The position numbers and the translations under genes were made by a program. The notes beneath the pieces are model-generated. The model was not told the DNA's origin and did not search any database. It saw only the letters and a list, made by a program, of their open reading frames with translations. From positions 30,309 through 94,308 of the IMG/VR virus record IMGVR_UViG_3300001533_002237: a DNA stretch of 64,000 nucleotides. One strand, given 5' to 3'. Positions within the stretch are counted from its first letter, which is position 1. Every line of letters begins with the position of its first letter. Shown piece after piece: positions 1 to 64,000 of this stretch. This DNA comes from a virus.

Positions 1-2
1 GT

Positions 3-344
3 GGGGTATGTAAAAAATATCTTGTTAATGAAATTTCATGTCATGGTATATCAGAAAAAAAATATATCGAACATTTAATTAATGAAAATAAAAATCTTCC
101 CGAAAATTGTTCTTATGTATTAACCCCCTTTGGAACGTATTATCCTGATTTTAAATATGACGATAAATATATTGAAATTAAATCGACATATACTTATGAT
201 GTATTATATGGTTTAAAAAAAAGTAGATGGACAAAAAAATATGACACAACTCAATTAAAAAAAATAAAATGGGTTAATGAAAATATAATGCCTATTGAAT
301 TAATTGTTGTTGATAAAAATAATTTTATTTCAAATAAAATATAA
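3..344 (+). CDS. C-terminal part of a PD-(D/E)XK homing-type endonuclease (5' truncated by window)
   Basis: Frame 3 is open from the window start to TAA 342-344 and reads ...TYYPDFKYDDKYIEIKS...; absent from the ORF track. Confidence 0.7.
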   Translation, partial: GVCKKYLVNEISCHGISEKKYIEHLINENKNLPENCSYVLTPFGTYYPDFKYDDKYIEIKSTYTYDVLYGLKKSRWTKKYDTTQLKKIKWVNENIMPIELIVVDKNNFISNKI

Positions 345-348
345 TAAA

Positions 349-1254
349 GTGAGCATTGGAACCTATGGTATAACAAGACCTTCGGATGTAAGCATTAATG
401 ATATTGATGTTTATTATAGCTATACGCCTAATAGAGAAACAATTAATGATAATATAATTAAATTAGATTCAAACGAGATTTTATCTGAAAATTATTTACC
501 TGAAGACGAACAGATTGTAGGTAATGAAAATCTTTTAGAAGGTCTTTATAACCTAAGACTTCCTGCTTCAGTTTTTGGACAATTAGGTATATATACAATT
601 TATCTTAAACCAAAAACAATTACATTAACTATTCAAAATTGTAGTGTGTTATCATCATTACCTAGTGTTAAAGGAATTGTTATTGATAGTAATGATTTAC
701 CTTCAGCATTAAGAGAGAATAATTCATTACAGGGTTATAGAATTGAATATATCGATACTATAACAAATAATAAAATAAGAAATCGTGCTCGTTATATAGT
801 AACATCAAACAAGGTTGTTCCTGTTAATGAAAATGTTGGAAATACAAATCAATTAGCAACAAGATATAGATTTGATGATAGTGGTTCTTTAATATTTTTA
901 CAAGTCACACCAAGTAGTTCTAGTGATGTTAAACCAAATTCATCACCACCAATTGGAACATCTGACCAAACAATAATTATATCAAATACATTTTTTTCAC
1001 CATTAGTTATTGAAGTTGAAATGGTTAAAAATACAATTGATACACTTACTAATTATGTTGCTGGTGAAATGGTTAAAGATGTTGATAATGGTATTTTAAC
1101 ATATTATGATGAAAACAGGATTATAACCAGACAATTTAATATTTATGAAATTAAAGACGATGTTGGTGATGTTCCATTATATGAAGTTAAAGAAAAAAGA
1201 ACTAATATTGATGAAAATCAAAATTTTGATTCGGTTATCAGTGATGTTCAATAA
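349..1254 (+). CDS. Phage hypothetical protein, probably virion structural
   Basis: ORF 304..1254; likelier start is GTG 349 (MSIGTYGITRP), just after the upstream stop; followed by a terminator. Confidence 0.6.
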   Translation: MSIGTYGITRPSDVSINDIDVYYSYTPNRETINDNIIKLDSNEILSENYLPEDEQIVGNENLLEGLYNLRLPASVFGQLGIYTIYLKPKTITLTIQNCSVLSSLPSVKGIVIDSNDLPSALRENNSLQGYRIEYIDTITNNKIRNRARYIVTSNKVVPVNENVGNTNQLATRYRFDDSGSLIFLQVTPSSSSDVKPNSSPPIGTSDQTIIISNTFFSPLVIEVEMVKNTIDTLTNYVAGEMVKDVDNGILTYYDENRIITRQFNIYEIKDDVGDVPLYEVKEKRTNIDENQNFDSVISDVQ

Positions 1255-1273
1255 TAATTTAATAATTACAATG

Positions 1274-1307
1274 AAAACCCAATTTAATAATTGGGTTTTT
1301 TCTTTTT
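1274..1307 (+). terminator. Intrinsic terminator
   Basis: AAAACCCAATT-loop-AATTGGGTTTT followed by a T tract. Confidence 0.8.
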
Positions 1308-1310
1308 ATC

Positions 1311-1319
1311 GTATTTATA
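1311..1319 (+). promoter_or_regulatory. Putative late promoter GTATTTATA (representative copy)
   Basis: (G/C)TATTTAT also at 5853, 7966, 14307, 18460, 19828, 21633, 23048, 27374, 28578 (+) and 32423, 40474 (-), mostly 10-30 nt before start codons. Confidence 0.65.
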
Positions 1320-1333
1320 GTAAATCGTAAATT

Positions 1334-4300
1334 GTGGCTAAAGTAAAAGTAGTAAAAACAGGTCTTAATTATAATCTAAATGGTCAGTCTTTTAATGACA
1401 CACCATCGAACACAATATTTTCTTTTGGGAAATTTTTTGTTACAACAAATTTTGATAATAAAGTTAATATTGATTATAGTAATACTTTAAGTTCATTTGT
1501 TCGTCCAGTTACATTAAATAGTATGGGTGTTTCAGAAAAACAATCTGAAATAATTCAAAAATATGATACTAATGTTGTTTTAAATCTTGATAAATCAGAT
1601 TTAAATACATTTGTTAGATATGGTTCAGCATATGAATTTATTAGAAAATCAATACAAAATATAATTTTAGCCTATCCCGGTTCATTATTCATTAATTCAC
1701 AATTAGAAGATGTTGATACATTTAACAATCTTACATATGATAATATATCAGATACATCAATATTCTATATTCCAACATCAAATATATCAAATACTTTTGG
1801 TTTAGTTTATAATTTAGGTAATACCAGTACACCTGATGATAATAAATTGAAAAATTTAAATGATTCATATAATGAATATGTAATTTGGTCTAGTCTTGAA
1901 TCAACAACATTTAAAATTATTGGTTTTACTGGAAATACTGATAAAAGTACTGCAAATTATAATATAGGATTACCTAAATCAAATTATTTAAGATTAGAAG
2001 TTGAAGGAAATCCATTTAAATTATTAACATCTGGTAGTAGTGGTATTGTTGATTATCATATTAGACCAAATAATGTTAATTTTGAAGAATTTCGTGCTGA
2101 ACTCAGTTCATATGAACAAAATATTGTTTCTAATAGAAATAATAAAGGTTTTCAATTCAAATTAAAAGACCCTACATTACTTGAAGACGGAAAAATTATT
2201 TATAGTGATTCTGATATTGTTTGGGCAACCAGTGATGGATATAATATTGATGTTAATACACCATCATATCAGAGATTTTTAGATGTTGTATTAACTATTG
2301 GTGCTAAATATGATAAAATAAAAACAGATTTAATTGCAAGATTTTTAACACCTTCTTCACTTAAAACATATGATATTACTGAAGAAGGTAAAATAAGTAA
2401 ATTATTAAGAATATATGGTGCTGAATTCGACCAATTAAGACAATTTATCGATTCATTAGTTAATATCAATAAAGTAACATATGATAAATTAAATAATGCT
2501 CCTGACCAAATTATAAAAAATATGGCAAATACTTTCGGTTGGGAATATTTTTCATTAGTGAATGAAAGTGAATTAATTGATGGATTTCTAACCATTGATG
2601 ATATTGAAAGAAATTTAAATGATAATATTTTACCAGCAGAAATCGATGTTGAGTTATGGAGAAGAATTTTAAATAATACAAGTTATTTTTGGAAATCTAA
2701 AGGTACTCGTCAAGCAATTAAATCAATGTTTTTATTAATCGGAATTCCAGAACCATTTATTAATATTACAGAATACGTATATACTGTTGATGGAAAAATC
2801 AACCCAAATACTGTAGAATTAAATCAAGACGATTTTCCTTCAAATTCTCTACCATATGATACTGAAGGATATCCTATTGCACCATTAGAAACTAATGATT
2901 TTTATTTTCAATTATCTGGTGACAGTGATAGCGGTCAAGCATATCTTGATGTATTTCGTATGGCTGGATTTAATCTTAGACAAACACCAGATAATAAAAA
3001 ATTATGGATACAGACAGGTACAACAACAAGGGTTCATTATAGTACACCACAATATTATCAAGAAGATAGTAGACTTGTAATTAATACTAAAGAAGTTGAT
3101 ATTGCATTAGACACTGCACGTGGAATTGAATATGATGTATATAAATATATTCAAAAAGATTTTGAAGTAAATAGTAGTGGTTATACTCTGCCTTATTCAT
3201 ATGTTAATATATCATCAATACCGAATGTTGGAAACACATTTACATTACCATATAACATTGATGAAATCCAAGGTGATTTTGAAGTAAGATATAATGGTAT
3301 ATTATTAAATGCTCCTTCAATATCAGGTACAAGTTCAAGTACAGATGCTGATTACAGTGTTTCAGGAAATCAATTTACGATTCCCGAACTTAGTGGTGGA
3401 ATACGTTCTACCGATGTGATTCAAGCAACATTAATAAGTACTGGTGATACTAATGGTGTTGCTGTTAGTGGAATTACTGTTGATTATATTGTAACTAGAG
3501 TTAATGCTAAATTAAATGGAACATATGTACCACTACCAAGTTTTCCACGTGGTGATGTTCAATTAATAATAAATGGAATTGCACTTACTAAAGGCACTTC
3601 TCAATTTACTGCTGATTATATTTTAGACCCAACAAATTCAACTGGTGGAACAAATCAAATAATAATTCAAAATCCCGATGTAATTGCATATCTAAATGAA
3701 AATCCAGAAATTCAAATTTCCTATGTTGAAGTACAAGGAAGTAATGATATTAATTTAAGAAGTGAAATTATTAGAGTTGATAGTTTTAGTACAGGTAAAA
3801 TATATTTTAATAATAGTGCAAATAAATATGTTTATAAACTTAATTATAAAGTAAATAATGCTAGTGAAATAAAAATGTTAATTAATGGAATTGCTTTAGA
3901 ACCTTTAAAAGATTATAATATTAATGTACAAAATAAATATGAAATATTCTTACCTAAAGGAATTAGATATGGTACTGTAATTAGTACGTATTATCTTGTT
4001 GGGGGTGCTGGTGCATTTAATCCAGTAATAAATGATGTTTTTGGTCTTGGTGATATAAGTAAATTATCATTTCTTGAATTCCTTGAATTAGTTCAGAGAA
4101 AAATGATTAATGTAAGAAATAGAAAAACTATTACAGATTTTAAAGGTGGATGGTATCCAACAGTTTTAAAACTTTATGAAACATATCTAAAAAGAGCATT
4201 ATTAGCTGATGATAATCCATTACAATCAAATGGTTATACATTTCAAAACCTATACCCGTTTTTAATTAAATATAATGCATTTTTTCAAAGATTCATAGAC

Positions 4301-5827
4301 CAATTATTGGCTGCAACAATTATCCTTAAAAAAAGTGGCTTATTAATTAGAAATAGTTTATTTACAAGACAAAAACATTGGTATAAAAGAGGCGTTAATG
4401 TCGCAAGTGGTACAACAAATTATGATATGAGAGGTAATGCATTGCTTCAATATTTTGGTGATGATGGAAGTACTTTTGAAATTCTTCAAGATACTTTACC
4501 ACCTCCACCACCTGAACCACCACAATTATATGTTGAAACAACAACAGGTATTTTAGGTAGTATCATTACTGGTGGTAAAAATATTATTGGTTATGATATA
4601 TTAACTTCATATGGTATTGAATATAAGAAAAAATCTAGTAGTCAATGGATTAAGATTAAAAATATTGGTTCTCTTAATAATAATAGTTTTTCAATAACAA
4701 TTCCTGATAGTGTGTTGGATTATGATACACAATATAATTATAGAGCATTTATTGTATTGAATGAATTTAGTTATTTTGGTAATATGAAAACTATTACAAC
4801 TGAACCAGCACCATTACCATCTCCATCAGTTAAAACAACGACAGGTACTGCTGGAATTAATTCTATTATTAATACTGGTGGTGAAAATATCATTAGATAT
4901 TCAGATATTCAATATTATGGAATGCAATATAAAAAATCAACTAATACTACTTGGATATTAAGTCCTAATCCTCCAACATCTGGAAGTTTAAGTGTTAATA
5001 ATTATAGAAAAACAATTAGTGGATTAGACCCTAGCACAACATATAATTATCGTGCTCGTATTGTTGTTGATGGTGTTGCATATACTGGTAGTATTAAACA
5101 AATAACAACAAAAAGTTTAATGACATCTGAACCAACAGTAATTACTAATTGTATTGGTATTATTAGAGTAACAAAAACAAGTATTGTTGTTCCAAATAAT
5201 AAACTAATGATAACAGGTGGTGAATCAACAAGTGAATATGGTACATTATATTCACAGTGGTCAAGTTTTTCAAAAGATGATTTAAGTTCATCTTGTGTTT
5301 TTAATGCAGGTAGTATTACTGGTGGTACGACATGGAATAATACAATTAGTGGATTATCACCAAATACCACATATTATTTTAAAGCATATGCAATAAATAG
5401 TGTTGGTGTTGGTGTTGGTTCAACTTGTAATGCTAAAACTAATGCATTAGATCATCCACCAATACCAGAAGACGAAAATTATATTCGACTTGATTTAGAA
5501 TGGGTTGATGGTACATATAATGATAGTAATGATGGTATGGGTGGTTATGTTAAATTGTATGAAGGAACAACAGAAACTTTTGTAAAGAATATACCTGAAC
5601 CAAGTTATCAACATACAATGTGTTTTAATAATCTTGATGAAAACTCTACATATGGAGTTTGTTTAGATAGTGTTGTAGCAATAATTAACAATGGTGCTGA
5701 TCAAGTTGCAGATATTTGTTGGTATTGTTGGGATGACGAATCAAATTATAGTACTAGTTTATCAATCCCAAATATTGATGGTGGTAGTATTAGTAAATTT
5801 TGTGTGGAAGTGAAACTTAGTGGTTAA
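1334..5827 (+). CDS. Large virion (tail/baseplate-like) protein with C-terminal fibronectin type III-like repeats
   Basis: 1497 aa; PPPPPEPP linker followed by three repeats with I-S-G-L-x-P-x-T-x-Y-x-(Y/F)-(R/K)-A-like FN3 motifs; preceded by the late motif. Confidence 0.65.
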   Translation: MAKVKVVKTGLNYNLNGQSFNDTPSNTIFSFGKFFVTTNFDNKVNIDYSNTLSSFVRPVTLNSMGVSEKQSEIIQKYDTNVVLNLDKSDLNTFVRYGSAYEFIRKSIQNIILAYPGSLFINSQLEDVDTFNNLTYDNISDTSIFYIPTSNISNTFGLVYNLGNTSTPDDNKLKNLNDSYNEYVIWSSLESTTFKIIGFTGNTDKSTANYNIGLPKSNYLRLEVEGNPFKLLTSGSSGIVDYHIRPNNVNFEEFRAELSSYEQNIVSNRNNKGFQFKLKDPTLLEDGKIIYSDSDIVWATSDGYNIDVNTPSYQRFLDVVLTIGAKYDKIKTDLIARFLTPSSLKTYDITEEGKISKLLRIYGAEFDQLRQFIDSLVNINKVTYDKLNNAPDQIIKNMANTFGWEYFSLVNESELIDGFLTIDDIERNLNDNILPAEIDVELWRRILNNTSYFWKSKGTRQAIKSMFLLIGIPEPFINITEYVYTVDGKINPNTVELNQDDFPSNSLPYDTEGYPIAPLETNDFYFQLSGDSDSGQAYLDVFRMAGFNLRQTPDNKKLWIQTGTTTRVHYSTPQYYQEDSRLVINTKEVDIALDTARGIEYDVYKYIQKDFEVNSSGYTLPYSYVNISSIPNVGNTFTLPYNIDEIQGDFEVRYNGILLNAPSISGTSSSTDADYSVSGNQFTIPELSGGIRSTDVIQATLISTGDTNGVAVSGITVDYIVTRVNAKLNGTYVPLPSFPRGDVQLIINGIALTKGTSQFTADYILDPTNSTGGTNQIIIQNPDVIAYLNENPEIQISYVEVQGSNDINLRSEIIRVDSFSTGKIYFNNSANKYVYKLNYKVNNASEIKMLINGIALEPLKDYNINVQNKYEIFLPKGIRYGTVISTYYLVGGAGAFNPVINDVFGLGDISKLSFLEFLELVQRKMINVRNRKTITDFKGGWYPTVLKLYETYLKRALLADDNPLQSNGYTFQNLYPFLIKYNAFFQRFIDQLLAATIILKKSGLLIRNSLFTRQKHWYKRGVNVASGTTNYDMRGNALLQYFGDDGSTFEILQDTLPPPPPEPPQLYVETTTGILGSIITGGKNIIGYDILTSYGIEYKKKSSSQWIKIKNIGSLNNNSFSITIPDSVLDYDTQYNYRAFIVLNEFSYFGNMKTITTEPAPLPSPSVKTTTGTAGINSIINTGGENIIRYSDIQYYGMQYKKSTNTTWILSPNPPTSGSLSVNNYRKTISGLDPSTTYNYRARIVVDGVAYTGSIKQITTKSLMTSEPTVITNCIGIIRVTKTSIVVPNNKLMITGGESTSEYGTLYSQWSSFSKDDLSSSCVFNAGSITGGTTWNNTISGLSPNTTYYFKAYAINSVGVGVGSTCNAKTNALDHPPIPEDENYIRLDLEWVDGTYNDSNDGMGGYVKLYEGTTETFVKNIPEPSYQHTMCFNNLDENSTYGVCLDSVVAIINNGADQVADICWYCWDDESNYSTSLSIPNIDGGSISKFCVEVKLSG

Positions 5828-5876
5828 CAATAATATTAAAATAAAATTAATTGTATTTATATAAAAAGAAAATTAA

Positions 5877-7145
5877 ATGGCATTTATTGAGAAAAAAAAT
5901 CCGATTGTAATGAATATTAAATTAACTTCTAAAGGTAGAGAATTATTATCTGGGGGTAATTTAGATTTCAAATATTTTGCTATTGGTGATAGTGAAGTTG
6001 ATTATGAATTTAATGCTAAAGTTAATGCTATTGATGAAGAATATAGTGCATTTGATTCAAGTATATTAAGAGCAGCAGATAAAAATCCTAGTTTAATATC
6101 GTTTATACCTAGAAATATAAGTGGTGACTCATATAATGAATTAACATCAGTACCAGTAGCAAAATATGTTGTTGAAAATCAAGTAGAGTCCTTGGGATTT
6201 TTTAGTGATAACAATACTAAATTTATTGTTGATAGTAATCATGTAAAACAACCAGATTGTATAATTGATATTAAAATTCCTGATGGTGGTAATGTTATTT
6301 ATCTAAAAAAGGGAAGTTTGTATGGTAGAAGTAGAGAAGAACCTGCTGTTGGTGACATATTATTTGTAAAGTGGTCGTATAATAAAAATACAACAGAATT
6401 TACAGTTAATAAAAATGAACCAAGACCACATTTATTTTATAAAATAACTAAAATAATATCTGGTATATTAGCAAATAATAATGTTGCTGTTGAAGTTGAT
6501 AGAGACATACCTGATTTTGATGGATATTCATCAGGTAAATATGCTGGTGCAATGATATTATATAATGAACTCACATTTAGTGGTGATACAATATTAAATA
6601 TGTCATCTACTGATTATCTTGATGAAAGTGTTATTAATTTTCTTGAAAATAGTCAGTGTCCAACAATTGTTTTTCCATATTGGAATATGTCAATTATTTA
6701 TACTGAAGAAATTGCTGGTGTACAGGCAGGAAATTTAAAATATACACAATTTAAAAATAGAAAATTTGGTGGATTTATATCTTATATCCAAAATCAAGCA
6801 CCTATACTAAAAAAATTAGGTATTATACACTATACAAATAATAGTTCTGCTAATGTTTATGGTGAAGGATTTTTACATAATACACCAACGCTTGATATTC
6901 CAACAATAATGTGGCATAAATCAAGTACAAAAACATTAGGTACAACATTATCTGCAAATGGTGGTCAGCAATTATTAACTGGTCTTAATATTTATTATTA
7001 TGATTTAGCTGATGATAATGGTTTTGTTGTTGGAAAAATATTTCCAGATTTAAAAATATTTGTGATTGAAGACCAAGAATTATTATTTGCAATGTCATAT
7101 AAATCAAATAGGTCTTGGACTATTCCAAATTATAATATAGTATAA
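5877..7145 (+). CDS. Virion structural protein (tail/baseplate-like)
   Basis: N-terminal LTSKGRELL...FKYFAIGDSEVDY motif typical of large-phage structural proteins; late motif upstream. Confidence 0.55.
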   Translation: MAFIEKKNPIVMNIKLTSKGRELLSGGNLDFKYFAIGDSEVDYEFNAKVNAIDEEYSAFDSSILRAADKNPSLISFIPRNISGDSYNELTSVPVAKYVVENQVESLGFFSDNNTKFIVDSNHVKQPDCIIDIKIPDGGNVIYLKKGSLYGRSREEPAVGDILFVKWSYNKNTTEFTVNKNEPRPHLFYKITKIISGILANNNVAVEVDRDIPDFDGYSSGKYAGAMILYNELTFSGDTILNMSSTDYLDESVINFLENSQCPTIVFPYWNMSIIYTEEIAGVQAGNLKYTQFKNRKFGGFISYIQNQAPILKKLGIIHYTNNSSANVYGEGFLHNTPTLDIPTIMWHKSSTKTLGTTLSANGGQQLLTGLNIYYYDLADDNGFVVGKIFPDLKIFVIEDQELLFAMSYKSNRSWTIPNYNIV

Positions 7146-7157
7146 AAAATTAAAATA

Positions 7158-7910
7158 ATGAGTGGAAATACAGCATTTATAACATACGTCTTAATACCTA
7201 ATGGTTTACAAACAACAGGTAATTATAGTCAAGCAATTCATTGTAATTATATAAAAAAAATTGATTTAGGTTCAGCAGACCCTTATGTTCAAGAAATTAG
7301 ATTTAATTTTCCGAATAAAAATGATTTTAAGTTTCTTGCTAAAGATACGATTGTAACAAATACTCTTGGAACAGGTTTTACTGCAAACAAAATACATGCA
7401 ATTGTACAAATTGTCGATAACGCACCATTTACAAGTTATGATGATGTAAAACCAGACCCAATAAAATGGAAACAATTTGATGTTACTAACCAAGTAAGTG
7501 GTTATACAACAGGTAATACATTCTTTTTAACACCTGATAATATCACAAGTACTGTATTTAAAGTATCATTATTATCATATACTAATTCATCAATATTTAT
7601 TCCATATAATCTTGATTATTTAGATTATAGTAATAATGAATTACCTTTTGGTGAAGAAACATATTTTTTTGGTAATGTTTCTTCAGGCATTAAAGCCGAT
7701 GTTTATACTACAGATATTAATATTAATTTACCATTAAATGAATTTAATTCCAGTACAAATAAAACTTGGGATGGGGATGAAACTGTCTATATTAGTGAAA
7801 TTGGAATTTATGATAGTAACAAAAACCTTGTTGCAATAGGTAAATTAAATGACCCTGTTGCTAAAGATGGAACTATTGCTAGAACAATAGTATTTGCATT
7901 AGACTTCTAA
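7158..7910 (+). CDS. Virion structural protein (tail-fibre/baseplate attachment-like)
   Basis: C-terminal VYISEIGIYDSNKNLVAIGKL motif. Confidence 0.55.
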   Translation: MSGNTAFITYVLIPNGLQTTGNYSQAIHCNYIKKIDLGSADPYVQEIRFNFPNKNDFKFLAKDTIVTNTLGTGFTANKIHAIVQIVDNAPFTSYDDVKPDPIKWKQFDVTNQVSGYTTGNTFFLTPDNITSTVFKVSLLSYTNSSIFIPYNLDYLDYSNNELPFGEETYFFGNVSSGIKADVYTTDININLPLNEFNSSTNKTWDGDETVYISEIGIYDSNKNLVAIGKLNDPVAKDGTIARTIVFALDF

Positions 7911-8004
7911 ATTTAATTTATTTTTAATAAAAACATAAAAATATATAATTTTTTATAAAATCTTAGTATTTATTATAAATTATGAAATAAAAATTTAAAT
8001 AAAT

Positions 8005-8208
8005 ATGAAAGAAATATTTACGCTCGATAAAATAAAACCAAAATCGGTTATTATTGATGGTAATTTACATAATAAATTTAAGATATTATGTAAAGGAAAA
8101 AGTTTGAAAATTGGTGGTGTTATTGAAGATTTAATTAATCTATATATTAACAATCCAAGAAGAATTCAAGAATTAATTGAAGAATTTAAAGAAAATAAAT
8201 ATAAATAA
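8005..8208 (+). CDS. Small ribbon-helix-helix-like DNA-binding protein
   Basis: KSVIIDGNLHNKFKILC...IGGVIEDLI beta-alpha-alpha pattern. Confidence 0.5.
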   Translation: MKEIFTLDKIKPKSVIIDGNLHNKFKILCKGKSLKIGGVIEDLINLYINNPRRIQELIEEFKENKYK

Positions 8209-8211
8209 ATT

Positions 8212-8838
8212 ATGGAAAATTATATTTGGTCGTTAGATATCAGCACAACAAATATTGGAATGGCATTATGGGATAGTAATGGTAAACTAATTGAACTTAA
8301 ACATCTTGAATTAAAAACAGATAAAAATACACCTGTTGAAAACAGAGACATTTATAAAGCTGAAGTTTTTAGAAAATATGTTTATGAGTATCAGAAAAGA
8401 GTGTTAGATGAATTAAATGGTGTTATTATTGAAACTATTGTTGAAGAACCTTTAGGTGGTAGTAATAATCAAAACACAGTATCATTATTATTTGGATTTA
8501 ATGGTATGTGTAGATATATATTATATACGATATTTAACACATATCCAATAAAAATTAGTGTTTATGAATCACGTAAAATATTTTGTGATGAATTAGTTAA
8601 GATTTCTAATACTAGAAACAGAAAAACAGGTGAAATTGAAAGAAAAGAAACATTATCATTTCCACCAGAATATCGGAAAGAAAAAAAATTGTATATCTGG
8701 AAAAAAGTTTGTAAATTAGAACCCCAAATTGAATGGTTTTATAAAAAAGATGGTAAACCTAAAGATATGTGCTATGACTTAAGTGACAGCTATTGTGTAG
8801 GTTATGCTGGTCTAAAAAGTATGGGTATAATAAAATAA
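8212..8838 (+). CDS. RuvC-like Holliday junction resolvase
   Basis: RNase H-fold acidic motifs WSLDISTTNIG, IVEEP, DLSDSY. Confidence 0.7.
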   Translation: MENYIWSLDISTTNIGMALWDSNGKLIELKHLELKTDKNTPVENRDIYKAEVFRKYVYEYQKRVLDELNGVIIETIVEEPLGGSNNQNTVSLLFGFNGMCRYILYTIFNTYPIKISVYESRKIFCDELVKISNTRNRKTGEIERKETLSFPPEYRKEKKLYIWKKVCKLEPQIEWFYKKDGKPKDMCYDLSDSYCVGYAGLKSMGIIK

Positions 8839-8839
8839 T

Positions 8840-9247
8840 ATGGGAAAAAGAATTTATAATTTAGAATACTTCAAAAATTGGGCAATTTCTAAAGGTGAAA
8901 GAATAGTTACATATATTTTAACTACAAATTGTATTCAATTTGAAAGACAGAAAAAATTTAATGATTGTCTTGGGAAAAAACAAAAACTATTATTTGATTT
9001 TTATTTGCCAGAACATAACATTTTAATTGAATATGATGGTGAACAACATTTTAAACCTAAATCATTTTATCGTTGTTCAATTGAAACAGCAAAAAAATCG
9101 TTTAATGAATTAAAAAGAAACGACATAATAAAAAATGAGTATTGTAAGAAAAATAATATTACTTTAATTAGAATTCCATATACAATAAAAAATATTAACA
9201 AGTATTTGTTGAATAAATTAAATGGTATAATGGAATTAGTTTATTAG
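8840..9247 (+). CDS. DUF559/Vsr-like endonuclease, short (probably lacking DNA-binding repeats)
   Basis: FDFYLP...ILIEYDGEQHF...DIIKNEYC...LIRIPY. Confidence 0.7.
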   Translation: MGKRIYNLEYFKNWAISKGERIVTYILTTNCIQFERQKKFNDCLGKKQKLLFDFYLPEHNILIEYDGEQHFKPKSFYRCSIETAKKSFNELKRNDIIKNEYCKKNNITLIRIPYTIKNINKYLLNKLNGIMELVY

Positions 9248-9248
9248 A

Positions 9249-9557
9249 ATGAAATACGTATATTTAATTCAATCATTAGAAAATAGTTACTATAAAATTG
9301 GTGTATCTAAACATCCAAAGAAGAGGATTAAAGAACTTCAAACAGGAAATTCATCAGAATTAAAATTAGTTGAATCATATGAATTTGAACATGCACACAT
9401 GATAGAGAAGACATTTCATAATAAACTTATTTATTTAAAAAAAGAAGGTGAATGGTTTAATTTATCATTAATTAATGAACTAAATTTTATTGATGAGTGT
9501 AAGAAAATTGAAAATAATATCATTTTATTGAAAGAAAATGGCAATGTATTTATGTAA
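9249..9557 (+). CDS. GIY-YIG (T5orf172-like) nuclease
   Basis: YVYLI...YKIGVS...RIKELQTGN...EGEWF. Confidence 0.8.
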   Translation: MKYVYLIQSLENSYYKIGVSKHPKKRIKELQTGNSSELKLVESYEFEHAHMIEKTFHNKLIYLKKEGEWFNLSLINELNFIDECKKIENNIILLKENGNVFM

Positions 9558-9630
9558 ACTCTTGTATATTTGATATATTTACCATATTTTTGATAAATAT
9601 ATTAAAATTATTTTATTTAAAGATAAAAAT

Positions 9631-11151
9631 ATGACAAAAAAACGAAGTAATAATATGCAAAAAAGAATTGATAAAGCCATTGAGATTATCAATTATGGTA
9701 TTGAAAATAAATTATCGGCAAGAGAAGCAAGTGTTAAGTGTGGATATTCCAATACATATGTTAAGAACATAAAAGCAATGGTTTATCAGAAATTTAATGA
9801 AGGTGAATTAGAAATTAATCTTTATAATAAATTTGTTAATGCATATACTAAATATTCTCAGAATAAAACGTTTACAAATCAATATCAAAAAACTGAAGAA
9901 AAAAAGGATAATTACTCACAACCAAATAAAGAAAAAAATATTAATTATTCTGAACCAAATAAACCCAAAGATTTACCAAAAGTTGGTGATCGTGAAAGTT
10001 TTAAAGAAAAAGGTAATGAAGCAGAATATGAGTGGGTTGGTGGTAACAGTTATCCAGATGACCATGTAAAAACATTAGACGAATTACTTGCAGCATGTAA
10101 GGTTAATTCTGATGTATGGAAAGTAAAGGATTTTTTAATTAATAAATGGGATGTTACGAGTTGGAAACGTCATTATCCTGAAACAATTCAAAACTGGCAA
10201 GTTAAAGCACGTCTTGAACGTGATATTAAATTAGTTAAAGAAAAAATTGCTGGTGAAGTATTTCAAGAAATGACAAAAAATTATATTCCACCAACATTAT
10301 ATATGGATTGGGAAAGAAATAATATTGGCGGTGATGAAAAAAATTTACTTGAAATTTCAATATTTGATTTACATATTGGTAAATTGGCGTGGGGTGGTGA
10401 AACTTTTGAAAATTATGACGTTAAAATCGCACGTAAAAGATTTTTAACTTCAATACAAAAACTTCTTAAAGGTGCTAATGGTTTTAATTTTGATAGAATA
10501 TTATTTCCTGTTGGAAATGATTTTTTCAATAGTGATACTATGGAAAATACAACAACTAAAGGAATTCCACAAGATGAAGACCTTAGATGGCAAAAAACAT
10601 TTGATGTCGGTGTACGATTACTAATTGATGCAATAAATTTATTAAAACAAACAGGTGTTCCTGTAGATGTGGTTGTTATACCGGGTAATCATGATTTTGA
10701 ACGTAGTTATTACATGGGTAAGTATTTAGAGGCTTGGTTTAATACTGATAGGTTGGTTTCAATTAATAACGGAGCATCACCAAGAAAATATTATCGTTAT
10801 GGGAATTTATTACTTGGACTTACACATGGAAGTGAAGAAAAAGAAGCATCATTACCATTAATAATGGCAACTGATATAGAATCTAAGCCAATGTGGAGTG
10901 AAACAAAATTCCATGAATGGCATTTAGGACATATTCATAGAAAAAGGACTGTGCAATATGATATAAATAAATCAAGACTTTTAAATGAAGACTTAGGTGT
11001 TACAATTAGGTACTTATCAAGTTTAACAGGTACTGAAGAATGGCATCACAAAAAAGGATTTATTGGTTCAACAAAAGCAGCAGATGGGTTTTTGTGGAAC
11101 TATGAATTTGGTTTAGTCGCCACATTAAATAGTAATATTATTTTGGATTAG
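9631..11151 (+). CDS. Calcineurin-like metallophosphoesterase with N-terminal HTH-like region
   Basis: DLHIG, GNDFF, PGNHD, THG and GHIH motifs. Confidence 0.8.
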   Translation: MTKKRSNNMQKRIDKAIEIINYGIENKLSAREASVKCGYSNTYVKNIKAMVYQKFNEGELEINLYNKFVNAYTKYSQNKTFTNQYQKTEEKKDNYSQPNKEKNINYSEPNKPKDLPKVGDRESFKEKGNEAEYEWVGGNSYPDDHVKTLDELLAACKVNSDVWKVKDFLINKWDVTSWKRHYPETIQNWQVKARLERDIKLVKEKIAGEVFQEMTKNYIPPTLYMDWERNNIGGDEKNLLEISIFDLHIGKLAWGGETFENYDVKIARKRFLTSIQKLLKGANGFNFDRILFPVGNDFFNSDTMENTTTKGIPQDEDLRWQKTFDVGVRLLIDAINLLKQTGVPVDVVVIPGNHDFERSYYMGKYLEAWFNTDRLVSINNGASPRKYYRYGNLLLGLTHGSEEKEASLPLIMATDIESKPMWSETKFHEWHLGHIHRKRTVQYDINKSRLLNEDLGVTIRYLSSLTGTEEWHHKKGFIGSTKAADGFLWNYEFGLVATLNSNIILD

Positions 11152-11247
11152 ATGTGATTTTTAATACAAATAAATTAATTTATGGTTAGACTGTGGATGA
11201 AATTATAAATAATAATAGAAAAATAAAAAATTTAATATTAGAATAAT

Positions 11248-11763
11248 ATGGCAAAAAAAGACATTATTAATTTAGCGAAAGGTAAGAAACCCGCTACAAA
11301 AAGGAAACTTACTGCAAAAAATAAAACTACAGCAGAGAAAAAAGTTGAAACTACTTTAACTCCTGAACAAGAAAGAGATTTAAAAGCGAAGGCAAAAGTT
11401 CAAGAATTACTTGAAGATTCATCAATCAATAAACTTACAAAAAAAGATGATTTAATTGAAATAGCTGAAACACCTGAAGAATCTGATAAACCAAAAGGTA
11501 TTGAATGGCTTGAAGAACAAGTAATATTATTAAGAGATAAAAATGAAAAACTTCAATTAGAATTAATTGAAGAAAAAGAGAAAAATAATGATGATGTTGT
11601 AAAAAAGAGTGTTATTGAATTATTTAATGAATTACAAGAAAATCATATTAAATTAGGTGTAGATAGTCAAGGAATTGGTAATTTTAGAATTTATTGTCCC
11701 GGATTTCTTAATCGCATGATAAAATTCTTTCCGTTTTTAAAAGAAATTAAAAGATATAATTAA
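11248..11763 (+). CDS. Hypothetical coiled-coil protein
   Basis: 171-aa ORF with normal gene spacing. Confidence 0.55.
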   Translation: MAKKDIINLAKGKKPATKRKLTAKNKTTAEKKVETTLTPEQERDLKAKAKVQELLEDSSINKLTKKDDLIEIAETPEESDKPKGIEWLEEQVILLRDKNEKLQLELIEEKEKNNDDVVKKSVIELFNELQENHIKLGVDSQGIGNFRIYCPGFLNRMIKFFPFLKEIKRYN

Positions 11764-11773
11764 TTTAAAATAA

Positions 11774-12094
11774 TATTGGACTAAAGAAAAATGTAATATA
11801 GAAGCATTAAAATATAATTCAAGAAGCGAATTTTATTATAAAAATAATAAAATATATGCAGCAGCACAAAGATATGGATGGTTAGATGAGATATGCCAAC
11901 ATATGATACCGAAAATTCATTATTGGACTATCAATGAAATAAAAATAATTGCATTTAAATATAAATCAAGAAATGAATTTCAATTAAAAAATAAGGCTGC
12001 ATATGTTTGGGCAATAAGACATAATATTTTAGATGAAGTATGTTCACACATGCCCTCTATGTTAAGGAATAACCAATATAATAAATTTATATGA
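11774..12094 (+). pseudogene. Remnant of a repeat-containing homing endonuclease (two WTxE..ALKY.SR.EF..LDE.C.HM repeats, no nuclease domain)
   Basis: The frame of ORF 11903 extends upstream to YWTKEKCNIEALKY... with no start codon; same repeat as in ORF 19850. Confidence 0.6.
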
Positions 12095-13176
12095 AAAATG
12101 TTATAGGTCAAGAATTTCATTCAATAATTGAAAATATTTTTAAAGATGTTAAGGGATTAAACGTATCGGAACAACTTCAAGTAAATTGTCCTCGTTGTCA
12201 AGAACGTGAGGGACTTTTATACCCAGATGGTAAATATAATCTTGAAATTAATACTAAACGCAAAATATTTTCATGTTGGAAATGTGATGAACCTAAATTT
12301 AGTGGTTCATTAGGTAGACTTATTCGAACATTTGGTACTAGTATTGATTATGAACTATATAAATCATATGCTGGAATTTTTCATGATTATGATTTTAATG
12401 AAGATGAAAAAGAATTTCTTCAAGTAAAATTACCTGAAGAAATGATTTATTTTTCACAAATGGACATTAATAATCCAGACCATTTTAAAGCCTATAATTA
12501 TTTAGTTAATGAAAGAAAAATAAACCGAGATATTATTTTAAGATATCGACTTGGTTTTTGTACTACTGGAAAATATGCCAATAGAATAATAATTCCATCA
12601 TTTGATAAAAGTGGTGAAGTTAATTATTTTGTTGGTAGATATTATGGCGATGACCAAAAAACTAAGAAAAAATTACCTTATCTCAACCCTAAAGCCGATA
12701 AAAATACAATTATTTTTAATGAAGGTTTAATTAATTGGGATTCAACAGTTTATCTTGTTGAAGGTGTATTTGATATGCTTTCTTTTCCAGTAAATACAAC
12801 ACCTATGTTAGGGAAAACATTATCAACAATATTATTCATGAAATTGAAAGAATTAAAACCTAATGTTGTTATTTTATTAGACCCAGATGCTTATAAAAAT
12901 AGTGTTGAGTTATATTATATGTTAGAAACTATTTACATAGGATGTGAAGAAAGGGTTAAGTTAGTTAAACTTCCAACTAATGAAGATTTAGATGAACTTA
13001 GAAAAAATCAAGGGATTGATGTTGTTATTAAGATTCTATATGGTGCAAGAGATTTAATTATAGATGATTACTTTATTCAAAAATTACAAAAACCATATGA
13101 AAAAGGTGCAGGAAGATACGGAAATTATTCAAAATATTTTGAAGGGAAATCCAAAAGCACAAGAAATATTATATAA
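12091..13176 (+). CDS. DnaG-like DNA primase
   Basis: Zn finger CPRC/CWKC; RIIIP; TOPRIM motifs LVEGVFD and LLDPDA. Confidence 0.85.
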   Translation: MKNVIGQEFHSIIENIFKDVKGLNVSEQLQVNCPRCQEREGLLYPDGKYNLEINTKRKIFSCWKCDEPKFSGSLGRLIRTFGTSIDYELYKSYAGIFHDYDFNEDEKEFLQVKLPEEMIYFSQMDINNPDHFKAYNYLVNERKINRDIILRYRLGFCTTGKYANRIIIPSFDKSGEVNYFVGRYYGDDQKTKKKLPYLNPKADKNTIIFNEGLINWDSTVYLVEGVFDMLSFPVNTTPMLGKTLSTILFMKLKELKPNVVILLDPDAYKNSVELYYMLETIYIGCEERVKLVKLPTNEDLDELRKNQGIDVVIKILYGARDLIIDDYFIQKLQKPYEKGAGRYGNYSKYFEGKSKSTRNII

Positions 13177-13723
13177 TAAATATAAAATTATTGTTAAAAA
13201 CTTTATAAAAAGTAAATATTCTAATATTAATGATATTGATGATGATGTTTCAGAAATCATGATTAAAGTAATTATGAATTTAGAGTCATTTGATGTTAAT
13301 AAATCAAAATTTAAATCATGGGTTTTTAGTATAGCTAAAAATTATATGATTGATAAATGGAGAAATAATTCAATTACTTTAACTGGTAATAATACTAATT
13401 GTGTAATTTCATATACTACTGGTGATTCGTATTATGATAATATTTCAACAAGTTACATAAATGCAACTAGTGATATGTTTACTAATTCAACATCAATAAA
13501 TAATACTGCTGATTATGATTTTGAAAATTGTAGTTCAATAAGTTATATTACTAATCAATTAACACCACAAGACTATACATTACTTAATATGAAATATATT
13601 CAAGGTTATAATTATAATGAAATTGGTTGTGAATTTAATCTTACAAGTTCTACTATTAGCAATAGAATAAATTATATTAAAACTAAATTAAAAAAAGATA
13701 ATCCTGAAATAATATATGAATAA
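13097..13723 (+). CDS. ECF-type RNA polymerase sigma factor
   Basis: Region 2 (DDVSEIMIKV...FKSWVFSIAKNYMID) and region 4 (GYNYNEIG...STISNRINYIK); likelier ATG at 13097. Confidence 0.85.
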   Translation: MKKVQEDTEIIQNILKGNPKAQEILYNKYKIIVKNFIKSKYSNINDIDDDVSEIMIKVIMNLESFDVNKSKFKSWVFSIAKNYMIDKWRNNSITLTGNNTNCVISYTTGDSYYDNISTSYINATSDMFTNSTSINNTADYDFENCSSISYITNQLTPQDYTLLNMKYIQGYNYNEIGCEFNLTSSTISNRINYIKTKLKKDNPEIIYE

Positions 13724-13751
13724 AAAAGGTGTCGATATAGACACCTTTTTT
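13722..13751. terminator. Bidirectional intrinsic terminator
   Basis: AAAAAAGGTGTC-loop-GACACCTTTTTT between convergent genes. Confidence 0.85.
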
Positions 13752-13768
13752 GTTAAGAAAAATAAAAA

Positions 13769-14188
13769 TTAGTTAATTTTAATTGTCTTACTTAACTTCG
13801 TTTTTTCATTTTTTGGAATTTTTATTGAAAGAATTCCATCGCTGAACGAAGCATCTATTTTATCAGCGATTACGTTCTGTGGTAACGTAAATGATTTCTT
13901 AAAATGACCATAAAAACTACCTTTACGATTGTATTTTATTTCTTCATCAGCAGTACGTTCACCTTCGATTGTTAATATATTATTATCAACATCTAATTTA
14001 ATGTTTTCTTTTTTAAATCCAGCTAAAGCATAATCAACAATATACTCATTATCTTTTTCAACAATATCATAGTCAGGAATAATTGTGTTAACAGGAATAT
14101 CAAGATTAAACATACTATCATCGAAGAAACTGTCAAAAAGATTTAATATTCCATTTTGAGGTTTTGAGTATTTCATTAATGTTGTCAT
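13769..14188 (-). CDS. Small heat shock protein (Hsp20/alpha-crystallin)
   Basis: AGFKKENI...LTIEGER...FKKSFTLP...IDASFSDGILSIKIPK. Confidence 0.92.
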   Translation of the reverse strand: MTTLMKYSKPQNGILNLFDSFFDDSMFNLDIPVNTIIPDYDIVEKDNEYIVDYALAGFKKENIKLDVDNNILTIEGERTADEEIKYNRKGSFYGHFKKSFTLPQNVIADKIDASFSDGILSIKIPKNEKTKLSKTIKIN

Positions 14189-14235
14189 AATTTAAATTTT
14201 TTTAATTAATATTATTATTATTTTCTAAAAACCTT

Positions 14236-14296
14236 ACCAATAATATGCCAAAAGAAATTTTTATGACATATTTTCATTTTGTCAATGTCATAAAAA
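14236..14296 (-). promoter_or_regulatory. Sigma54-like promoter plus TGACA/TGTCA inverted repeat upstream of hsp20
   Basis: Minus strand reads TTGGCATATTATTGGT at 14251-14236; perfect inverted repeat TTTTTATGACAT (14258-14269) / ATGTCATAAAAA (14285-14296). Confidence 0.5.
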
Positions 14297-14324
14297 AAAT
14301 GTGACAGTATTTATCTTAAAAACT

Positions 14325-15065
14325 ATGAAAAAAATATCTATTACGTTATCAAATAAATTATATAATAAAATTAATGAAATTAGACATGATTTATCTAAAA
14401 TAGAAAATTATAATATTAGTTTTGATGAAATTATTGAAGAAAGTATAATGAATCATTTCAATATAAAATTAATTGATATAAATGATGATGTTGAAATTAT
14501 TGATAATAAATTAGTTAATGCAATCAATCAATCAAATAATCATAACAATTATTATATCTATGTTTATTTTAATGAAAGAAAAAAATGTAATATTAAAGTA
14601 GGTGATTATATTTTTACTTCTGAACCAATATATATTGGAAAAGGGTTAAATAATAGGATGTTTGAATTAAGTAATCGAGATAATAATCTAATTGATTTTA
14701 TTGATGAATTAAAAAGTACAAATGAATTTTCATCAGTTAAATTAATTAATGATTTAACTAAAGAAAATGCATTTTATTATGAACAAATGTTTATTAGTTC
14801 AATTGGTAGATTAAATAATGGTACAGGAACATTATATAATAAAAATGGTGGAAATTTAAATATTTTAAAAAAAGAAATTGATTCAAACAATTATGAATTA
14901 AATATTGAGTATAATTTAGGAAAAATGATATTAGATTCTTTAAATAAAACAAAAAATATGTCAAAAACAGCAAAAGAACTGAATATTAATCTTAGAACAC
15001 TTTATAGAAAATTAGATAAATATTCAATAAAAAAATATGGTGATAATTGGGTTATTTTAAAATAG
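14325..15065 (+). CDS. GIY-YIG-like protein with C-terminal Fis-type HTH
   Basis: YYIYVY...IYIGKG..NR motif; KTAKELNINLRTLYRKL HTH; likelier ATG at 14325. Confidence 0.65.
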   Translation: MKKISITLSNKLYNKINEIRHDLSKIENYNISFDEIIEESIMNHFNIKLIDINDDVEIIDNKLVNAINQSNNHNNYYIYVYFNERKKCNIKVGDYIFTSEPIYIGKGLNNRMFELSNRDNNLIDFIDELKSTNEFSSVKLINDLTKENAFYYEQMFISSIGRLNNGTGTLYNKNGGNLNILKKEIDSNNYELNIEYNLGKMILDSLNKTKNMSKTAKELNINLRTLYRKLDKYSIKKYGDNWVILK

Positions 15066-15113
15066 TTTGTATATTATCGTTCTTTTAGATATATTTGTAA
15101 AAAAAATAAAATA

Positions 15114-18100
15114 ATGAATATAAGAACAATATGTCATATGGCTGACATTCACATTCGTAAAACACCTACAAGAAATGATGAATATCAGGAAGTTTTTGAT
15201 AGAACTATTGATTCAATTAGTAATAATAAACCAGACAGAATTGTAATTGTTGGTGACCTCGTTCACGACTACCTTGACCTTCAGGGTGAACAATTAATAA
15301 TGGCAAATGACTTTCTAAAGAAATTAGCTAAGATTGCTCCTGTTAGAATAACAAGGGGAAATCATGATTGTAGAAAGAAAAATTTAAAGCGTGTTGATAG
15401 CATTAAAGCAATAGTTAAAACTCTTGGTGATTATGATGTAATTTATTATGAAAAAACAGGGTTTTATACTGATGATAATATTATTTGGGTTATCTGGCAT
15501 CATGGTGAATCAAAAAATAATCCTTGGAAAACTAAAGAAGGTAAAAAGATTAATGCATATAAAACCGAAAGTGGCTTAACTACAGTTGATTTATTTCATG
15601 ACCCAATAACAGGTTGTATTTCTACAACAGATTTTGAAATGAAAAGTAAGTCTTATTATAAGATTAGTGATTTCAAAGGTGATATTTCGATGTTTGGTGA
15701 TATTCATAGAATGCAATTTTTAGATAAGAAAAAAACTAAGGCATATTGTGGTTCATTAATAGCACAAAATATTAGTGAAGGTGATGATGCTTTTCATGGT
15801 TATTTATTATGGGATATTGAAAAACTAGAAGCAATACAAGTTCCGATTCATAATGACTATTCATATCATAATATTAAGATAACACCATATACTGATTTTG
15901 AAGATTTAGATTTTGAAATTGATAACTCAACTAAATTTATGAGAATTAGATTTGTTTGGGCAACACTACCGCAAACAAGAACAAAGGAAAATGAAAGAAA
16001 GGTTATTGAATATATTAAATCTAAATATAAAAATATAACTATTTCACATAAAAATGAATTTATTGAAAACGATAATGTTGATATTAATGAAACGATTACA
16101 TTAGAAAATGTAACTGATAAGGCTGTTCAACAAGAAATATTTAAAGAGTATTTGGAGAAGATTGGAACTGACGAACAACTAATTAAAGATATCCTTGCTC
16201 TTGATGAAGAAATTCTTAAAGAAATTGATGTTTTTGATGAACAAAGTATTGAGTGGGACATTATAAAATTTGGTGGTAATAATTTTATGTCTTATGAAAA
16301 ACTAGATATTGACTGGCGAGAATTAGATGGTTTATTTCAGATTACTGGTGAAAATACTGCTGGTAAGACTACTATAATGAAAATAATTACTTATATATTA
16401 TTTGGTAAAACACTTGAAACTGAAAATAGAGTTAAGTTCGGTGATAAACGTTTTGTAAATAATAGAAATAATGCCAGTTTTACTGATGCATATTTGGTGC
16501 TTGAAGCCAATGGTGAATATTTTGGTATAAAAAAGAAAACTGAAATCAATAAAAATAAAAGTGGTGATATTATTGGTACACCAACAAGTCTTAGTTATTA
16601 TATACTTGCAAGTCCTGATGATGAAATGAACGATGATTCTGCATTAGAAAAACTTGATGAAGACCATAGAATAAAAACTCAAAAGAAAATTAATTCGATT
16701 ATTGGTACGTATGATAATTTCATGCGAATTGTAATGACGACTTCCGATACACTTAATAAAATATTATCCAATGATATGGCAGATTTTATTGATTCGTTAT
16801 TATATGATAGTGGTCTCGATATTTTTGATAAAAAACTTGAAGGTCTTAAAACTTATCAAAAAAGAATTAATGAAAAACCAAAAATAGTATGTAATGTTGA
16901 AACAACAACAAATCAAAATACAATATTAAATCAAGAAATCAAAGTACTTCAAAATGAAATTATTGAAATTGAAGAAAACCGACTTCCTGATATTAAAAAA
17001 AGAATTAGTACTGGTCGTGATTATATTGAAACACTAACAAAAAAATTATATCAAATAGACCCTGAAATATACAATTTAGACGTAGATATTGCACGAGAAG
17101 ATATAAGTGACAATCAAAAGAATATCGTTGAAATAAAGGCACGTAAAATGGTTTTACATCAAAGTATTAATAATTTAAAAGAAACTTATGATGAAAATAG
17201 ATTGAATGAGTTAATTGAAAAACGTGATAATCATAAACAACTAGTATATGATAAAAAATTAGAAATTAAATCACTAGAACGTCAAAAATCTGAATATGAA
17301 CATAAAATTGAAGTAATTAATGGAAGTATTTTTATATTAAAAAAAGATGGTGGAAAATTAAAAGATGAAATAGTTGTTTTAAAAAACAGCAAAGTTTGTA
17401 GTCAGTGTGGACAAGTTATTGATAAAAAAGAACATCAAGACCATATAATTAAAATGGTTGGGTTAAAAGAAACTGAAATGTTTAATATCGTAAAAGAAAT
17501 TAAAGAACATGAAAACGATATAAATGTTAATTGGAAGCCATTAATTAATAAATGTAACAAAGACATTACCAAAATTGATGAAGAAATTATTCAATTAGGA
17601 CTTGATATGGAAGACATTTTAACTGAGATAGGTACTCTAACTAATGACCAAAATGATGTTAATAAATGCAAACAATTTCAATCTGAATTGGATTTAATAC
17701 CGACACGTATTCAAAATGAAGAACTAAAAATTAATATTTTAAAACAAAAGATTAATCAACATGAAAATAGTTTAAAACAAATTGAAGAAAATAAGCGAAT
17801 TGAAAAAGGAATTGTTGCAGCTAAAGAAAGAGTTGAAAGTCTTGTAATTGATGAAAATGATTATAAAGAAGATATTTTCATAAAAAAAACAAGTATTGGT
17901 GAAAAACAAATAAAAATAAAGGATAATGAAAAATTAGTTTCTGAATATAAAGTACAAGAATATCAAAATAATGTTATGAGTCTTTATAAAAAATGTGTTC
18001 ATCGTGATGGAATTCCGAGACAAATGTTAACAAATTATATTATACCAAAAATTAATGTTACATTAGAAAATATTTTAAGTGTTGCACAATTTAAAGTATG

Positions 18101-18446
18101 GCTTGATGTTGATGACCTTAGACCTAAATTAATATATAATGACAGACCAAATTCGATTATTGATTGTATTAGTGCAAGTGGTAAAGAAAGAACATTTTCA
18201 AGTGTTGTTTTAAAATTTGCTTTAAATAAAGTTAATGTAAAAGCAAAACCGAATATTTTTTTATTAGATGAAGTAATGGGTAAATTAGATGAAAATAGTG
18301 TTGAAGAATTTATTGAAATATTATTATTAATTAAACAAAAAATGAAAAAAGTATTAGTAATTGAACACAGAACTAATATCGAACCAGATTACTTAATTGA
18401 TGTTAATGTTAATAATGAAGGAATATCAAGTTTAAGTATTGAATAA
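15114..18446 (+). CDS. Fused SbcD/Mre11 nuclease - SbcC/Rad50 ATPase
   Basis: DIH, GD, GNHD, GDIH phosphoesterase motifs; Walker A GENTAGKT; Zn hook CSQC; signature ASGKE; Walker B LLDE. Confidence 0.9.
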   Translation: MNIRTICHMADIHIRKTPTRNDEYQEVFDRTIDSISNNKPDRIVIVGDLVHDYLDLQGEQLIMANDFLKKLAKIAPVRITRGNHDCRKKNLKRVDSIKAIVKTLGDYDVIYYEKTGFYTDDNIIWVIWHHGESKNNPWKTKEGKKINAYKTESGLTTVDLFHDPITGCISTTDFEMKSKSYYKISDFKGDISMFGDIHRMQFLDKKKTKAYCGSLIAQNISEGDDAFHGYLLWDIEKLEAIQVPIHNDYSYHNIKITPYTDFEDLDFEIDNSTKFMRIRFVWATLPQTRTKENERKVIEYIKSKYKNITISHKNEFIENDNVDINETITLENVTDKAVQQEIFKEYLEKIGTDEQLIKDILALDEEILKEIDVFDEQSIEWDIIKFGGNNFMSYEKLDIDWRELDGLFQITGENTAGKTTIMKIITYILFGKTLETENRVKFGDKRFVNNRNNASFTDAYLVLEANGEYFGIKKKTEINKNKSGDIIGTPTSLSYYILASPDDEMNDDSALEKLDEDHRIKTQKKINSIIGTYDNFMRIVMTTSDTLNKILSNDMADFIDSLLYDSGLDIFDKKLEGLKTYQKRINEKPKIVCNVETTTNQNTILNQEIKVLQNEIIEIEENRLPDIKKRISTGRDYIETLTKKLYQIDPEIYNLDVDIAREDISDNQKNIVEIKARKMVLHQSINNLKETYDENRLNELIEKRDNHKQLVYDKKLEIKSLERQKSEYEHKIEVINGSIFILKKDGGKLKDEIVVLKNSKVCSQCGQVIDKKEHQDHIIKMVGLKETEMFNIVKEIKEHENDINVNWKPLINKCNKDITKIDEEIIQLGLDMEDILTEIGTLTNDQNDVNKCKQFQSELDLIPTRIQNEELKINILKQKINQHENSLKQIEENKRIEKGIVAAKERVESLVIDENDYKEDIFIKKTSIGEKQIKIKDNEKLVSEYKVQEYQNNVMSLYKKCVHRDGIPRQMLTNYIIPKINVTLENILSVAQFKVWLDVDDLRPKLIYNDRPNSIIDCISASGKERTFSSVVLKFALNKVNVKAKPNIFLLDEVMGKLDENSVEEFIEILLLIKQKMKKVLVIEHRTNIEPDYLIDVNVNNEGISSLSIE

Positions 18447-18481
18447 AACATAATTATTACTATTTATTGTAAACGAAAAAA

Positions 18482-19633
18482 ATGGATTTAAAGAAATATG
18501 ATAAATTAAGAAAAAAGATAGACACTAAAGATTTTGAAGGTGCTAATAAAGAATTGGATAAATGGTTATTTAATTTTTCATTTGTTGGAAATGTAAGTTC
18601 AATATTTTTTGCATATTTTTTAGTTTTTCCTTCACTATTAAAAGCAATTTCTGCAAATTTTATTACTGGTGATTGGGGAATGATTATTGCTTTTATATTA
18701 ACATTAGTTTTCTTATCAATTTTTGAAATAATAAAAAGGTATTTTGTTCGAAATTTCAGTAATGACTTTGTAAAAAATCAAAGAAAACTTGGATTTAAAA
18801 TGTTAGGTTGGTTAATTATATCAATGGTAACGATTATCTTGAGTTTTTATTTATCAATAAATGGTTCTAAAAATTTAGCAATAACAAATTTATCAAAATA
18901 TAATGTAGCTAAAACCGAGATATCATCATTAAAAGATAGTCTTAATTTAATATATGATGAAAAAATATCAGTATATGTTAATGATAACAAATCATTAAGG
19001 GCAATTAATATTGAATTACGTGAAAAATTAAAAGAAACACCTTTAAATTATATTACAGCAAGAAAAGAATATCAAAATAGTATTGATAAAAACACTAATT
19101 TAATTAAAGATAATAATAATGAAATAAAATTAATTAAAATAGAACTTCAATCAAAGATTGAAGAATTACAAACAGAATTATCTACAACTAAATCTAGTAA
19201 TGAAGATGCTGATACGAAAAATAAAATATTATTCATAATAATTGTTTGTTTTAATGAATTGATTATAATTGGTGGTCTTTATTTTCGAGAATATTTTGAA
19301 TATAATTTATATGTTATTAATCAAGATAAATTTGAAAATATTTATAAGAAAAAAGATAGATATCGTGCATTAATTACATTCATTTATCGTGATGGTAAAT
19401 TGAATATTGGTGATAGAGTAATGAGTGGATTAGAATTAAAGGCTGCTGTTGCTGAAAAAGCAAAAATTAATAATTCAAATAAATTTGTTGATGAATTTTT
19501 ACGTGATATGGATAGATTAAATATTTTTACTACCGTTGGTAAAAGAAGAAATATTGCAACAAGTTTTATTGAAGCATTAGATATCATTGAGAATTTTGAT
19601 GATACTTATAGAATACTTGAAAATATGAAATAA
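18482..19633 (+). CDS. Multi-pass membrane protein with coiled coil
   Basis: About four hydrophobic segments flanking a long heptad region. Confidence 0.6.
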   Translation: MDLKKYDKLRKKIDTKDFEGANKELDKWLFNFSFVGNVSSIFFAYFLVFPSLLKAISANFITGDWGMIIAFILTLVFLSIFEIIKRYFVRNFSNDFVKNQRKLGFKMLGWLIISMVTIILSFYLSINGSKNLAITNLSKYNVAKTEISSLKDSLNLIYDEKISVYVNDNKSLRAINIELREKLKETPLNYITARKEYQNSIDKNTNLIKDNNNEIKLIKIELQSKIEELQTELSTTKSSNEDADTKNKILFIIIVCFNELIIIGGLYFREYFEYNLYVINQDKFENIYKKKDRYRALITFIYRDGKLNIGDRVMSGLELKAAVAEKAKINNSNKFVDEFLRDMDRLNIFTTVGKRRNIATSFIEALDIIENFDDTYRILENMK

Positions 19634-19636
19634 ATT

Positions 19637-19807
19637 ATGGGTGAAGAAAGAGATAAAGCAAGACTAATTAAAGACGCATTAAAAATTGTTGATAAGTTAA
19701 CTAAATTTGATGTTGATGATTTGAGTGGTTATGATAAAGATATTTTAGAAGAATTAGTCGATAAAGCAAAAAAATTAAAGAAAAATAGATTATTTGTATT
19801 GAAATAG
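19637..19807 (+). CDS. Small hypothetical protein (56 aa)
   Basis: ATG 19637 to TAG 19807, MGEERDKARLIKDALK...; fills the gap, below the ORF-track cutoff. Confidence 0.6.
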   Translation: MGEERDKARLIKDALKIVDKLTKFDVDDLSGYDKDILEELVDKAKKLKKNRLFVLK

Positions 19808-19849
19808 CAACTAATTTAATAATTATAGTATTTATATTAAATAGATATT

Positions 19850-20932
19850 ATGAGAAAAAGAAGAAATTTTTGGAATAAAGAAAATTGTCATAAAGCAGCA
19901 TTAAAATATTTAACAAGAAGTGAATTTAAATTAAATTATCCTTCAGCATATCATAGCGCAAGGAAAAATAAGTTTCTTAATGAAATTTGTTCACACATGA
20001 TTAAATTGGGTAATATAAAAAAAAGATGTATATATTCTTTTGAATTTTCAGATAATCATGTTTATGTGGGATTAACAGGTAATCCAAAAAAAAGAATGAT
20101 GTGGAGAAAAAATAATAAAAAAGATTCAGTAACTAAACATATTTTAAAAACTGGACTTGAACCTAATTATAAACAATTGACAGATTTTATAGATATCAAT
20201 GAAGCATCTAAAATGGAAGGTATTTTACTTAATAAATATATTAATGATGGTTGGAAAACATTAAATATATCAAAAACAGGTGGAATTGGTAGCGACAATT
20301 TTTTTTGGAATAAAGAAAATTGTCACAAAGAAGCATTGAAATATCAAAGTAGAAATGATTTTAGAATTAACTCTGGAAGTGCATATAACTCATCACGTAG
20401 AAACGGATGGTTGAATGAAATTTGTGAACATATGGAAAAGCCTAAACGTGTAATATTTTGGACTTTTGATGTATGTAAAAAAGAAGCATTGAAATATCAA
20501 ACTAAGAAAGAATTTAGTGAAAAATCATCTTCTGCATATAGCACATCTGTGCAAAATAAATGGATTGATGGGATTTGTGGTCATATGCATAAATTACCAT
20601 ATAATACTATTTATTGGACTAAAGAAAATTGTGAGAGTGCTGCAAGTAAATGTAAAACGAAAACAGAATTTGCTAAAAAATATGGTGGTGCATATTATAG
20701 GTCACGTAAGAATAATTGGTTAAATGAATTTTTTTTAATATTAATTATTGGGATGTTAAGTTCATGTGCTACAATACAAGTTAATCAATATTCAAATATT
20801 GGAATATCGCCTGAAGTCAGAAAAGAACAGATTAATGCTCAAAAAAGAATTAACAAACAACAAAGAATTGTTAATAGAGAACATAGGAAAAGAACTAGAT
20901 ATATTAATAACCTTCAAAATAAAAAAATATGA
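19850..20932 (+). CDS. GIY-YIG homing-type endonuclease with four helical repeats, running in frame into a lipoprotein-like tail
   Basis: CIYSFE...VYVGLT..R motif; repeats W.KE.C..(E/A)ALKY..R.EF; tail FLILIIGMLSSC. Confidence 0.7.
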   Translation: MRKRRNFWNKENCHKAALKYLTRSEFKLNYPSAYHSARKNKFLNEICSHMIKLGNIKKRCIYSFEFSDNHVYVGLTGNPKKRMMWRKNNKKDSVTKHILKTGLEPNYKQLTDFIDINEASKMEGILLNKYINDGWKTLNISKTGGIGSDNFFWNKENCHKEALKYQSRNDFRINSGSAYNSSRRNGWLNEICEHMEKPKRVIFWTFDVCKKEALKYQTKKEFSEKSSSAYSTSVQNKWIDGICGHMHKLPYNTIYWTKENCESAASKCKTKTEFAKKYGGAYYRSRKNNWLNEFFLILIIGMLSSCATIQVNQYSNIGISPEVRKEQINAQKRINKQQRIVNREHRKRTRYINNLQNKKI

Positions 20933-21021
20933 TTGGGATGATGTTAAATGGGGTGAAGGATTTAAAAGAGCAATACAAAAATTAATTGAAGGTGACGTAG
21001 ATGTCGTTTATTTAAATTATA

Positions 21022-21630
21022 ATGCACATAGACAAGGAAACATATAAAATATCAACTTATAATCATTATAAGACTAAAACAGTTAAAACTCAAATTGTAA
21101 TTGGTTCTAGTTTGAGAAAAGATAATAATCATATTAAAAGACTACAACATAAAGAATTTGGTAAAACAAAAAAATGGAATACATTTACAATTAATCGAGA
21201 AGGAAATATTTATCAACATTATGATGATAAATATCATAGTGATTTTCTTGGTGTTAAAGAAGGCGATAAGCGCAGTATATCAATTGTATTAGAAAACATG
21301 GGTTGTTTATTTGAAACAACATCTGGAGAGTTTATAAATTGGTTAAATGAGTTTTGTATTAAAGATCGAGTTGTTGAAAAAGAATGGTTAGATTATGATT
21401 TTTGGGAAAAATATTCTGATGAACAATTAGATAGTCTTATTAATTTAATTAATTTTTTGTGTGAAAAACATAATATACCTAAAACATTTATTGAATTTTA
21501 CACATATCATAAAAATACTCATAAATTTAAAGGAATTGTATTTAGAGGGAATTATATTGAAGACAGTAGTGATATGAATCCTTTGTTAAATATTGACCAA
21601 TTAACTGAGATGTTATCTAATGATAATTAA
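21022..21630 (+). CDS. Amidase_2-fold protein, probably catalytically degenerate
   Basis: FTINREGNIYQ, SISIVLEN, YSDEQLDSL..L match ORF 27399, but QIVIGSS replaces LVLHHT. Confidence 0.65.
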   Translation: MHIDKETYKISTYNHYKTKTVKTQIVIGSSLRKDNNHIKRLQHKEFGKTKKWNTFTINREGNIYQHYDDKYHSDFLGVKEGDKRSISIVLENMGCLFETTSGEFINWLNEFCIKDRVVEKEWLDYDFWEKYSDEQLDSLINLINFLCEKHNIPKTFIEFYTYHKNTHKFKGIVFRGNYIEDSSDMNPLLNIDQLTEMLSNDN

Positions 21631-21653
21631 TAGTATTTATATAAAAAGAAAGC

Positions 21654-22160
21654 ATGGAAAATAGCATAAATCAAAAAACAAGTCCAAACCAAATGAGAGA
21701 ACTAATGAAAAGAGTTCGTGAAGGTAAATTTATTGTAAATGAATCTGAAGCACTAAAGAAAGATTTAAGTGTTAATGATATGTTAAAAATAACTCGTAGA
21801 CTAAATGAAGATGTTAAAAATAAAGAAACGATTTATGACCAAAGTATTGAAGAAGAAAAAATTAGAAGATTTTTTGATGATATGGAAGTTAGTCTTAAAC
21901 TAATTGATTTAGAAGTATATGATGACCTTGTTTTCTGGGGAGGAACTGTTGATGGTGTTATTCAGTTTGTATATAAAGTAACTCCTGAAGAAAGTACTTC
22001 TGGTGTTGAGTTTAATTATCTTGAAGATTTTTCTCCAGATAATCTTGAGAACGAAGAAATTATTGGTAGACTTGAATCTTATTTTGATACGTTTTATAAA
22101 TATTGGAGAGATAATGTTATAAGTAATAATAGTGCAAATGAACCTGAAAAACAATCATAA
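21654..22160 (+). CDS. Hypothetical protein, possibly head-associated
   Basis: Late motif upstream; VNE/LNE motifs near the N-terminus. Confidence 0.5.
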   Translation: MENSINQKTSPNQMRELMKRVREGKFIVNESEALKKDLSVNDMLKITRRLNEDVKNKETIYDQSIEEEKIRRFFDDMEVSLKLIDLEVYDDLVFWGGTVDGVIQFVYKVTPEESTSGVEFNYLEDFSPDNLENEEIIGRLESYFDTFYKYWRDNVISNNSANEPEKQS

Positions 22161-22162
22161 AT

Positions 22163-22954
22163 ATGAAAACAATATTTAAAATTTTAATGAAAAATAACCG
22201 ATGGGCAATAATGTTAATAATATTATTAATTATTGTTGGTGGTAGTATATATCAAATTCAACATAAAAAAATATTGAATCTTAAAGACAAATATGATTCA
22301 GAAGTTAAACTAAAGAATGCTTTAATTGATACTGTTGAAATATTTAAAAACAAAGAAGGTGAATGGGTTGCTGAAAAACTTACAATTCAAGCCGAACTCA
22401 ATTATTTGGATGAAATGAATACTCAATTAACTGAAAGTCAAAAAAATTTAATAAAGAAAATTAAAGAAGTTAATAAAGAAAATTCAGTTATAACAGCAGC
22501 ACTTATTCATGCTAATTTTGTAATTGATTCTTTAAAACATAGTGGTGTTGTTCTTATAGATACAACAAATAAAACAGTTAATTTTATTGAAACTGATAAC
22601 CCAAACATTAACTATAATTTTTTAGCAACAGGTGTATTACCTTTTCCAATAAATACAAAACCAAATTTATTTATAAATAAATTAACATTACCTAATGAAC
22701 AATTCATTGAATTTCATTGGGAAGATAATAAAAGGAAGGGTTATCCTATTTCATTTAGTGTAACTAATTCAAATAAATATGTAAAAGTATATGATGTTAA
22801 TGGTTATGCAATTCCTGCTTTAAAAAAAGAAATCATCGACCCAACTGGCTGGCAAAAAATTGGTCTTTGGTTTAATAAAAACGGTAAGATTGTTGGGTAT
22901 GTCTTTGGTGGTGTAGTTGTTGGTGCTGGTGGTACATATTTTTTAATGAAATAA
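22163..22954 (+). CDS. Membrane-anchored coiled-coil protein (possibly lysis-related)
   Basis: N- and C-terminal hydrophobic helices; lies near an amidase-like gene. Confidence 0.45.
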   Translation: MKTIFKILMKNNRWAIMLIILLIIVGGSIYQIQHKKILNLKDKYDSEVKLKNALIDTVEIFKNKEGEWVAEKLTIQAELNYLDEMNTQLTESQKNLIKKIKEVNKENSVITAALIHANFVIDSLKHSGVVLIDTTNKTVNFIETDNPNINYNFLATGVLPFPINTKPNLFINKLTLPNEQFIEFHWEDNKRKGYPISFSVTNSNKYVKVYDVNGYAIPALKKEIIDPTGWQKIGLWFNKNGKIVGYVFGGVVVGAGGTYFLMK

Positions 22955-22991
22955 TATAGATATATTAAGAAGCATATTGTCTAATATAATT

Positions 22992-23021
22992 AAAAGCACA
23001 TAAATAATATGTGCTTTTTTT
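22992..23021 (+). terminator. Intrinsic terminator
   Basis: AAAAGCACATA-loop-TATGTGCTTTT followed by Ts. Confidence 0.8.
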
Positions 23022-23075
23022 ATTAAAGCATTTTTTGTATTAACTAAGTATTTATAAACAACTGATAAACACAAT

Positions 23076-23282
23076 ATGGATAAACAAGAAGTTAAAGGAA
23101 TTGTAAATGATGAAATTAATAAATTTGTTAAAGATTCATTAGATAAAGAAATTAAAAATGTCTTAAATAAATCTAATTCATTAACAAGGGGAGAAACTAT
23201 TTCTATAATAAAAAATGCAATGGAAGCAGTTTATAAAGTATTGTGGCAAAAAAGAGACTTCTGGAAGACAGGAATTATGTAA
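23076..23282 (+). CDS. Hypothetical protein
   Basis: 68-aa ORF after a late motif. Confidence 0.55.
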   Translation: MDKQEVKGIVNDEINKFVKDSLDKEIKNVLNKSNSLTRGETISIIKNAMEAVYKVLWQKRDFWKTGIM

Positions 23283-23292
23283 TTAATTAGTT

Positions 23293-23925
23293 ATGGAAAA
23301 TAATGTTGAAAAGAAAAGGGAATACAATAAGCAATATTATTTAAATAATATTGAGAAAAAGAAAAAACGTGAACGAGAGCGTTATTTAAATAATAAGAAA
23401 AAAATTCTTGAAAGTAGAAAGGATTATTATTTAAATAATGTTGAGAAAATTAAAGAGAAAAATGTCAAATATTATGAAATTAATAAAGAAAAAATATTAA
23501 AAAATAAAAAAGAGTATTATGTTAATAATAAGGAAGATATTATTAATTATGGAATAAAATATAAACGAAATAGATATACTAATGATAAATTTTATCGATT
23601 AACAAAAAATATAAGAAATTTAATATCAAATTCAATAAAAAAGAACGGACATAAAAAAACATCTAAAATACAAAATATTCTTGGTTGTACTTTTGAAGAA
23701 TTTAAAATATATCTGGAAAATAAATTTGAAAGTTGGATGAGTTGGGATAATTACGGTAATTGGAATGGTCAACCCAAAGAATCAAATATTTCATGGGATA
23801 TTGACCATATAATACCAGTTTCAACAGCGTGTTCAGAAGAAGATATTATTAAATTAAACCATTATATGAATTTACAACCATTATGTTCATACGAAAATAG
23901 ATTTGTAAAAAGTAATAAAATATAA
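23293..23925 (+). CDS. HNH homing-type endonuclease
   Basis: K/Y-rich N-terminal repeats; WDIDHIIP...NHYMNLQPLC..EN..KSN. Confidence 0.8.
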   Translation: MENNVEKKREYNKQYYLNNIEKKKKRERERYLNNKKKILESRKDYYLNNVEKIKEKNVKYYEINKEKILKNKKEYYVNNKEDIINYGIKYKRNRYTNDKFYRLTKNIRNLISNSIKKNGHKKTSKIQNILGCTFEEFKIYLENKFESWMSWDNYGNWNGQPKESNISWDIDHIIPVSTACSEEDIIKLNHYMNLQPLCSYENRFVKSNKI

Positions 23926-23938
23926 TAAAATATAATTC

Positions 23939-26938
23939 ATGGCAAACATAAAACCAACACACAAAGAACCGATAAGTCCTCAATCAAAAAAATTTGAAAA
24001 GGATTTTAAAAAAAGTATGGTAACAAACAATCTTAATATACGTGAATCTCAAGAAAAATTAAATGAAATTGATGAAATGTTAAGTGAAGCAGAACAATCA
24101 TTAAAGAAAAAGATTTTTAGTTTACCTAAAATGGAAGCACTTGTATTTAGTGACCCTAAATTATCGGCAGTTTATGATAAAATGGCTGAAGATGGTGAAG
24201 AAAAATATGGTTATCATCATAATGAAACTATTATGAATATGATTTTTAATGATTATGTATTAAATAGTTCACAATATCTACAAAAATATAAAAATGCTAT
24301 ACCTAAAGAAAAAAAGAGAAGGGATAAAAGTGGAATTAATCAATTAAAAAAAGCAGGTAAGAAAAAAATGGATGCCACTGGAACAAAATTGGATAAAAGT
24401 GATGTTGATGAAACAACCAGTGCTGGTAGTGCTGGTGGTGCTGCTGGATATGTTGGATATGCTGGTCCTGCTGCATTTAGTTCGAAAGGTGATTTAATGG
24501 GTGATAATAAGGAAAAAGGTCAAAAAATAAGAAAACCTATTTGGAAAGGCGGTACAATTATTCAAGAAAGTAATTATTTAATAGACCCATCAGGTTTTGA
24601 AAAATATGTCGATATGCTTAATGAATCTTCGGTTTCTTCTAGTGCTAGTGCTTTTGTAACAAAAATGGGTGATAAAAACAATTATCAAGCCAATCAAATT
24701 AATACTGATAAAGAATGGAAAGAATTAAATAATCCCAAAGTCTCGGAAATTGCAAGTGAAAAAAAGATGAAGGATAAAGGAAAAGGTAATTCATCTGTTA
24801 TTGATGATAGTAATTTAGTTGGTGGTAGTAATGCAAAACCAACTTACAAGGGTGGTAAAATCGTAAAAAACCCAAACAATACAATAAAGGAAAATAAAGA
24901 AATAAACAAGACTAATCTTAACGAAGGAGCATATAATGATTTTGAACAAGCAAAAAATGATGCATTTAATATAAGTAAAGAAGAAGGTGTAGTACAACAT
25001 GTTAATCAAATTTCTGATAATACATATGAAATATCTGATTGGTATGATGCCGATAGTACAGTTGCTAGTTTTGAAAATGGTAAAGAATTAAATGAAATGA
25101 ATCTCGATGAAAAATCAAAATCTAAAGCACAACAGAAATTTATGGGAATGGTACATGCATATCAAAAAGGTGAATTAAGTGATTCTGAAGTTAGTGATAG
25201 TGTTAAAAAAGCAGCGAAATCAATGACGGATAAAGAAGCTGAAGATTTTGCAAGCACAAAACATAAAGGACTACCTGAAAAAGTTAATGAAGAAATATAT
25301 GATAAAATAGTTGATATTCAATATTTTAATAAAAATAACCAATTAAAACATAGTGTTGATAATAAAATTAATCCTAATGACCTAAGTAATTTACTTGATA
25401 AACCAATTAAAATAATATTTACTGATGGTAGTGAAGAAAGAGTTAATTTCGATGAATTTATGCAAGTATATTCACATAATGATGATAGTAAATTAAATAT
25501 TAATGAATATTTAAGTTTACATGATATAGTTGAATACTTATCTGATAGACAAGATGAAAAACCATTCATGATGGGTGATACTAAATGGCAATTTGTAAAT
25601 GCTAGATATCCTGACGGTAAAATCGATATTGGTGTTTATAAATTTGGTGATGATTTAGTTTATGATTATTCAAGATGGATGGAAGAATATAACATTAATG
25701 AAAATTCAGAGTATTTACAAAAGAAAGATAGTTTACCACAAAGAAATGATAAAAATATTAAAGAAGACACACAAACTATGATACAAAATAACGGAAATTC
25801 AATGTCAAATAAAGCACAACCAACTGGCGACCAAGGTAATGGATTGCCTGTAGGAACTCAACAAACTAGTGGGTTAAATGAAGCAGAAAAATTGCTTGAA
25901 GAAATAAATAAAGAATTGGAAGCATTTTCAATTCATCATGATAAATTAAAAATAATGAGTGAAGATAGAAAATCAAATTCTCAAATACTTAATGCTCGTG
26001 TTGGAGATGAAAATAAGAAAAATTTTAAAAAAGATTTTAAAAATAGTGATACTAAAGATGTCATTAATGTCGAAAAAGAATTACAACATAAAGACCAACA
26101 AACTGATGTACCTAAAGACCCTCAGAAATTAGGTCAGGACATTGAAAAACAAGTAATAAAAAATGCCGATATGAAAAGTGATGAATCACTTAAAAATGTT
26201 GGAAATAGTACAAATAATGATGGTGATGAAATACCTAAACGTAATTTAACAACTAAAGAACAAGAAGAAGTTGATTTATATCGTAATGGACAACATAGTT
26301 TAAATTATGATAATGAACCTTCTGAACGTTTTGTTGAAAGAATGAAAGCTGACCAAGGAGAATTCTTTGAAATGGGTGAGAAACAAAAGAAATTTAAAGG
26401 TGATGCACCAATGTATGGTAAAGATAGTCAACCAGTTGATGATGGAATTGAAAAAGTTCAGTTTGATAAGAACGTAAAGAAAAAAAATGATGATGTTGCT
26501 TGGAATGAAAGAATGGGACTTAATAGTAATATTAAACTTTCTGAATCAATGATTACTGGTAGATATATTGATGTTTTAGGTAAGAGACGTTTAATGGAGT
26601 TTAGACTAAATGAAGTTAAAGAAATTGAAAAACTTGATGAAAATATATTAATGGAATTAAGTTTTGATGGTCTTGGAAACATATATTTAAGTAAGACAAT
26701 TGATAAAAAAGTTGTTGTTAATGAAGCTGTTGTTAATGCAATGAATACACATAAATTCTATACGGATGGTAAATCAGTGGTAGCAATAAAAAACCCAACA
26801 CAACAATTGACTGAAGGCAGTGTAAAAGATGATAAACTTGTTGTTAATGAACAAATAGATAAAATAAAACACTTACTTGGATATAAACCAGATTCATTTG
26901 TTAATACTAGAAATGTAAAGAAAAACAGAGGTTTTTAA
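23939..26938 (+). CDS. Large hydrophilic protein with DUF3008-like segment; likely head-packaged
   Basis: SKAQQKFMGMVHAYQKG...EDFASTKHKGLPEKV; many (L/I/V)xE motifs. Confidence 0.6.
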   Translation: MANIKPTHKEPISPQSKKFEKDFKKSMVTNNLNIRESQEKLNEIDEMLSEAEQSLKKKIFSLPKMEALVFSDPKLSAVYDKMAEDGEEKYGYHHNETIMNMIFNDYVLNSSQYLQKYKNAIPKEKKRRDKSGINQLKKAGKKKMDATGTKLDKSDVDETTSAGSAGGAAGYVGYAGPAAFSSKGDLMGDNKEKGQKIRKPIWKGGTIIQESNYLIDPSGFEKYVDMLNESSVSSSASAFVTKMGDKNNYQANQINTDKEWKELNNPKVSEIASEKKMKDKGKGNSSVIDDSNLVGGSNAKPTYKGGKIVKNPNNTIKENKEINKTNLNEGAYNDFEQAKNDAFNISKEEGVVQHVNQISDNTYEISDWYDADSTVASFENGKELNEMNLDEKSKSKAQQKFMGMVHAYQKGELSDSEVSDSVKKAAKSMTDKEAEDFASTKHKGLPEKVNEEIYDKIVDIQYFNKNNQLKHSVDNKINPNDLSNLLDKPIKIIFTDGSEERVNFDEFMQVYSHNDDSKLNINEYLSLHDIVEYLSDRQDEKPFMMGDTKWQFVNARYPDGKIDIGVYKFGDDLVYDYSRWMEEYNINENSEYLQKKDSLPQRNDKNIKEDTQTMIQNNGNSMSNKAQPTGDQGNGLPVGTQQTSGLNEAEKLLEEINKELEAFSIHHDKLKIMSEDRKSNSQILNARVGDENKKNFKKDFKNSDTKDVINVEKELQHKDQQTDVPKDPQKLGQDIEKQVIKNADMKSDESLKNVGNSTNNDGDEIPKRNLTTKEQEEVDLYRNGQHSLNYDNEPSERFVERMKADQGEFFEMGEKQKKFKGDAPMYGKDSQPVDDGIEKVQFDKNVKKKNDDVAWNERMGLNSNIKLSESMITGRYIDVLGKRRLMEFRLNEVKEIEKLDENILMELSFDGLGNIYLSKTIDKKVVVNEAVVNAMNTHKFYTDGKSVVAIKNPTQQLTEGSVKDDKLVVNEQIDKIKHLLGYKPDSFVNTRNVKKNRGF

Positions 26939-26939
26939 G

Positions 26940-27311
26940 ATGAGTGATTGGAAAAAAATAACTAAAAAAGAATTTGATAATGCAACCAAAAGGCATTTAC
27001 CAAATTCTTGGATTAAATTTGGTTTTAAATATTTTTCAAAAGAAACAACAAAAACTAATTTAAAATTAAATAATAGAATTGGATTATTATTAATAATATT
27101 ATTTGTTTTAGGTTTTTTTAGTACAGTATTAAAATTATCATCAACAATAATCGGAATATTTACAATATTATATTCAATATTATTAGTTGGTTTAGTACTA
27201 TATCTTTTTAGCGTAGCTATTTTAAATAATATTAGAATTAATAAAATAAGAAAAATACTTGGTGTTAGTAAATTAGAATATAATGCTTTAATAAGAAAAT
27301 TTAATAAATAA
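26940..27311 (+). CDS. Small membrane protein (2 TM)
   Basis: Two hydrophobic helices. Confidence 0.55.
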   Translation: MSDWKKITKKEFDNATKRHLPNSWIKFGFKYFSKETTKTNLKLNNRIGLLLIILFVLGFFSTVLKLSSTIIGIFTILYSILLVGLVLYLFSVAILNNIRINKIRKILGVSKLEYNALIRKFNK

Positions 27312-27334
27312 ACATAATTTAATAAACATAATTT

Positions 27335-27366
27335 AAAGGATATTGCTAAAGTAATATCCTTTTTTC
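27335..27366 (+). terminator. Intrinsic terminator
   Basis: AAAGGATATTGC-loop-GTAATATCCTTT followed by a T tract. Confidence 0.75.
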
Positions 27367-27398
27367 TTTTAGAGTATTTATAATAAAATACTTAAAAT

Positions 27399-28142
27399 AT
27401 GATTAGTCGAAATAGAATATCAATGGGATTCTTTTGTGATAGTCTTCCATATGCAAATCTAGAAAAAGATACTGAAAAAGTAATATTAAATAAATTAAAT
27501 TTAAGTGATATAATTCAAGTTGATTTTCCGAGTAATCAATATATTAGAAAACAAACTAATAAAAAACAATTGGTTTTACATCACACAGTATCTGGACAAG
27601 GAGTTGATGGTGATATTGCATGGTGGAGAAAAACGACTCAAAGAATTGGAACAGCAATTATTATTGATTGGAAAGGTAAAATATATCAATGTTTTAGTAG
27701 TAAATATTGGGCATATCATCTTGGTGCAGGTGATGCAAACTTAGATAAAGGTTCAATTGGAATCGAAATAGATTCATGGGGCGGTTTGGTTAAACACAAT
27801 AGATTGTGGTATCCAGCAAAATGGGATAAAAAATTAAAAAAGAATATTGCAAATATTTCATTATCACCTGTAAAAAATATTCAAAAATACCCAAAAGGTT
27901 TTAGAGGTTTTTATGCTTTTGAAAAATATACTGATGAACAAATTGAAGCATTACGAAAACTTTTAGTTTTTTTTAGTAAAAAATATAAAATACCTCTTGA
28001 TTATAATGAAGATATGTGGGATGTTTCAGATAAAGCAATGAGGGGTAAAGAAGGAATCTGGACACATGTCAGTTATAGAAAAGATAAATCGGATTGTCAT
28101 CCTCAAACAGAATTAATTGAAATGTTAAAATCATTAAAATAA
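27399..28142 (+). CDS. N-acetylmuramoyl-L-alanine amidase (endolysin candidate)
   Basis: LVLHHT, WAYHLG, SIGIEI, WTH...KSDC Zn-ligand motifs. Confidence 0.85.
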   Translation: MISRNRISMGFFCDSLPYANLEKDTEKVILNKLNLSDIIQVDFPSNQYIRKQTNKKQLVLHHTVSGQGVDGDIAWWRKTTQRIGTAIIIDWKGKIYQCFSSKYWAYHLGAGDANLDKGSIGIEIDSWGGLVKHNRLWYPAKWDKKLKKNIANISLSPVKNIQKYPKGFRGFYAFEKYTDEQIEALRKLLVFFSKKYKIPLDYNEDMWDVSDKAMRGKEGIWTHVSYRKDKSDCHPQTELIEMLKSLK

Positions 28143-28562
28143 ATGAGTACGACACAAAAATTTATAATAGTTAAGGACAGAGTTGAAATTTATCGTGATT
28201 TTGCTTTAAATTTACTACATTATATTTATCATTATTATATTGATAGAGAAAGTTTAAGCGAAGACCAAGATATAAAAAATCATTTTAATTGGTGTTTTAA
28301 AAAAGTTTGCGATGAATTTATGGAAGAAGGTATAGATTTTAGAAATAATAAAGAATTAAATCAATATTTTTTTTCATATTACTATCATCAATTTTATACT
28401 ATTAATCAAGACGTGTCAATAAAATATTTCGAAAAATTTTGGAATGAAATTTTTGAAATTGATAGGTTAAAAAATAAAAATATAATAAATATTCTTATTG
28501 AAATCTACAATATTTACGACAAATCAATTAATAATGAAAAAAATATATTAGAAATTGTTTAA
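28143..28562 (+). CDS. Hypothetical protein
   Basis: 139-aa ORF in operon-like spacing. Confidence 0.55.
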   Translation: MSTTQKFIIVKDRVEIYRDFALNLLHYIYHYYIDRESLSEDQDIKNHFNWCFKKVCDEFMEEGIDFRNNKELNQYFFSYYYHQFYTINQDVSIKYFEKFWNEIFEIDRLKNKNIINILIEIYNIYDKSINNEKNILEIV

Positions 28563-28641
28563 AAATACTTGCAATTAGTATTTATATTGACTATTTTTAC
28601 AAAAATTATAATAAATAATAATAAAAAAACAAAAACAAATT

Positions 28642-28914
28642 ATGGCAAATTTAAAACTTGACCTCGTTAACAAATTAAATAACGAGAAGTATTTTAGTGA
28701 AATCGAACTTATTCGTTTAGCACAAGACCCAAACACAAATTATAAAGAGAAAATTGAAGAAATGAGCGAGCTTCTTGAAACAATTGTAATTACCAATGCA
28801 CAACTTGGTTTAGTTGAACAATATTTTAAAGAACCAGCACAAGAAAATGCACCTGCACCACAAAATGCACCTGCACAACCTAAAGTTAATCCGGGTCAAA
28901 GTCACTCAGAATAA
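28642..28914 (+). CDS. Hypothetical protein
   Basis: 90 aa with a Pro/Ala/Gln-rich tail. Confidence 0.55.
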   Translation: MANLKLDLVNKLNNEKYFSEIELIRLAQDPNTNYKEKIEEMSELLETIVITNAQLGLVEQYFKEPAQENAPAPQNAPAQPKVNPGQSHSE

Positions 28915-28916
28915 TT

Positions 28917-29117
28917 ATGACAGATTTAATTACTGAAATATATCAGTTTTTATTTATTTCTTCCATTGTTTTTATTATTAATATTTTAATCGATTTAATT
29001 GTAAAAACATATGGAAGATTTAAATTAAAAAAGGAAACAAGAATTTTATTAACAAAAACCGAAAAAATTATTTTATGGATTTCCATAGCAATATTTTTTT
29101 CATATATAATTAATTAA
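28917..29117 (+). CDS. Small membrane protein
   Basis: 66 aa, two hydrophobic segments. Confidence 0.5.
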   Translation: MTDLITEIYQFLFISSIVFIINILIDLIVKTYGRFKLKKETRILLTKTEKIILWISIAIFFSYIIN

Positions 29118-29645
29118 ATGAAGCAAATTGAATTAGCATTAGAATCAACAAATGGTTATATTAAATCTTTCAATAGAAATACTGAAAAAGGTTGGTGGGA
29201 AATTGAAGTAGGATTACCAATTAGTTGGGTTTATGATGAAAACTCTAAGATTGGTTGTGAGATAATTAATGAGAATGAAATCGGTAAATTAATTAAAGTA
29301 TTTCCAAAATTAAATGGTGTGGTAATTGATGATTTAATTAATTTTATTGAAATAATTATTGTAACAAATCAAAAAATTGCTGAAAAAGAAAAGCAATTTA
29401 CTGATAAAATGCAAGAAATGAAAAATCATTTAGAAGATGAAGCAAATAAATTTTATAAAGAACTTGAAGAATTAAAAGAAAATTCTTTTAAAAAGAACAA
29501 CAATGATTTTATTCAAAATTTAAAAAATAAAAAAGTTGCTTCAAATAACACTAAATCTACAGATAAACTCAAATCAACCACAAAAAGAAAGCCAAGAACA
29601 CTGAAAAAAGTAAATACTGTTACCGAAGAATCATCAAAAAAATAA
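29118..29645 (+). CDS. Hypothetical protein
   Basis: 175-aa ORF. Confidence 0.55.
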   Translation: MKQIELALESTNGYIKSFNRNTEKGWWEIEVGLPISWVYDENSKIGCEIINENEIGKLIKVFPKLNGVVIDDLINFIEIIIVTNQKIAEKEKQFTDKMQEMKNHLEDEANKFYKELEELKENSFKKNNNDFIQNLKNKKVASNNTKSTDKLKSTTKRKPRTLKKVNTVTEESSKK

Positions 29646-29651
29646 TTATTC

Positions 29652-29999
29652 ATGGATGATGAAAAAGAAATATTACCTCTTGATAATGATTTATCTGATT
29701 ATATTTCATTAAGTAATCATCTTAAAGATGATACTGAAAGGAAGAAAAAATTAATTTCTAACGAAATTGAAGAACTTGGTGAAACATATATTTTCGAAAT
29801 AGAACGAAAAAGAAAAAATAAAGAATTAAAACAAAAAAAATTAATTCCTTATATATTGAAATATTGTAATGAAAAATATAGTAAAAAAGAGTTAACTTCA
29901 TATAGTTTAGAAGATATACAAGAAATTTATAATCAAATCAAAACTGAAAGAAAATCCCCGATAATTAAATTTATTGAATTTATTTTTAATCTTGAATAA
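29652..29999 (+). CDS. Hypothetical protein
   Basis: 115-aa ORF. Confidence 0.55.
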   Translation: MDDEKEILPLDNDLSDYISLSNHLKDDTERKKKLISNEIEELGETYIFEIERKRKNKELKQKKLIPYILKYCNEKYSKKELTSYSLEDIQEIYNQIKTERKSPIIKFIEFIFNLE

Positions 30000-30043
30000 T
30001 TTGATTATATTTGTTAATTATAAACTTTAAATAATATAATATA

Positions 30044-30838
30044 ATGGTACAAAAACAATTATTTGATGATATTTTTTATCCTCAACGTATTCATGAAATA
30101 CTTTTTTTAAATGTTAAATCAATCTTAACATACCCAACACTTATATTACTTGAGTCAAACAATAAAGTAATGTTTGAGCGTTGGAAATACTTATCGCAAA
30201 GTAAGTATGATACTCTTGATACTGACCAATATGAAGATTTACAAAAAGTCTATGAAAAAAACGCACCATATTATCCTGAATATAGTAAAATTGTTGCAAT
30301 AACATATGGAACTGTTTATATTGAAGATGGGAAATTAAAGCGTTACATGAAAAAGATTGTAAATAATGATGAATTTATTGTTTTGGCTACTTTCATGGAT
30401 GAATTATTCAAAGTATCAAGCGATGGTATTAAGTCAACACCTAATTTTTTTCCAATTCTTTGTGGACATAATATTATTGGTTATGATATTCCTTTATTAA
30501 TGAAAAAATTTATTCAGTATAATGATAGGTTTGAAACAAATAAAACAATTCCTTTAATTCTTAAAAAAAGTTTAACAATTAAACCTTGGGAATCAGGAAT
30601 TATTGATACCCTTAATGTTTGGAAATTTAATGGTTATGATAATATGCCGTTAATGTTAATATCTGATTATCTTGGTCTAAAAAAGACTGTAGATTTACTT
30701 CCACTTGACGAAATGTCAAAAAAATATTGGGAATTATATGATGAAGATATTGAAAAGGCAATGGAATTCGTTTCACTACAATCTGCAACACAAACAAATT
30801 TAGTAATTCAGTTAATTAATACTTTACGAGTATTGTGA
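30044..30838 (+). CDS. PolB-related 3'-5' exonuclease-like protein, ExoI acids apparently lost
   Basis: PEYSKIVAI, LCGHNIIGYDIP, KPWE..IDT..WKF; LFLNVKS occurs where D-x-E is expected. Confidence 0.7.
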   Translation: MVQKQLFDDIFYPQRIHEILFLNVKSILTYPTLILLESNNKVMFERWKYLSQSKYDTLDTDQYEDLQKVYEKNAPYYPEYSKIVAITYGTVYIEDGKLKRYMKKIVNNDEFIVLATFMDELFKVSSDGIKSTPNFFPILCGHNIIGYDIPLLMKKFIQYNDRFETNKTIPLILKKSLTIKPWESGIIDTLNVWKFNGYDNMPLMLISDYLGLKKTVDLLPLDEMSKKYWELYDEDIEKAMEFVSLQSATQTNLVIQLINTLRVL

Positions 30839-30856
30839 CATTTTTTTTAGTTTAAC

Positions 30857-30889
30857 AAAAAAAGGTGAAATATTAATTTCACCTTTTTT
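30857..30889. terminator. Bidirectional intrinsic terminator
   Basis: AAAAAAGGTGAAAT-loop-ATTTCACCTTTTTT at the strand switch. Confidence 0.85.
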
Positions 30890-30990
30890 ATTTTAAGCCG
30901 TTTTAATGAATTATATAATTAAAGCATATACATCTATCAATTAGAATAGAAATTGATTTAAAGTTCATCTAAAATAGATTTTAGATGGTA

Positions 30991-31278
30991 TTATGACCAA
31001 TCAAGCATATCACTAAATTTACCATCAATATATTGTGCATCATAAATTCTATCAAAATCTTCTTCAGTAATATAAGCTCTACCCATTTTAGTATCACCGT
31101 AAAGTATATAATCATTCATTGCGATAATCGTATTAAAAAAAATATACATTCCTTTACGATAAATATATATTAAACTATCAATACGTTCAGAATTTTCATT
31201 AATATTAAGCAGAACACCTAGTGTCCTGCTGTTATCTGAATATTCTTCTTCATGTGCTGTAAGGATAAATGTTTTCAT
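30991..31278 (-). CDS. Hypothetical protein
   Basis: 95-aa ORF; TATATTTG promoter-like motif upstream. Confidence 0.55.
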   Translation of the reverse strand: MKTFILTAHEEEYSDNSRTLGVLLNINENSERIDSLIYIYRKGMYIFFNTIIAMNDYILYGDTKMGRAYITEEDFDRIYDAQYIDGKFSDMLDWS

Positions 31279-31298
31279 ATTACAAATATAATTAAAAA

Positions 31299-32183
31299 TT
31301 ATTTATTAGCATATAGTTTTTCAGTAATATTTGAATAAAAATATCCTAATGGGTCACGAGGTTCATTATTTTTACGAATCTCATAGTGTAAATGTGGACC
31401 TGTACTTAAACCAGTATTACCAACAGTACCAATCAATTGATTTTTATTAACCCACTGACCTTTTTTTACATTAATTTGATCTAGATGTGCATATAATGTT
31501 TCAAAACCATATGCGTGTTTAATAATAATTCTATTTCCGTATCCGTATTTGGAATACATTATTTTCACAACATAACCTTGTGCTGTTGAATATATGGGTG
31601 TTCCAACTCTCGCTGAAATATCGACTCCTTCATGAAAAAGAACTTTCTTTTCAATAGGATGATTTCTCCAACCAAAAGGTGATGTTAAACTAACAAAATC
31701 TTTTGTTTTTATTGGAGAAATTGTAGGATAATAAAGAATTGCATTTTTATTTGATTTAAAAAATTTTGATGTTTCTTGTAATTTAATCAATTGTGTTGCA
31801 AGCATTTCTGCTGCATATGCTGCTCTTTTACTAACATTTTTAAATATAGTGTCATTATTAATGATATCTCTAGCATTATCATTTCTATACTGAGCAAAAC
31901 CAGTGGTATCAAAATCAACACCAAGATATTGAGAGTATATGATATTATCATATTTATGGATTTCATCAACTATTTCTTCCATTTCTAATACTTTATTAGA
32001 AAGTTCAGATAGTTGTTGTTTTAATTTCATGTTTTCATGTTTTAATTTCGAGTTATTTGCTCGAAGAGTAACATCATTTTCTCCACTTATTCCAGAAGAT
32101 AAATTATTATTTAATCCTAAAATAATAAAAATTACCATCATAATAAGTAAAAATTTTAAGAAATTAATTTTTGTTTTTTTCAT
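31299..32183 (-). CDS. M23 family peptidase with signal anchor and coiled coil
   Basis: HEGVD, YAHL, STGPHLHYE. Confidence 0.92.
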   Translation of the reverse strand: MKKTKINFLKFLLIMMVIFIILGLNNNLSSGISGENDVTLRANNSKLKHENMKLKQQLSELSNKVLEMEEIVDEIHKYDNIIYSQYLGVDFDTTGFAQYRNDNARDIINNDTIFKNVSKRAAYAAEMLATQLIKLQETSKFFKSNKNAILYYPTISPIKTKDFVSLTSPFGWRNHPIEKKVLFHEGVDISARVGTPIYSTAQGYVVKIMYSKYGYGNRIIIKHAYGFETLYAHLDQINVKKGQWVNKNQLIGTVGNTGLSTGPHLHYEIRKNNEPRDPLGYFYSNITEKLYANK

Positions 32184-32445
32184 AAATAAAATTTAAATAA
32201 AATTATTTTTTTATTGATTATCAGTTACTTGTGTTTAGTAACATCAGCCCACAATAGAGGAAGTTAGTGGTTTTTAAATGAAAATGCCCAGAATATTTAA
32301 TATTTCTGGATATGATGAAATTCAAGGGGTTATGTTTAATTGAATTTCGTTGTCGATGAATTCCACTTCGACATTTTTTTATTATTTTTGAATTTACATT
32401 CATAATTTCGTTAATATAAATACTAAAGATATCGAAAAGACCAAA

Positions 32446-33198
32446 TTATTCATTATCAGTTTGTTGTAACCAATTTTGTTTTTTCGATATTCGGTTTTCT
32501 ATTTTTTTAGGTTTAAAAATAAATAAATATGAGTCATTTATTCTTTGAAAACCACACCTATTAGCCACATTAAATAATTTATATTCATTTAATTCAACAT
32601 CATTTTTTTCAAGTAATTCATTAAGTGAATAATATTCAAAAGCAGATATATTTATATTGTTTTCATTACTTAAACTATCTTTAATAATAATTCTTTTATG
32701 ATTGAGATAAAAATCGGCATCAATTGAATTGTCTTGAAAAGGTTTAACTAACATAATTATAGCAACATCTTTAGCATAAAAATTTCTGTACATCATTTCA
32801 ATAAATTCTTCAGTAATTCCTTGTTTACGATAGTCTTTATTTAAAATTAAAGTATGAATTAAAACAATTTTATTATATTTATTTATATTAATTTCATTCT
32901 TTTTAATTATATTAATTAATTCATGATAAGTATCTTCAAATGCATGGTCTTTAATTAATAAATTAAAATCTACAGCAAATTTTTCACCCAATCCAATATT
33001 CCAAATAGAAAAACCATATTCACCAACTGGACGAGGAGGTTTACGTTTATTTAATCTAACTTCTGAAATTGTTCCATCATATTCTGTAATAAAATTTTCA
33101 TTCACATTAATTAAATCAAAATTTCTATGATAATTTTGTGTCTTAAATGTTATATTACTTAATAAATTCCAATTATTTTTATTCATAATTAAGTGCAA
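32446..33198 (-). CDS. Hypothetical protein, GNAT-like
   Basis: LILNKDYRKQGI resembles the acetyl-CoA-binding motif A. Confidence 0.45.
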   Translation of the reverse strand: MHLIMNKNNWNLLSNITFKTQNYHRNFDLINVNENFITEYDGTISEVRLNKRKPPRPVGEYGFSIWNIGLGEKFAVDFNLLIKDHAFEDTYHELINIIKKNEININKYNKIVLIHTLILNKDYRKQGITEEFIEMMYRNFYAKDVAIIMLVKPFQDNSIDADFYLNHKRIIIKDSLSNENNINISAFEYYSLNELLEKNDVELNEYKLFNVANRCGFQRINDSYLFIFKPKKIENRISKKQNWLQQTDNE

Positions 33199-33229
33199 AT
33201 ATATGTAAAAGTAAATTAAGTTCCAAGAA

Positions 33230-33664
33230 TTATAACAATTCTTCAGATTTACCCATTTTTGTTAGTAAAATAGTAAAATATTCTTTTATTTCATTAGCAT
33301 GTAAATATTCCTTTGGCTCGAAGTTCTGGTTAATCCAATTTGTCCAGTATAGTTGAACACCAAATCTATCCATATCATTAATAAAATCATCAATTGTTTC
33401 GGGTATTGACATCATATATTTTATGCTGTCTTCGGGTTTATTTTTTTTTATAGTATAATATGTTGGATAGAATTCCAGTGTATATTCGTCATTAGTAAAC
33501 CTATACCAATTAATCATATCTTTTCCTCGCCAATCTTCAAAAAGTGTTTCAGTAGATTGCTCGTTAAATACTGGATATAACATGTCTATTTTGAAAGGAG
33601 TAGCGAGAAACTCCTTGAACTTCTCGCTATCCATAGTTCTGTTAAATGGAATAACTTTTATCAT
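33230..33664 (-). CDS. Hypothetical protein
   Basis: 144 aa; ATGA overlap with the upstream gene. Confidence 0.55.
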   Translation of the reverse strand: MIKVIPFNRTMDSEKFKEFLATPFKIDMLYPVFNEQSTETLFEDWRGKDMINWYRFTNDEYTLEFYPTYYTIKKNKPEDSIKYMMSIPETIDDFINDMDRFGVQLYWTNWINQNFEPKEYLHANEIKEYFTILLTKMGKSEELL

Positions 33665-34557
33665 CTTTTTTCTACTAAATTTAATTTCCCAGATGCCAAA
33701 ACTTTTACTTTATTATCTGGTTGTATTTTAAATAAAAGTGTTGCATAATTTTCTATATCAAAACATTTTTTCACTTTATCACGTTCACCTTGAAAAACAA
33801 CACAAGTATCTGCCTTAGATTCATCTTTTGCTTGATGATAAGTATTAATATCAATCATTATTTTATTATCAATTTCATTAATTTCTAAGTTCATACTAAA
33901 ATCATTATTCTTTTTATCTTCGGGTTCAAAACGAGTTGCTGTATAAGTTTTATCTCCATTTGGAACAAATATTACAACAGCATTATAGTTATAATCTAAA
34001 TTTTCGACAATCCCGTTCTTATGACCGTCACAACAAGTATAGCTTTTAGTTTCTTGAGAATATGTATGGATTTTATCAGGTTTACGATAAGTATTTGTTA
34101 TAACCATAACAACACATCCACTCTCAAGAACTTTAACCATTCCACTACCTAAACCCCTTTTTTTGATTTTACTCTCACTACGCCCATAAGATTTATGTGT
34201 TCCATAATCAATATGTGGTTCGCTATCTTCATAATCAATTTGAACGACATTTGATGCTTTAACCCAATTATCTACACCATCAAAACGATATAATATTAAA
34301 TTACGAGTAAGTCGTGGGTCAGTAGTATATTCTCTACCACGTTTCCAATCTTCTTCATCGGCATCATATGCAAGCAAATATTTTTTATTGTTGGTTACAA
34401 AGTTGTAATAAAAGTTAGACACACCATTAATACCCCCATTGCGTATAATTTCTTGACGCTCAGAAATTACAACACTTTCATCATTAAAGTAATCTGCTTG
34501 TCCGAAAACTGTTGTACTAAACAACACTAGTATTAATATTCCAAATAATTTTTTCAT
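33661..34557 (-). CDS. Secreted hypothetical protein
   Basis: Signal peptide MKKLFGILILVLFSTTVFG-Q. Confidence 0.6.
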   Translation of the reverse strand: MKKLFGILILVLFSTTVFGQADYFNDESVVISERQEIIRNGGINGVSNFYYNFVTNNKKYLLAYDADEEDWKRGREYTTDPRLTRNLILYRFDGVDNWVKASNVVQIDYEDSEPHIDYGTHKSYGRSESKIKKRGLGSGMVKVLESGCVVMVITNTYRKPDKIHTYSQETKSYTCCDGHKNGIVENLDYNYNAVVIFVPNGDKTYTATRFEPEDKKNNDFSMNLEINEIDNKIMIDINTYHQAKDESKADTCVVFQGERDKVKKCFDIENYATLLFKIQPDNKVKVLASGKLNLVEKR

Positions 34558-34582
34558 GATATAATTTATTAGTTTAATAATT

Positions 34583-34610
34583 ATACGAAAAATTAATTTA
34601 ATTGTTACAA
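34583..34610 (-). promoter_or_regulatory. ECF-type promoter TTGTAAC-N16-CGTAT
   Basis: Exact motif and spacing, upstream of the start at 34557. Confidence 0.75.
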
Positions 34611-34616
34611 TTAATA

Positions 34617-34832
34617 TTACATTAATTTAAATTCACCAACAACTAAAACCATTATATTTTCAGGGAATTTTTTATTTTTCCATTCGTTCTTCATGATACT
34701 ATCAATTGCAGCATCAGTAAGTAATTCACCAACATTCATCCATGTTCTATCATTTACTTCGAAAAGAATTTTATCGGTATCGCTATCAATAAATTTAACT
34801 GTTAATCTAGGTGATTGTTTTGTATATCTCAT
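34617..34832 (-). CDS. Hypothetical protein
   Basis: 71 aa. Confidence 0.5.
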   Translation of the reverse strand: MRYTKQSPRLTVKFIDSDTDKILFEVNDRTWMNVGELLTDAAIDSIMKNEWKNKKFPENIMVLVVGEFKLM

Positions 34833-35113
34833 TATTCTTCAAATTGTTCGTTATAATATTTATCGCTTTCATTTTCTTTTGGAATATTTATTCCACCCGA
34901 ATTTAAACTACTAATAAGTTTAAATACATCAAATAATAGCATTTTTATTATCCAATAAATAGTTACCCATTGGAAATATCCAATTCTACCAAATTTATCA
35001 ATTAAAACTGTGTTCCATATTACTGTAATAAACAATGCTACAATAATTGCTTCAAATAAGTAATAAACCATTACTGGAAAAACAAATGCTATACTTTTTA
35101 ATTTTTCTATCAT
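34832..35113 (-). CDS. Small membrane protein
   Basis: Likelier ATG at 35113; hydrophobic helices. Confidence 0.5.
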   Translation of the reverse strand: MIEKLKSIAFVFPVMVYYLFEAIIVALFITVIWNTVLIDKFGRIGYFQWVTIYWIIKMLLFDVFKLISSLNSGGINIPKENESDKYYNEQFEE

Positions 35114-35120
35114 ATTATTT

Positions 35121-35639
35121 TTATTTAGTGTCAATTTTTAATCCCATTTCCTTCATTTTTAATAATGCTTCTGCATTACCCATAGCATCGTCAACAGGGT
35201 TGTGGGTGTGCTTGGTTACCCATAATTTTTTTCACCTCGCCCATGTATCCATTTTCATTCCACAATATAAATCACCAATACGTCTGGATGACCATCCAAA
35301 TGGATTTTTACCAGTAAATCTCAGGAAGTAATAATTAATCCAACTCGCATCATAACCATTATTATCTGAAATTAAAATTGGTCTACCTTTAGAATGTTCT
35401 TTCAACCAAAGGGCAAACCTTATCATAACTTCCATTGGAGGGTTAAAATTTTCATGTTCTTCTCTACTAAATCCACTTACGGCAAGTGCTTTTTCATCAT
35501 AAAATTCAGATATTGGTCGGGTTTTACCATAAAAAGTAGTATCGAGTTCTGGTGTGAGTTTAACCACACCAAAACAAACCATACTATTATGACCTAACAA
35601 ACCACCATCTGATTCTACATCTACTACAAATAAACTCAT
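35121..35639 (-). pseudogene. DEDDh 3'-5' exonuclease interrupted by an in-frame TGA (35234-35232)
   Basis: VVDVESDG and SDNNGYD precede the TGA; the ExoIII motif HTHNPVDDA follows in the same frame to TAA 35121. Confidence 0.75.
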
Positions 35640-35881
35640 ACTTTTAATGCTAATTGTTGTAAATTTGCTTTGAATGTTTTTCTAAAAAACAACCATAAAA
35701 ACAACTCATAAAATGTATGCATTATTGCGAATGCATAATGAGCAATAATTATAAGAGTTGCAATAATAATTCCGAAAGTAAGTTTACTTATCCAGTTATT
35801 AAATTTAGTAAACATATTACCAATCCTTTTCCAATGTATTAATTCTTTTTTTCAAAGAATTATTAATAACGTTGTTTTCAT
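35636..35881 (-). pseudogene. Small membrane protein with in-frame TGA at codon 10
   Basis: MKTTLLIIL*KKELIHWKRIG...; ends in an ATGA overlap with the next gene. Confidence 0.55.
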
Positions 35882-35885
35882 AAAA

Positions 35886-36506
35886 TTATAATTTAAATGG
35901 TAATTCTTTAATTAATGAATCGGGAATCATTGCATAATCAGAAGGTCTAACATAAAAAACATTAATTCTTTTTATATTAGGAAGACTAAAATTAGTTATC
36001 CATTTATTAGAATTTCTATCATATGATAATGTTTTTTTTGCATAAAATGTTTTATTTTCTGAATTACTTGGTACGATATAAATATTATTCCAATACTTAT
36101 ATTTTAATTTATCTTTTTTTGTGTCATAATAAACAAACTTCCATTTTGATTTAGTTTTATCAATATTATAAAATAAAAATGATGTTTTTATTTTATCGGT
36201 GATTGTGTCTTCAGTAGTAACGTAATAATCACCGATATTTGAACTACTATTTAATACTATCGGAACACCTACACTATCTAAGACTAATGAATCATTTACG
36301 TAAAAAAGACTTATTGGTTTTAACTTATTTGTTGTTACTTTAGTATCTAAATCATTACGAGTAATGTAATTAATTGTAAGAGTAGCTACAAGTGCTACAG
36401 ACCCACCAATTAATAGAACCAAATACCTGTTTCCCCAAAATTTATTTTTGTAAAAACATAATGCAATGAATGATACAACTAATATTGACAATATAAATAT
36501 ATACAT
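35886..36506 (-). CDS. Membrane-anchored hypothetical protein
   Basis: Two N-terminal TM helices. Confidence 0.55.
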   Translation of the reverse strand: MYIFILSILVVSFIALCFYKNKFWGNRYLVLLIGGSVALVATLTINYITRNDLDTKVTTNKLKPISLFYVNDSLVLDSVGVPIVLNSSSNIGDYYVTTEDTITDKIKTSFLFYNIDKTKSKWKFVYYDTKKDKLKYKYWNNIYIVPSNSENKTFYAKKTLSYDRNSNKWITNFSLPNIKRINVFYVRPSDYAMIPDSLIKELPFKL

Positions 36507-36533
36507 AATTTTTTATTTTAAAAGTTAAACAAT

Positions 36534-37940
36534 CTATTTTTCATCAAAATCAGTCCATTCAATACCTGGGCAGTAATCACTATAACTAGCACCAAAATAT
36601 TCACCAAAAATACCTGAACTACTTACAATACTTTTTACAAAATTAACAACAATCTTTGCAATGAAAAGACCTATAGGTTTAAGAAACCAGTTAAATAATA
36701 ATGTATAAAATATAAATTTAATTGGAATCAAGATAATATAAACAACACCATATGCAATACTCATGGCAAGATATTTAATTGGATACCAAACAAGATAAAT
36801 GAATGGTTCAATATACCATATTTTTTTACCTTTTTTATATTTATTAACAACATTTTGTCCCCAACTTGTAATCAATACATAAAGTACATAAAGTAAATAA
36901 TAAATAGCAAGAAAAAATCCAATAAGTAATATAGTTGCAAATACATACCAATTACTAATACACCAATCAGCAGCAACCATAAGTGCCAATGACATATAAT
37001 TTACAGCAATAAATGTTAGGAATAGTGTTACGAGTGTAATTATTAAACCAACAAATTGTTTAGTTCTTTTTACAATAATATTAACTCTACCTCTTTCAAC
37101 AGTAAATGTTTTAGTAAACCAAATTCCAATATTATTAAAACTATCTTTAATTGGTTTCATTCTAGCTTCCCATTTTGCTTCAGCTTCTCTACGTTTTCTT
37201 AAGTATTCATCTCTTTTTTTACGAATTTTATCTTCTTCTTCAATTTTAAGTTGACGTTCAAATTTTTCTTTTTCATATTGTGCTTCATTCCAAATATCCC
37301 ATTTATTTTTTATTTCTTCAAGTTTTTGTTTATAATTAGGGTCATCTTTACTAATACTACTATATTTTCGTTCTAAAAACAAATTAAAGAAATTTTTATT
37401 ACTATAATCTAAAAACATTTTTGTTGTTATAGGCATTTTTGTTTTACTATAATAATTATATTCAATATCATAAGCAGTTTCATCATCGAGTTCAGCAATC
37501 CATGTATTTACTAATTGCTCTAAAGCAAAGAAAATTAATCTTGGTATAAGTAAAATAACCCACTTAATTGTTTTAAATAATAAAACAAATGGCAATACAA
37601 TTACCGAGAAAATCAATAACCAAAAATACGGACATCCATTCTGCATATCTTTTGGTGTTGGAGCATTATCTTTTAAAACATATTTTAATAATTTATAATG
37701 CCAAGAGTTTTTACTTACAACCATTAATTTTGGTTTTTGAGCAATGGTAATAAATTTTTCATCACTTTTCTTTACTGAAACTATTTCATTAAAAGAGAAA
37801 TTACCAGATATTATTTCAATAATTTTAAAATAATATCCATTAGAGTCACCATAAAGGAATGCTTTAAAATGTGTTCCTTTTTTTACGTTGTTGTATTCAA
37901 CAACTTTGTTTAACATTAAGTTTAATTTTTCGTTTTTCAT
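36534..37940 (-). CDS. Multi-pass membrane protein
   Basis: Several hydrophobic segments; central charged coiled coil. Confidence 0.6.
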   Translation of the reverse strand: MKNEKLNLMLNKVVEYNNVKKGTHFKAFLYGDSNGYYFKIIEIISGNFSFNEIVSVKKSDEKFITIAQKPKLMVVSKNSWHYKLLKYVLKDNAPTPKDMQNGCPYFWLLIFSVIVLPFVLLFKTIKWVILLIPRLIFFALEQLVNTWIAELDDETAYDIEYNYYSKTKMPITTKMFLDYSNKNFFNLFLERKYSSISKDDPNYKQKLEEIKNKWDIWNEAQYEKEKFERQLKIEEEDKIRKKRDEYLRKRREAEAKWEARMKPIKDSFNNIGIWFTKTFTVERGRVNIIVKRTKQFVGLIITLVTLFLTFIAVNYMSLALMVAADWCISNWYVFATILLIGFFLAIYYLLYVLYVLITSWGQNVVNKYKKGKKIWYIEPFIYLVWYPIKYLAMSIAYGVVYIILIPIKFIFYTLLFNWFLKPIGLFIAKIVVNFVKSIVSSSGIFGEYFGASYSDYCPGIEWTDFDEK

Positions 37941-37946
37941 TATTTA

Positions 37947-38438
37947 TTAATTTAATAGATTATTTAATATTTTTTCTTTTATTCCACTTTGTTTAATACC
38001 TTCATTAGCACGTGGTGTATGAACAAAATAATCACCCAACCAACGACTAAGATTAAGGTCATCAATAGCAAGATATTTTTTTATTCCGTGCTTTTTTGCA
38101 TATTGTATAATATCATATGCACGACATTCTTCGAGTTCAGATAATTTTGTAAATTTATCACCCCATGCAGTACCAGTAACATCACTGATTTTACAATTAA
38201 CTTCATTCCATTCGAATATTTCATTTAATTGTTCAATAGTATAATGATTTTGCCAATCGCTTGACAATATAATAATTGGATTAATTTTTTTTATTATTTC
38301 ATTAAATACATCAACGCATTTTTTATCAAAACGATAACATGCGTATTCTTCATGCCATTTTTTTGGGTTGCTATAATATTGGTTGGTAGTGGCGAGTACT
38401 CCATCTATATCTAAAAAAATATAATGTTTAGATTTCAT
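37947..38438 (-). CDS. HAD-family phosphatase (RNA-repair HAD-like)
   Basis: FLDIDGVL, ILSSDW, AIDD. Confidence 0.8.
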   Translation of the reverse strand: MKSKHYIFLDIDGVLATTNQYYSNPKKWHEEYACYRFDKKCVDVFNEIIKKINPIIILSSDWQNHYTIEQLNEIFEWNEVNCKISDVTGTAWGDKFTKLSELEECRAYDIIQYAKKHGIKKYLAIDDLNLSRWLGDYFVHTPRANEGIKQSGIKEKILNNLLN

Positions 38439-39225
38439 CTAATAATTTTTTTACTCTATCAATATGTTTTTTTGCCATTGGCTTACCACATGTATTTAAT
38501 TTAATAAACGCTTCAAATATAGTCTTTTTATTTGGATTAATCAAATATCCATAAAAAATTGAATAATTTTCAAATTTATTTTTATCCATTCCAGATAACT
38601 CAGAATAATAAAAACCATTATATTTAAAACGGTCTTCATAGAATTCAGCAATTGTTCTAAGTCTTTGTTTACCATCAAGAATTTTATAAAGTTTACCTTT
38701 AAAACTAAAAAGTCGTTGAATAAAAACAAATTTACCAATATCAATATTATCAAAAATACTAGCAATTAAATCATGTTTATCATCTAAACTCCAAACATGT
38801 TCACGTTGATATTCAACATCAAAATCAACACCACTATGATATACCATATTTAATAATGATGAAATAGATGAATTCAATTGAGTAATTCTATATGTTTCTT
38901 CTTTACAAAAAGATGTGTTTTTTCTAGTATCAATATATGGTAATAAATCATGCCATTCAATTATTTGTTGTTCATTTGCAGGTGGTTTATCTCTTTCCCT
39001 TTGAACATTAATATTTTCAATCCTATAATAAAGTCCATCTCTAAATATTTCACGAATATAAGTTTCTTTATGTGCACCATAACAAACTCGTTCACCAACA
39101 CTAAATTTTCTTGTTGGATTTAATGGTAATATACCATAATCAATATTTAATTCAATATCTCTAATTGAAGATTGAAGTAATGATTCTTGATGTGCAATAG
39201 AGTCAATTTTTTTTCGTTTTTTCAT
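38428..39225 (-). CDS. DUF262 (ParB-like) domain protein
   Basis: YQREHVW, ILDGKQRL, FIKLNT.G. Confidence 0.8.
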   Translation of the reverse strand: MKKRKKIDSIAHQESLLQSSIRDIELNIDYGILPLNPTRKFSVGERVCYGAHKETYIREIFRDGLYYRIENINVQRERDKPPANEQQIIEWHDLLPYIDTRKNTSFCKEETYRITQLNSSISSLLNMVYHSGVDFDVEYQREHVWSLDDKHDLIASIFDNIDIGKFVFIQRLFSFKGKLYKILDGKQRLRTIAEFYEDRFKYNGFYYSELSGMDKNKFENYSIFYGYLINPNKKTIFEAFIKLNTCGKPMAKKHIDRVKKLLDEI

Positions 39226-39240
39226 AAATTTTTATTTATT

Positions 39241-39268
39241 ATACGAAAACAAATTTAATTTGTTACAA
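39241..39268 (-). promoter_or_regulatory. ECF-type promoter TTGTAAC-N16-CGTAT
   Basis: Exact motif upstream of the start at 39225. Confidence 0.75.
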
Positions 39269-39299
39269 AAAAAGGATAAGAAATTAATCATATCCTTTT
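39267..39299 (-). terminator. Intrinsic terminator
   Basis: AAAAGGATA...TATCCTTTT after the thioredoxin gene. Confidence 0.6.
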
Positions 39300-39320
39300 A
39301 TACAATGAATATATTAAATA

Positions 39321-39719
39321 TTATTCTTCAGTTTCATCATCAATAACTTCAGCATCTTGAATATTAGTTTTACCTAATATTACTTCAGAAATTGCTTTTT
39401 CAAAAGTTTCTTTAGGTAAAGCACCCATTATCATTTGTGGTTGAGCATTTAATGGAATTAATAGTATTGAAGGAATACTTTTTATACTGAATGCTGCTGC
39501 GAGTTCTTGTTGTTCTTCAATATTAATTTTGTAAAAATCAATATCTTGATATTCTTTAGATAATTCTTCAAGAATCGGAGCAATTGTTTTACAGGGTTGA
39601 TACCACGAAGCGAAATAATCAATCACTGCGGGTTTTTCCCCTTTAAATTCCCATTCTTCATTCACAGTATAATCAAATACTAATTCTTTAAATTCTTCCG
39701 TTGTTAAATTTTTTACCAT
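39321..39719 (-). CDS. Thioredoxin-like protein with WYQPC in place of WCxxC
   Basis: VIDYFASWYQPCK..AP..EEL, IKSIP, GALPKE. Confidence 0.85.
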   Translation of the reverse strand: MVKNLTTEEFKELVFDYTVNEEWEFKGEKPAVIDYFASWYQPCKTIAPILEELSKEYQDIDFYKINIEEQQELAAAFSIKSIPSILLIPLNAQPQMIMGALPKETFEKAISEVILGKTNIQDAEVIDDETEE

Positions 39720-40455
39720 TTTTTATTTTTTTTATGTTAATAATATAATTATTTGCTTGACCATTAGAAATCAAAAAATCTACATTGATTTTAGTTCCAT
39801 GTATTAGATTTTTATTTTCATTTTTTATAAATTCAGATAATTCTTTTTTTCCGTGAAAAATATGTCTTTTATTATTTGGTGTTATTAATATATATTCTTT
39901 AATACACGAAACACATTTTCTATTTATAATATTTTTTTTTACTCGTTCATCATTTATAGTCAGACCCTTGTTCCAAGGAACATATCTTTTATGAGATTCA
40001 GACATTTTCATTTTTGATTTTTCACTATATTGTTTACCTGTTTGTCCTAATCTTCGTTTTTCTCTTTCAATTTCAGCATTTTCACCGTAAAATTCTTCAT
40101 ATGAAACCCCTTTTCGTTCCAAATTAAATTTATTAATGTCAGGTCTATTTTTATTCCACTTCTTAAATGATTTAGGATTATTTAATTTGTCCCCACCTTT
40201 TCCACCATCAGAAAGATTATAATAATCCTTTGATTTTACAGCATTATGAAATTCAATCCAAAATTTCTCTCTATCATATACTTGGGATTCATCACATTCT
40301 TCGATTATTGTTTTTTTAAAGTGTTCTTTACCATATTTTTTTATACTCTGTTTAATTAAGATACCAGAACCCAAATATTTAGGATTATTATTTTTATCAA
40401 CACCAATATATTTTTTCCCATTAATATTATTAGTAATTAAATAAATTATCGCCAT
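39688..40455 (-). CDS. GIY-YIG (Seg-like) homing endonuclease
   Basis: IIYLITNNINGKKYIG...YLGSG...YNL..GG; NUMOD3-like KMSESHK. Confidence 0.85.
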   Translation of the reverse strand: MAIIYLITNNINGKKYIGVDKNNNPKYLGSGILIKQSIKKYGKEHFKKTIIEECDESQVYDREKFWIEFHNAVKSKDYYNLSDGGKGGDKLNNPKSFKKWNKNRPDINKFNLERKGVSYEEFYGENAEIEREKRRLGQTGKQYSEKSKMKMSESHKRYVPWNKGLTINDERVKKNIINRKCVSCIKEYILITPNNKRHIFHGKKELSEFIKNENKNLIHGTKINVDFLISNGQANNYIINIKKIKNGKKFNNGRI

Positions 40456-40508
40456 TTCTTTTTTTCATAAATACTATGAAAAAAATTTTTATGCGAATTG
40501 GTGTGGAA

Positions 40509-41054
40509 TTACTTTTTATTTAATTTTTTCCAAATTTCAGTACAATATTGTATTTGATACTTACAATCATCAATAGGATTGTGTAGTGTTCCAGTAAAAG
40601 GGAGATTTGCTTTAATTTCAGGTGCAAAAGCAACTAATGTTCTTACATCACGTTCATATCTGAAACTCCAAGGCATATTTTGATAACCACATGCAACATA
40701 TGCATCTTCTAAAATTCCAACATCAAAACGTACACCATTACCCCAAATAGTTATATCTTTAATACAATCATTTAACCAATGAGTAAAATCATTAAGAACA
40801 ATTGGTAAAGTTAATTTTTCTTCAACACAAACAGCATCACGTGCTTGTTGATTTTGTTGTAACCACCAATAAAATGTACTTGCATTAATTTTAAGTCCTA
40901 AATCTAAGCAGGATTGAAGGTCAATTACTTTGTAAAATTGTCTACCAAGTTCACCAGTTTCAAGATTAAATTCTACTGCACCTATTGAAAGAAGTGCCGA
41001 ATTACTTTTATTACCTAATGTTTCAAGGTCAAGCATTACATCTGTATAAATCAT
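40509..41054 (-). CDS. DEDDh 3'-5' exonuclease
   Basis: MLDLETLG, WGNG..FD, RDVRT, HNPIDDC. Confidence 0.85.
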   Translation of the reverse strand: MIYTDVMLDLETLGNKSNSALLSIGAVEFNLETGELGRQFYKVIDLQSCLDLGLKINASTFYWWLQQNQQARDAVCVEEKLTLPIVLNDFTHWLNDCIKDITIWGNGVRFDVGILEDAYVACGYQNMPWSFRYERDVRTLVAFAPEIKANLPFTGTLHNPIDDCKYQIQYCTEIWKKLNKK

Positions 41055-41116
41055 ATTTACTTAATTTAATTATTAATTTTTTGTAAAACAATAATAAATT
41101 ATTTAGAATAACAAAT

Positions 41117-41668
41117 TTATTTATTATAACCATGAATTTCATCAAGACTATCCCAAAGTTTATCTACAATTTCCATATTAAGATAATTTTCATACCATGT
41201 TAATGTCTTTTTAAATATAGGTCTACGATACTGATATTCTTCAACATATTTTTCATACATTGAACTACCATGAGCAAGACTATATGATGCATTTGCATGA
41301 ATATCACATAATTTTAAAATTATTGCACGATAATCTTTAACCGTTTTCCCCATAGTCATTAAATGACGCATTAATCTATTTTCTTCTGGAACATCAGTTA
41401 CTGCTAATACGATTTTAGCAACATCAAGATTTGAAGCATCTTTAATGTTATTAAATGTAAGTTGGGCATCTTCAATTAAATCATGGCAAAATCCTGCATT
41501 ATGAGTCACTTTATAATCCCAATCATCAATAAAAACTTCTTTATATTGGTCAATAACATTCACAACCATTTCTAAATGAATATAATATGATTTTCCATCA
41601 TAACTACAATTAGTATCGTCATGTGCTTTCTTTGCAAATTCACCTGTTGTTATTCTTCTTTTTTTCAT
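41117..41668 (-). CDS. HD-domain hydrolase, RelA/SpoT small alarmone hydrolase-like
   Basis: AH...Y..H...V, CHDLIED, LKLCD...N. Confidence 0.7.
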   Translation of the reverse strand: MKKRRITTGEFAKKAHDDTNCSYDGKSYYIHLEMVVNVIDQYKEVFIDDWDYKVTHNAGFCHDLIEDAQLTFNNIKDASNLDVAKIVLAVTDVPEENRLMRHLMTMGKTVKDYRAIILKLCDIHANASYSLAHGSSMYEKYVEEYQYRRPIFKKTLTWYENYLNMEIVDKLWDSLDEIHGYNK

Positions 41669-42198
41669 ATCATTAATTTTTGATTAAATTTTGTTTTATA
41701 AATTTTGATGTTAGGAAACTTACCATTCCAATTTTTATTATTATTATATAATGACCCATCACCTTTTGTTTGAAGAAAATCAATACTTTTAGTATATCTT
41801 TTATTTTTAGTATCGTGCACAATCCACCAACCATTAATATTTTCATTATTACTTTGAATCCAAACAGTATCTCCATATTGTAGTCTACCTTTATATAAGG
41901 TACTAGTACTATCATTAACTAATTTTTGTCTATACCCACAATCGAGCATTTCTTGACTAATAGCAATCCAACGAAGGTTACTTGCATTTTTTATGTCAAT
42001 ATATGAATCATCACCAGTAATTGTTGGATTATCATCGCATTGTCTGGTTTCTGCATTATATATTGCTCCCCATACATTATCGTAAATAGGTTCAATGTAA
42101 GGTATGTATTCCGTAGAATATGGATTAACAACATATTTTTCAATATATGATGTTGTTAATAATAATATGAATATAATGTATATGTAAAAATTTTTCAT
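41665..42198 (-). CDS. Secreted 3D/double-psi-barrel-like cell-wall protein
   Basis: YNA...QCD..P.IT, WIAISQEM, VHDT.N.R...IDFL; likelier ATG at 42198. Confidence 0.6.
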   Translation of the reverse strand: MKNFYIYIIFILLLTTSYIEKYVVNPYSTEYIPYIEPIYDNVWGAIYNAETRQCDDNPTITGDDSYIDIKNASNLRWIAISQEMLDCGYRQKLVNDSTSTLYKGRLQYGDTVWIQSNNENINGWWIVHDTKNKRYTKSIDFLQTKGDGSLYNNNKNWNGKFPNIKIYKTKFNQKLMI

Positions 42199-42224
42199 TT
42201 TAATTTTATGTTTTATTTGCAATA

Positions 42225-42252
42225 ATACGAATTATTTTTAATTTTGTTACAA
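42225..42252 (-). promoter_or_regulatory. ECF-type promoter (divergent pair, leftward)
   Basis: TTGTAAC-N16-CGTAT on the minus strand. Confidence 0.75.
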
Positions 42253-42317
42253 TTTTAATTTAAAAAAATAAATAGTTATTAATTAATATTGAATATTTTT
42301 TATTATATTTGCATTTA

Positions 42318-42345
42318 TTGTAACAATAATATTCATTCATCGTAT
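42318..42345 (+). promoter_or_regulatory. ECF-type promoter (divergent pair, rightward)
   Basis: TTGTAAC-N16-CGTAT. Confidence 0.75.
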
Positions 42346-42363
42346 AATCAAAAAAATAAAAAT

Positions 42364-42636
42364 ATGGAAGATAAATATAAAAAAATTATGGAAAATATTG
42401 ATGATATGAAAAAAGTTAGTGGTTTTATTGTAACCGCCCCGGGTGATGAATCTGCAGGAATTCTTCCTTCAAAATGGGAAATTGAAGGCGATTTTTATTT
42501 TGATAATCGTGAAGAATTTGATTTGTTTAAAGAACAAATAAAAATATTATTTGAAAACAATTATTGTGGTGAAAGTGTAGATGTTATTAGTTTTGAAGAA
42601 CATCAATTGATGATAGATTTAGAAAATGAATTGTAA
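42364..42636 (+). CDS. Acidic hypothetical protein
   Basis: Likelier ATG at 42364. Confidence 0.55.
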   Translation: MEDKYKKIMENIDDMKKVSGFIVTAPGDESAGILPSKWEIEGDFYFDNREEFDLFKEQIKILFENNYCGESVDVISFEEHQLMIDLENEL

Positions 42637-42638
42637 TT

Positions 42639-43523
42639 ATGACTGATATTGAAATAATTGAAAAAGTATTATCATCAAACAATCCATCAGATATTTTTAC
42701 TGATAATTGGAAACCATTATATAAGTTATATAGTCGTATGATTCATCCTGATTCCTGTAATCAACCTAAAGCAAGTGATGCAATGGCAAAAATGAATTAC
42801 TTTAAGGATATTCTGGAAAATGGTATTAAATATACTGATGAAGCTGGTGATTTTAGAGTCTTTGAAAAGAAAATTGTGTATGAAATTACTGATGATAATC
42901 AGAAACTTATTCAAAAGTCTGTCAAAAATTACAAAATATTGAAGTCAATGACTAACAAAGTGTCAGTTGGTTTTCATCGCTATTTACCTGAAAGCATGGT
43001 TGTGGAAAAAAATATTCTTACAATTAATTTGAAAGATTGTGCAGTTCCTCTTACAGGACAAAAATTACCACAAATCCATATTAATTGGATTTTTAGTAGG
43101 ATGTTCGAGATTTCACTATGGTTTAAGAATATCGGTTACTCACATATGGGGATGAATCTCACAACAGTTTTTGTAGTGCCTGAGACTCACGGAATTATAT
43201 TGATTTCATTTTATCACATGAATTATTTAGACCAAAAAGCTAATACTATTAGTGCAAGATATAAAATGTGGTATCCAACAAATTTATTTATAAGAAAAAT
43301 TGCTACTCAAGATATTGATTTAGAACTTTGTAAAAAAATTGCACTATATTTGCTTGGTGATAAATCAGCAGCAGGTACTTTTTTGAAAAGAGATAAAAAT
43401 ATAAATCAAGAAGTTCTTACTTTTCTTTTAACTAAACATCAAAATGAAATTGAAGACTATGAAAAATATAGAAAAATATTAACGAAAAACTTTGAGAAAA
43501 AATTTTATCCATTACATTTGTAA
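42639..43523 (+). CDS. J-domain-like (HPD) plus degenerate kinase-like protein
   Basis: YKLYSRMIHPD...AMAKMN; catalytic-loop-like HMGMNLTTVFVVPETHG. Confidence 0.55.
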   Translation: MTDIEIIEKVLSSNNPSDIFTDNWKPLYKLYSRMIHPDSCNQPKASDAMAKMNYFKDILENGIKYTDEAGDFRVFEKKIVYEITDDNQKLIQKSVKNYKILKSMTNKVSVGFHRYLPESMVVEKNILTINLKDCAVPLTGQKLPQIHINWIFSRMFEISLWFKNIGYSHMGMNLTTVFVVPETHGIILISFYHMNYLDQKANTISARYKMWYPTNLFIRKIATQDIDLELCKKIALYLLGDKSAAGTFLKRDKNINQEVLTFLLTKHQNEIEDYEKYRKILTKNFEKKFYPLHL

Positions 43524-43545
43524 CAAATATAAAATTTTTTCGTAT
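43518..43545 (+). promoter_or_regulatory. ECF-type promoter
   Basis: TTGTAAC-N16-CGTAT. Confidence 0.75.
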
Positions 43546-43581
43546 ATTTGAAAATAATTATTAATTTAAAATTTAAATTTT

Positions 43582-43752
43582 ATGGGAATTACTAATGAAA
43601 ATGCAAAAGCATTCGAAGAAATGCATAAAGAAATGGAAGACACTACACCTGAAAATGTAGATGAAACTACTGATGAAGTAAATGAAGAAACTACTGATGA
43701 AGTAAGTGAAGAAACTACTGATAACTCTGAAGCTGATAAAACTATAAAATAA
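43582..43752 (+). CDS. Small, highly acidic protein (56 aa) with ETTDEV repeats
   Basis: MGITNENAKAFEEMHKEMEDTTPENVDETTDEVNEETTDEVSEETTDNSEADKTIK; TAATG overlap with the next gene. Confidence 0.65.
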   Translation: MGITNENAKAFEEMHKEMEDTTPENVDETTDEVNEETTDEVSEETTDNSEADKTIK

Positions 43753-44679
43753 TGGGATATTCAGCTTGGTCAGATGACGCATATGTAAATCTTACATCAA
43801 GTAAGAGTTATGCAAGTAAAAGTGCTGATGAAATTTTTTCAAATTCATTGAGCAAAGACATGACACCTATGAATCTTGGAATCAGAGAATCACGTGATAG
43901 TGATGCACACCCAACATCGTTGGCAATTATGGTATTCCTTGATAAAACTGGTAGTATGGGACATATTCCTGAAGCCATCGTAAAAAAAAAAACTCGGTGC
44001 ACTTATGAACACTATTATTGATAATGGTGTTGAACATCCTCAAATTCTTTTTGGAGCAATTGGTGACCATATCAGTATCAGTGACCAATCACCATTACAA
44101 GTAGGTCAATTCGAAAGTGGTACTGAAGAACTTGATAAATGGTTGACTCAAATTTATCTCGAAGGCTATGGTGGTGGTCAAAAAATGGAGTCTTATCTCC
44201 TTGCTTGGCTTGTGACTGGTCGTCATACAAGTATTGATTGTTTTGAAAAGCGTAATGAAAAAGGTTTTCTTTTCACAATTGGTGATGAAATGTCTTGGGA
44301 TAAATTAGGTGCTGATACTCTAAGAAATCTTCTTGGTTATCCACAAGGTGAAGAAGTAACCGATGTTCAACTTCTTGAAGAAGCACAAAAACTTTATAAT
44401 GTCTATCATATACATATTAATGAAGCATCTTATCGTAATGACCCAGAAGTTTTAGGTTATTGGAAAAAAATGCTTGGTGAGAGATTAATTGTTTTAGATG
44501 ATTATAATGCTGTTTGTGAAACAATAGTTACATTAATTGCTGTTCAACATGGTGTTGATATGATTGACATCACGAGCAAGTTTGATTCAAAAATCGCTGG
44601 TTATGTAACAACTGCATTAGCAACAGTTACTGCTGGTTCAATTGTATCTAATAATGATGATGGTGTGATTGAATTATAA
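43752..44679 (+). pseudogene. vWA-domain protein split by a frameshift in an A11 run (43982-43992)
   Basis: MIDAS-like LDKTGSMG in the first ORF; GAIGD, ESY, FTIGDE in the second; A10 would restore ..IVKKKLGALMNT.. Confidence 0.75.
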
Positions 44680-44700
44680 AAGAACAATATTTTTAGATTT

Positions 44701-44734
44701 AAAAAGGAACTGATGAAAATTAGTTCCTTTTTTT
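44701..44734 (+). terminator. Intrinsic terminator
   Basis: AAAAAGGAACTGAT-loop-ATTAGTTCCTTTTTTT. Confidence 0.8.
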
Positions 44735-44760
44735 GTAACAAAAAAATAAATTTTTCGTAT
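44733..44760 (+). promoter_or_regulatory. ECF-type promoter
   Basis: TTGTAAC-N16-CGTAT. Confidence 0.75.
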
Positions 44761-44794
44761 AATTGTAAAATTGTTTATTTAATAATAAAAAAAT

Positions 44795-45958
44795 ATGACA
44801 AAAGTATCAATAGTAATCGGAGCATTATATGGTGACGAAGGTAAAGGTTCTTTCGTTAATTATTTGTGTAGTCAAACAATAAAACCTTTAGTAATAAGAT
44901 TCAATGGTGGACATCAAGTTGGACATACAGTTGTTAATAATGACGGAACAAAACATGTATTTTCAAATTTTGGTTCAGGTACACTTCAAAACACACCTAC
45001 TTATTGGTCAGAATATTGTACTGTAAGTCCTGTTGGAATACAAAAAGAAGGTAGGATATTAAATGAATTAGGTATTGAACCTGAATTATATCTTAATGCT
45101 AATGCAATGGTTACAACACCATTTGATATATTACAAAATCACAAACTTGAAGCAAGTAATAATCATGGTAGTGTTGGTGTGGGTTTTGGTACAACAATTC
45201 AAAGAAATGAAGATAATTATCGTTTATATGTTCGTGATTTACAATATTCTAAAATCAGAGATGAAAAACTTAAATTAATAATAAATAATTATTATAATTT
45301 ACCTTTCAATCCTGCTTGTGCATATCAAAATAAAGAGACTAGAAAAATATATGATAATTTTATTGCAGCATGTGATGATTTGATTGGTAGATATGAAATA
45401 ATTAATGATTTAAAATCACATGGTTTATATAATCATGATATGATTTTTGAAGGTGCTCAAGGCATTATGCTTGATAAAAATTATGGATTCTTTCCTCATG
45501 TAACAAGAAGCAATACAACATCAAAAAATGCTTTGGAAATAATTAAAACAATTCCATTAAATGTTGATATAAATACATATTATATCACACGAGCATATCA
45601 AACTAGACATGGTAATGGATATATGACTAATGAAGGTTCAGACATTAGTTATATAAAAAACAACCCTAAAGAAACTAATGTTGAAGGTTTTCAGGGTGAA
45701 TTCAGAAAATCAATATTGGATTTAGATGTATTAAATTATGCTATTTCATGTGATAAATATCATAATCCAGATATGTTCTCAAAAAAGAAATTAGTTATTA
45801 CATGTCTTGACCAAGTACCTGAAAATATACCTATAACGGTTAATGGTGTTAAAGGTGTTGCAAATTATGAACAAATTTCTAGATTTTGCAAAATTAAACA
45901 CGTTTTTCCTGTATATTCTGATACAGGATTTAAATTTAATAATGATAAACAATTGTAA
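44795..45958 (+). CDS. Adenylosuccinate synthetase-like protein (divergent PurA family)
   Basis: YGDEGKG, RFNGGHQVGHT, FEGAQG..LD..YGFFPHVT.S, TRHGNG. Confidence 0.85.
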   Translation: MTKVSIVIGALYGDEGKGSFVNYLCSQTIKPLVIRFNGGHQVGHTVVNNDGTKHVFSNFGSGTLQNTPTYWSEYCTVSPVGIQKEGRILNELGIEPELYLNANAMVTTPFDILQNHKLEASNNHGSVGVGFGTTIQRNEDNYRLYVRDLQYSKIRDEKLKLIINNYYNLPFNPACAYQNKETRKIYDNFIAACDDLIGRYEIINDLKSHGLYNHDMIFEGAQGIMLDKNYGFFPHVTRSNTTSKNALEIIKTIPLNVDINTYYITRAYQTRHGNGYMTNEGSDISYIKNNPKETNVEGFQGEFRKSILDLDVLNYAISCDKYHNPDMFSKKKLVITCLDQVPENIPITVNGVKGVANYEQISRFCKIKHVFPVYSDTGFKFNNDKQL

Positions 45959-45992
45959 TTTAAAAAATTATTATATATTTGTAATAAAAAAT

Positions 45993-47390
45993 ATGAAAAT
46001 AAAAGAAATTTTTGACGAAATAGCTGTTGAGTCAGGCACTAATGAAAAAATGAATATACTGTCGAAGTATAAAGACAATAAACTTTTAAAACGTGTATTG
46101 TATTTAGCTAACTCAAAACGAGTTAAGTTCTATATTAAACAAATACCTACTTATACTGCTGATGTTGAACGTCCAGAATCATTAGAATGGGCACTTGATG
46201 GGTTAGTTGCATTATCAACTCGTCAATTTACTGGTCATAAAGCAATTAATTGGTTGAAAGTATTACTAAGTAGCATATCTGCTGGTGATGCATATGTATT
46301 AGAACGTATCATTGAAAAAGATTTGAGAATTGGTATGGGTACTCGAAATATTAATAAAGTATTTCCTGATTTAATTGAAAAAACACCATATATGGGAGCT
46401 AAATCATATACTGAGAAATTAGTAAGAGATTTATTTAAAAATGGTAAAGCAGTTTATAGTGATATTAAAATGGATGGTAGGTATCAAAATGCAATTATTA
46501 ATGAAGGTGATGTTGAATTAATTTCTCGACAAGGTGAACCTACACCAGTAGGGGACGCATTGTTTTTAAACGAATTAAAGGATTTTCCTAATGTTGTATT
46601 AAATGGTGAATTAACTATTGATGGCTTAGATAGATATAGTGCAAATGGTATTATTGCATCAATAGTTGACATTGAAGGTAAACGTGATACTCGTAGTGCT
46701 GATGAAACCTTAATAAAAATCAGTGGTTTTGAAAAAAAACATGGTCATTATTATTCATATATGGATAAAATTGTTTATACTGTATGGGATATGATTTATC
46801 TTGATGAATATTTTAATCCTGATAAAGTTAAATCAGAAAGACAGTATAAATTTCGTAGATATGAATTACGCAATTTGATTAATACTTGGAAATTTAAAAT
46901 GATTCGTTCTGTTGAAAGTAAAATAGTTAATTCTTATGAAGAAGCAGTTCAACATTTTCAAGAAGCATTAAATAGAGGATTAGAAGGTACGATTATTAAA
47001 TCAATGGATGGTCAATGGAAAGACACTAAACCAAACTGGCAAGTTAAGATGAAACTTGAGATAAATGTTGATTTAAAAATAACTGGTTTTAATTATGGTA
47101 CTGGTAAAAATTCTAATGTAGTATCGTCATTAAGTTGTGAGTCATCATGTGGTCAAATCAAAACAAGACCAACAGGTATTGATGAGGATATGATGCAACA
47201 CATTACTGATAATCAAGACAATTTATTAGGCACTATATTAGAAGTAAAATGTAGTGGTTTATCAAAAGATGCGAATAATAATTATTCATTATTACATCCA
47301 GTATTTAAAGTTCTTCGTGATGATAAATTAGAAGCCAATAGTTTGGAAGAAATCATTGAAATTGAAAATGCTGCTAAAAAATTATCATAA
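45993..47390 (+). CDS. ATP-dependent DNA ligase
   Basis: KMDG, NGEL, EGTIIK, WQVKMK, HPVF...RDDK; likelier ATG at 45993. Confidence 0.92.
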   Translation: MKIKEIFDEIAVESGTNEKMNILSKYKDNKLLKRVLYLANSKRVKFYIKQIPTYTADVERPESLEWALDGLVALSTRQFTGHKAINWLKVLLSSISAGDAYVLERIIEKDLRIGMGTRNINKVFPDLIEKTPYMGAKSYTEKLVRDLFKNGKAVYSDIKMDGRYQNAIINEGDVELISRQGEPTPVGDALFLNELKDFPNVVLNGELTIDGLDRYSANGIIASIVDIEGKRDTRSADETLIKISGFEKKHGHYYSYMDKIVYTVWDMIYLDEYFNPDKVKSERQYKFRRYELRNLINTWKFKMIRSVESKIVNSYEEAVQHFQEALNRGLEGTIIKSMDGQWKDTKPNWQVKMKLEINVDLKITGFNYGTGKNSNVVSSLSCESSCGQIKTRPTGIDEDMMQHITDNQDNLLGTILEVKCSGLSKDANNNYSLLHPVFKVLRDDKLEANSLEEIIEIENAAKKLS

Positions 47391-47393
47391 ATT

Positions 47394-47783
47394 TTGAATT
47401 TAAAATTAAATGTCTTGATAAAAAAAGAAAATATAATAATAGATAAGAATGATTTTAAAATTATTACTACCACAGGTAGCGGACCGGGAGGTCAACATAA
47501 AAACCGTGTGCAAACTGCTGTTGTAATAACTCATATACCAACAGGTTTGCAAGAAAAATGCGAAGATACTAGAAGCCAACATCGCAATAAAGAAATTGCT
47601 ATGGATAGACTTCTTAAAGGAATTGCTGAACTAAAAGAAGCAAAAAAACATGAGAAGCAAAATGATAGTCGCAAGGAACAAATAAGTGGTAAAGCAGTTC
47701 GAACATATAATTATCCACGAAATCAAGTAACTGACCATAGAACTGGAAAGAAAGCGAATCTTGATAAAATAATGAACGGTTGA
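47394..47783 (+). CDS. Class I release factor GGQ-domain protein (stand-alone, ribosome-rescue-like)
   Basis: GSGPGGQHKN, ITHIPTG, RSQHRNK, RTYNYP...VTDHR. Confidence 0.85.
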   Translation: MNLKLNVLIKKENIIIDKNDFKIITTTGSGPGGQHKNRVQTAVVITHIPTGLQEKCEDTRSQHRNKEIAMDRLLKGIAELKEAKKHEKQNDSRKEQISGKAVRTYNYPRNQVTDHRTGKKANLDKIMNG

Positions 47784-47903
47784 ATTAAATAAAGATTTTT
47801 ATATTAAAATGCTTCAACGTGAAGACACTAAATTATTTGCTGTTAAAGCAGGTAAATTTGATGACGGAAAAGAATTTGTTACATTAACTATTGAAGAAGA
47901 ATA

Positions 47904-48185
47904 ATGAAACTTAAAGGTCAATATAATCAAAAATATATTATTGATAAGGTTAATAAAGAACTTGTTGTTAATGTAGTATTAAAACAGGTTGATGATTTAA
48001 TTAAACCCAAACAAAATGTTTGGTATGGTGTTGCTACTGTTGATGATAAAATCATTAACCATAAAGATTTACCTTATTGTACCAATGCTGAATACATGGC
48101 AGAAACCATCGCATTAGAAATTATCGAAGCATGGAAAAAAAGAGCAAAAAAAGAAAATAAAGTTTTTAGACTAAAAAGAAAATAA
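47904..48185 (+). CDS. Hypothetical protein
   Basis: 93 aa. Confidence 0.5.
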   Translation: MKLKGQYNQKYIIDKVNKELVVNVVLKQVDDLIKPKQNVWYGVATVDDKIINHKDLPYCTNAEYMAETIALEIIEAWKKRAKKENKVFRLKRK

Positions 48186-48264
48186 TAATGGAAGACCTTA
48201 ATACTAAATTATTTAACGAAATTGTTCTCAGTAAAAAAATGATAAATTAACTAACAATTTAATT

Positions 48265-48755
48265 ATGTTAATTGTTGATTTAATCAAGTCTGAAATTCAA
48301 ACTGATAGATTTAAATTTATAACAAAAAAATATTATGATGGTTGTTGTGCTTATACATATAGTAGTGTGAGTAAACGCATATTAAAATTTAATCCTGATA
48401 AAACTGATAAAGTTGTTTCATATGTTAGAGTTATGATACGATGTGCTTTTGCTAATTGGATTGGAAGCAATTGGGAAATGTTAGGATATAAAAAAAGAAA
48501 GAAAATGAAACCAGCAGAATTTTATGAAATTTTAGAAAAATTTGTTTATGAACAACAAAGATGGAAATCACTTCAAGTAGGTGACATTGTTTATGATGTT
48601 CAATGTCGAGGACGGATAATGATTATCATAAAGCAATAATTAAAGAAATAAATATTGATGAAAGATTTATTATTGTCGATGATTTATTAGTAACTCCTGT
48701 TCGAGAAAAAAAATATTATTCATTTATAACTCAAGAAGAATTTGAAAAATTATAG
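48265..48755 (+). pseudogene. Hypothetical protein with apparent frameshift near 48610
   Basis: After LQVGDIVYDVQ a second frame continues DYHKAIIKEINIDERF... to TAG 48755. Confidence 0.45.
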
Positions 48756-48757
48756 TT

Positions 48758-49168
48758 ATGAAAGTAAAAGCATTAAGATATAAAGATACAAAGGAATTTG
48801 TTTATATTGACCATGAACATGGTGGTGAAGAACCAATGATTTTCACATCAACTTTACCAAAACTACAACCAGAAACTGCTGATTTGGAAGTTATGAAAGA
48901 ATTATTTGAAAATAATGATTATTATGAAGGACTTGAATTAGATTTTGATAAAGTAGAACTAGTTGAACTTGATATAATTGAAAGTGGTGAAGTTGGTGCT
49001 GATATTAGAAATAAACTCAGTCCACCCAAAAATCTTATTGCATTACTTGAAGTTTTCTTTGAAACTAAAGTGGGTTATACTGATGAAAGAAGAAAATTAG
49101 TTAATATTATAAAGGAAGAAATGAAACAAGCTAAAAAAAATATTGATTATATTGCAGATTTGTTGTAA
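48758..49168 (+). CDS. Hypothetical protein
   Basis: 136 aa. Confidence 0.55.
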   Translation: MKVKALRYKDTKEFVYIDHEHGGEEPMIFTSTLPKLQPETADLEVMKELFENNDYYEGLELDFDKVELVELDIIESGEVGADIRNKLSPPKNLIALLEVFFETKVGYTDERRKLVNIIKEEMKQAKKNIDYIADLL

Positions 49169-49190
49169 CTTTTTATTATATTTGTCGTAT
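49163..49190 (+). promoter_or_regulatory. ECF-type promoter upstream of the RNA cluster
   Basis: TTGTAAC-N16-CGTAT, 12 nt before the first tRNA-like element. Confidence 0.75.
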
Positions 49191-49202
49191 GACAATATAA
49201 AT

Positions 49203-49307
49203 GCGTGGGTGACTGAATGGTTAAGGTACTGTATTTGATGACAGGTTTAATTGAAGGAAAGTGCACTAGTATGTTAATTAATGGGGGTTCGAATCCCTCC
49301 CTGCGCT
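49203..49307 (+). tRNA. Atypical tRNA/tRNA-like RNA (irregular anticodon arm, long variable arm)
   Basis: Acceptor GCGTGGG/CCTGCGC; D arm ACTGAATGGTTAAGGT; T arm GGGGG-TTCGAAT-CCCTC; anticodon arm CTGT-ATTTGATG-ACAG. Confidence 0.6.
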
Positions 49308-49319
49308 CAACAAAAATAT

Positions 49320-49508
49320 TGCTAGTGTTTATAGTTTGTGATACGTTTTCGAAGTTACACTTGATAAACTTAATTAAAAAGTATTTCTCTTTTAAAAGTT
49401 GTTTTAGATAGAAACAAGTATGGTGGAGTTTTAGAGAGAATTTTACCACATCGCAAAGGTATAAATCTATGAAGAAGGGTGGGAGTTAACAGCAATAAGA
49501 CTCTCACC
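49320..49508 (+). ncRNA. Structured non-coding RNA segment between the tRNA-like elements
   Basis: Nested stems TTTGTGAT/ATCGCAAA and TTCTCT..AAAA/TTTT..AGAGAA; hairpin GGTGGGAGTT-AACAGCAATAA-GACTCTCACC. Confidence 0.45.
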
Positions 49509-49513
49509 GATAT

Positions 49514-49697
49514 GATTGGATGACGAAATTGGTAGACGCTATGTGTGAAAGTAGAAGTTGACTATCGGAAACACATAATGCCGTTGGAAACAGAAACAAA
49601 GGGGGAAAGTCTTTAAATCAACTTAGTGAGACGAATACCAGTGTAAACAGAAACAAGCACGGAAAGTCCAATACAGGTTCGAGTCCTGTTCCAATCA
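49514..49697 (+). ncRNA. 184-nt tRNA-like RNA with a large structured insertion
   Basis: Perfect acceptor GATTGGA/TCCAATC; Leu-like D arm ACGAAATTGGTAGACGC; perfect T arm ACAGG-TTCGAGT-CCTGT. Confidence 0.7.
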
Positions 49698-49812
49698 CGA
49701 ATCCTAACACGGTGGCTACGTGTTGAAATGTCGGATAACGTGTCTGATAGGTAAGGTCTGAATGCCAAAAAGAAGGAACGACAGGAAGGAAAGTCTTCGC
49801 AAACCTAATTTT

Positions 49813-49845
49813 GCCAGTTTCATGAATATAAAACTGGTATTTTTA
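49813..49845 (+). terminator. Possible terminator ending the RNA cluster
   Basis: GCCAGTTT-loop-AAACTGGT followed by ATTTTT. Confidence 0.5.
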
Positions 49846-49872
49846 ACAAATATTAACTAAAATTTAAATAAA

Positions 49873-50733
49873 ATGGGGTATTTACACATTTCAAATCTCT
49901 ATAAAGAGCAATCGATATTGCTTTTCAAAAAATGCTATGCTATGGAAAAAATACACGGGACTTCTGCACACGTTAAATGGAAATTCGAAACAAAAGAAGT
50001 GATTTTTTTTACTGGCGAAAATCATCCATTATTTCTTACTTTATTTGACAAAGACTTTTTAATTAAAAAGTTTGAAGAAATATTTCCTGACCAAGATGCT
50101 GTTATTTTTGGTGAACACTATGGTGGAAAATGTCAAGGTATGTCAAGTACTTATGGAAAAGAAAGTAAATTTATTGGTTTTGATGTGAAAGTCGGTGATG
50201 TTTGGCTTAATGTTCCAAATGCCGAAGACGTATGTAACCAATTTAATATTGAATTTGTTTCTTATGAAAAAATAGATGTTAGTTCACCTAAACTTATTGA
50301 AGAAAGAGATAAACCAAGTGTTCAAGCTGTTCGTAATGGTATAACTGAACCAAAAAAACGTGAAGGGGTGGTATTACGTCCATTAATTGAACTTAGAAAA
50401 AACAATGGTGAGCGTGTAATCGCTAAATTTAAACCTGATGAACAAATGGAAACCAAATCCAAAAGAGAAGTTAGTGATGAACAATTAAAAGTTTTAAGCG
50501 AAGCAAATGAAGTTGCAGAAGAATGGGTAACTAACTTAAGATTAGAACACGTACTTCAAAAATTCCCTGCTGATGTAAATATGGAAAGCATGGGCGATAT
50601 TATTAAAGCAATGATTGCCGATGTGTATCGTGAAGGCAAAGATGAAATTATTGAAAGTAAACCAGTTGAAAAAGCAATTGGTAAAGCAACTGTTAAAATT
50701 TTTAAAGCTAAATTACAATCTAAATTAAAATAA
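49873..50733 (+). CDS. RNA ligase, Rnl2-like
   Basis: EKIHGT, FGE..G, FDV, REGVVLRP, AKFK. Confidence 0.8.
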   Translation: MGYLHISNLYKEQSILLFKKCYAMEKIHGTSAHVKWKFETKEVIFFTGENHPLFLTLFDKDFLIKKFEEIFPDQDAVIFGEHYGGKCQGMSSTYGKESKFIGFDVKVGDVWLNVPNAEDVCNQFNIEFVSYEKIDVSSPKLIEERDKPSVQAVRNGITEPKKREGVVLRPLIELRKNNGERVIAKFKPDEQMETKSKREVSDEQLKVLSEANEVAEEWVTNLRLEHVLQKFPADVNMESMGDIIKAMIADVYREGKDEIIESKPVEKAIGKATVKIFKAKLQSKLK

Positions 50734-50735
50734 TC

Positions 50736-50933
50736 ATGGAAGACATAAAAAAATTAAAAAAAATAGTGACGAGAAGTAATATTGTGTATTTCAATGGTCT
50801 AACAGTTAAGGATAGAAATTTTAAACCAACAATAGATTATCTTAATTTAAACCAAGACGGTCTTGAAGATAAAGTTCGAATTGATTTCTGGGATGAAGAG
50901 AATAAAATATTGAGTTTAAAAAGTAATTATTAA
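50736..50933 (+). CDS. Hypothetical protein
   Basis: 65 aa. Confidence 0.5.
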   Translation: MEDIKKLKKIVTRSNIVYFNGLTVKDRNFKPTIDYLNLNQDGLEDKVRIDFWDEENKILSLKSNY

Positions 50934-50937
50934 TGTT

Positions 50938-51237
50938 ATGTTTATAAAAATTGAAATCGAAGATTGTAGTGGTTGTCCTTTTATGGAAAGTAAAAGGGTA
51001 TATACTGCTGATAGTTTTGAAATGCCTTTCGAATGGAAGTGTACTAAAGCAAATAAGGTAATTGCTGGTTTTGTTGAACATAACGACAAGATACCAGTAC
51101 CTAAATGGTGTCCATGTAGAATTGAAGATATAAAATCAAATATTAATGATTGTGAACATAAGAATATTGAAAAAGTAGGTCCTTTCAAAGACATATGGTG
51201 TAAAGATTGTGAAACTGTTGTTAAAAGTGGTATGTAA
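50938..51237 (+). CDS. Cys-rich hypothetical protein
   Basis: CSGCP, WCPC, WCKDC. Confidence 0.55.
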   Translation: MFIKIEIEDCSGCPFMESKRVYTADSFEMPFEWKCTKANKVIAGFVEHNDKIPVPKWCPCRIEDIKSNINDCEHKNIEKVGPFKDIWCKDCETVVKSGM

Positions 51238-51422
51238 TGGGACGATATTCACGTAAAGACATGATTGAATTTGCTAAGTTTGTTAAATGTCATCAATCGG
51301 CAAGAAATGTTGAAAATGCTTATGATGATTATTTAAAAGGTGTTAGAATCATCACAATTAATACTGATAAAGAAGTTATTAAACAATATAAAAAAATAAA
51401 AAATGAGAGACGAACTAGGTGA
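51237..51422 (+). CDS. Hypothetical protein
   Basis: 61 aa, TAATG coupling. Confidence 0.5.
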   Translation: MGRYSRKDMIEFAKFVKCHQSARNVENAYDDYLKGVRIITINTDKEVIKQYKKIKNERRTR

Positions 51423-52191
51423 CCGCATGAAGCGGAATTATGAAAATCGAACTCGTATCTATTTACCGAGAAGAACATATACGATTGTGCGTGTCGATGG
51501 TAAATGTTTTGGAAATTTTACTAAAAATTTAATACGTCCTTTTGATATGGGTTTGATTGAAGACATGAATGAAACTGCAAAATATCTTTGTCAATATATT
51601 CAAGGTGCTAAGATTGGTTTTGTACAGTCTGATGAAATCAGTATATTAATGACTGATTTTGATACTATTACAACAGATGCTTGGTTTGATGGTAATATTC
51701 AAAAAATTGTTAGTGTTGCTGCTAGTATGGCTACGGCTAAATTTAATCAGTTAAGACAGGCAAGATATATTAAGGAAAAATTTGATAAAGGAATAACTAA
51801 CGTAACGTACAGATGGATGGAAGTATTATCAGAACAAAAACTTGCTGAATTCGATGCAAGAACATTTACGATTCCTTCTAAAACAGAAGTAATGAATTAT
51901 TTTATCTGGAGGCAAAATGATTGTGTTAGAAACAGTATTTCAAGTGTTGCTCAAAGTCTTTATCATAATAAAAAACTTGAAGGTAAAAACATGAGTATGC
52001 AACAAGAAATGATTTTTCAAAAAGGTATTAATTGGAATGACTATGAACCAATATTTAAACGTGGTAGGTTTGTTTGTAAAGAAAAATATGACAAAGATGG
52101 AGTAGAAAGAACACGATGGATTATTCGTGACTGTCCAACATTTAGTCAAAATCAAGAATTTCTGGACTCATTTACTCCTGATTTATCTTAA
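51403..52191 (+). CDS. tRNA(His) guanylyltransferase / Thg1-like 3'-5' polymerase
   Basis: RVDGK.F, QSDEIS, FDAR, YFIWRQ.DC.RNS. Confidence 0.92.
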   Translation: MRDELGDRMKRNYENRTRIYLPRRTYTIVRVDGKCFGNFTKNLIRPFDMGLIEDMNETAKYLCQYIQGAKIGFVQSDEISILMTDFDTITTDAWFDGNIQKIVSVAASMATAKFNQLRQARYIKEKFDKGITNVTYRWMEVLSEQKLAEFDARTFTIPSKTEVMNYFIWRQNDCVRNSISSVAQSLYHNKKLEGKNMSMQQEMIFQKGINWNDYEPIFKRGRFVCKEKYDKDGVERTRWIIRDCPTFSQNQEFLDSFTPDLS

Positions 52192-52193
52192 TA

Positions 52194-52505
52194 TTGAAGG
52201 CAAAGCGTATGTATAAAGTTGTAACAGAAAATCAAGAATCATTGGGACTTAGAAAAAATCCTAACATTATGAAATTTTTTATTAATAAATGGATGCATGA
52301 ACCCAATCCCAATGAAAGTAAACAAGATTCTGGTGGAATTTGGTGTTGTGAAAAACTAAGTGCTGCTCGTGGTTTAAAAAAATATTTTGAAAAGAAATAT
52401 GGTAAAGCTAAAATATTTGAATGTGAAACAGGTATTGTATTGTTTCAAAATAATTATCGAATAAAAACAGATAAAGTTAAATTAATAAAAGAAATAATCT
52501 ATTAA
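52194..52505 (+). CDS. Hypothetical protein
   Basis: 103 aa, TTG start. Confidence 0.5.
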   Translation: MKAKRMYKVVTENQESLGLRKNPNIMKFFINKWMHEPNPNESKQDSGGIWCCEKLSAARGLKKYFEKKYGKAKIFECETGIVLFQNNYRIKTDKVKLIKEIIY

Positions 52506-52642
52506 TCAAATTTGGAAAAATAATTTATTATCACTAACTTCCCCCAAAAATCATATATGAAAGAATTAAAAACTATTTAATAGATATAACTTGTAATTCA
52601 GTTGTCTTTTTACTGAATAATTGTATTTGTAATAAATATAAA

Positions 52643-53604
52643 ATGAAAAAAATATTAAAAGAAAATGCTATTATCAGGTTAAATAATCATAATCCAAATA
52701 TAATATTGATTGGAGAATATGTAGGTTTAACCAATAATACTAATTTTAAATGTAAAAAATGTGGTAGTATTAGATTTACATCATTTTATAAATTATTAAA
52801 TAGTACTAGAAAATTAGGTTGTATTAAATGTGAAAAAAGGAAAAAAAATAAAAAGGAAAAAAGTAGAACTAAATCACATAAACAATACTTATTGGAAATT
52901 TATAATATTTGGGGAATTCTGTTAGAATTATTGGTCAATATAATGGTACTTATAAAAAAATTGAAGTTAAGTGTAATGTATGTAATAACATTTGGAATCC
53001 TGAAGCCAAATCATTATTAGCTAAACATGGATGTCCTAAGTGTGGTCATTTGAAGAATAGAATATCAACAGTAAAAAAACAAGATGAATATATTGCTGAA
53101 GTTAACATCAAACATAATAATAGAATTACTGTTATTGGAAAATATGTGTCAGGAAATAATAAGATATTATTAAAATGTAATAAATGTCAATATGAATGGT
53201 CATCTGTTGCACGTAATATAATTAAAGGTAGAGGTTGTCCTAAATGTAGATTAAATAAAGGCGAGACAATAATAAATAATATTTTAGAAGAAATTAATGT
53301 CAATTTTAAACCACAATATGTTATTAAAAATTTAAAAACACCACATAATGGTATTCCAATATTTGATTTTGCAATATTTAATGAAAATAATGAATTAAAA
53401 ACCATTATTGAATACGATGGGATTCAGTATTTTAAACCAATAAAAAATTGGGGTGGTAAAAAAAGATTTGTTGAACAACAAAAGATTGATAAATTTAAAA
53501 ATGAGTATTGTATTAATCATAACATTAAAATGATAAGAATAAAATATACTGAATTAGAAAATATTAATAATAATTATATTAAACATAAAATATATGGAAA
53601 ATAA
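52643..53604 (+). pseudogene. Zn-ribbon-repeat DUF559-like endonuclease with a frameshift at about 52911
   Basis: CxxC...GCPKC repeats span both ORFs; C-terminal FDFAI...IEYDG.QYF. Confidence 0.7.
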
Positions 53605-53660
53605 ATTAGAATTAAGAACATTTTATTACGTGAATTAATTAAAGATAAAAAATTAGCATA

Positions 53661-54230
53661 ATGAACATACGTAAAATATTAAATATTAAAACAAAAAAAG
53701 ATAATGATATAATTAAGAAGGATATTGAAAAAATATTGTCTGGTTGTGATGTTATCGCTAATGTTGAATACAAAGAACAAAAAGAAAATCAATATGCTCA
53801 TGATGGACAGTGTCCAATGTGTAGAAATAAAACAAATATTGTTAATAAAATAAAAGATGTTAATGGTAAAATAAATATTGATGGTGATTTTAAATTTGGT
53901 TTTGGTTCAATTAATGGTGGTTTAGATATTAATACCGATGAAGTAAATCATTGTAATAACTGTGGTAATGAATGGAAGAAATTTAAAACCAAATATGTTA
54001 CTGAAACAGATATAATTAGAGTTGCATTAAATTATTTGGCTGATATTTACGATAACCCTGAAAAAACTAAAAATCATTATTGGAAACATGATACTATTAA
54101 AGTGTTTGATAATTGTTATGCTGAATCAATAAAAATACTAATAAAAAAACATTATCATTTTTTACATGATACCATTAACATCTTAACACTAAAGAAACTT
54201 AGAGAAAATTTTAAATCAATATTTGATTAA
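53661..54230 (+). CDS. Hypothetical Zn-ribbon protein
   Basis: CPMC...CNNC. Confidence 0.55.
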   Translation: MNIRKILNIKTKKDNDIIKKDIEKILSGCDVIANVEYKEQKENQYAHDGQCPMCRNKTNIVNKIKDVNGKINIDGDFKFGFGSINGGLDINTDEVNHCNNCGNEWKKFKTKYVTETDIIRVALNYLADIYDNPEKTKNHYWKHDTIKVFDNCYAESIKILIKKHYHFLHDTINILTLKKLRENFKSIFD

Positions 54231-54232
54231 TA

Positions 54233-54766
54233 ATGGCAGTTAAAGGAAAAAGAAATGTTAAAATACCTAAAATAACAACTGCTGAAATGGAAGTTAGCAT
54301 CGCTAAATATTTTGGAATTAGAAAACATATTATCGTTCCAAATCTTTCATGGGGTTTTGATGGAATACATGAATGTGACCTTTTTTTCATTAGAAAAGGT
54401 CGATATGCATTTGAAGTTGAAATAAAAAGAACTAAAGCTGACCTTCTCGCTGATTTTAAAAAATATCATAATCACGTTGATAGAAAAAATAGAATTGTTC
54501 AATTATATTATGCAATACCTAAAGAATTATTAAGTACTTGTGAAGAACATATTCCAGAACAATTTGGAATTCTTATCGTTGAAAAATACGAATCATATGG
54601 AAAATATTATGACCATACTTCCATGTATCGAGAAGCAAAACGAAAAACTGGTGCTAAACGATTAACTGAAAATGAAGTATTAAAGGCAGCTAGACTTGGT
54701 TGTATGAGAATATGGAGTCTTAAAGAAAAATTAAATAAACAAAAACGTAAAAATGACAAAACATGA
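54233..54766 (+). CDS. PD-(D/E)XK nuclease (MmcB-like)
   Basis: HECD...EVEIK...ADFKK...YYAIP. Confidence 0.65.
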   Translation: MAVKGKRNVKIPKITTAEMEVSIAKYFGIRKHIIVPNLSWGFDGIHECDLFFIRKGRYAFEVEIKRTKADLLADFKKYHNHVDRKNRIVQLYYAIPKELLSTCEEHIPEQFGILIVEKYESYGKYYDHTSMYREAKRKTGAKRLTENEVLKAARLGCMRIWSLKEKLNKQKRKNDKT

Positions 54767-54947
54767 ATTTTGTAAAGATATTGTCGAACTAATTGATAAT
54801 ATGAATTACATTGGTGAAACTGATAAAGAAAAACAAATTGAAGCAGTTAAAGCATTAATTTCACCACTTAAACCTAAGGATTTAAAAAAATTTGTTAAAT
54901 GGGGACAACCACATCAACAATCAACAATTGATGAATGTTGGGATTAG
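54753..54947 (+). CDS. Hypothetical protein
   Basis: 64 aa. Confidence 0.45.
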   Translation: MTKHEFCKDIVELIDNMNYIGETDKEKQIEAVKALISPLKPKDLKKFVKWGQPHQQSTIDECWD

Positions 54948-54975
54948 TTGTAACATAATTTTATTATTTCCGTAT
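54948..54975 (+). promoter_or_regulatory. ECF-type promoter
   Basis: TTGTAAC-N16-CGTAT. Confidence 0.75.
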
Positions 54976-55011
54976 TAAAAATAAAAAGAATTAATAAAAA
55001 ACAAATATTTT

Positions 55012-56013
55012 ATGAAAATTACTGAAGATGAAAATGATTATGAATTAGATTTAATTAATGAAGAAATTAAAGAGGAAATTTATGAAGCCCTAGATAAAAG
55101 AGAACCAGTTAAAAATGATGGGTATTGTCAATGGTTAAAGGAAGCTAATAATGTATATCATCCTGTTGGTAAAATTGAATTAATGCAGGAATTACCGGGT
55201 GGTAAATATGATATTTTATGGTCAAATGAAAGAAGTCAATATTATTTCATAAAAACAAATGTTGTTTTAGATGAGTTATTAGAGTTACCGAATCCAACTT
55301 TTAATTCAATAATTGGTGATATTAAGTATTTTTGGAAAAATAAAAGTTTATTTGATAAATATAAATATGCATATAAAAGAGGGATATTGTTGTTTGGTGA
55401 ACCGGGATGTGGAAAAACATCAATAACTGCTCAACTTACAGACTATATTACAACTAAAATGAATGGTATTGTTTTTTCAATAAATAATGGAAGAATGTTA
55501 GATTTTTATGCTAGTGCAGTTCCTAATCTTTTAAAAAGAATACAACCTGATGTACCTGTTTTAGTATTAATTGAAGACCTTGATGGTTTATTAAGAAATA
55601 CTGAAAATGAAACACTTTTATTAAATATTCTTGATGGTTTAAATCAAACGAATAATGTAGTTTTTATTGGCAATACTAATTATCCTGAGAATCTTAAAGA
55701 TAGAATATTAAATAGACCATCGAGATTTGATAAACGATACTATATCGGTCCGCCTAATGCTGCAGTGAGAAAATTTTATTTTGAAAATAAAATTACTCCT
55801 GATGATTTGAAAAAAACTAATATTAATGAACTCGTTGAAAAAAGTGAAGGTCTTACTTTAGCACATCTTGGTGAATTGATTAAAGGAATTTATATTTTTA
55901 ATAAAACAGTTAATGAAGTGGTTGATGATTTAAGAGATATGAAAAATTTTATATCAAGTAGTAAATTTGATTCAAAAGGAACTTCAGTGGGTTTTTCAAA
56001 TAAAAAGAAATAA
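55012..56013 (+). CDS. AAA+ ATPase
   Basis: GEPGCGKT, LIEDLD, TNYPE, NRPSRFD. Confidence 0.9.
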   Translation: MKITEDENDYELDLINEEIKEEIYEALDKREPVKNDGYCQWLKEANNVYHPVGKIELMQELPGGKYDILWSNERSQYYFIKTNVVLDELLELPNPTFNSIIGDIKYFWKNKSLFDKYKYAYKRGILLFGEPGCGKTSITAQLTDYITTKMNGIVFSINNGRMLDFYASAVPNLLKRIQPDVPVLVLIEDLDGLLRNTENETLLLNILDGLNQTNNVVFIGNTNYPENLKDRILNRPSRFDKRYYIGPPNAAVRKFYFENKITPDDLKKTNINELVEKSEGLTLAHLGELIKGIYIFNKTVNEVVDDLRDMKNFISSSKFDSKGTSVGFSNKKK

Positions 56014-56222
56014 TGGTAACAATTTATAAATATTATAAGAATTCAAATACTAATGATATTATTAAAAGTCAAGAATTTACTGAAACAAGTATTGATTTTC
56101 CAATTAACTATTATCGAGATGGTCAGCCTATTGAAAATCTAGATTTAACTGGTTATGTTGAAATAAGTGAAAAAAAATATAGAAGAATTAAAAGAAAGGC
56201 AAAAAATGAAAGACATTACTAA
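56013..56222 (+). CDS. Hypothetical protein
   Basis: 69 aa. Confidence 0.5.
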   Translation: MVTIYKYYKNSNTNDIIKSQEFTETSIDFPINYYRDGQPIENLDLTGYVEISEKKYRRIKRKAKNERHY

Positions 56223-56463
56223 AGAAAAATTATTAGCATTAGGGTTTGAAGAAGTATATTCAACACCAGAACAAAGTGGTACTGAAAAAGGATTTTATTA
56301 TTACACATATAATATTGATGGTCAGTGTTTATTAATTTCAGATGCTAGTGATGAAAATGATGGTAATTACACTATTGAATTTTTTGAATTTAATTCAATT
56401 AAAATTTTTGAATTTGAAGAATTAATTAAATTTATTGAAATTGTAAAAAGAAACACAAAATAA
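56167..56463 (+). CDS. Hypothetical protein (true start probably the internal MKDIT)
   Basis: ORF coupled to the helicase start. Confidence 0.5.
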   Translation: MKKNIEELKERQKMKDITKEKLLALGFEEVYSTPEQSGTEKGFYYYTYNIDGQCLLISDASDENDGNYTIEFFEFNSIKIFEFEELIKFIEIVKRNTK

Positions 56464-57878
56464 TGGAAGATAATCAATTGAAATTACCTAATGGTAAAAT
56501 CATTACATTTAATTCAGAACAATTTGATGGGTTGAAAAAAATAAATCATTGGTTAAATAATGGTGAAACTTTCTTTACTTTGAGTGGTCCTGCTGGTTCA
56601 GGAAAATCTACAATAATAAAAAAAATATTAGATAATTATCGTTATGGTGTAGTAGTAAGTGCACCAACACATAAAGCTGTTGGAGTTATTCAAAAAATAA
56701 CTAATAAAGATGGTCAAACTTTGCATTCATTATTAGGATTAAGACCAGATATTGATATTTCGGATTTTAATCCTAATTCACCAATATTTAACCCAATTGC
56801 ATTACCAAAAATTAATAATTATAATTTAGTTATTATTGATGAAGCATCAATGATTAATATTGATTTATATAATTTAATAAAAGAAAAAGTTAAAAATCAT
56901 AAAACTAAGGTACTATTTATTGGTGATATTGCTCAAATACCGCCTGTTGGTGAAAAAGAAAGTGTGGTATTTAATGATATTAATGTTGAAAAATATTATC
57001 TAACAAAAATTGAACGACAACAAGATACCAACCCAATATTATTTGTTGCAGATAATGTTAGAAATAATTTAACAGCTATTGATGGTGGATTTCTCAGGAA
57101 AACAAATCGAAACAAATTAGGTGAAGGCATTGAATTTATAATTGATAAAAGGAAATTTAAAAATATCATTTTAGATAAATTTATGTCAGATGATTTTAAA
57201 AAAGATATTGATTATTGTAGAGGTATTGCATGGAAAAATGATACGGTAATCAAATCAAATAAAATTATTAGAACAGCAATTTTTGGTAACAAAACCGATG
57301 TTGTCGAATTAAACGATATTATTATGGGGTATCGAACAATTACTGATGAAAAACAAAGAAATATTATTATAAAAAATTCTGGTGATTACCTTATTGTTGA
57401 AAAATCTGAATTAGAAGAAAACAAATATGGTATTAAAGGTTATAGAGTTAAATTAAAAGAAGAATTAAATTGGGGTCATTTCAATTTTGAAGATATTTTT
57501 ATTATTAATACAAATGATAAAGAAAATTTACATTTATATGGTGAAATGCATGATTTTTTTAAAGACATGGGTATTAATAATAAAAAAATGTGGGCGAAAT
57601 ATTATGAATTTCGTAGACATAATATTTTGATGAAAACAATTGATAAGTACCGAAATGGTCAATATAGGGATAATAAAAATATTATAGTTAAAGATATTGA
57701 TTATGGATACTTTTTAACATGTCACAAAGCACAGGGTTCTACATATGAACATGTTGTTATAATATTAAGTGATATTGAAGAAAATTGGATATTAAAGGAA
57801 CGAAATCAACTTTTTTATACATCATTAACACGTCCAACAAAAACAGCCACAATATTGTGTAATAAAGTTGATTATTAA
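56463..57878 (+). CDS. Dda/RecD-like SF1B helicase
   Basis: GPAGSGKS, SAPTHKA, IIDEASM, GDIAQIPPV, TCHKAQGST, YTSLTR. Confidence 0.9.
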   Translation: MEDNQLKLPNGKIITFNSEQFDGLKKINHWLNNGETFFTLSGPAGSGKSTIIKKILDNYRYGVVVSAPTHKAVGVIQKITNKDGQTLHSLLGLRPDIDISDFNPNSPIFNPIALPKINNYNLVIIDEASMINIDLYNLIKEKVKNHKTKVLFIGDIAQIPPVGEKESVVFNDINVEKYYLTKIERQQDTNPILFVADNVRNNLTAIDGGFLRKTNRNKLGEGIEFIIDKRKFKNIILDKFMSDDFKKDIDYCRGIAWKNDTVIKSNKIIRTAIFGNKTDVVELNDIIMGYRTITDEKQRNIIIKNSGDYLIVEKSELEENKYGIKGYRVKLKEELNWGHFNFEDIFIINTNDKENLHLYGEMHDFFKDMGINNKKMWAKYYEFRRHNILMKTIDKYRNGQYRDNKNIIVKDIDYGYFLTCHKAQGSTYEHVVIILSDIEENWILKERNQLFYTSLTRPTKTATILCNKVDY

Positions 57879-58604
57879 TTATATTGATTTAATTATATAC
57901 CATCCACAATATTTACCCCTTTTTATTTTTTCATTATTTCTATATGTATTACAAAAACTGTGTTCTGGTAAGTTTAGTTTCTTTAATTCATTTTTTATGT
58001 TTCCATGTATTTTATGAAATAATTCATTATTTTGGTTATAAATTTTATATACACTACTTTTAGTTTTACTTATTTTTAATTTTGTTTTATCTGTATGAAT
58101 AAGACCTGTTTTACTTTTACTCATTTTTTCTTTAGTCTCTTTAGAACGTTTTAAACCTTTAATTGCTATACATAATTTATCTCTGGTTTGTTTTGACGGA
58201 AAATATGTGTGTACTCCCTTTTTAGCGTTACTTATTTTTATTTTTGTTTCTTTAGAACGCTTAATTCCTTTAAGAGTATTACTTATTTTTATTTTTGTTT
58301 CATTTAACATTTTTATTGTGTTACCTCCTTCATTCAAATTCAAACTATGTTTAGTATTAAATGTATCATAAAATTTAATATAATATTTTTCATAATCATT
58401 TAACTCAGATTCCAAACATTCATGAATTACTTCAAATATATGCATATTCCAACCATATTTAATTATTGAATTATGAATTTTTGGTTGACCAATACCTAAT
58501 TTACCATTATAATGATATATTCTTTTTTTTATATCTTTCGACTGACCAATATAAATTTTACCTGAAGGTGATGTTATTTTATATATCCCACAAATTTTAT
58601 TCAT
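57879..58604 (-). CDS. GIY-YIG homing endonuclease with NUMOD3 repeats
   Basis: CGIYKITSPSGKIYIGQS...R; repeated SKETK.K(I/M)S. Confidence 0.88.
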   Translation of the reverse strand: MNKICGIYKITSPSGKIYIGQSKDIKKRIYHYNGKLGIGQPKIHNSIIKYGWNMHIFEVIHECLESELNDYEKYYIKFYDTFNTKHSLNLNEGGNTIKMLNETKIKISNTLKGIKRSKETKIKISNAKKGVHTYFPSKQTRDKLCIAIKGLKRSKETKEKMSKSKTGLIHTDKTKLKISKTKSSVYKIYNQNNELFHKIHGNIKNELKKLNLPEHSFCNTYRNNEKIKRGKYCGWYIIKSI

Positions 58605-58660
58605 GAATCCTAATATTTTTTGAAAATTTTTTCATATCTTTGTACAAATTTGAAAAAGTT

Positions 58661-60400
58661 ATGCTAATACAAGAAAATATTAATTCTAAGCAAATTACTT
58701 TTTATCTAAACAAGATTATTTCAGGGCAGACTGGATTTGAACAGAATTTAGATAAAAAGCACAGAAAGCAAAATGGAGTATTTCTTACTAATTCTATAAA
58801 TACTGTTGAAAATGTTTTAAGTGTCATTGAAATTGACTCAGATATTTTTAGCAAGCGTATTCTTGAACCTTCATGTGGTCAAGGTATTTTCATTTTAAAA
58901 ATTATTGCTGATGTATTTCAAAAATTTCCTGATAAAAAGTTGATTGATGGATTTATTTCAAATAATCTTTTCTTTGTCGATGTACAAGAAGAAATGATTG
59001 AAAAAACAAAATCTAATATTCAATCACTTTACAAATTCCTTTTAGGGATAGAATATACAGGTACATTTAATTCTATTACATGGGATTTCACTGATAAAGC
59101 ACCAGTTGAAACAAACTTATTTGATATACCTAAAAACACACCGTTTACTAATCTTTATAATTCGTTTGATTATGTTATTGGAAATCCACCTTATGTTACT
59201 TTATACGGTAGAAGAGATAAAAAGCAAAACGAAGAACAACGCATAAATTACTTGAAAAATTATAATCAGTTTCCTAATTCTGTAAAAAACGGTAAGATAA
59301 ATTTGGTTATGTTGTTTTTAGAACACTCACTAGATTTTCTTAAAGAGAATGGGAAATTGAGTTTTATTATTGATGTATCTTTTTTTGAAACTGCTTATGA
59401 GCATACAAGAAAATATTTGTTAGACAAAACAAAAATTCTGGAATTACATGTAAATATTAAAGATTTTGATGTTGCAAGCGGACAAGTTATTATTAAAATT
59501 GTAAAATCAAATGGATTAAAGAATAACGATGTTAAGATACAAGACCATAAAACTCAAAATAGTTATTTTATACCACAATTAAGTTGGTTGAATAAAAATG
59601 ACGAATACAAATTTAGATATAATGGTTGTGGTATTTCAAAACAAATCATTGATAAGGTAATTGCAAGGAAAGACAAAACTTTAATGGGGTTGTTCCCTAA
59701 TAAAAACCTTAGAACATGTGTAATGCTGCTTGACATGGAAGATAAATTTACTTTTCAAGATTATACAGGAAAAGATGAAACCCTGATTTATCCCTATTAC
59801 CAAGGTTCAAAAGCACTTTCTGAAAAATATGGCAAATTAAATTTTACAAAATACTTCTATTACAATAAACCGCTTCAAGATTCTATTAATGACGAATTGA
59901 AAATACAACTTGAAAAGGAGGGTGTAAAAAATAAGAAACGACTAGGACTTGGTGAAACTATAATTTATAATAACCCTAAATTATACATTCGCCAGTCTGC
60001 TAAAGAAATAATCTCAACTGTTGACTTAAATAAAAGTTCCGCAAACAATAGTCTGTATGTATTTTCATTACGAAATAATAAACCTGAAACAATAGAATTT
60101 CTGTACTTTTTGTGTGGTTGGTTGAATACAGATTTGATTACATATTATTCCCAGCAGATGAATATAATTCGTTATTCACAAGGCAAGCAACCACAAATTA
60201 AAATATCTGATTTAGGAACAATATTTATTCCTGAAGATAAAATTTTACAGAAACAATTTGGTGATTTGAGTAAACAAATCTATGAATATCCAACAAGAAA
60301 GAACGAAATATCAGATAAGTTGAATAGTTTGATATATCAATATTATGAGTTAAATGAAATTGAAATTGAAACAATTGCGAAAGGGATTAAAGATTTTTAA
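58661..60400 (+). CDS. Type II N6-adenine DNA methyltransferase (gamma class, TaqI/Eco57I-like)
   Basis: LEPSCGQG motif I precedes GNPPY motif IV; C-terminal TRD; TATCTTTG -7 box at 58635 supports ATG 58661. Confidence 0.88.
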   Translation: MLIQENINSKQITFYLNKIISGQTGFEQNLDKKHRKQNGVFLTNSINTVENVLSVIEIDSDIFSKRILEPSCGQGIFILKIIADVFQKFPDKKLIDGFISNNLFFVDVQEEMIEKTKSNIQSLYKFLLGIEYTGTFNSITWDFTDKAPVETNLFDIPKNTPFTNLYNSFDYVIGNPPYVTLYGRRDKKQNEEQRINYLKNYNQFPNSVKNGKINLVMLFLEHSLDFLKENGKLSFIIDVSFFETAYEHTRKYLLDKTKILELHVNIKDFDVASGQVIIKIVKSNGLKNNDVKIQDHKTQNSYFIPQLSWLNKNDEYKFRYNGCGISKQIIDKVIARKDKTLMGLFPNKNLRTCVMLLDMEDKFTFQDYTGKDETLIYPYYQGSKALSEKYGKLNFTKYFYYNKPLQDSINDELKIQLEKEGVKNKKRLGLGETIIYNNPKLYIRQSAKEIISTVDLNKSSANNSLYVFSLRNNKPETIEFLYFLCGWLNTDLITYYSQQMNIIRYSQGKQPQIKISDLGTIFIPEDKILQKQFGDLSKQIYEYPTRKNEISDKLNSLIYQYYELNEIEIETIAKGIKDF

Positions 60401-61106
60401 TTTTATCTTCTTGCAATTTATTAAGTTCTTTGAGTTTATCAATGGACAAATCGGTTTTAAAATTTCCTTGACGCAAATTTTTTAATTGTTCATTTGCCTT
60501 TTTTAATTTTCTTTCATTAGATTCAATTTTCTTCTGAAGTAAAAATTCTAAAAAATCTTCTCTAGTTCTGTAGGATGGAGGTGCAAACCCATTCACTTGC
60601 ATTTGATTTGCGGGTGTTATTCTCATTGTATTACTAACGTCTTTCAGAAAGTATGATTTAACAACTAAATCATTGTGTTTTACAAACTCCAATCCTGTAT
60701 CATTTCCCTTATAGTAAACAAGAATGTATACCAAATAAAAATAACCGCTATTCATCAATGTCAATACCTTGGCAGGAGTTCCACTATCTGGATTTGTGTC
60801 ATCATTATCTACATTTATTGCTTTGAAGTCAATCCAAAGTAATTCACGATGATTATTAATTTCAAAAAAGGTTTGAACATCAAAGGGGTTCTTTGTTTTT
60901 CCTTCTGGCGAAGCTAATGAGTCTCTAAAATATTGGTGTGTTTTTGTAAAATCAACAAACTTATTTTCAAGATATTTGCTTATCCCATCACCAACTCGTT
61001 CTCCTTTTTTTACAGCGATTGCTAATTTAGGGCTACTGTTGATTATTTGTTCAACTACATCATTTAATTGTGCAATTATTAATTCTTCGTATGTTTTAAT
61101 GTCCAT
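60387..61106 (-). CDS. Putative type II restriction endonuclease
   Basis: PD-(D/E)XK-like PFD...WIDFK; convergent with the MTase and directly downstream of a C-protein gene. Confidence 0.7.
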   Translation of the reverse strand: MDIKTYEELIIAQLNDVVEQIINSSPKLAIAVKKGERVGDGISKYLENKFVDFTKTHQYFRDSLASPEGKTKNPFDVQTFFEINNHRELLWIDFKAINVDNDDTNPDSGTPAKVLTLMNSGYFYLVYILVYYKGNDTGLEFVKHNDLVVKSYFLKDVSNTMRITPANQMQVNGFAPPSYRTREDFLEFLLQKKIESNERKLKKANEQLKNLRQGNFKTDLSIDKLKELNKLQEDKIKNL

Positions 61107-61107
61107 T

Positions 61108-61326
61108 TTACTTGAATAAATCTGATTTAAAAAATTCGTAAACGGACATATTCAATGCTTTTGCAATTTTTTCAATATTGGCAACGGAAACATTTCTTTT
61201 TCCTTGTTCAATACTTGCAATGTAGGTTCTATCAAGTTCACATTCAAATGCAAACTTTTCCTGACTAAGACCTTTTAGTTTTCTTAATTCTCTTAATCTT
61301 ATTCCTATTTTTTCTTTAATGTCCAC
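61108..61326 (-). CDS. R-M controller (C) protein, XRE HTH
   Basis: GLSQEKFA...LDRTYIASIEQGKRNVS..NIEKIA; likelier GTG start at 61326. Confidence 0.85.
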   Translation of the reverse strand: MDIKEKIGIRLRELRKLKGLSQEKFAFECELDRTYIASIEQGKRNVSVANIEKIAKALNMSVYEFFKSDLFK

Positions 61327-61361
61327 AAGTGCAAAATTGCACAATTGTAGTTTATCATACA

Positions 61362-61374
61362 ACGGACTATAAGT
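61362..61374 (-). promoter_or_regulatory. C-box operator
   Basis: Minus strand ACTTATAGTCCGT resembles the C.Esp1396I/C.AhdI-type box; about 35 nt before the C gene. Confidence 0.7.
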
Positions 61375-61620
61375 ATAGTTTAGGAAATATTTTGTGATGG
61401 GGAAATTTGGCTCTTTGGCTTTTGCGAAGCAATGGCTTGTGTTTCGGGCAAATGACAATGTGCCAAATGTGTGTCGGTTTTCCGTTTTTCTTTCTTGTGG
61501 GTCGGCAAAAAAAACTAAATCTTTTTCCTTTCAAATCAGTCATTCCGCTTTTCTAGTATTTCGTTTTCAATTCAATCATTTCTGCTCAAGTTTGTCCTTC
61601 GTTGTCTTTCCTCGCCTTGT

Positions 61621-61713
61621 TGGTAACGGTTGGGTGTATGAAACGTAGCCACACGCAACACTTGATATAAACCACTAACCTTAATTGGCTATGTTTTATA
61701 CACCTTGTTATAT
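61621..61713 (-). repeat. attC-like site 1
   Basis: TAAC (61624) + GGTGTATGAAACGTAGCC / GGCTATGTTTTATACACC + GTTA (61707). Confidence 0.8.
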
Positions 61714-61829
61714 GCAGTGCGGAAATATATTACAAACTTTGATACGAGAGATGAACCTTTTTGTTTTATTTTTGTGGGTGGGAAATTAAAATTTGAATAT
61801 TTATATATAGAATAAAACTATTTATTAAT

Positions 61830-62756
61830 ATGGAATTAAGAAAATTTATAGCAACTAGTATACGTGAATATTTGAATGAACAAATTACCTTTGATAATTT
61901 TAATTTAAATTCTGATTTTATTGGTGATTTAAAAAAAGAATTATCCAAATTCAAATCGGATGAAGATTTACTTAGAAGTGGGGGTCTTTCAATTGAATTA
62001 TTAGATAGATTAGCACATGGTTTTTCAGAAGAAGATATAAAAACTCTCAATCCAAATCAATTAAAAATAAAATGGAAAGATGATTTAGAAAATGTTAAAT
62101 GGGAGATAAATAAAAGCGGATTAACACCAAAACAGTGGGCTTTTAAAGTAGATTTATCAGAACCAATTGATGTTTCATATTGGGAAGATAATAAACATAA
62201 AAAAGATTTCTATATTGAGGATGGACATCATAGATATATGGCTGCTAAAATTTTAAATAAACCACTTAATGTTAATTTAGAAATAGAAGTTAATCCCATA
62301 AAGATAATAGCACCAAATATGGGTTATGATGAGTTTCATAGATATATCTTCAAATCATTTAAAAGTGATAAATTAAATGAAGAGTTAATTAATAACAATA
62401 TAATTACCGTTTATCATGGAATAAAACCAAAATTTGTTAATGACATAAAAAGAAATGGTTTAATTGATAAGTCTGGTTATAATCAAGGTTGGTATATGGT
62501 TTCAACTGATTTTGAAAGTGCGTTATTTCATGCACATCCTGATGAAAATGATAATAATGTTTATGTTGTTGAGTTTGAAATCCCTAATAAACAAAATGAT
62601 AGATGGGATGGTTATCCATATTTATGGAAAGGGCAAAAAATGAAAGATAATTCTACTTGGTTTGCATTGATGCAACAAATACCTAAAGAATTTATTAAAA
62701 AAACACATAAAATAAATTATACTGATTGGATTAAACAAAAAAATCGAGGGTTTTAA
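61830..62756 (+). CDS. Cassette gene: ParB/Srx-like plus ADP-ribosyltransferase-like domains with a virion-protein-like N-terminus
   Basis: MELRKFIATSIREYLNE; IEDGHHR; VYHG...GWYMVSTD..SA...VVEFE. Confidence 0.55.
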   Translation: MELRKFIATSIREYLNEQITFDNFNLNSDFIGDLKKELSKFKSDEDLLRSGGLSIELLDRLAHGFSEEDIKTLNPNQLKIKWKDDLENVKWEINKSGLTPKQWAFKVDLSEPIDVSYWEDNKHKKDFYIEDGHHRYMAAKILNKPLNVNLEIEVNPIKIIAPNMGYDEFHRYIFKSFKSDKLNEELINNNIITVYHGIKPKFVNDIKRNGLIDKSGYNQGWYMVSTDFESALFHAHPDENDNNVYVVEFEIPNKQNDRWDGYPYLWKGQKMKDNSTWFALMQQIPKEFIKKTHKINYTDWIKQKNRGF

Positions 62757-62816
62757 AAAATAAAACAAAAAGATTATAACCAAAAAACTTAATACGAAGC
62801 AGAAACGTAGCATTGC

Positions 62817-62924
62817 ATATAACGAACGTTTTAACACAAAACTTAAATAGAATGAATAAATATAACAATTAGTATAAACTTTATTTTGAAAAACGAATAA
62901 AATGTTTTATATTTGTTGTTATAA
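62817..62924 (-). repeat. attC-like site 2 (irregular, AT-rich)
   Basis: TAAC 62820 and GTTA 62918; internal stem AATAAATATAA/TTATATTTGTT. Confidence 0.55.
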
Positions 62925-62950
62925 GTATGTAAAATAAAAACGGTAAAATT

Positions 62951-63115
62951 ATGAAAAAGAAAATTAAAGCAGAATTTAGACAAACTAACATTCAAAATTT
63001 GAATGAGTTGACAGAAGAACAAAAGTTTGAATTTCAGAAAGCACTTGAAAAAGAGTTAGAAAGTAAAAATGAAGAAATTCAAATTTTGATTAAGGAAATT
63101 AATAGTAGTAAGTAG
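62951..63115 (+). CDS. Cassette gene: 54-aa hypothetical protein
   Basis: MKKKIKAEFRQTNIQNLNELTEEQKFEFQ...; fills the cassette. Confidence 0.6.
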   Translation: MKKKIKAEFRQTNIQNLNELTEEQKFEFQKALEKELESKNEEIQILIKEINSSK

Positions 63116-63130
63116 TTTTTATTTTATTAC

Positions 63131-63224
63131 TTATAACGGTTTGCGTATATGAGAAGTGGCACTTGTAGAATGTTAAAATTAAGCACAAATGTTTCTGTGC
63201 CATTTCTTATATACGCTGTTATAA
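63131..63224 (-). repeat. attC-like site 3
   Basis: TAAC 63134 + 20-bp stem GCGTATATGAGAAGTGGCAC / GTGCCATTTCTTATATACGC + GTTA 63218. Confidence 0.85.
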
Positions 63225-63261
63225 GCTGGCTGCGGATTATTAACGATAAACTTTAATTGAA

Positions 63262-63909
63262 ATGAAAATATTAATAGCTTGTGAGGAGAGCCAAGAAGTT
63301 TGCAGAGCTTTCCGAGAATTAGGATTTGAGGCTTATAGTTGCGACCTACAAGAATGTAGCGGTGGAAAACCCGAATGGCACATTGTAGGCGATGCAGTTA
63401 AAGAGGCTTATAGTGGCAAATATGATATGATGATTGCACACCCACCTTGCACTTATATGAGTAGGGCTGGAGCAAGATGGATGTATCCAACGGCAGGTAA
63501 TTTGTGCCAAGATAGATACGCAAAAGCAATGGAAGCTAAAGCTATGTTTTTGGAACTACTTAATGCACCGATTGAACTTATTGCAGTTGAAAACCCAGCA
63601 CCATTAAAAGTAGTTGAATTGCCAAAACATAGCCAAGCGATACAGCCATACGAATATGGACACGAATACAGTAAACGAACTTTATTATGGTTGAAAAATT
63701 TGCCACTATTAAAGCCGACCGATATTAAAAGCAATTATAAGCCGTATTTACCGAGCAATACAGGAGGAAAGAAACGAGGACAAAGTTATAGCAGAGGAGT
63801 TTCAAAGAACGCAAAGGAAAGCTCAAAAACTTTTAGTGGTGTGGCAAAAGCTATGGCTGAACAATGGGGAACTTTCATTCGGAGCAGGAACGTAGCAGCT
63901 TGCTTATAA
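63262..63909 (+). CDS. Cassette gene: phage-type DNA cytosine methyltransferase-like protein
   Basis: LIACEES, SCDL, AHPPCTY, VENP, SKTF.G.A.AMAEQW; stop TAA lies inside the TAAC core. Confidence 0.75.
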   Translation: MKILIACEESQEVCRAFRELGFEAYSCDLQECSGGKPEWHIVGDAVKEAYSGKYDMMIAHPPCTYMSRAGARWMYPTAGNLCQDRYAKAMEAKAMFLELLNAPIELIAVENPAPLKVVELPKHSQAIQPYEYGHEYSKRTLLWLKNLPLLKPTDIKSNYKPYLPSNTGGKKRGQSYSRGVSKNAKESSKTFSGVAKAMAEQWGTFIRSRNVAACL

Positions 63910-64000
63910 CGGCTGGCGGTATGAAACGTAGCGGATTTCGTGGTTGCGAACTTATCCACCGTTACAAACCTTGCAAGCGGGGACTGAACTTACAAATTGC
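63904..64000 (-). repeat. attC-like site 4 (truncated by window end)
   Basis: TAAC 63907 + GGCTGGCGGTATGAAACGTAGC, closely similar to the left arm of site 1. Confidence 0.7.

Follow-up and report, generated by a model that had tools for sequence, protein, structure and literature searches.

A probable phage-borne, integron-like cassette array and its relatives beside an Xer-type recombinase

The segment between 61.6 and 64.0 kb of the window (the whole 64,000-nucleotide stretch of viral DNA analysed, positions 30,309 to 94,308 of IMG/VR record IMGVR_UViG_3300001533_002237) very probably belongs to an integron-like cassette array carried by a phage, of which it forms the integrase-distal part. 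The preliminary description of this DNA had proposed a shufflable, site-specific cassette array, and this was supported by identical cassettes that recur from one array to another and are delimited at the core of the sites. Many phages of Bacteroidota-type hosts have such arrays beside a short recombinase of their own, and viruses, jumbo phages included, are thereby shown to keep a gene-capture platform.

Sites and cassettes at the end of the window

Four TAAC cores (61624-61627, 62820-62823, 63134-63137 and 63907-63910) and three GTTA boxes (61707-61710, 62918-62921 and 63218-63221) were located on the + strand, the cores falling where the preliminary description had placed its sites (61621, 62817, 63131 and 63904). 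That description had also suggested a comparison with covariance models, and a model built from the sites of other viral contigs only (R1) identified sites 1 and 3 as strong members of a hairpin family. Site 1 (61614-61720, + strand; 84.8 bits, E 1.4e-15; 20.7 bits on the minus strand), the integrase-distal end of the array, began with TAAC and a GGTT spacer, followed by a 20-bp stem that contains two G.T wobbles, then a loop, GTTA and the first part of the R' extension; its hairpin type recurred at 80-93% identity in G001, L042, L083 and L086. Site 3 (63124-63231, + strand; 96.4 bits, E 4.5e-18; 28.6 bits on the minus strand) had TAAC at 63134-63137, a 20-bp stem, also with two G.T wobbles, and GTTA at 63218-63221; its DNA fold z-score was -5.67 on the + strand vs. 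-3.79 on the minus strand, and it was 92-94% identical to sites of L052, L036, L042 and L045. Besides these two, R1 gave no match at E<0.03 over the whole 64 kb.

The other two sites had been called irregular and cut, respectively, and both descriptions held. Site 2 (62820-62921, + strand) was not detected in the R1 scan of the 64-kb window: it kept the TAAC core, the 3' arm and GTTA, and its 5' arm was AT-rich and shifted by about 25 nt. It aligned over its full length (71.5% identity) to a long, AT-rich 114-nt site of G001 (L019:18355-18476, which scored 46.5 bits with R1), and its 3' arm and the start of the cassette were near-identical to L020:334-361. Site 2 is a decayed member of the family, degenerate and perhaps no longer functional. 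Site 4 (63907-64000, + strand), of the long class, showed TAAC and the consensus 5' arm GGCT-GGCGGTATGAAACGTAGCGG... and was truncated by the end of the contig.

A single ORF was present in each of the three intervals between neighbouring sites (61830-62756, 62951-63115 and 63262-63909), in agreement with the earlier reading of the ORF list, and the stop codon of the last one was, as had been remarked, the TAA of the core itself. Cassette A (61628-62823, + strand) comprised the site-1 hairpin, a leader (61711-61829), the ORF 61830-62756 and a tail (62755-62823), and had the 3' end ...GCATTGCATATAA|C. Its 308-aa product belonged to no family: searches of Pfam, NCBIfam and PDB gave nothing usable, and the PHROG match was weak (ParB-like). 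The leader plus the first 80 nt or so of the ORF, and also the 70-nt tail, were 86-94% identical to those of cassettes in L074, L037, L071, L034 and L042, with ORF bodies that differed. Cassette B (62824-63137, + strand) was formed by the site-2 hairpin and an ORF (62951-63115) for 54 amino acids, with the end ...TTTATTACTTATAA|C; its protein had only weak matches, Phage_RB18_ORF43 (PF25760; E 7e-4, the 19.9 bits being below the cut-off of 27) and phrog_3826 (E 2.7e-4). Cassette C (63138-63910, + strand) contained the site-3 hairpin and an ORF (63262-63909) encoding a 215-aa putative DNA methyltransferase, so named from its PHROG annotation (phrog_757 “DNA methyltransferase”, E 4.5e-51), for which Pfam, NCBIfam and PDB searches yielded nothing usable.

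The two ends of a unit matched each other and not those of its neighbours, as previously proposed. Scored as Watson-Crick pairs over the 10 nt beyond the core, the ends of cassette A paired at 9 of 10 positions (10 of 10 counting G.T), those of cassette C at 8 of 10 (9 of 10 counting G.T) and those of cassette B at 7 of 10 without gaps, one indel interrupting an otherwise approximately 23-nt complement; the corresponding value within each window hairpin was 4 of 10. In 282 units of other contigs the mean was 6.35 across the ORF, 3.37 within the hairpin and 3.25 for random pairs, and scores of at least 8 were reached by 45%, 0% and 1%, respectively. Crossover inside the core would lead to such complementarity between the two ends of one cassette.

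Two further candidates were rejected. An exact search for GTTACCAACAAGG, the extension upstream of site 1, matched only site 1 itself, so the restriction-modification block has no partner site at its other side and was discarded as a cassette. The GAAACGTAGC motif had four matches in the window, weakly above chance (2 of 100 shuffles reached four), and was dismissed as a separate signal, since it belongs both to a single hairpin subtype and to the tail module.

Related arrays, their recombinase and their insertion junction

A pattern scan that took window site 1 as its starting point turned up contigs carrying arrays of at least 11 sites that ended at a recombinase. The consensus of 401 sites was ATT-N4-ATAAC-GGTTG...T-GTTAT-N4-AGT, with compensatory changes at 16 of 24 stem pairs and hairpins in size classes of about 45, 85 or 125 nt that folded best on the coding strand. 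A G.T pair was found at alignment columns 33/86 in 37 of 38 sequences, and at columns 28/91 in 20 of 38 according to one tally, another giving 37 of 38 at both positions. Features in common with attC were an R'' box with AAC at its end, an R' box with GTT at its beginning, an inner L''/L' stem and a variable loop; the ATAAC and GTTAT boxes fitted RYYYAAC/GTTRRRY loosely, and the consensus stem had no extrahelical bases, showing instead a one-sided 4-nt spacer after TAAC. The relatives shared little other DNA with the phage of the window, and a nucleotide search of isolate phages with site 1 and the leader returned only a 37-nt match, to an uncultured megaphage record.

In 80 other viral loci, which were found through the recombinase, arrays of up to 20 sites lay directly upstream of a 266-aa Xer-type tyrosine recombinase. 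The sites upstream of this gene were mostly on its strand (411 vs. 31 on the other), and fewer sites were located downstream (52 on the same strand, 26 on the other). Array and recombinase were separated by a conserved junction, ATAAC|TATTATATATA; in nearly every locus this hairpin-less junction, ATAAC|TAT(T/C)ATATATA, preceded the start of the recombinase by about 50 nt. Residues 175-208 of the enzyme (34 aa) stood opposite residues 178-259 of VchIntIA (82 aa; PDB 2a3v), and a segment of roughly 48 residues specific to IntI, which lies between the catalytic patches (I2 helix region), was lacking. The TIGR02249 model scored 161 bits in two stretches (cut-off 265), and the best family was the XerA-like NF040815 (195 bits, cut-off 220). 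The nearest cultured relatives bear the plain annotation of phage integrase, and the array recombinase could function in lysogeny, either additionally or instead. Among 185,579 species genomes, only two close relatives of the recombinase were found, one of 73% and the other of 57% identity; each lay on a very small MAG contig, probably a binned phage fragment.

The contig of the window contained neither a recombinase nor an attI-like junction, since it stops at 64000 (base 94308 of 94308), inside site 4 and on the side where relatives have their recombinase. By extrapolation from these relatives, a recombinase would be expected beyond base 64000. The preliminary description had envisaged an IntI-like recombinase of the phage, or one of the host, outside the window; the arrays of the relatives do adjoin a recombinase of their own, but the enzyme is Xer-like, lacks the IntI insertion and is not of the IntI type.

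Similar hairpin arrays were observed on the chromosomes of Pelobium (L174), Flavobacterium (L171, L118), Pedobacter (L124) and Ignavibacteria (L104). Their sites had the phage-like architecture, mostly of the 125-nt class (R1 E-values from 1e-3 to 2e-6), with cassette-specific complementarity of the ends and a junction TATATAxATA|GTTA, and their recombinases (347-388 aa) were also Xer-like, 43-48% identical to the phage enzyme and without the IntI insertion. In contrast to the phage loci, the chromosomal recombinase carries an N-terminal extension, is located upstream of the array and reads into it, the junction lying just past its stop codon, and in the three arrays examined for this trait (L174, L171 and L124) the ORFs were on the strand opposite to the foldable one, as in classical integrons.

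An ordinary fragment of a host-chromosome integron (CALIN), without a phage enzyme and mobilised, if at all, by the host integrase, is an improbable reading of the window. It would agree with two or more sites on a contig with no integrase nearby, with the occurrence of same-type arrays beside related recombinases in Bacteroidota and Ignavibacteria chromosomes, and with the integrase-less attC clusters, some with methyltransferase cargo, published for phages (PMC9892861). In Polaribacter phage P12002L, one predicted attC proved to be a substrate for recombination by IntI1 (PMC9892861; Qi et al. 2023); this phage has no annotated integrase, and R1 found in it five sites on the strand of the genes, four of them beside methyltransferase or Mom-like genes and none singled out as the IntI1-tested attC. 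Against a CALIN, however, the window sites are in the phage orientation, the hairpin preceding the ORF on the coding strand, opposite to the three bacterial arrays; sites 1 and 3, the leader and the tail are 80-94% identical to phage arrays that end at the phage recombinase; and the contig simply ends within site 4. The phage CALINs of PMC9892861 also differ from the arrays described here: they consist of few scattered sites per phage, were found with classical attC models and were read as integron components, and the paper describes neither a dedicated recombinase that lacks the insertion nor long arrays, an attI-like junction or cassettes in inverted orientation.

Polarity and exchange of cassettes

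Cassettes 93-100% identical were found in otherwise unrelated arrays (L052/L076, L078/L081 and L043/L076). Identity started at the ATAAC of the upstream hairpin and stopped at the next TAAC(G): the upstream hairpin was 0.95-1.00 identical and the downstream one 0.45-0.67, which is background. The upstream hairpin moved with the ORF in all four informative pairs. The cultured Polaribacter phages Freya_1 and Freya_10 differed by a 4.9-kb cassette block of about ten annotated small genes, extra in Freya_10 and inserted exactly at ...ACAAC| beside the integrase, the place that corresponds to the attI-like junction, with flanks 99.8-100% identical. A contig assembled from a different sample within the same study was identical to the window over 60500-61628 and then diverged at the TAACG core. 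In addition, one cassette of G001 was visibly GC-rich in an AT-rich host phage, a composition that suggests a foreign origin.

Each hairpin belongs to the ORF downstream of it, a polarity fixed by only four clean informative cassette pairs and the Freya pair. Since the hairpin travels with the downstream gene, the crossover falls at TAA|C as read on the + strand, equivalent to G|TTA on the opposite one, and the cassette genes are consequently inverted with respect to those of classical integrons. The preliminary description had located recombination at G/TT; this stands as far as a crossover in the core is concerned, but the position is TAA|C and not the + strand GTTA in front of the ORF.

Neither cassette-deletion forms nor the circle joint of cassette A (...GCATTGCATATAA to CGGTTGGGTG..., 62823 to 61628) were seen in the search for them, which covered public assembled contigs only. 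The joints listed in that search had short sides (21-60 nt), mostly made up of modules shared with other cassettes, and so speak neither for nor against circles.

The hairpins might alternatively be regulatory stem-loops (terminator plus promoter) shuffled by homologous recombination with no site-specific recombinase, like the PeSLs of T4-type phages. As reportedly set out by Arbiol and colleagues in 2010, PeSLs (promoter-early stem-loops) are mobile regulatory cassettes that flank small accessory genes in a hyperplastic region of large phages, for which modular shuffling was proposed; exchange is said to rely on the homology shared by near-identical repeats and to involve no dedicated recombinase. 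The best fold of the phage hairpins is indeed on the coding strand, where G.T corresponds to RNA-compatible G.U, leader and tail modules are common to cassettes with different ORFs, and each unit seems to need its own promoter, because the genes point toward the insertion site. This explanation is nevertheless very improbable. Exchange borders fall on a 4-5-nt core in unlike sequence and not inside longer homology; the private complementary ends would not be maintained under homologous shuffling; and, unlike PeSLs, these arrays have a conserved hairpin-less junction and are linked almost obligatorily to one recombinase family, on one side and on one strand. The hairpins could have a regulatory role alongside recombination, and, because leader and tail modules are common to cassettes with different ORF bodies, some exchange may occur by homologous recombination.

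An assembly chimera joining the phage contig to host or other DNA around 57.8-61.6 kb would fit the slight rise in GC (from 0.25 to 0.31) across the last 4 kb of the window and the gene strand switch at 57.9-61.5 kb, but it is hardly credible given the Logan contig of the probable source run, the identical contig from the other sample and the presence of the same array type in cultured phage genomes and in many long viral contigs (up to 362 kb). The Logan contig spans 60500-61725 without difference. A join with a host chromosome is excluded as far as present evidence goes, because cultured phages and about 75 independent viral contigs show the same arrangement.

Proposed mechanism, likeness to integrons and cargo

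In the phage-borne array here preferred, the mobile unit starts with the C of a TAA|C core and finishes with the TAA of the following core. It consists, in this order, of an imperfect hairpin, the GTTA box and its cassette-specific extension, a leader of short length, the ORF (usually a single small one in the orientation of the array) and the complementary extension. When the unit is excised, both extensions would meet and the hairpin stem would be lengthened, as in an integron attC. The 266-aa Xer-type recombinase, as the putative catalyst, would insert cassettes at the junction and excise them between hairpins. We infer that the + strand recombines as folded single-stranded DNA, and the conserved G.T wobbles and the 4-nt bulge would mark this strand in place of extrahelical bases. 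Published support for such recombination is indirect: IntI1 acted on one predicted attC of P12002L (PMC9892861), a phage with sites of this family.

The likeness to integrons, above all sedentary chromosomal ones such as the Vibrio cholerae superintegron with VchIntIA, is extensive: arrays of small, mostly single-gene cassettes; imperfect hairpins with boxes ending in AAC/GTT, a variable loop and a conserved stem geometry; crossover in the core and complementary cassette ends; a hairpin-less insertion site by a tyrosine recombinase gene (here in the relatives only); and very high cassette diversity, with cargo of no assigned or of defence-related function. The differences are equally specific. 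The carrier is a virus; the enzyme (266 aa) is below the cut-offs of the IntI family and lacks the IntI segment; the sites have two G.T wobbles and a one-sided 4-nt bulge, whereas attC has extrahelical bases; and the hairpin lies upstream of an inverted ORF, whereas an integron cassette is a promoterless ORF followed by its own attC and co-oriented with a common attI promoter.

A broader reading, which we consider evenly balanced, is that these arrays represent a second kind of integron, based on an Xer-type enzyme without the IntI insertion and on G.T/bulge hairpins, present in Bacteroidota and Ignavibacteria chromosomes and adopted by phages of these hosts, with inverted cassettes, for the collection and exchange of counter-defence genes. 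The phages covered by this reading range from 44-kb siphoviruses to 360-kb jumbo phages. If true, it would point to an ancestral integron state or to an independent invention of single-strand hairpin recombination, and the phage arrays would be the counterpart of bacterial integrons in which defence genes are banked. The defining enzyme of integrons is an integrase with an extra segment, regarded as necessary for reading the folded attC. Here the full integron logic goes together with an enzyme devoid of this segment and with sites devoid of the bulged bases that it reads, which makes the minimal requirements and the origin of hairpin recombination directly testable; cultured Polaribacter phages that are distinguished by their cassettes alone provide a laboratory system. 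Standard software that depends on IntI to recognise integrons would list such arrays at most as orphan attC clusters. In the literature, covered incompletely so that absence is unproven, no description of an integron with a non-IntI recombinase in phages or Bacteroidota was found beyond the scattered phage attC clusters (PMC9892861).

The median cassette measured 395 bp and the median ORF 79 aa; most cassette ORFs (249 of 277) were on the array strand, reading toward the junction and the recombinase. Few families were recognisable in the cargo, DNA methyltransferases for the most part: several DNA methyltransferases, an RNA ligase and, in one case, Tad6 (E 4.6e-41), an inhibitor of Thoeris. 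These genes point to counter-defence, and the array may serve as a store of counter-defence genes, in which case the hundreds of unannotated cassette proteins of 50-100 aa would constitute a ready list of anti-defence candidates.

Hairpin sites and gene cassettes in the window

The cassette array proposed in the preliminary description of the window is real and its integron-like reading is essentially right, but the polarity has to be corrected, and the enzyme, as known from relatives, lacks the IntI segment and is not of the IntI type. The four TAAC cores and the three GTTA boxes were all recovered at the positions described, in hairpin sites at 61621, 62817, 63131 and 63904 (sites 1 to 4) that delimit cassettes A (61628-62823, ORF of 308 aa), B (62824-63137, 54 aa) and C (63138-63910, 215 aa). 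Sites 1 and 3 fold as TAAC, an unpaired 4-nt GGTT, a 20-bp stem, a loop and GTTA; two G.T wobbles of the stem on the + strand are A.C mismatches on the minus strand. A hairpin covariance model built from 38 sites, all from contigs other than that of the window, detected site 3 (96.4 bits, E 4.5e-18 on the + strand vs. 28.6 bits on the minus strand) and site 1 (84.8 bits, E 1.4e-15 vs. 20.7 bits), and no other significant match in the window. Site 2, undetected by the model, aligned along its entire length (71.5%) with a long site, rich in AT, which the model accepts in G001, a 256-kb viral contig with a related array; in site 4, the consensus 5' half is present. A weak match distant from the array (16705-16812; 22.6 bits, E 0.033), in which several pairs are broken, is probably due to chance.

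The ends of each unit pair with each other and not with those of the neighbours, as had been noticed: Watson-Crick pairs were formed at 9, 7 and 8 of 10 positions across the three window ORFs vs. 4 of 10 within each hairpin, and in 282 units elsewhere the mean was 6.35 across the ORF vs. 3.37 within the hairpin (3.25 for random pairs). The ORF reported to stop inside a core is the methyltransferase ORF of cassette C, which terminates on the TAA of the next TAAC.

The window makes up the final 64 kb of its viral contig, which is AT-rich (25% GC); because the 94,308 bases of the contig are estimated to be ~31% complete, the parent genome is that of a large phage. Genes 5' of the array form the usual phage replication/repair set: primase, SbcCD-like nuclease, DNA ligase and Dda-like helicase (56463-57878). 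A GIY-YIG homing endonuclease (57879-58604, minus strand) and a complete SwaI-type restriction-modification unit, i.e. an Eco57I/TaqI-like methylase (58640-60400), a SwaI-like endonuclease (60387-61106, minus strand; PF22081, E 2.6e-103) and an HTH controller protein (61108-61458, minus strand), abut the distal end of the array (57879-61458). The hairpin sites start immediately past this block and the contig stops within site 4. The restriction-modification block was also considered as a cassette, but the extension upstream of site 1 has no pairing partner among the sites, and the bounds of the block are therefore not cassette-like. The gene at 44795-45958 is adenylosuccinate-synthetase-like (phrog_1211, E 1e-58), adjoins an ATP-dependent DNA ligase gene and could be relevant to a modified purine pathway of the phage.

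Recombinase-linked arrays in other viral contigs

Used as an exact pattern, the site 1 5' arm matched four other viral contigs, three of which carry a tyrosine recombinase. In G001, at least 11 sites on one strand lead up to the recombinase gene, with a small ORF after each (one unit has three ORFs). One G001 cassette (L020:2486-2830) is clearly GC-rich within the AT-rich phage array, yet its ends are properly complementary (GTTATGCGGGG / CCCGCATAAC), suggesting that it was acquired from another source with a higher GC content.

With the recombinase as query, viral contigs yielded 80 loci (56-100% identity), many of them on contigs 100-362 kb long, in which the hairpin scan located 411 upstream sites on the recombinase strand vs. 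31 on the other, and 52 and 26 downstream sites, respectively. Up to 20 sites occur per array. Their lengths fall into groups around 45, 85 and 125 nt, they share the consensus ATT-N4-ATAAC-GGTTG ... T-GTTAT-N4-AGT, and compensatory changes affect 16 of 24 stem pairs. G.T occurs in 37 of 38 sequences at an internal pair (alignment columns 33/86) and at the closing pair of the core helix (columns 15/100), and in 20 of 38 at the first wobble position (columns 28/91). At nearly all loci, the ...ATAAC of the last cassette directly joins a conserved hairpin-less TAT(T/C)ATATATA, ~50 nt before the recombinase start codon; this junction is the positional equivalent of attI.

The array-linked recombinase (266 aa) comprises SAM-like and catalytic domains. 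Its best family match was XerA-like NF040815 (195 bits, cut-off 220), and IntI models gave two-piece matches under their cut-offs. It aligned to VchIntIA, the Vibrio cholerae integron integrase (PDB 2a3v), at 17-174 and 209-257, leaving 34 residues where IntI has 82; the IntI-specific segment is therefore absent from the phage enzyme. Among cultured phages, it is closest to integrases from Cellulophaga and Polaribacter phages (36-41% identity). The parts missing from the window are supplied by relatives, and recombinase and junction are extrapolated to the window contig. We infer that the recombinase is the catalyst and that the mechanism is single-stranded.

Integron components and integrase-less attC clusters with methyltransferase cargo have been described in 21 phages, and five phage sites, including one of Polaribacter phage P12002L, were shown to be recombined by IntI1 (Qi et al. 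2023, PMC9892861). In P12002L (L185), with no integrase annotated, the hairpin model located five same-strand sites on the strand of the genes (29998-30066, 32213-32291, 38025-38100, 38869-38946 and 39112-39255), four next to genes for methyltransferases or Mom-like proteins, and one with a small hypothetical gene on either side. These are probably the published “CALIN”, and since P12002L carries sites of this family by the hairpin model, that study probably touched the same site family. A literature search found no paper on a dedicated insertion-less recombinase, long arrays, the junction or inverted cassettes.

Cassette borders, mobility and cargo

Only eight between-locus pairs showed nucleotide similarity among 285 units, and the cargo is therefore very diverse. 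In the four informative pairs, cassettes 84-100% identical were surrounded by unrelated arrays; the hairpin upstream of the ORF was conserved (0.79-1.00), and the downstream one was at background (0.45-0.67). Identity started at the ATAAC of the upstream site and stopped at the TAAC(G) of the next in the alignments of loci L052/L076, L078/L081 and L043/L076. Because the upstream hairpin is conserved together with the ORF and identity ends at the cores, the unit consists of hairpin, GTTA, leader, ORF and TAA. Crossover at the GTTA before each ORF, as first proposed, was not borne out: these borders place it within TAA|C on the + strand, that is, G|TTA on the minus strand. In the integron frame, the minus strand is “top”, and the recombinase is divergent from the array with attI alongside, as in class 1 integrons; unlike in these, the cassette genes are inverted, reading toward attI, and the foldable (“bottom”) strand is the coding strand.

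Two cultured Polaribacter phages, Freya_1 and Freya_10, have flanks 99.8-100% identical, and Freya_10 carries an extra 4.9 kb, in which about ten small genes are annotated and several intergenic positions hold family-type hairpins, inserted exactly at ...ACAAC|, adjoining the integrase gene. The offset of the integrase takes seven values among ten Freya isolates, in keeping with gain or loss in steps. In the assembled contigs of the probable source run, the region was covered in pieces, with breaks at repeated modules. A contig of 3,286 nt from a further sample of the same study (run X4, record 17) showed zero differences from the window over 60500-61628 and departed from it at the TAACG core; with only 23 nt available past the core, this is compatible with a population variant whose distal cassette is another one. 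The assembled contigs of public runs showed no circle junction.

Cassettes have a median length of 395 bp and a median ORF of 79 aa; 249 of 277 ORFs are on the array strand, and the TAA of the core is the stop codon in 44 of 282 units. Few of 147 cassette proteins matched any family, mainly DNA methyltransferases (N6_N4_Mtase, MT-A70, several PHROGs), together with one Tad6 Thoeris inhibitor (E 4.6e-41), one RNA ligase and one YopX; these few matches point to a putative counter-defence role. Cassette C encodes a methyltransferase by PHROG (E 4.5e-51), and family searches gave no assignment for cassettes A and B.

In cassette A, the hairpin, the leader and the initial ~80 nt of the ORF, as well as the 70-nt tail, match at 86-94% identity cassettes of five other loci whose ORF bodies differ in sequence and length. 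Modules common to the window (61696-61910, 62755-62824) and locus L074 (9300-9514, 9888-9954) were located, and leader and tail of cassette A hold a further 16-nt inverted repeat (TTTTTGTTTTATTTTT and AAAAAATAAAACAAAAA). The common leader and tail hint at a cassette scaffold taking different coding bodies; module sharing could reflect the way in which new cassettes arise, or homologous exchange within cassettes.

Bacterial counterparts

Close relatives of the recombinase were almost absent from 185,579 species genomes (two matches, each on a tiny MAG contig); homologues with 41-52% identity are frequent in Bacteroidota and present in Ignavibacteria. At least two same-type sites, on the opposite strand, were found downstream of the gene in 12 of the 26 bacterial loci with at least 3 kb there. 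Forty-two of 80 bacterial contigs end within 1.2 kb of the recombinase gene, and such breaks are a typical effect of repeat arrays on assemblies.

Chromosomal arrays with the same hairpin type were located in Pelobium (L174:9761-20100), Flavobacterium (L171:9743-18000), Pedobacter (L124:9620-15800) and an Ignavibacteria MAG (L104:12400-14560, with one 86-nt site in four identical copies), each adjoining an Xer-like recombinase of 347-388 aa from which the insertion is absent as well. In the first three, examined in detail, ORFs read away from the recombinase and a TATATAxATA|GTTA junction lies right after its stop codon. The phage-derived hairpin model recognises the bacterial sites; given the shared site type and the insertion-less enzymes, the phage system is therefore a relative of the chromosomal one, with the cassette genes flipped and the recombinase after the array instead of before it. 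Almost no complete integrons were reported in Bacteroidetes with IntegronFinder 2.0 (PMC9024848), as expected if the tool requires the IntI segment. In one Bacteroidales MAG contig (L108, 109 kb; 2411-10741), seven sites precede, on the same strand, a recombinase with 52% identity to the phage enzyme; this phage-type layout in a bacterial bin may represent a prophage or a phage contig that was binned there.

Follow-up and report, generated by a model that had tools for sequence, protein, structure and literature searches.

The window, the whole stretch of 64,000 nucleotides analysed here (positions 30,309 to 94,308 of IMG/VR virus record IMGVR_UViG_3300001533_002237), ends where its 94-kb contig ends. 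Between 61.6 and 64.0 kb it holds the start of an array of hairpin sites and small genes, four sites within 2.4 kb, which the contig end cuts inside site 4. The three array ORFs (taken as longest frames, without a gene finder) all lie on the plus strand, and the C and R genes of an R-M operon lie on the minus strand. The carrier is a large AT-rich phage, probably with a Bacteroidota host; G+C reaches 0.38 in the final kilobase and CheckV completeness is 31%. The interval 60800–61725, which spans the boundary between the R-M operon and site 1, is covered without difference by one contig from each of two independent samples (X1 and X2). The features are:

61620–61722, plus strand: site 1, a 103-nt consensus hairpin, TAAC at 61624–61627 and GTTA at 61707–61710
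61723–61829, plus strand: leader of cassette 1, conserved and untranslated, common to other cassettes in other contigs
61830–62756, plus strand: ORF1, 308 aa, with an 18-aa N-terminal peptide, a weak ParB-N-like domain and a C-terminal domain
62755–62824, plus strand: conserved 70-nt cassette tail, ending at the site 2 TAAC
62818–62928, plus strand: site 2, TAAC at 62821–62824 and GTTA at 62908–62911 intact, 5′ arm decayed
62951–63115, plus strand: ORF2, 54 aa, a small protein
63130–63233, plus strand: site 3, TAAC at 63134–63137 and GTTA at 63217–63220
63262–63909, plus strand: ORF3, 215 aa, phrog_757 (E = 4.5e-51), named ‘DNA methyltransferase’ in PHROGs
63903–64000, plus strand: site 4, 5′ part only, TAAC at 63907–63910, paired with site 1 as direct repeat D5 and truncated by the contig end

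ORF1 had no Pfam match and reached phrog_1033 at E = 2e-4. Its C-terminal domain also occurs in a 182-aa cassette protein of the viral contig G009, and its 18-aa N-terminal peptide is common to nine other cassette proteins, making ten different proteins in total. Relatives were found in viral contigs only, among them one of 80% identity in the sense-oriented array of L313, and none of 401 Flavobacteriales genomes matched. ORF2 gave weak matches to PF25760 (RB18 ORF43.1, E = 7e-4, below the cut-off) and phrog_3826, and had no nucleotide relatives among the fetched loci. ORF3, with its stop codon in the site 4 TAAC box, has more than 571 viral relatives; six of the 401 Flavobacteriales genomes matched, none with sites nearby. 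The first-pass annotation had described these genes as phage-like, a description that mainly bacterial cassette homologues would have contradicted. The relatives of ORF1 and ORF3 proved to be mainly viral, and searches for bacterial cassette homologues found none. Judged by these affinities the cargo is of phage type, and it could plausibly serve counter-defence. The further proposal that phage genes were themselves made into cassettes is plausible because homologues without sites exist in other phages, although the history may have run in the other direction.

Anatomy and strand asymmetry of the sites

A covariance model built from 22 sites of the family (R1) identified arrays in dozens of IMG/VR contigs, with a single site orientation within every array. 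The family consensus combines TAAC and GTTA boxes with a 19-pair stem, and both strands have strongly negative fold energies; this gives the imperfect palindrome, ..AAC/GTT.. boxes and single-strand fold that define an integron attC site. Site 1 scored 116.7 bits on the plus strand versus 36.9 on the minus strand, and site 3 scored 70.9 versus 26.5. Site 1 has a stem of 18–19 bp with two conserved G.T pairs and an asymmetric spacer, 5 nt versus 2 nt. Asymmetry in these sites consists of the two G.T/A.C positions together with the longer spacer adjoining the box. In attC sites strand choice depends mainly on extrahelical bulged bases, which the bottom strand carries on its 3′ arm; such bases are absent here, and single-base bulges do not occur in the consensus stem. 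In the proposed bottom strand the extra spacer bases lie on the 5′ arm, unlike the canonical extrahelical bases, which lie on the 3′ arm. The loops of some long sites contain start codons.

Site 2 went undetected by R1, and its 3′ arm is family-like (repeat D2). A variant of this site in the X1 and X2 contigs carries 13 extra bases after 62824, a stretch that looks like the 5′ arm found in intact sites (L052, L074) and whose sequence complements the 3′ arm of site 2. The hairpin body of site 3 recurs at 92–94% identity in L160, L158, L144 and L169, beside other neighbours. Site 1 had no blastn match among 50,697 deposited phage genomes, an Rfam scan of 61300–64000 returned only a chance-level miRNA match, and a literature search combining attC with jumbo phage yielded nothing relevant. 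Contigs from four public runs showed de Bruijn break points at the repeats and short-sided joints of 21–34 letters, which we did not accept as excision products.

As the first-pass annotation had noted, the plus strand is the better-folding one at sites 1 and 3, because their stem mismatches are G.T there and A.C on the minus strand. With DNA energy parameters, the plus strand of site 1 folds at −13.57 kcal/mol and the minus strand at −9.5 (four versus zero G:T pairs); the values for site 3 are −20.7 and −15.7 (three versus zero). Of the 22 sequences in the family alignment, 21 retain one of the two stem G.T pairs and all 22 retain the other. The model-forward strand was the more stable in 62 of 73 distinct viral sites, by a mean of −2.14 kcal/mol and with 2.8 versus 0.9 G:T pairs, and in 38 of 49 bacterial sites, by −1.69 kcal/mol and with about three versus one. 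The same two pairs are conserved in the bacterial sites, there on the non-mRNA strand, which makes the asymmetry a property of the site as DNA. Base skew is weak, with G exceeding C by 0.06–0.07 and no A/T bias. That the bottom strand folds better, the premise from which the annotation argued, is a published statistical tendency: the bottom strands of 263 mobile-integron attC sites are 2.12 kcal/mol more stable and richer in G:T pairs (Nivina 2016, PMC5027507). The bias in this family is of the same size. The strand with the integron bottom-strand properties, better-folding and G:T-richer, is thus the model-forward strand, antisense to the bacterial genes and sense to the phage genes.

Gene orientation and the linked recombinases

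Nearly all integron cassette genes face one way. The annotation had placed the window’s ORFs against that canonical direction and proposed a wider count of orientations. In viral arrays the longest ORF was sense to the model-forward strand in all 52 scored inter-site intervals, while around 34 sites in 27 Flavobacteriales genomes the neighbouring ORFs were antisense in 27/29 and 24/29 cases (viral versus bacterial, Fisher p = 2e-19). The integron arrangement, in which genes run with the top strand and each has an attC of its own behind it, is found in the bacterial arrays and not in the phage arrays; calling the bacterial arrays ‘canonical integrons’ refers to layout only. On a Flavobacteriaceae contig (L108) the gene for a 375-aa recombinase precedes six sites that lie on the other strand, with the longest ORF antisense in four of five intervals; the scored intervals of L109 and L099 are likewise antisense. 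The recombinase of L109 and L110 lies on the strand opposite to the sites, and on three bacterial contigs the array follows the recombinase gene. In these Flavobacteriales arrays the recombinase gene is co-directional with the cassette genes, a layout that we take to resemble the ‘inverted-integrase’ integrons of Treponema and others, although the enzyme here is not an IntI.

No tyrosine recombinase was found on the 94-kb contig, in which the array is truncated. A CALIN needs at least two successive attC-like sites and no integrase close by, and the window, with four sites, has that form on a contig that ends inside the array. Related phages show how such arrays end. At G009 an internal array lies between a sigma-like gene and a 266-aa recombinase, with an NAD-dependent DNA ligase next. 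A pattern scan found 92 viral relatives of this enzyme, and in the 80 recombinase loci kept all distinct site matches were on the recombinase strand and all but one upstream of the gene. The link between array and tyrosine recombinase holds at 50 or more viral loci, viral contigs of up to 362 kb show the same layout, and at L202 the tail of the last cassette abuts the recombinase with no hairpin between. In related phages the 266-aa recombinase sits at the position of intI in a classical integron read along its bottom strand. The window’s array matches these Xer-type arrays in site family and orientation, the enzyme itself being seen in relatives only, and an Xer-type recombinase would be expected beyond the end of the window’s contig.

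Among the 50,697 deposited phage genomes all relatives of the 266-aa enzyme are below 40% identity. It matches TIGR02249 in two stretches with 149.9 bits, against a cut-off of 265; the bacterial 375-aa enzyme reaches 180 bits, also below the cut-off, leaves model positions 180–238 unmatched and is closest to archaeal XerA structures. Both the enzyme of the related phages and the bacterial enzyme lack the IntI-specific additional domain around patch III.

Linkage of hairpins to genes

No whole-cassette homologue pairs across arrays were present in the sample at 70% coverage, and 60-nt flanks were compared instead. Among 64 site pairs with a common 60 nt after GTTA, the hairpins were at least 85% identical in 21, against a baseline of 3%. 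Of 15 pairs with a common 60 nt before TAAC, none had similar hairpins (mean identity 0.57 versus a baseline of 0.52). The window behaves in the same way. Blastn blocks from 61624 or 61696 to about 61827–61910, covering the leader of cassette 1, match at least 13 other loci at 78–92% identity. The tail before site 2 has matches of 88–94% in L152, L150, L202, L170 (twice), L052 (twice) and L144; eight of ten end at 62823–62824, that is, at TAAC, and the longest reaches 62828. The ORF3 module (63215–63913) is kept at 90–100% in five other contigs with different flanking hairpins. All of these matches, ten to the tail and five to the module, break off at TAAC or a few bases from it, and none enters the hairpin stem. 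Across viral contigs, the hairpin travels with the downstream gene and never with the upstream gene. Sequence comparison thus points to TAAC, the 5′ end of the plus-strand hairpin, as the constant breakpoint, as on the attC bottom strand.

Homology also breaks at GTTA in roughly half of the comparisons, since the ORF3 module follows no fewer than four different hairpins; one crossover point does not account for this.

Bacterial gene orientation, the linkage of each hairpin to its downstream gene and the position of the recombinase all support a direction of the window’s cassette ORFs opposite to the canonical one. This orientation argument, with the viral affinity of ORF1 and ORF3, is what stood of the first-pass interpretation, while three of its side claims found no support. 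The virion role suggested there for the N-terminus of ORF1 is putative. The C/R operon, taken there as a cassette following the canonical direction, does lie on the minus strand, but it is not shown to be a cassette, because a distal site or inverted partner was looked for and none was found, and its flank has no partner; its strand may be a coincidence. The TATTTAT motifs ahead of ORF1, at 61798 and 61819 (one base off the annotated 61797 and 61818) and read as late-type signals, carry no information, because the window contains 96 matches where 95.2 are expected by chance.

A probable mirror-image cassette array

We consider it likely, at a probability of roughly 0.7, that the locus is an integron-like phage cassette array whose genes lie on the equivalent of the bottom strand, the mirror image of bacterial cassettes. 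In each unit TAAC, an asymmetric spacer, the 18-bp stem with its pair of G.T positions, a loop and GTTA make up the hairpin site; a leader, a gene and a tail ending in TAAC follow, and the unit would be exchanged at the TAAC box. The G.T-rich, better-folding strand would be the counterpart of the recombined ‘bottom’ attC strand and the one that is cut, with single-strand recombination chemistry at the box. That strand is coding in phages and, as in classical integrons, non-coding in bacterial arrays of this site family, so that phage cassettes place the hairpin ahead of the gene and point their genes toward the recombinase. Genes with this direction could not be driven from a shared promoter next to the recombinase, and expression would therefore come from their own leaders or from phage read-through.

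The plus strand might instead be the top strand of an ordinary array or CALIN, with each gene followed by its own attC in canonical orientation, the bacterial arrays being the odd ones and the G.T bias saying nothing about the recombined strand in this site family. Each plus-strand ORF is indeed closely followed by a site, with the ORF3 stop codon in a TAAC box as in a classical cassette, and the extra spacer bases fall on the 5′ arm of the plus strand, the side on which the classical top strand carries its extra bases (VCR and aadA7 sites); the frequent breaks at GTTA also fit. We think this unlikely nonetheless, as it predicts homology across TAAC, seen in 0/15 tail-sharing pairs and in none of the window’s own comparisons, whereas homology across GTTA is frequent (21/64). 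The fold and G:T biases point the opposite way, recombinase-adjacent bacterial arrays have the opposite gene orientation, and at L202 a last cassette tail abuts the recombinase directly.

Somewhat less probable again is that the phage hairpins are mainly RNA elements (terminators, processing sites or 3′ protective stem-loops) spread by ordinary recombination, their orientation reflecting selection for G.U-stabilised hairpins in sense-strand RNA and not recombination polarity. The phage G.T pairs do lie on the transcribed sense strand, where G.U stabilises, conserved leaders and tails surround the sites, and some long loops hold start codons. Against this, the same pairs occur on the non-mRNA strand of bacterial sites, exchange breaks exactly at 4-nt boxes, the arrays are tied to a tyrosine recombinase and no Rfam family matches. 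An RNA-element role and a recombination role are not mutually exclusive. It is very improbable that the array came from a host and was joined to the phage sequence, be it through chimeric assembly or at the edge of a prophage. Its position at the extreme contig end, the G+C of the last kilobase and the low completeness would suit such a join, but the G009 array is internal, among phage genes, the layout recurs in dozens of viral contigs, gene orientation is of the viral and not the bacterial type, and two independent samples contain the same junctions.

The proposed mirror-image array shares with classical integrons, especially sedentary chromosomal ones with homogeneous attC families, its rows of small genes between imperfect-palindrome sites with AAC/GTT boxes, a strand that is better-folding and G:T-richer, exchange that appears to fall exactly at a box, and a tyrosine recombinase gene at the array end, which in a bottom-strand reading takes the position and direction of intI. 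It differs in its short Xer-type enzyme without the IntI-specific insertion, in sites without bulged extrahelical bases, and in phage cassette genes on the bottom-strand equivalent with the hairpin ahead, many with a conserved leader. T4-type phages reportedly carry mobile regulatory cassettes termed PeSL, said to have been described by Arbiol and colleagues in 2010, in which promoter and stem-loop modules flank small genes and mediate shuffling, thought to be by homologous recombination. Small phage genes in plastic regions between repeated stem-loop modules would be common to both, while PeSL are not known to have the box-precise breakpoints, linked recombinase and bacterial counterpart of the phage arrays here.

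Phage CALINs are already known, in virulent phages that include Polaribacter phage P12002L (Qi et al. 2023, PMC9892861). As in our arrays, the attC-like sites in that account lie on either side of DNA methyltransferase genes, the carriers being phages of Flavobacteriia. P12002L_attC1, as published, is built like the sites of this family, TAAC-GGCTA-stem-GTTA, and IntI1 did not recombine it (PMC9892861); neither that assay nor the primer sequences of the study give an experimental strand call for the family. On P12002L, R1 detected weak sites between methyltransferase genes, sense to the genes. The passages of Qi et al. (2023, PMC9892861) on these CALINs report neither a dedicated phage recombinase nor an orientation rule.

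One site family thus occurs in two populations with opposite gene orientation, which bears on how cassettes are made and on what sets gene direction. The phage cassette pool appears to be separate from the bacterial one and built the opposite way round. Site polarity would be separable from that of expression, and array transcription, not the site alone, would set gene orientation. The same phage gene family with and without flanking boxes offers matched material on cassette genesis, and the arrays form a large exchangeable store of phage accessory genes (methyltransferase-like, ADP-ribosyltransferase-like) that standard integron finders would miss or misorient. More broadly, we would give even odds that large phages of Bacteroidota run their own integron-like Xer-type platform, with cassettes that mirror the bacterial ones, each gene being preceded on the recombined strand by the hairpin and a private leader. 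If so, phage and host would share one site family, and possibly one chemistry, while their cassette pools would be separate and mutually unexpressible. Cassettes would be created from phage genes inside phages, and the coexistence of cassette-borne and non-cassette gene copies would make these arrays a tractable natural system for cassette origin.

Hairpin sites and the asymmetry of their fold

The window is the final 64 kb of a 94,308-bp IMG/VR viral contig of about 25% G+C, and includes replication and repair genes of phage type (an SbcCD-like nuclease, a primase, an ATP-dependent ligase, a Dda-like helicase and a GIY-YIG endonuclease). Only its last 2.4 kb contains hairpin sites with flanking TAAC and GTTA boxes. 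All three inter-site ORFs lie on the plus strand.

61620-61722: site 1
61830-62756, plus strand: ORF1
about 62818-62928: site 2, decayed
62951-63115, plus strand: ORF2
63130-63233: site 3
63262-63909, plus strand: ORF3
from 63903: site 4, cut by the contig end

As the first-pass annotation had proposed, the plus strand folds best at sites 1 and 3: with DNA energy parameters, the plus and minus strands gave -13.6 and -9.5 kcal/mol for site 1, and -20.7 and -15.7 kcal/mol for site 3. Stem mismatches are G.T on the plus strand and A.C on the minus strand. Two stem G.T pairs are retained in 21/22 and 22/22 aligned family sites, and the same strand is the more stable in 62 of 73 distinct viral sites (mean difference 2.14 kcal/mol; 2.8 versus 0.9 G:T pairs). 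The asymmetry is thus a property of the whole site family. Among 263 mobile-integron attC sites, bottom strands were 2.12 kcal/mol more stable and had more G:T pairs (Nivina et al. 2016, PMC5027507). The premise that the better-folding strand is the bottom strand is therefore a real finding, but a statistical tendency only.

Contigs from two public sequencing runs (X1 and X2) have 13 additional bases at site 2, after 62824, at a depth of about 12 of 34. The similarity of these bases to the 5′ arm in intact sites, and their complementarity to the 3′ arm of site 2, make the window's copy look like a deletion variant alongside a coexisting fuller form. A 28-nt segment within the leader of cassette 1 (61764-61791, containing TTGTGGGT) is repeated with 75% identity at 61487-61514, upstream of site 1, within an ORF-free stretch of higher G+C, possibly left over from an older cassette.

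Two further proposals found no support. TATTTAT, read as a late-type motif of cassette 1, is present at chance frequency in the window (96 matches, 95 expected). The restriction-modification (R-M) module (Eco57I-like methylase, SwaI-like nuclease and C protein) had been taken as a cassette in canonical direction; a distal site and a partner for its flank were sought, and neither was found. The R-M system at 58640-61329 is complete, under C-protein control and equipped with the SwaI-like nuclease, in a phage whose G+C is 25%. It lies beside a GIY-YIG endonuclease gene, and a palindromic C-box-like sequence directly precedes the C gene.

Distribution of the family and linkage of the hairpins

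Searching with a stem 14-mer recovered the same 103-nt site in about 30 viral contigs; a two-arm pattern matched Bacteroidota genomes (Brumimicrobium, Spongiimicrobium, Flavobacteriaceae, Paludibacteraceae) and a Candidatus Tenebribacter MAG. R1, a covariance model built from 22 sites whose forward direction is the plus strand of the window, detected viral arrays with as many as 14 sites on one contig, each array in a single orientation. In the order to which the uncultured Flavobacteriaceae genome G002 belongs, it also found sites, mostly of a 140-nt form, in 27 of the 151 genomes sampled. In the long form of the site, as in the fetched locus L143 (10085-10357 and 9238-9456, both minus strand) and several 140-nt sites, an ORF begins in the hairpin loop and continues through the 3′ arm and GTTA into the next unit, so that this form is partly coding.

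Were the plus strand the top strand, genes would move together with the site that follows them, and homology between contigs should extend across TAAC. The conserved tail before site 2 (62755-62824) had ten matches and the ORF3 module (63215-63913) five; all end at TAAC or a few bases off, and none enters the hairpin stem. At site 1, by contrast, the matches of at least seven contigs start at TAAC and continue past the hairpin and GTTA as far as the leader. Family-wide, 64 site pairs have the 60 nt after GTTA in common, and in 21 of these the hairpin identity reaches at least 85%, against a baseline of 3%; the 60 nt that precede TAAC are common to 15 pairs, none with similar hairpins. Since homology stops at TAAC and often crosses GTTA, the hairpin goes with its downstream gene, and the constant exchange point is the TAAC on the 5′ side of the plus-strand hairpin. 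The cut position of the attC bottom strand (Nivina et al. 2016, PMC5027507) corresponds to this TAAC.

One observation does not fit this pattern. In five fetched loci (L224-L227 and L237) the ORF3 module is 90-100% conserved, but the hairpins on its two flanks differ, and at least four distinct hairpins precede it. For this cassette the break can therefore fall at GTTA too, as it does in about half of the comparisons. Occasional exchange on the other strand and hairpin replacement by homologous recombination are both possible sources, neither of them firm.

Gene orientation and recombinase position

In viral inter-site intervals, the longest ORF was sense to the model-forward strand in all 52 scored. 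Bacterial arrays are the opposite: around 34 sites in the Flavobacteriales genomes sampled, 27/29 ORFs with a stop adjoining the site were antisense, as were 24/29 on the other side (viral versus bacterial, Fisher p about 2e-19). On the Flavobacteriaceae contig L108, six sites come after a tyrosine recombinase gene (375 aa) and lie on the strand opposite to it, and each ORF on the recombinase strand ends at the next site. Sites are likewise opposite the recombinase gene in L109 and L110, and the single scored ORF of L109 is antisense to the site strand. The G.T strand is therefore the non-coding strand in bacteria, like the classical bottom strand, and the coding strand in phages.

The Flavobacteriales recombinase is XerA-like, 375-381 aa long, and carries about 105 additional residues at its N-terminus (L108 9408-10535, plus strand; also L109, L110 and contig G001:C65); an array of 140-nt sites follows it in three of these four contigs.

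No tyrosine recombinase was found on the window's contig, whose end truncates the array. G009, an 84-kb contig, has an internal array with a sigma-like gene on one side and a 266-aa recombinase, then an NAD-dependent ligase, on the other, all three on the cassette-gene strand. A pattern scan of IMG/VR yielded 92 relatives of this recombinase, on contigs of up to 362 kb. Across the 80 loci kept, every distinct R1 match lies on the recombinase strand and all but one (L205) upstream of the recombinase gene, several last sites stopping some 150-400 nt ahead of its start. Along its bottom strand, a classical integron presents the array and then the integrase gene in sense; phage arrays read along the model-forward strand have the same layout, the sole change being the flipped cassette genes. 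The recombinases of both phage and bacterial arrays are Xer-type, nearest to archaeal XerA, below the TIGR02249 cut-off and without the IntI insertion. Orientation, linkage and recombinase position thus support the original claim that the cassette ORFs run against the inferred attC polarity.

Cargo genes and known phage arrays

ORF3 belongs to phrog_757 (E = 4.5e-51), and its viral relatives number more than 571; among 401 Flavobacteriales genomes it matched in 6, with sites at none of those loci. Only six of the 80 closest viral ORF3 loci have R1 sites, all among the closer relatives, and two loci (L229, L230) encode a protein that is 81% identical but lack an R1 site as well as the cassette leader and tail. 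ORF1 had no match in the 401 Flavobacteriales genomes; an 80%-identical copy lies within a sense-oriented array (L313). Further large phage contigs share the N-terminal domain of ORF1 alone and show no convincing sites. Relatives of both being mainly viral, the homologues are not chiefly bacterial cassettes in canonical orientation.

ORF1 and nine further cassette proteins, unrelated in the rest of their sequence, begin with a near-identical peptide of 18 residues (MELRKFIATTIREYLNE and close variants), which points to a common targeting or processing signal carried by the cassette leader. The virion role first proposed for the ORF1 N-terminus is speculative.

Positions of the 18-residue peptide (window and fetched loci)
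window 61830-61883
L202 7434
L052 10294
L150 363
L170 4057 and 6570
L156 3745
L152 6858
L083
L188

Phage CALINs have been published, and one of their sites, P12002L_attC1, was reported not to be recombined by IntI1 (Qi et al. 2023, PMC9892861); its build is that of the window's site family. Polaribacter phage P12002L (L304), a cultured virulent phage, has weak R1 sites between methyltransferase genes, sense to the genes. These are four short, family-like hairpins on the strand of the genes.

29996-30060, minus strand: hairpin
30897-30959, minus strand: hairpin
38022-38094, minus strand: hairpin
38867-38940, minus strand: hairpin

Neither a dedicated recombinase nor an orientation rule for phage arrays is described in the portions of Qi et al. 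2023 (PMC9892861) consulted or in the literature searched. The evidence supports reading the window feature as an integron-like platform with mirror-built cassettes.
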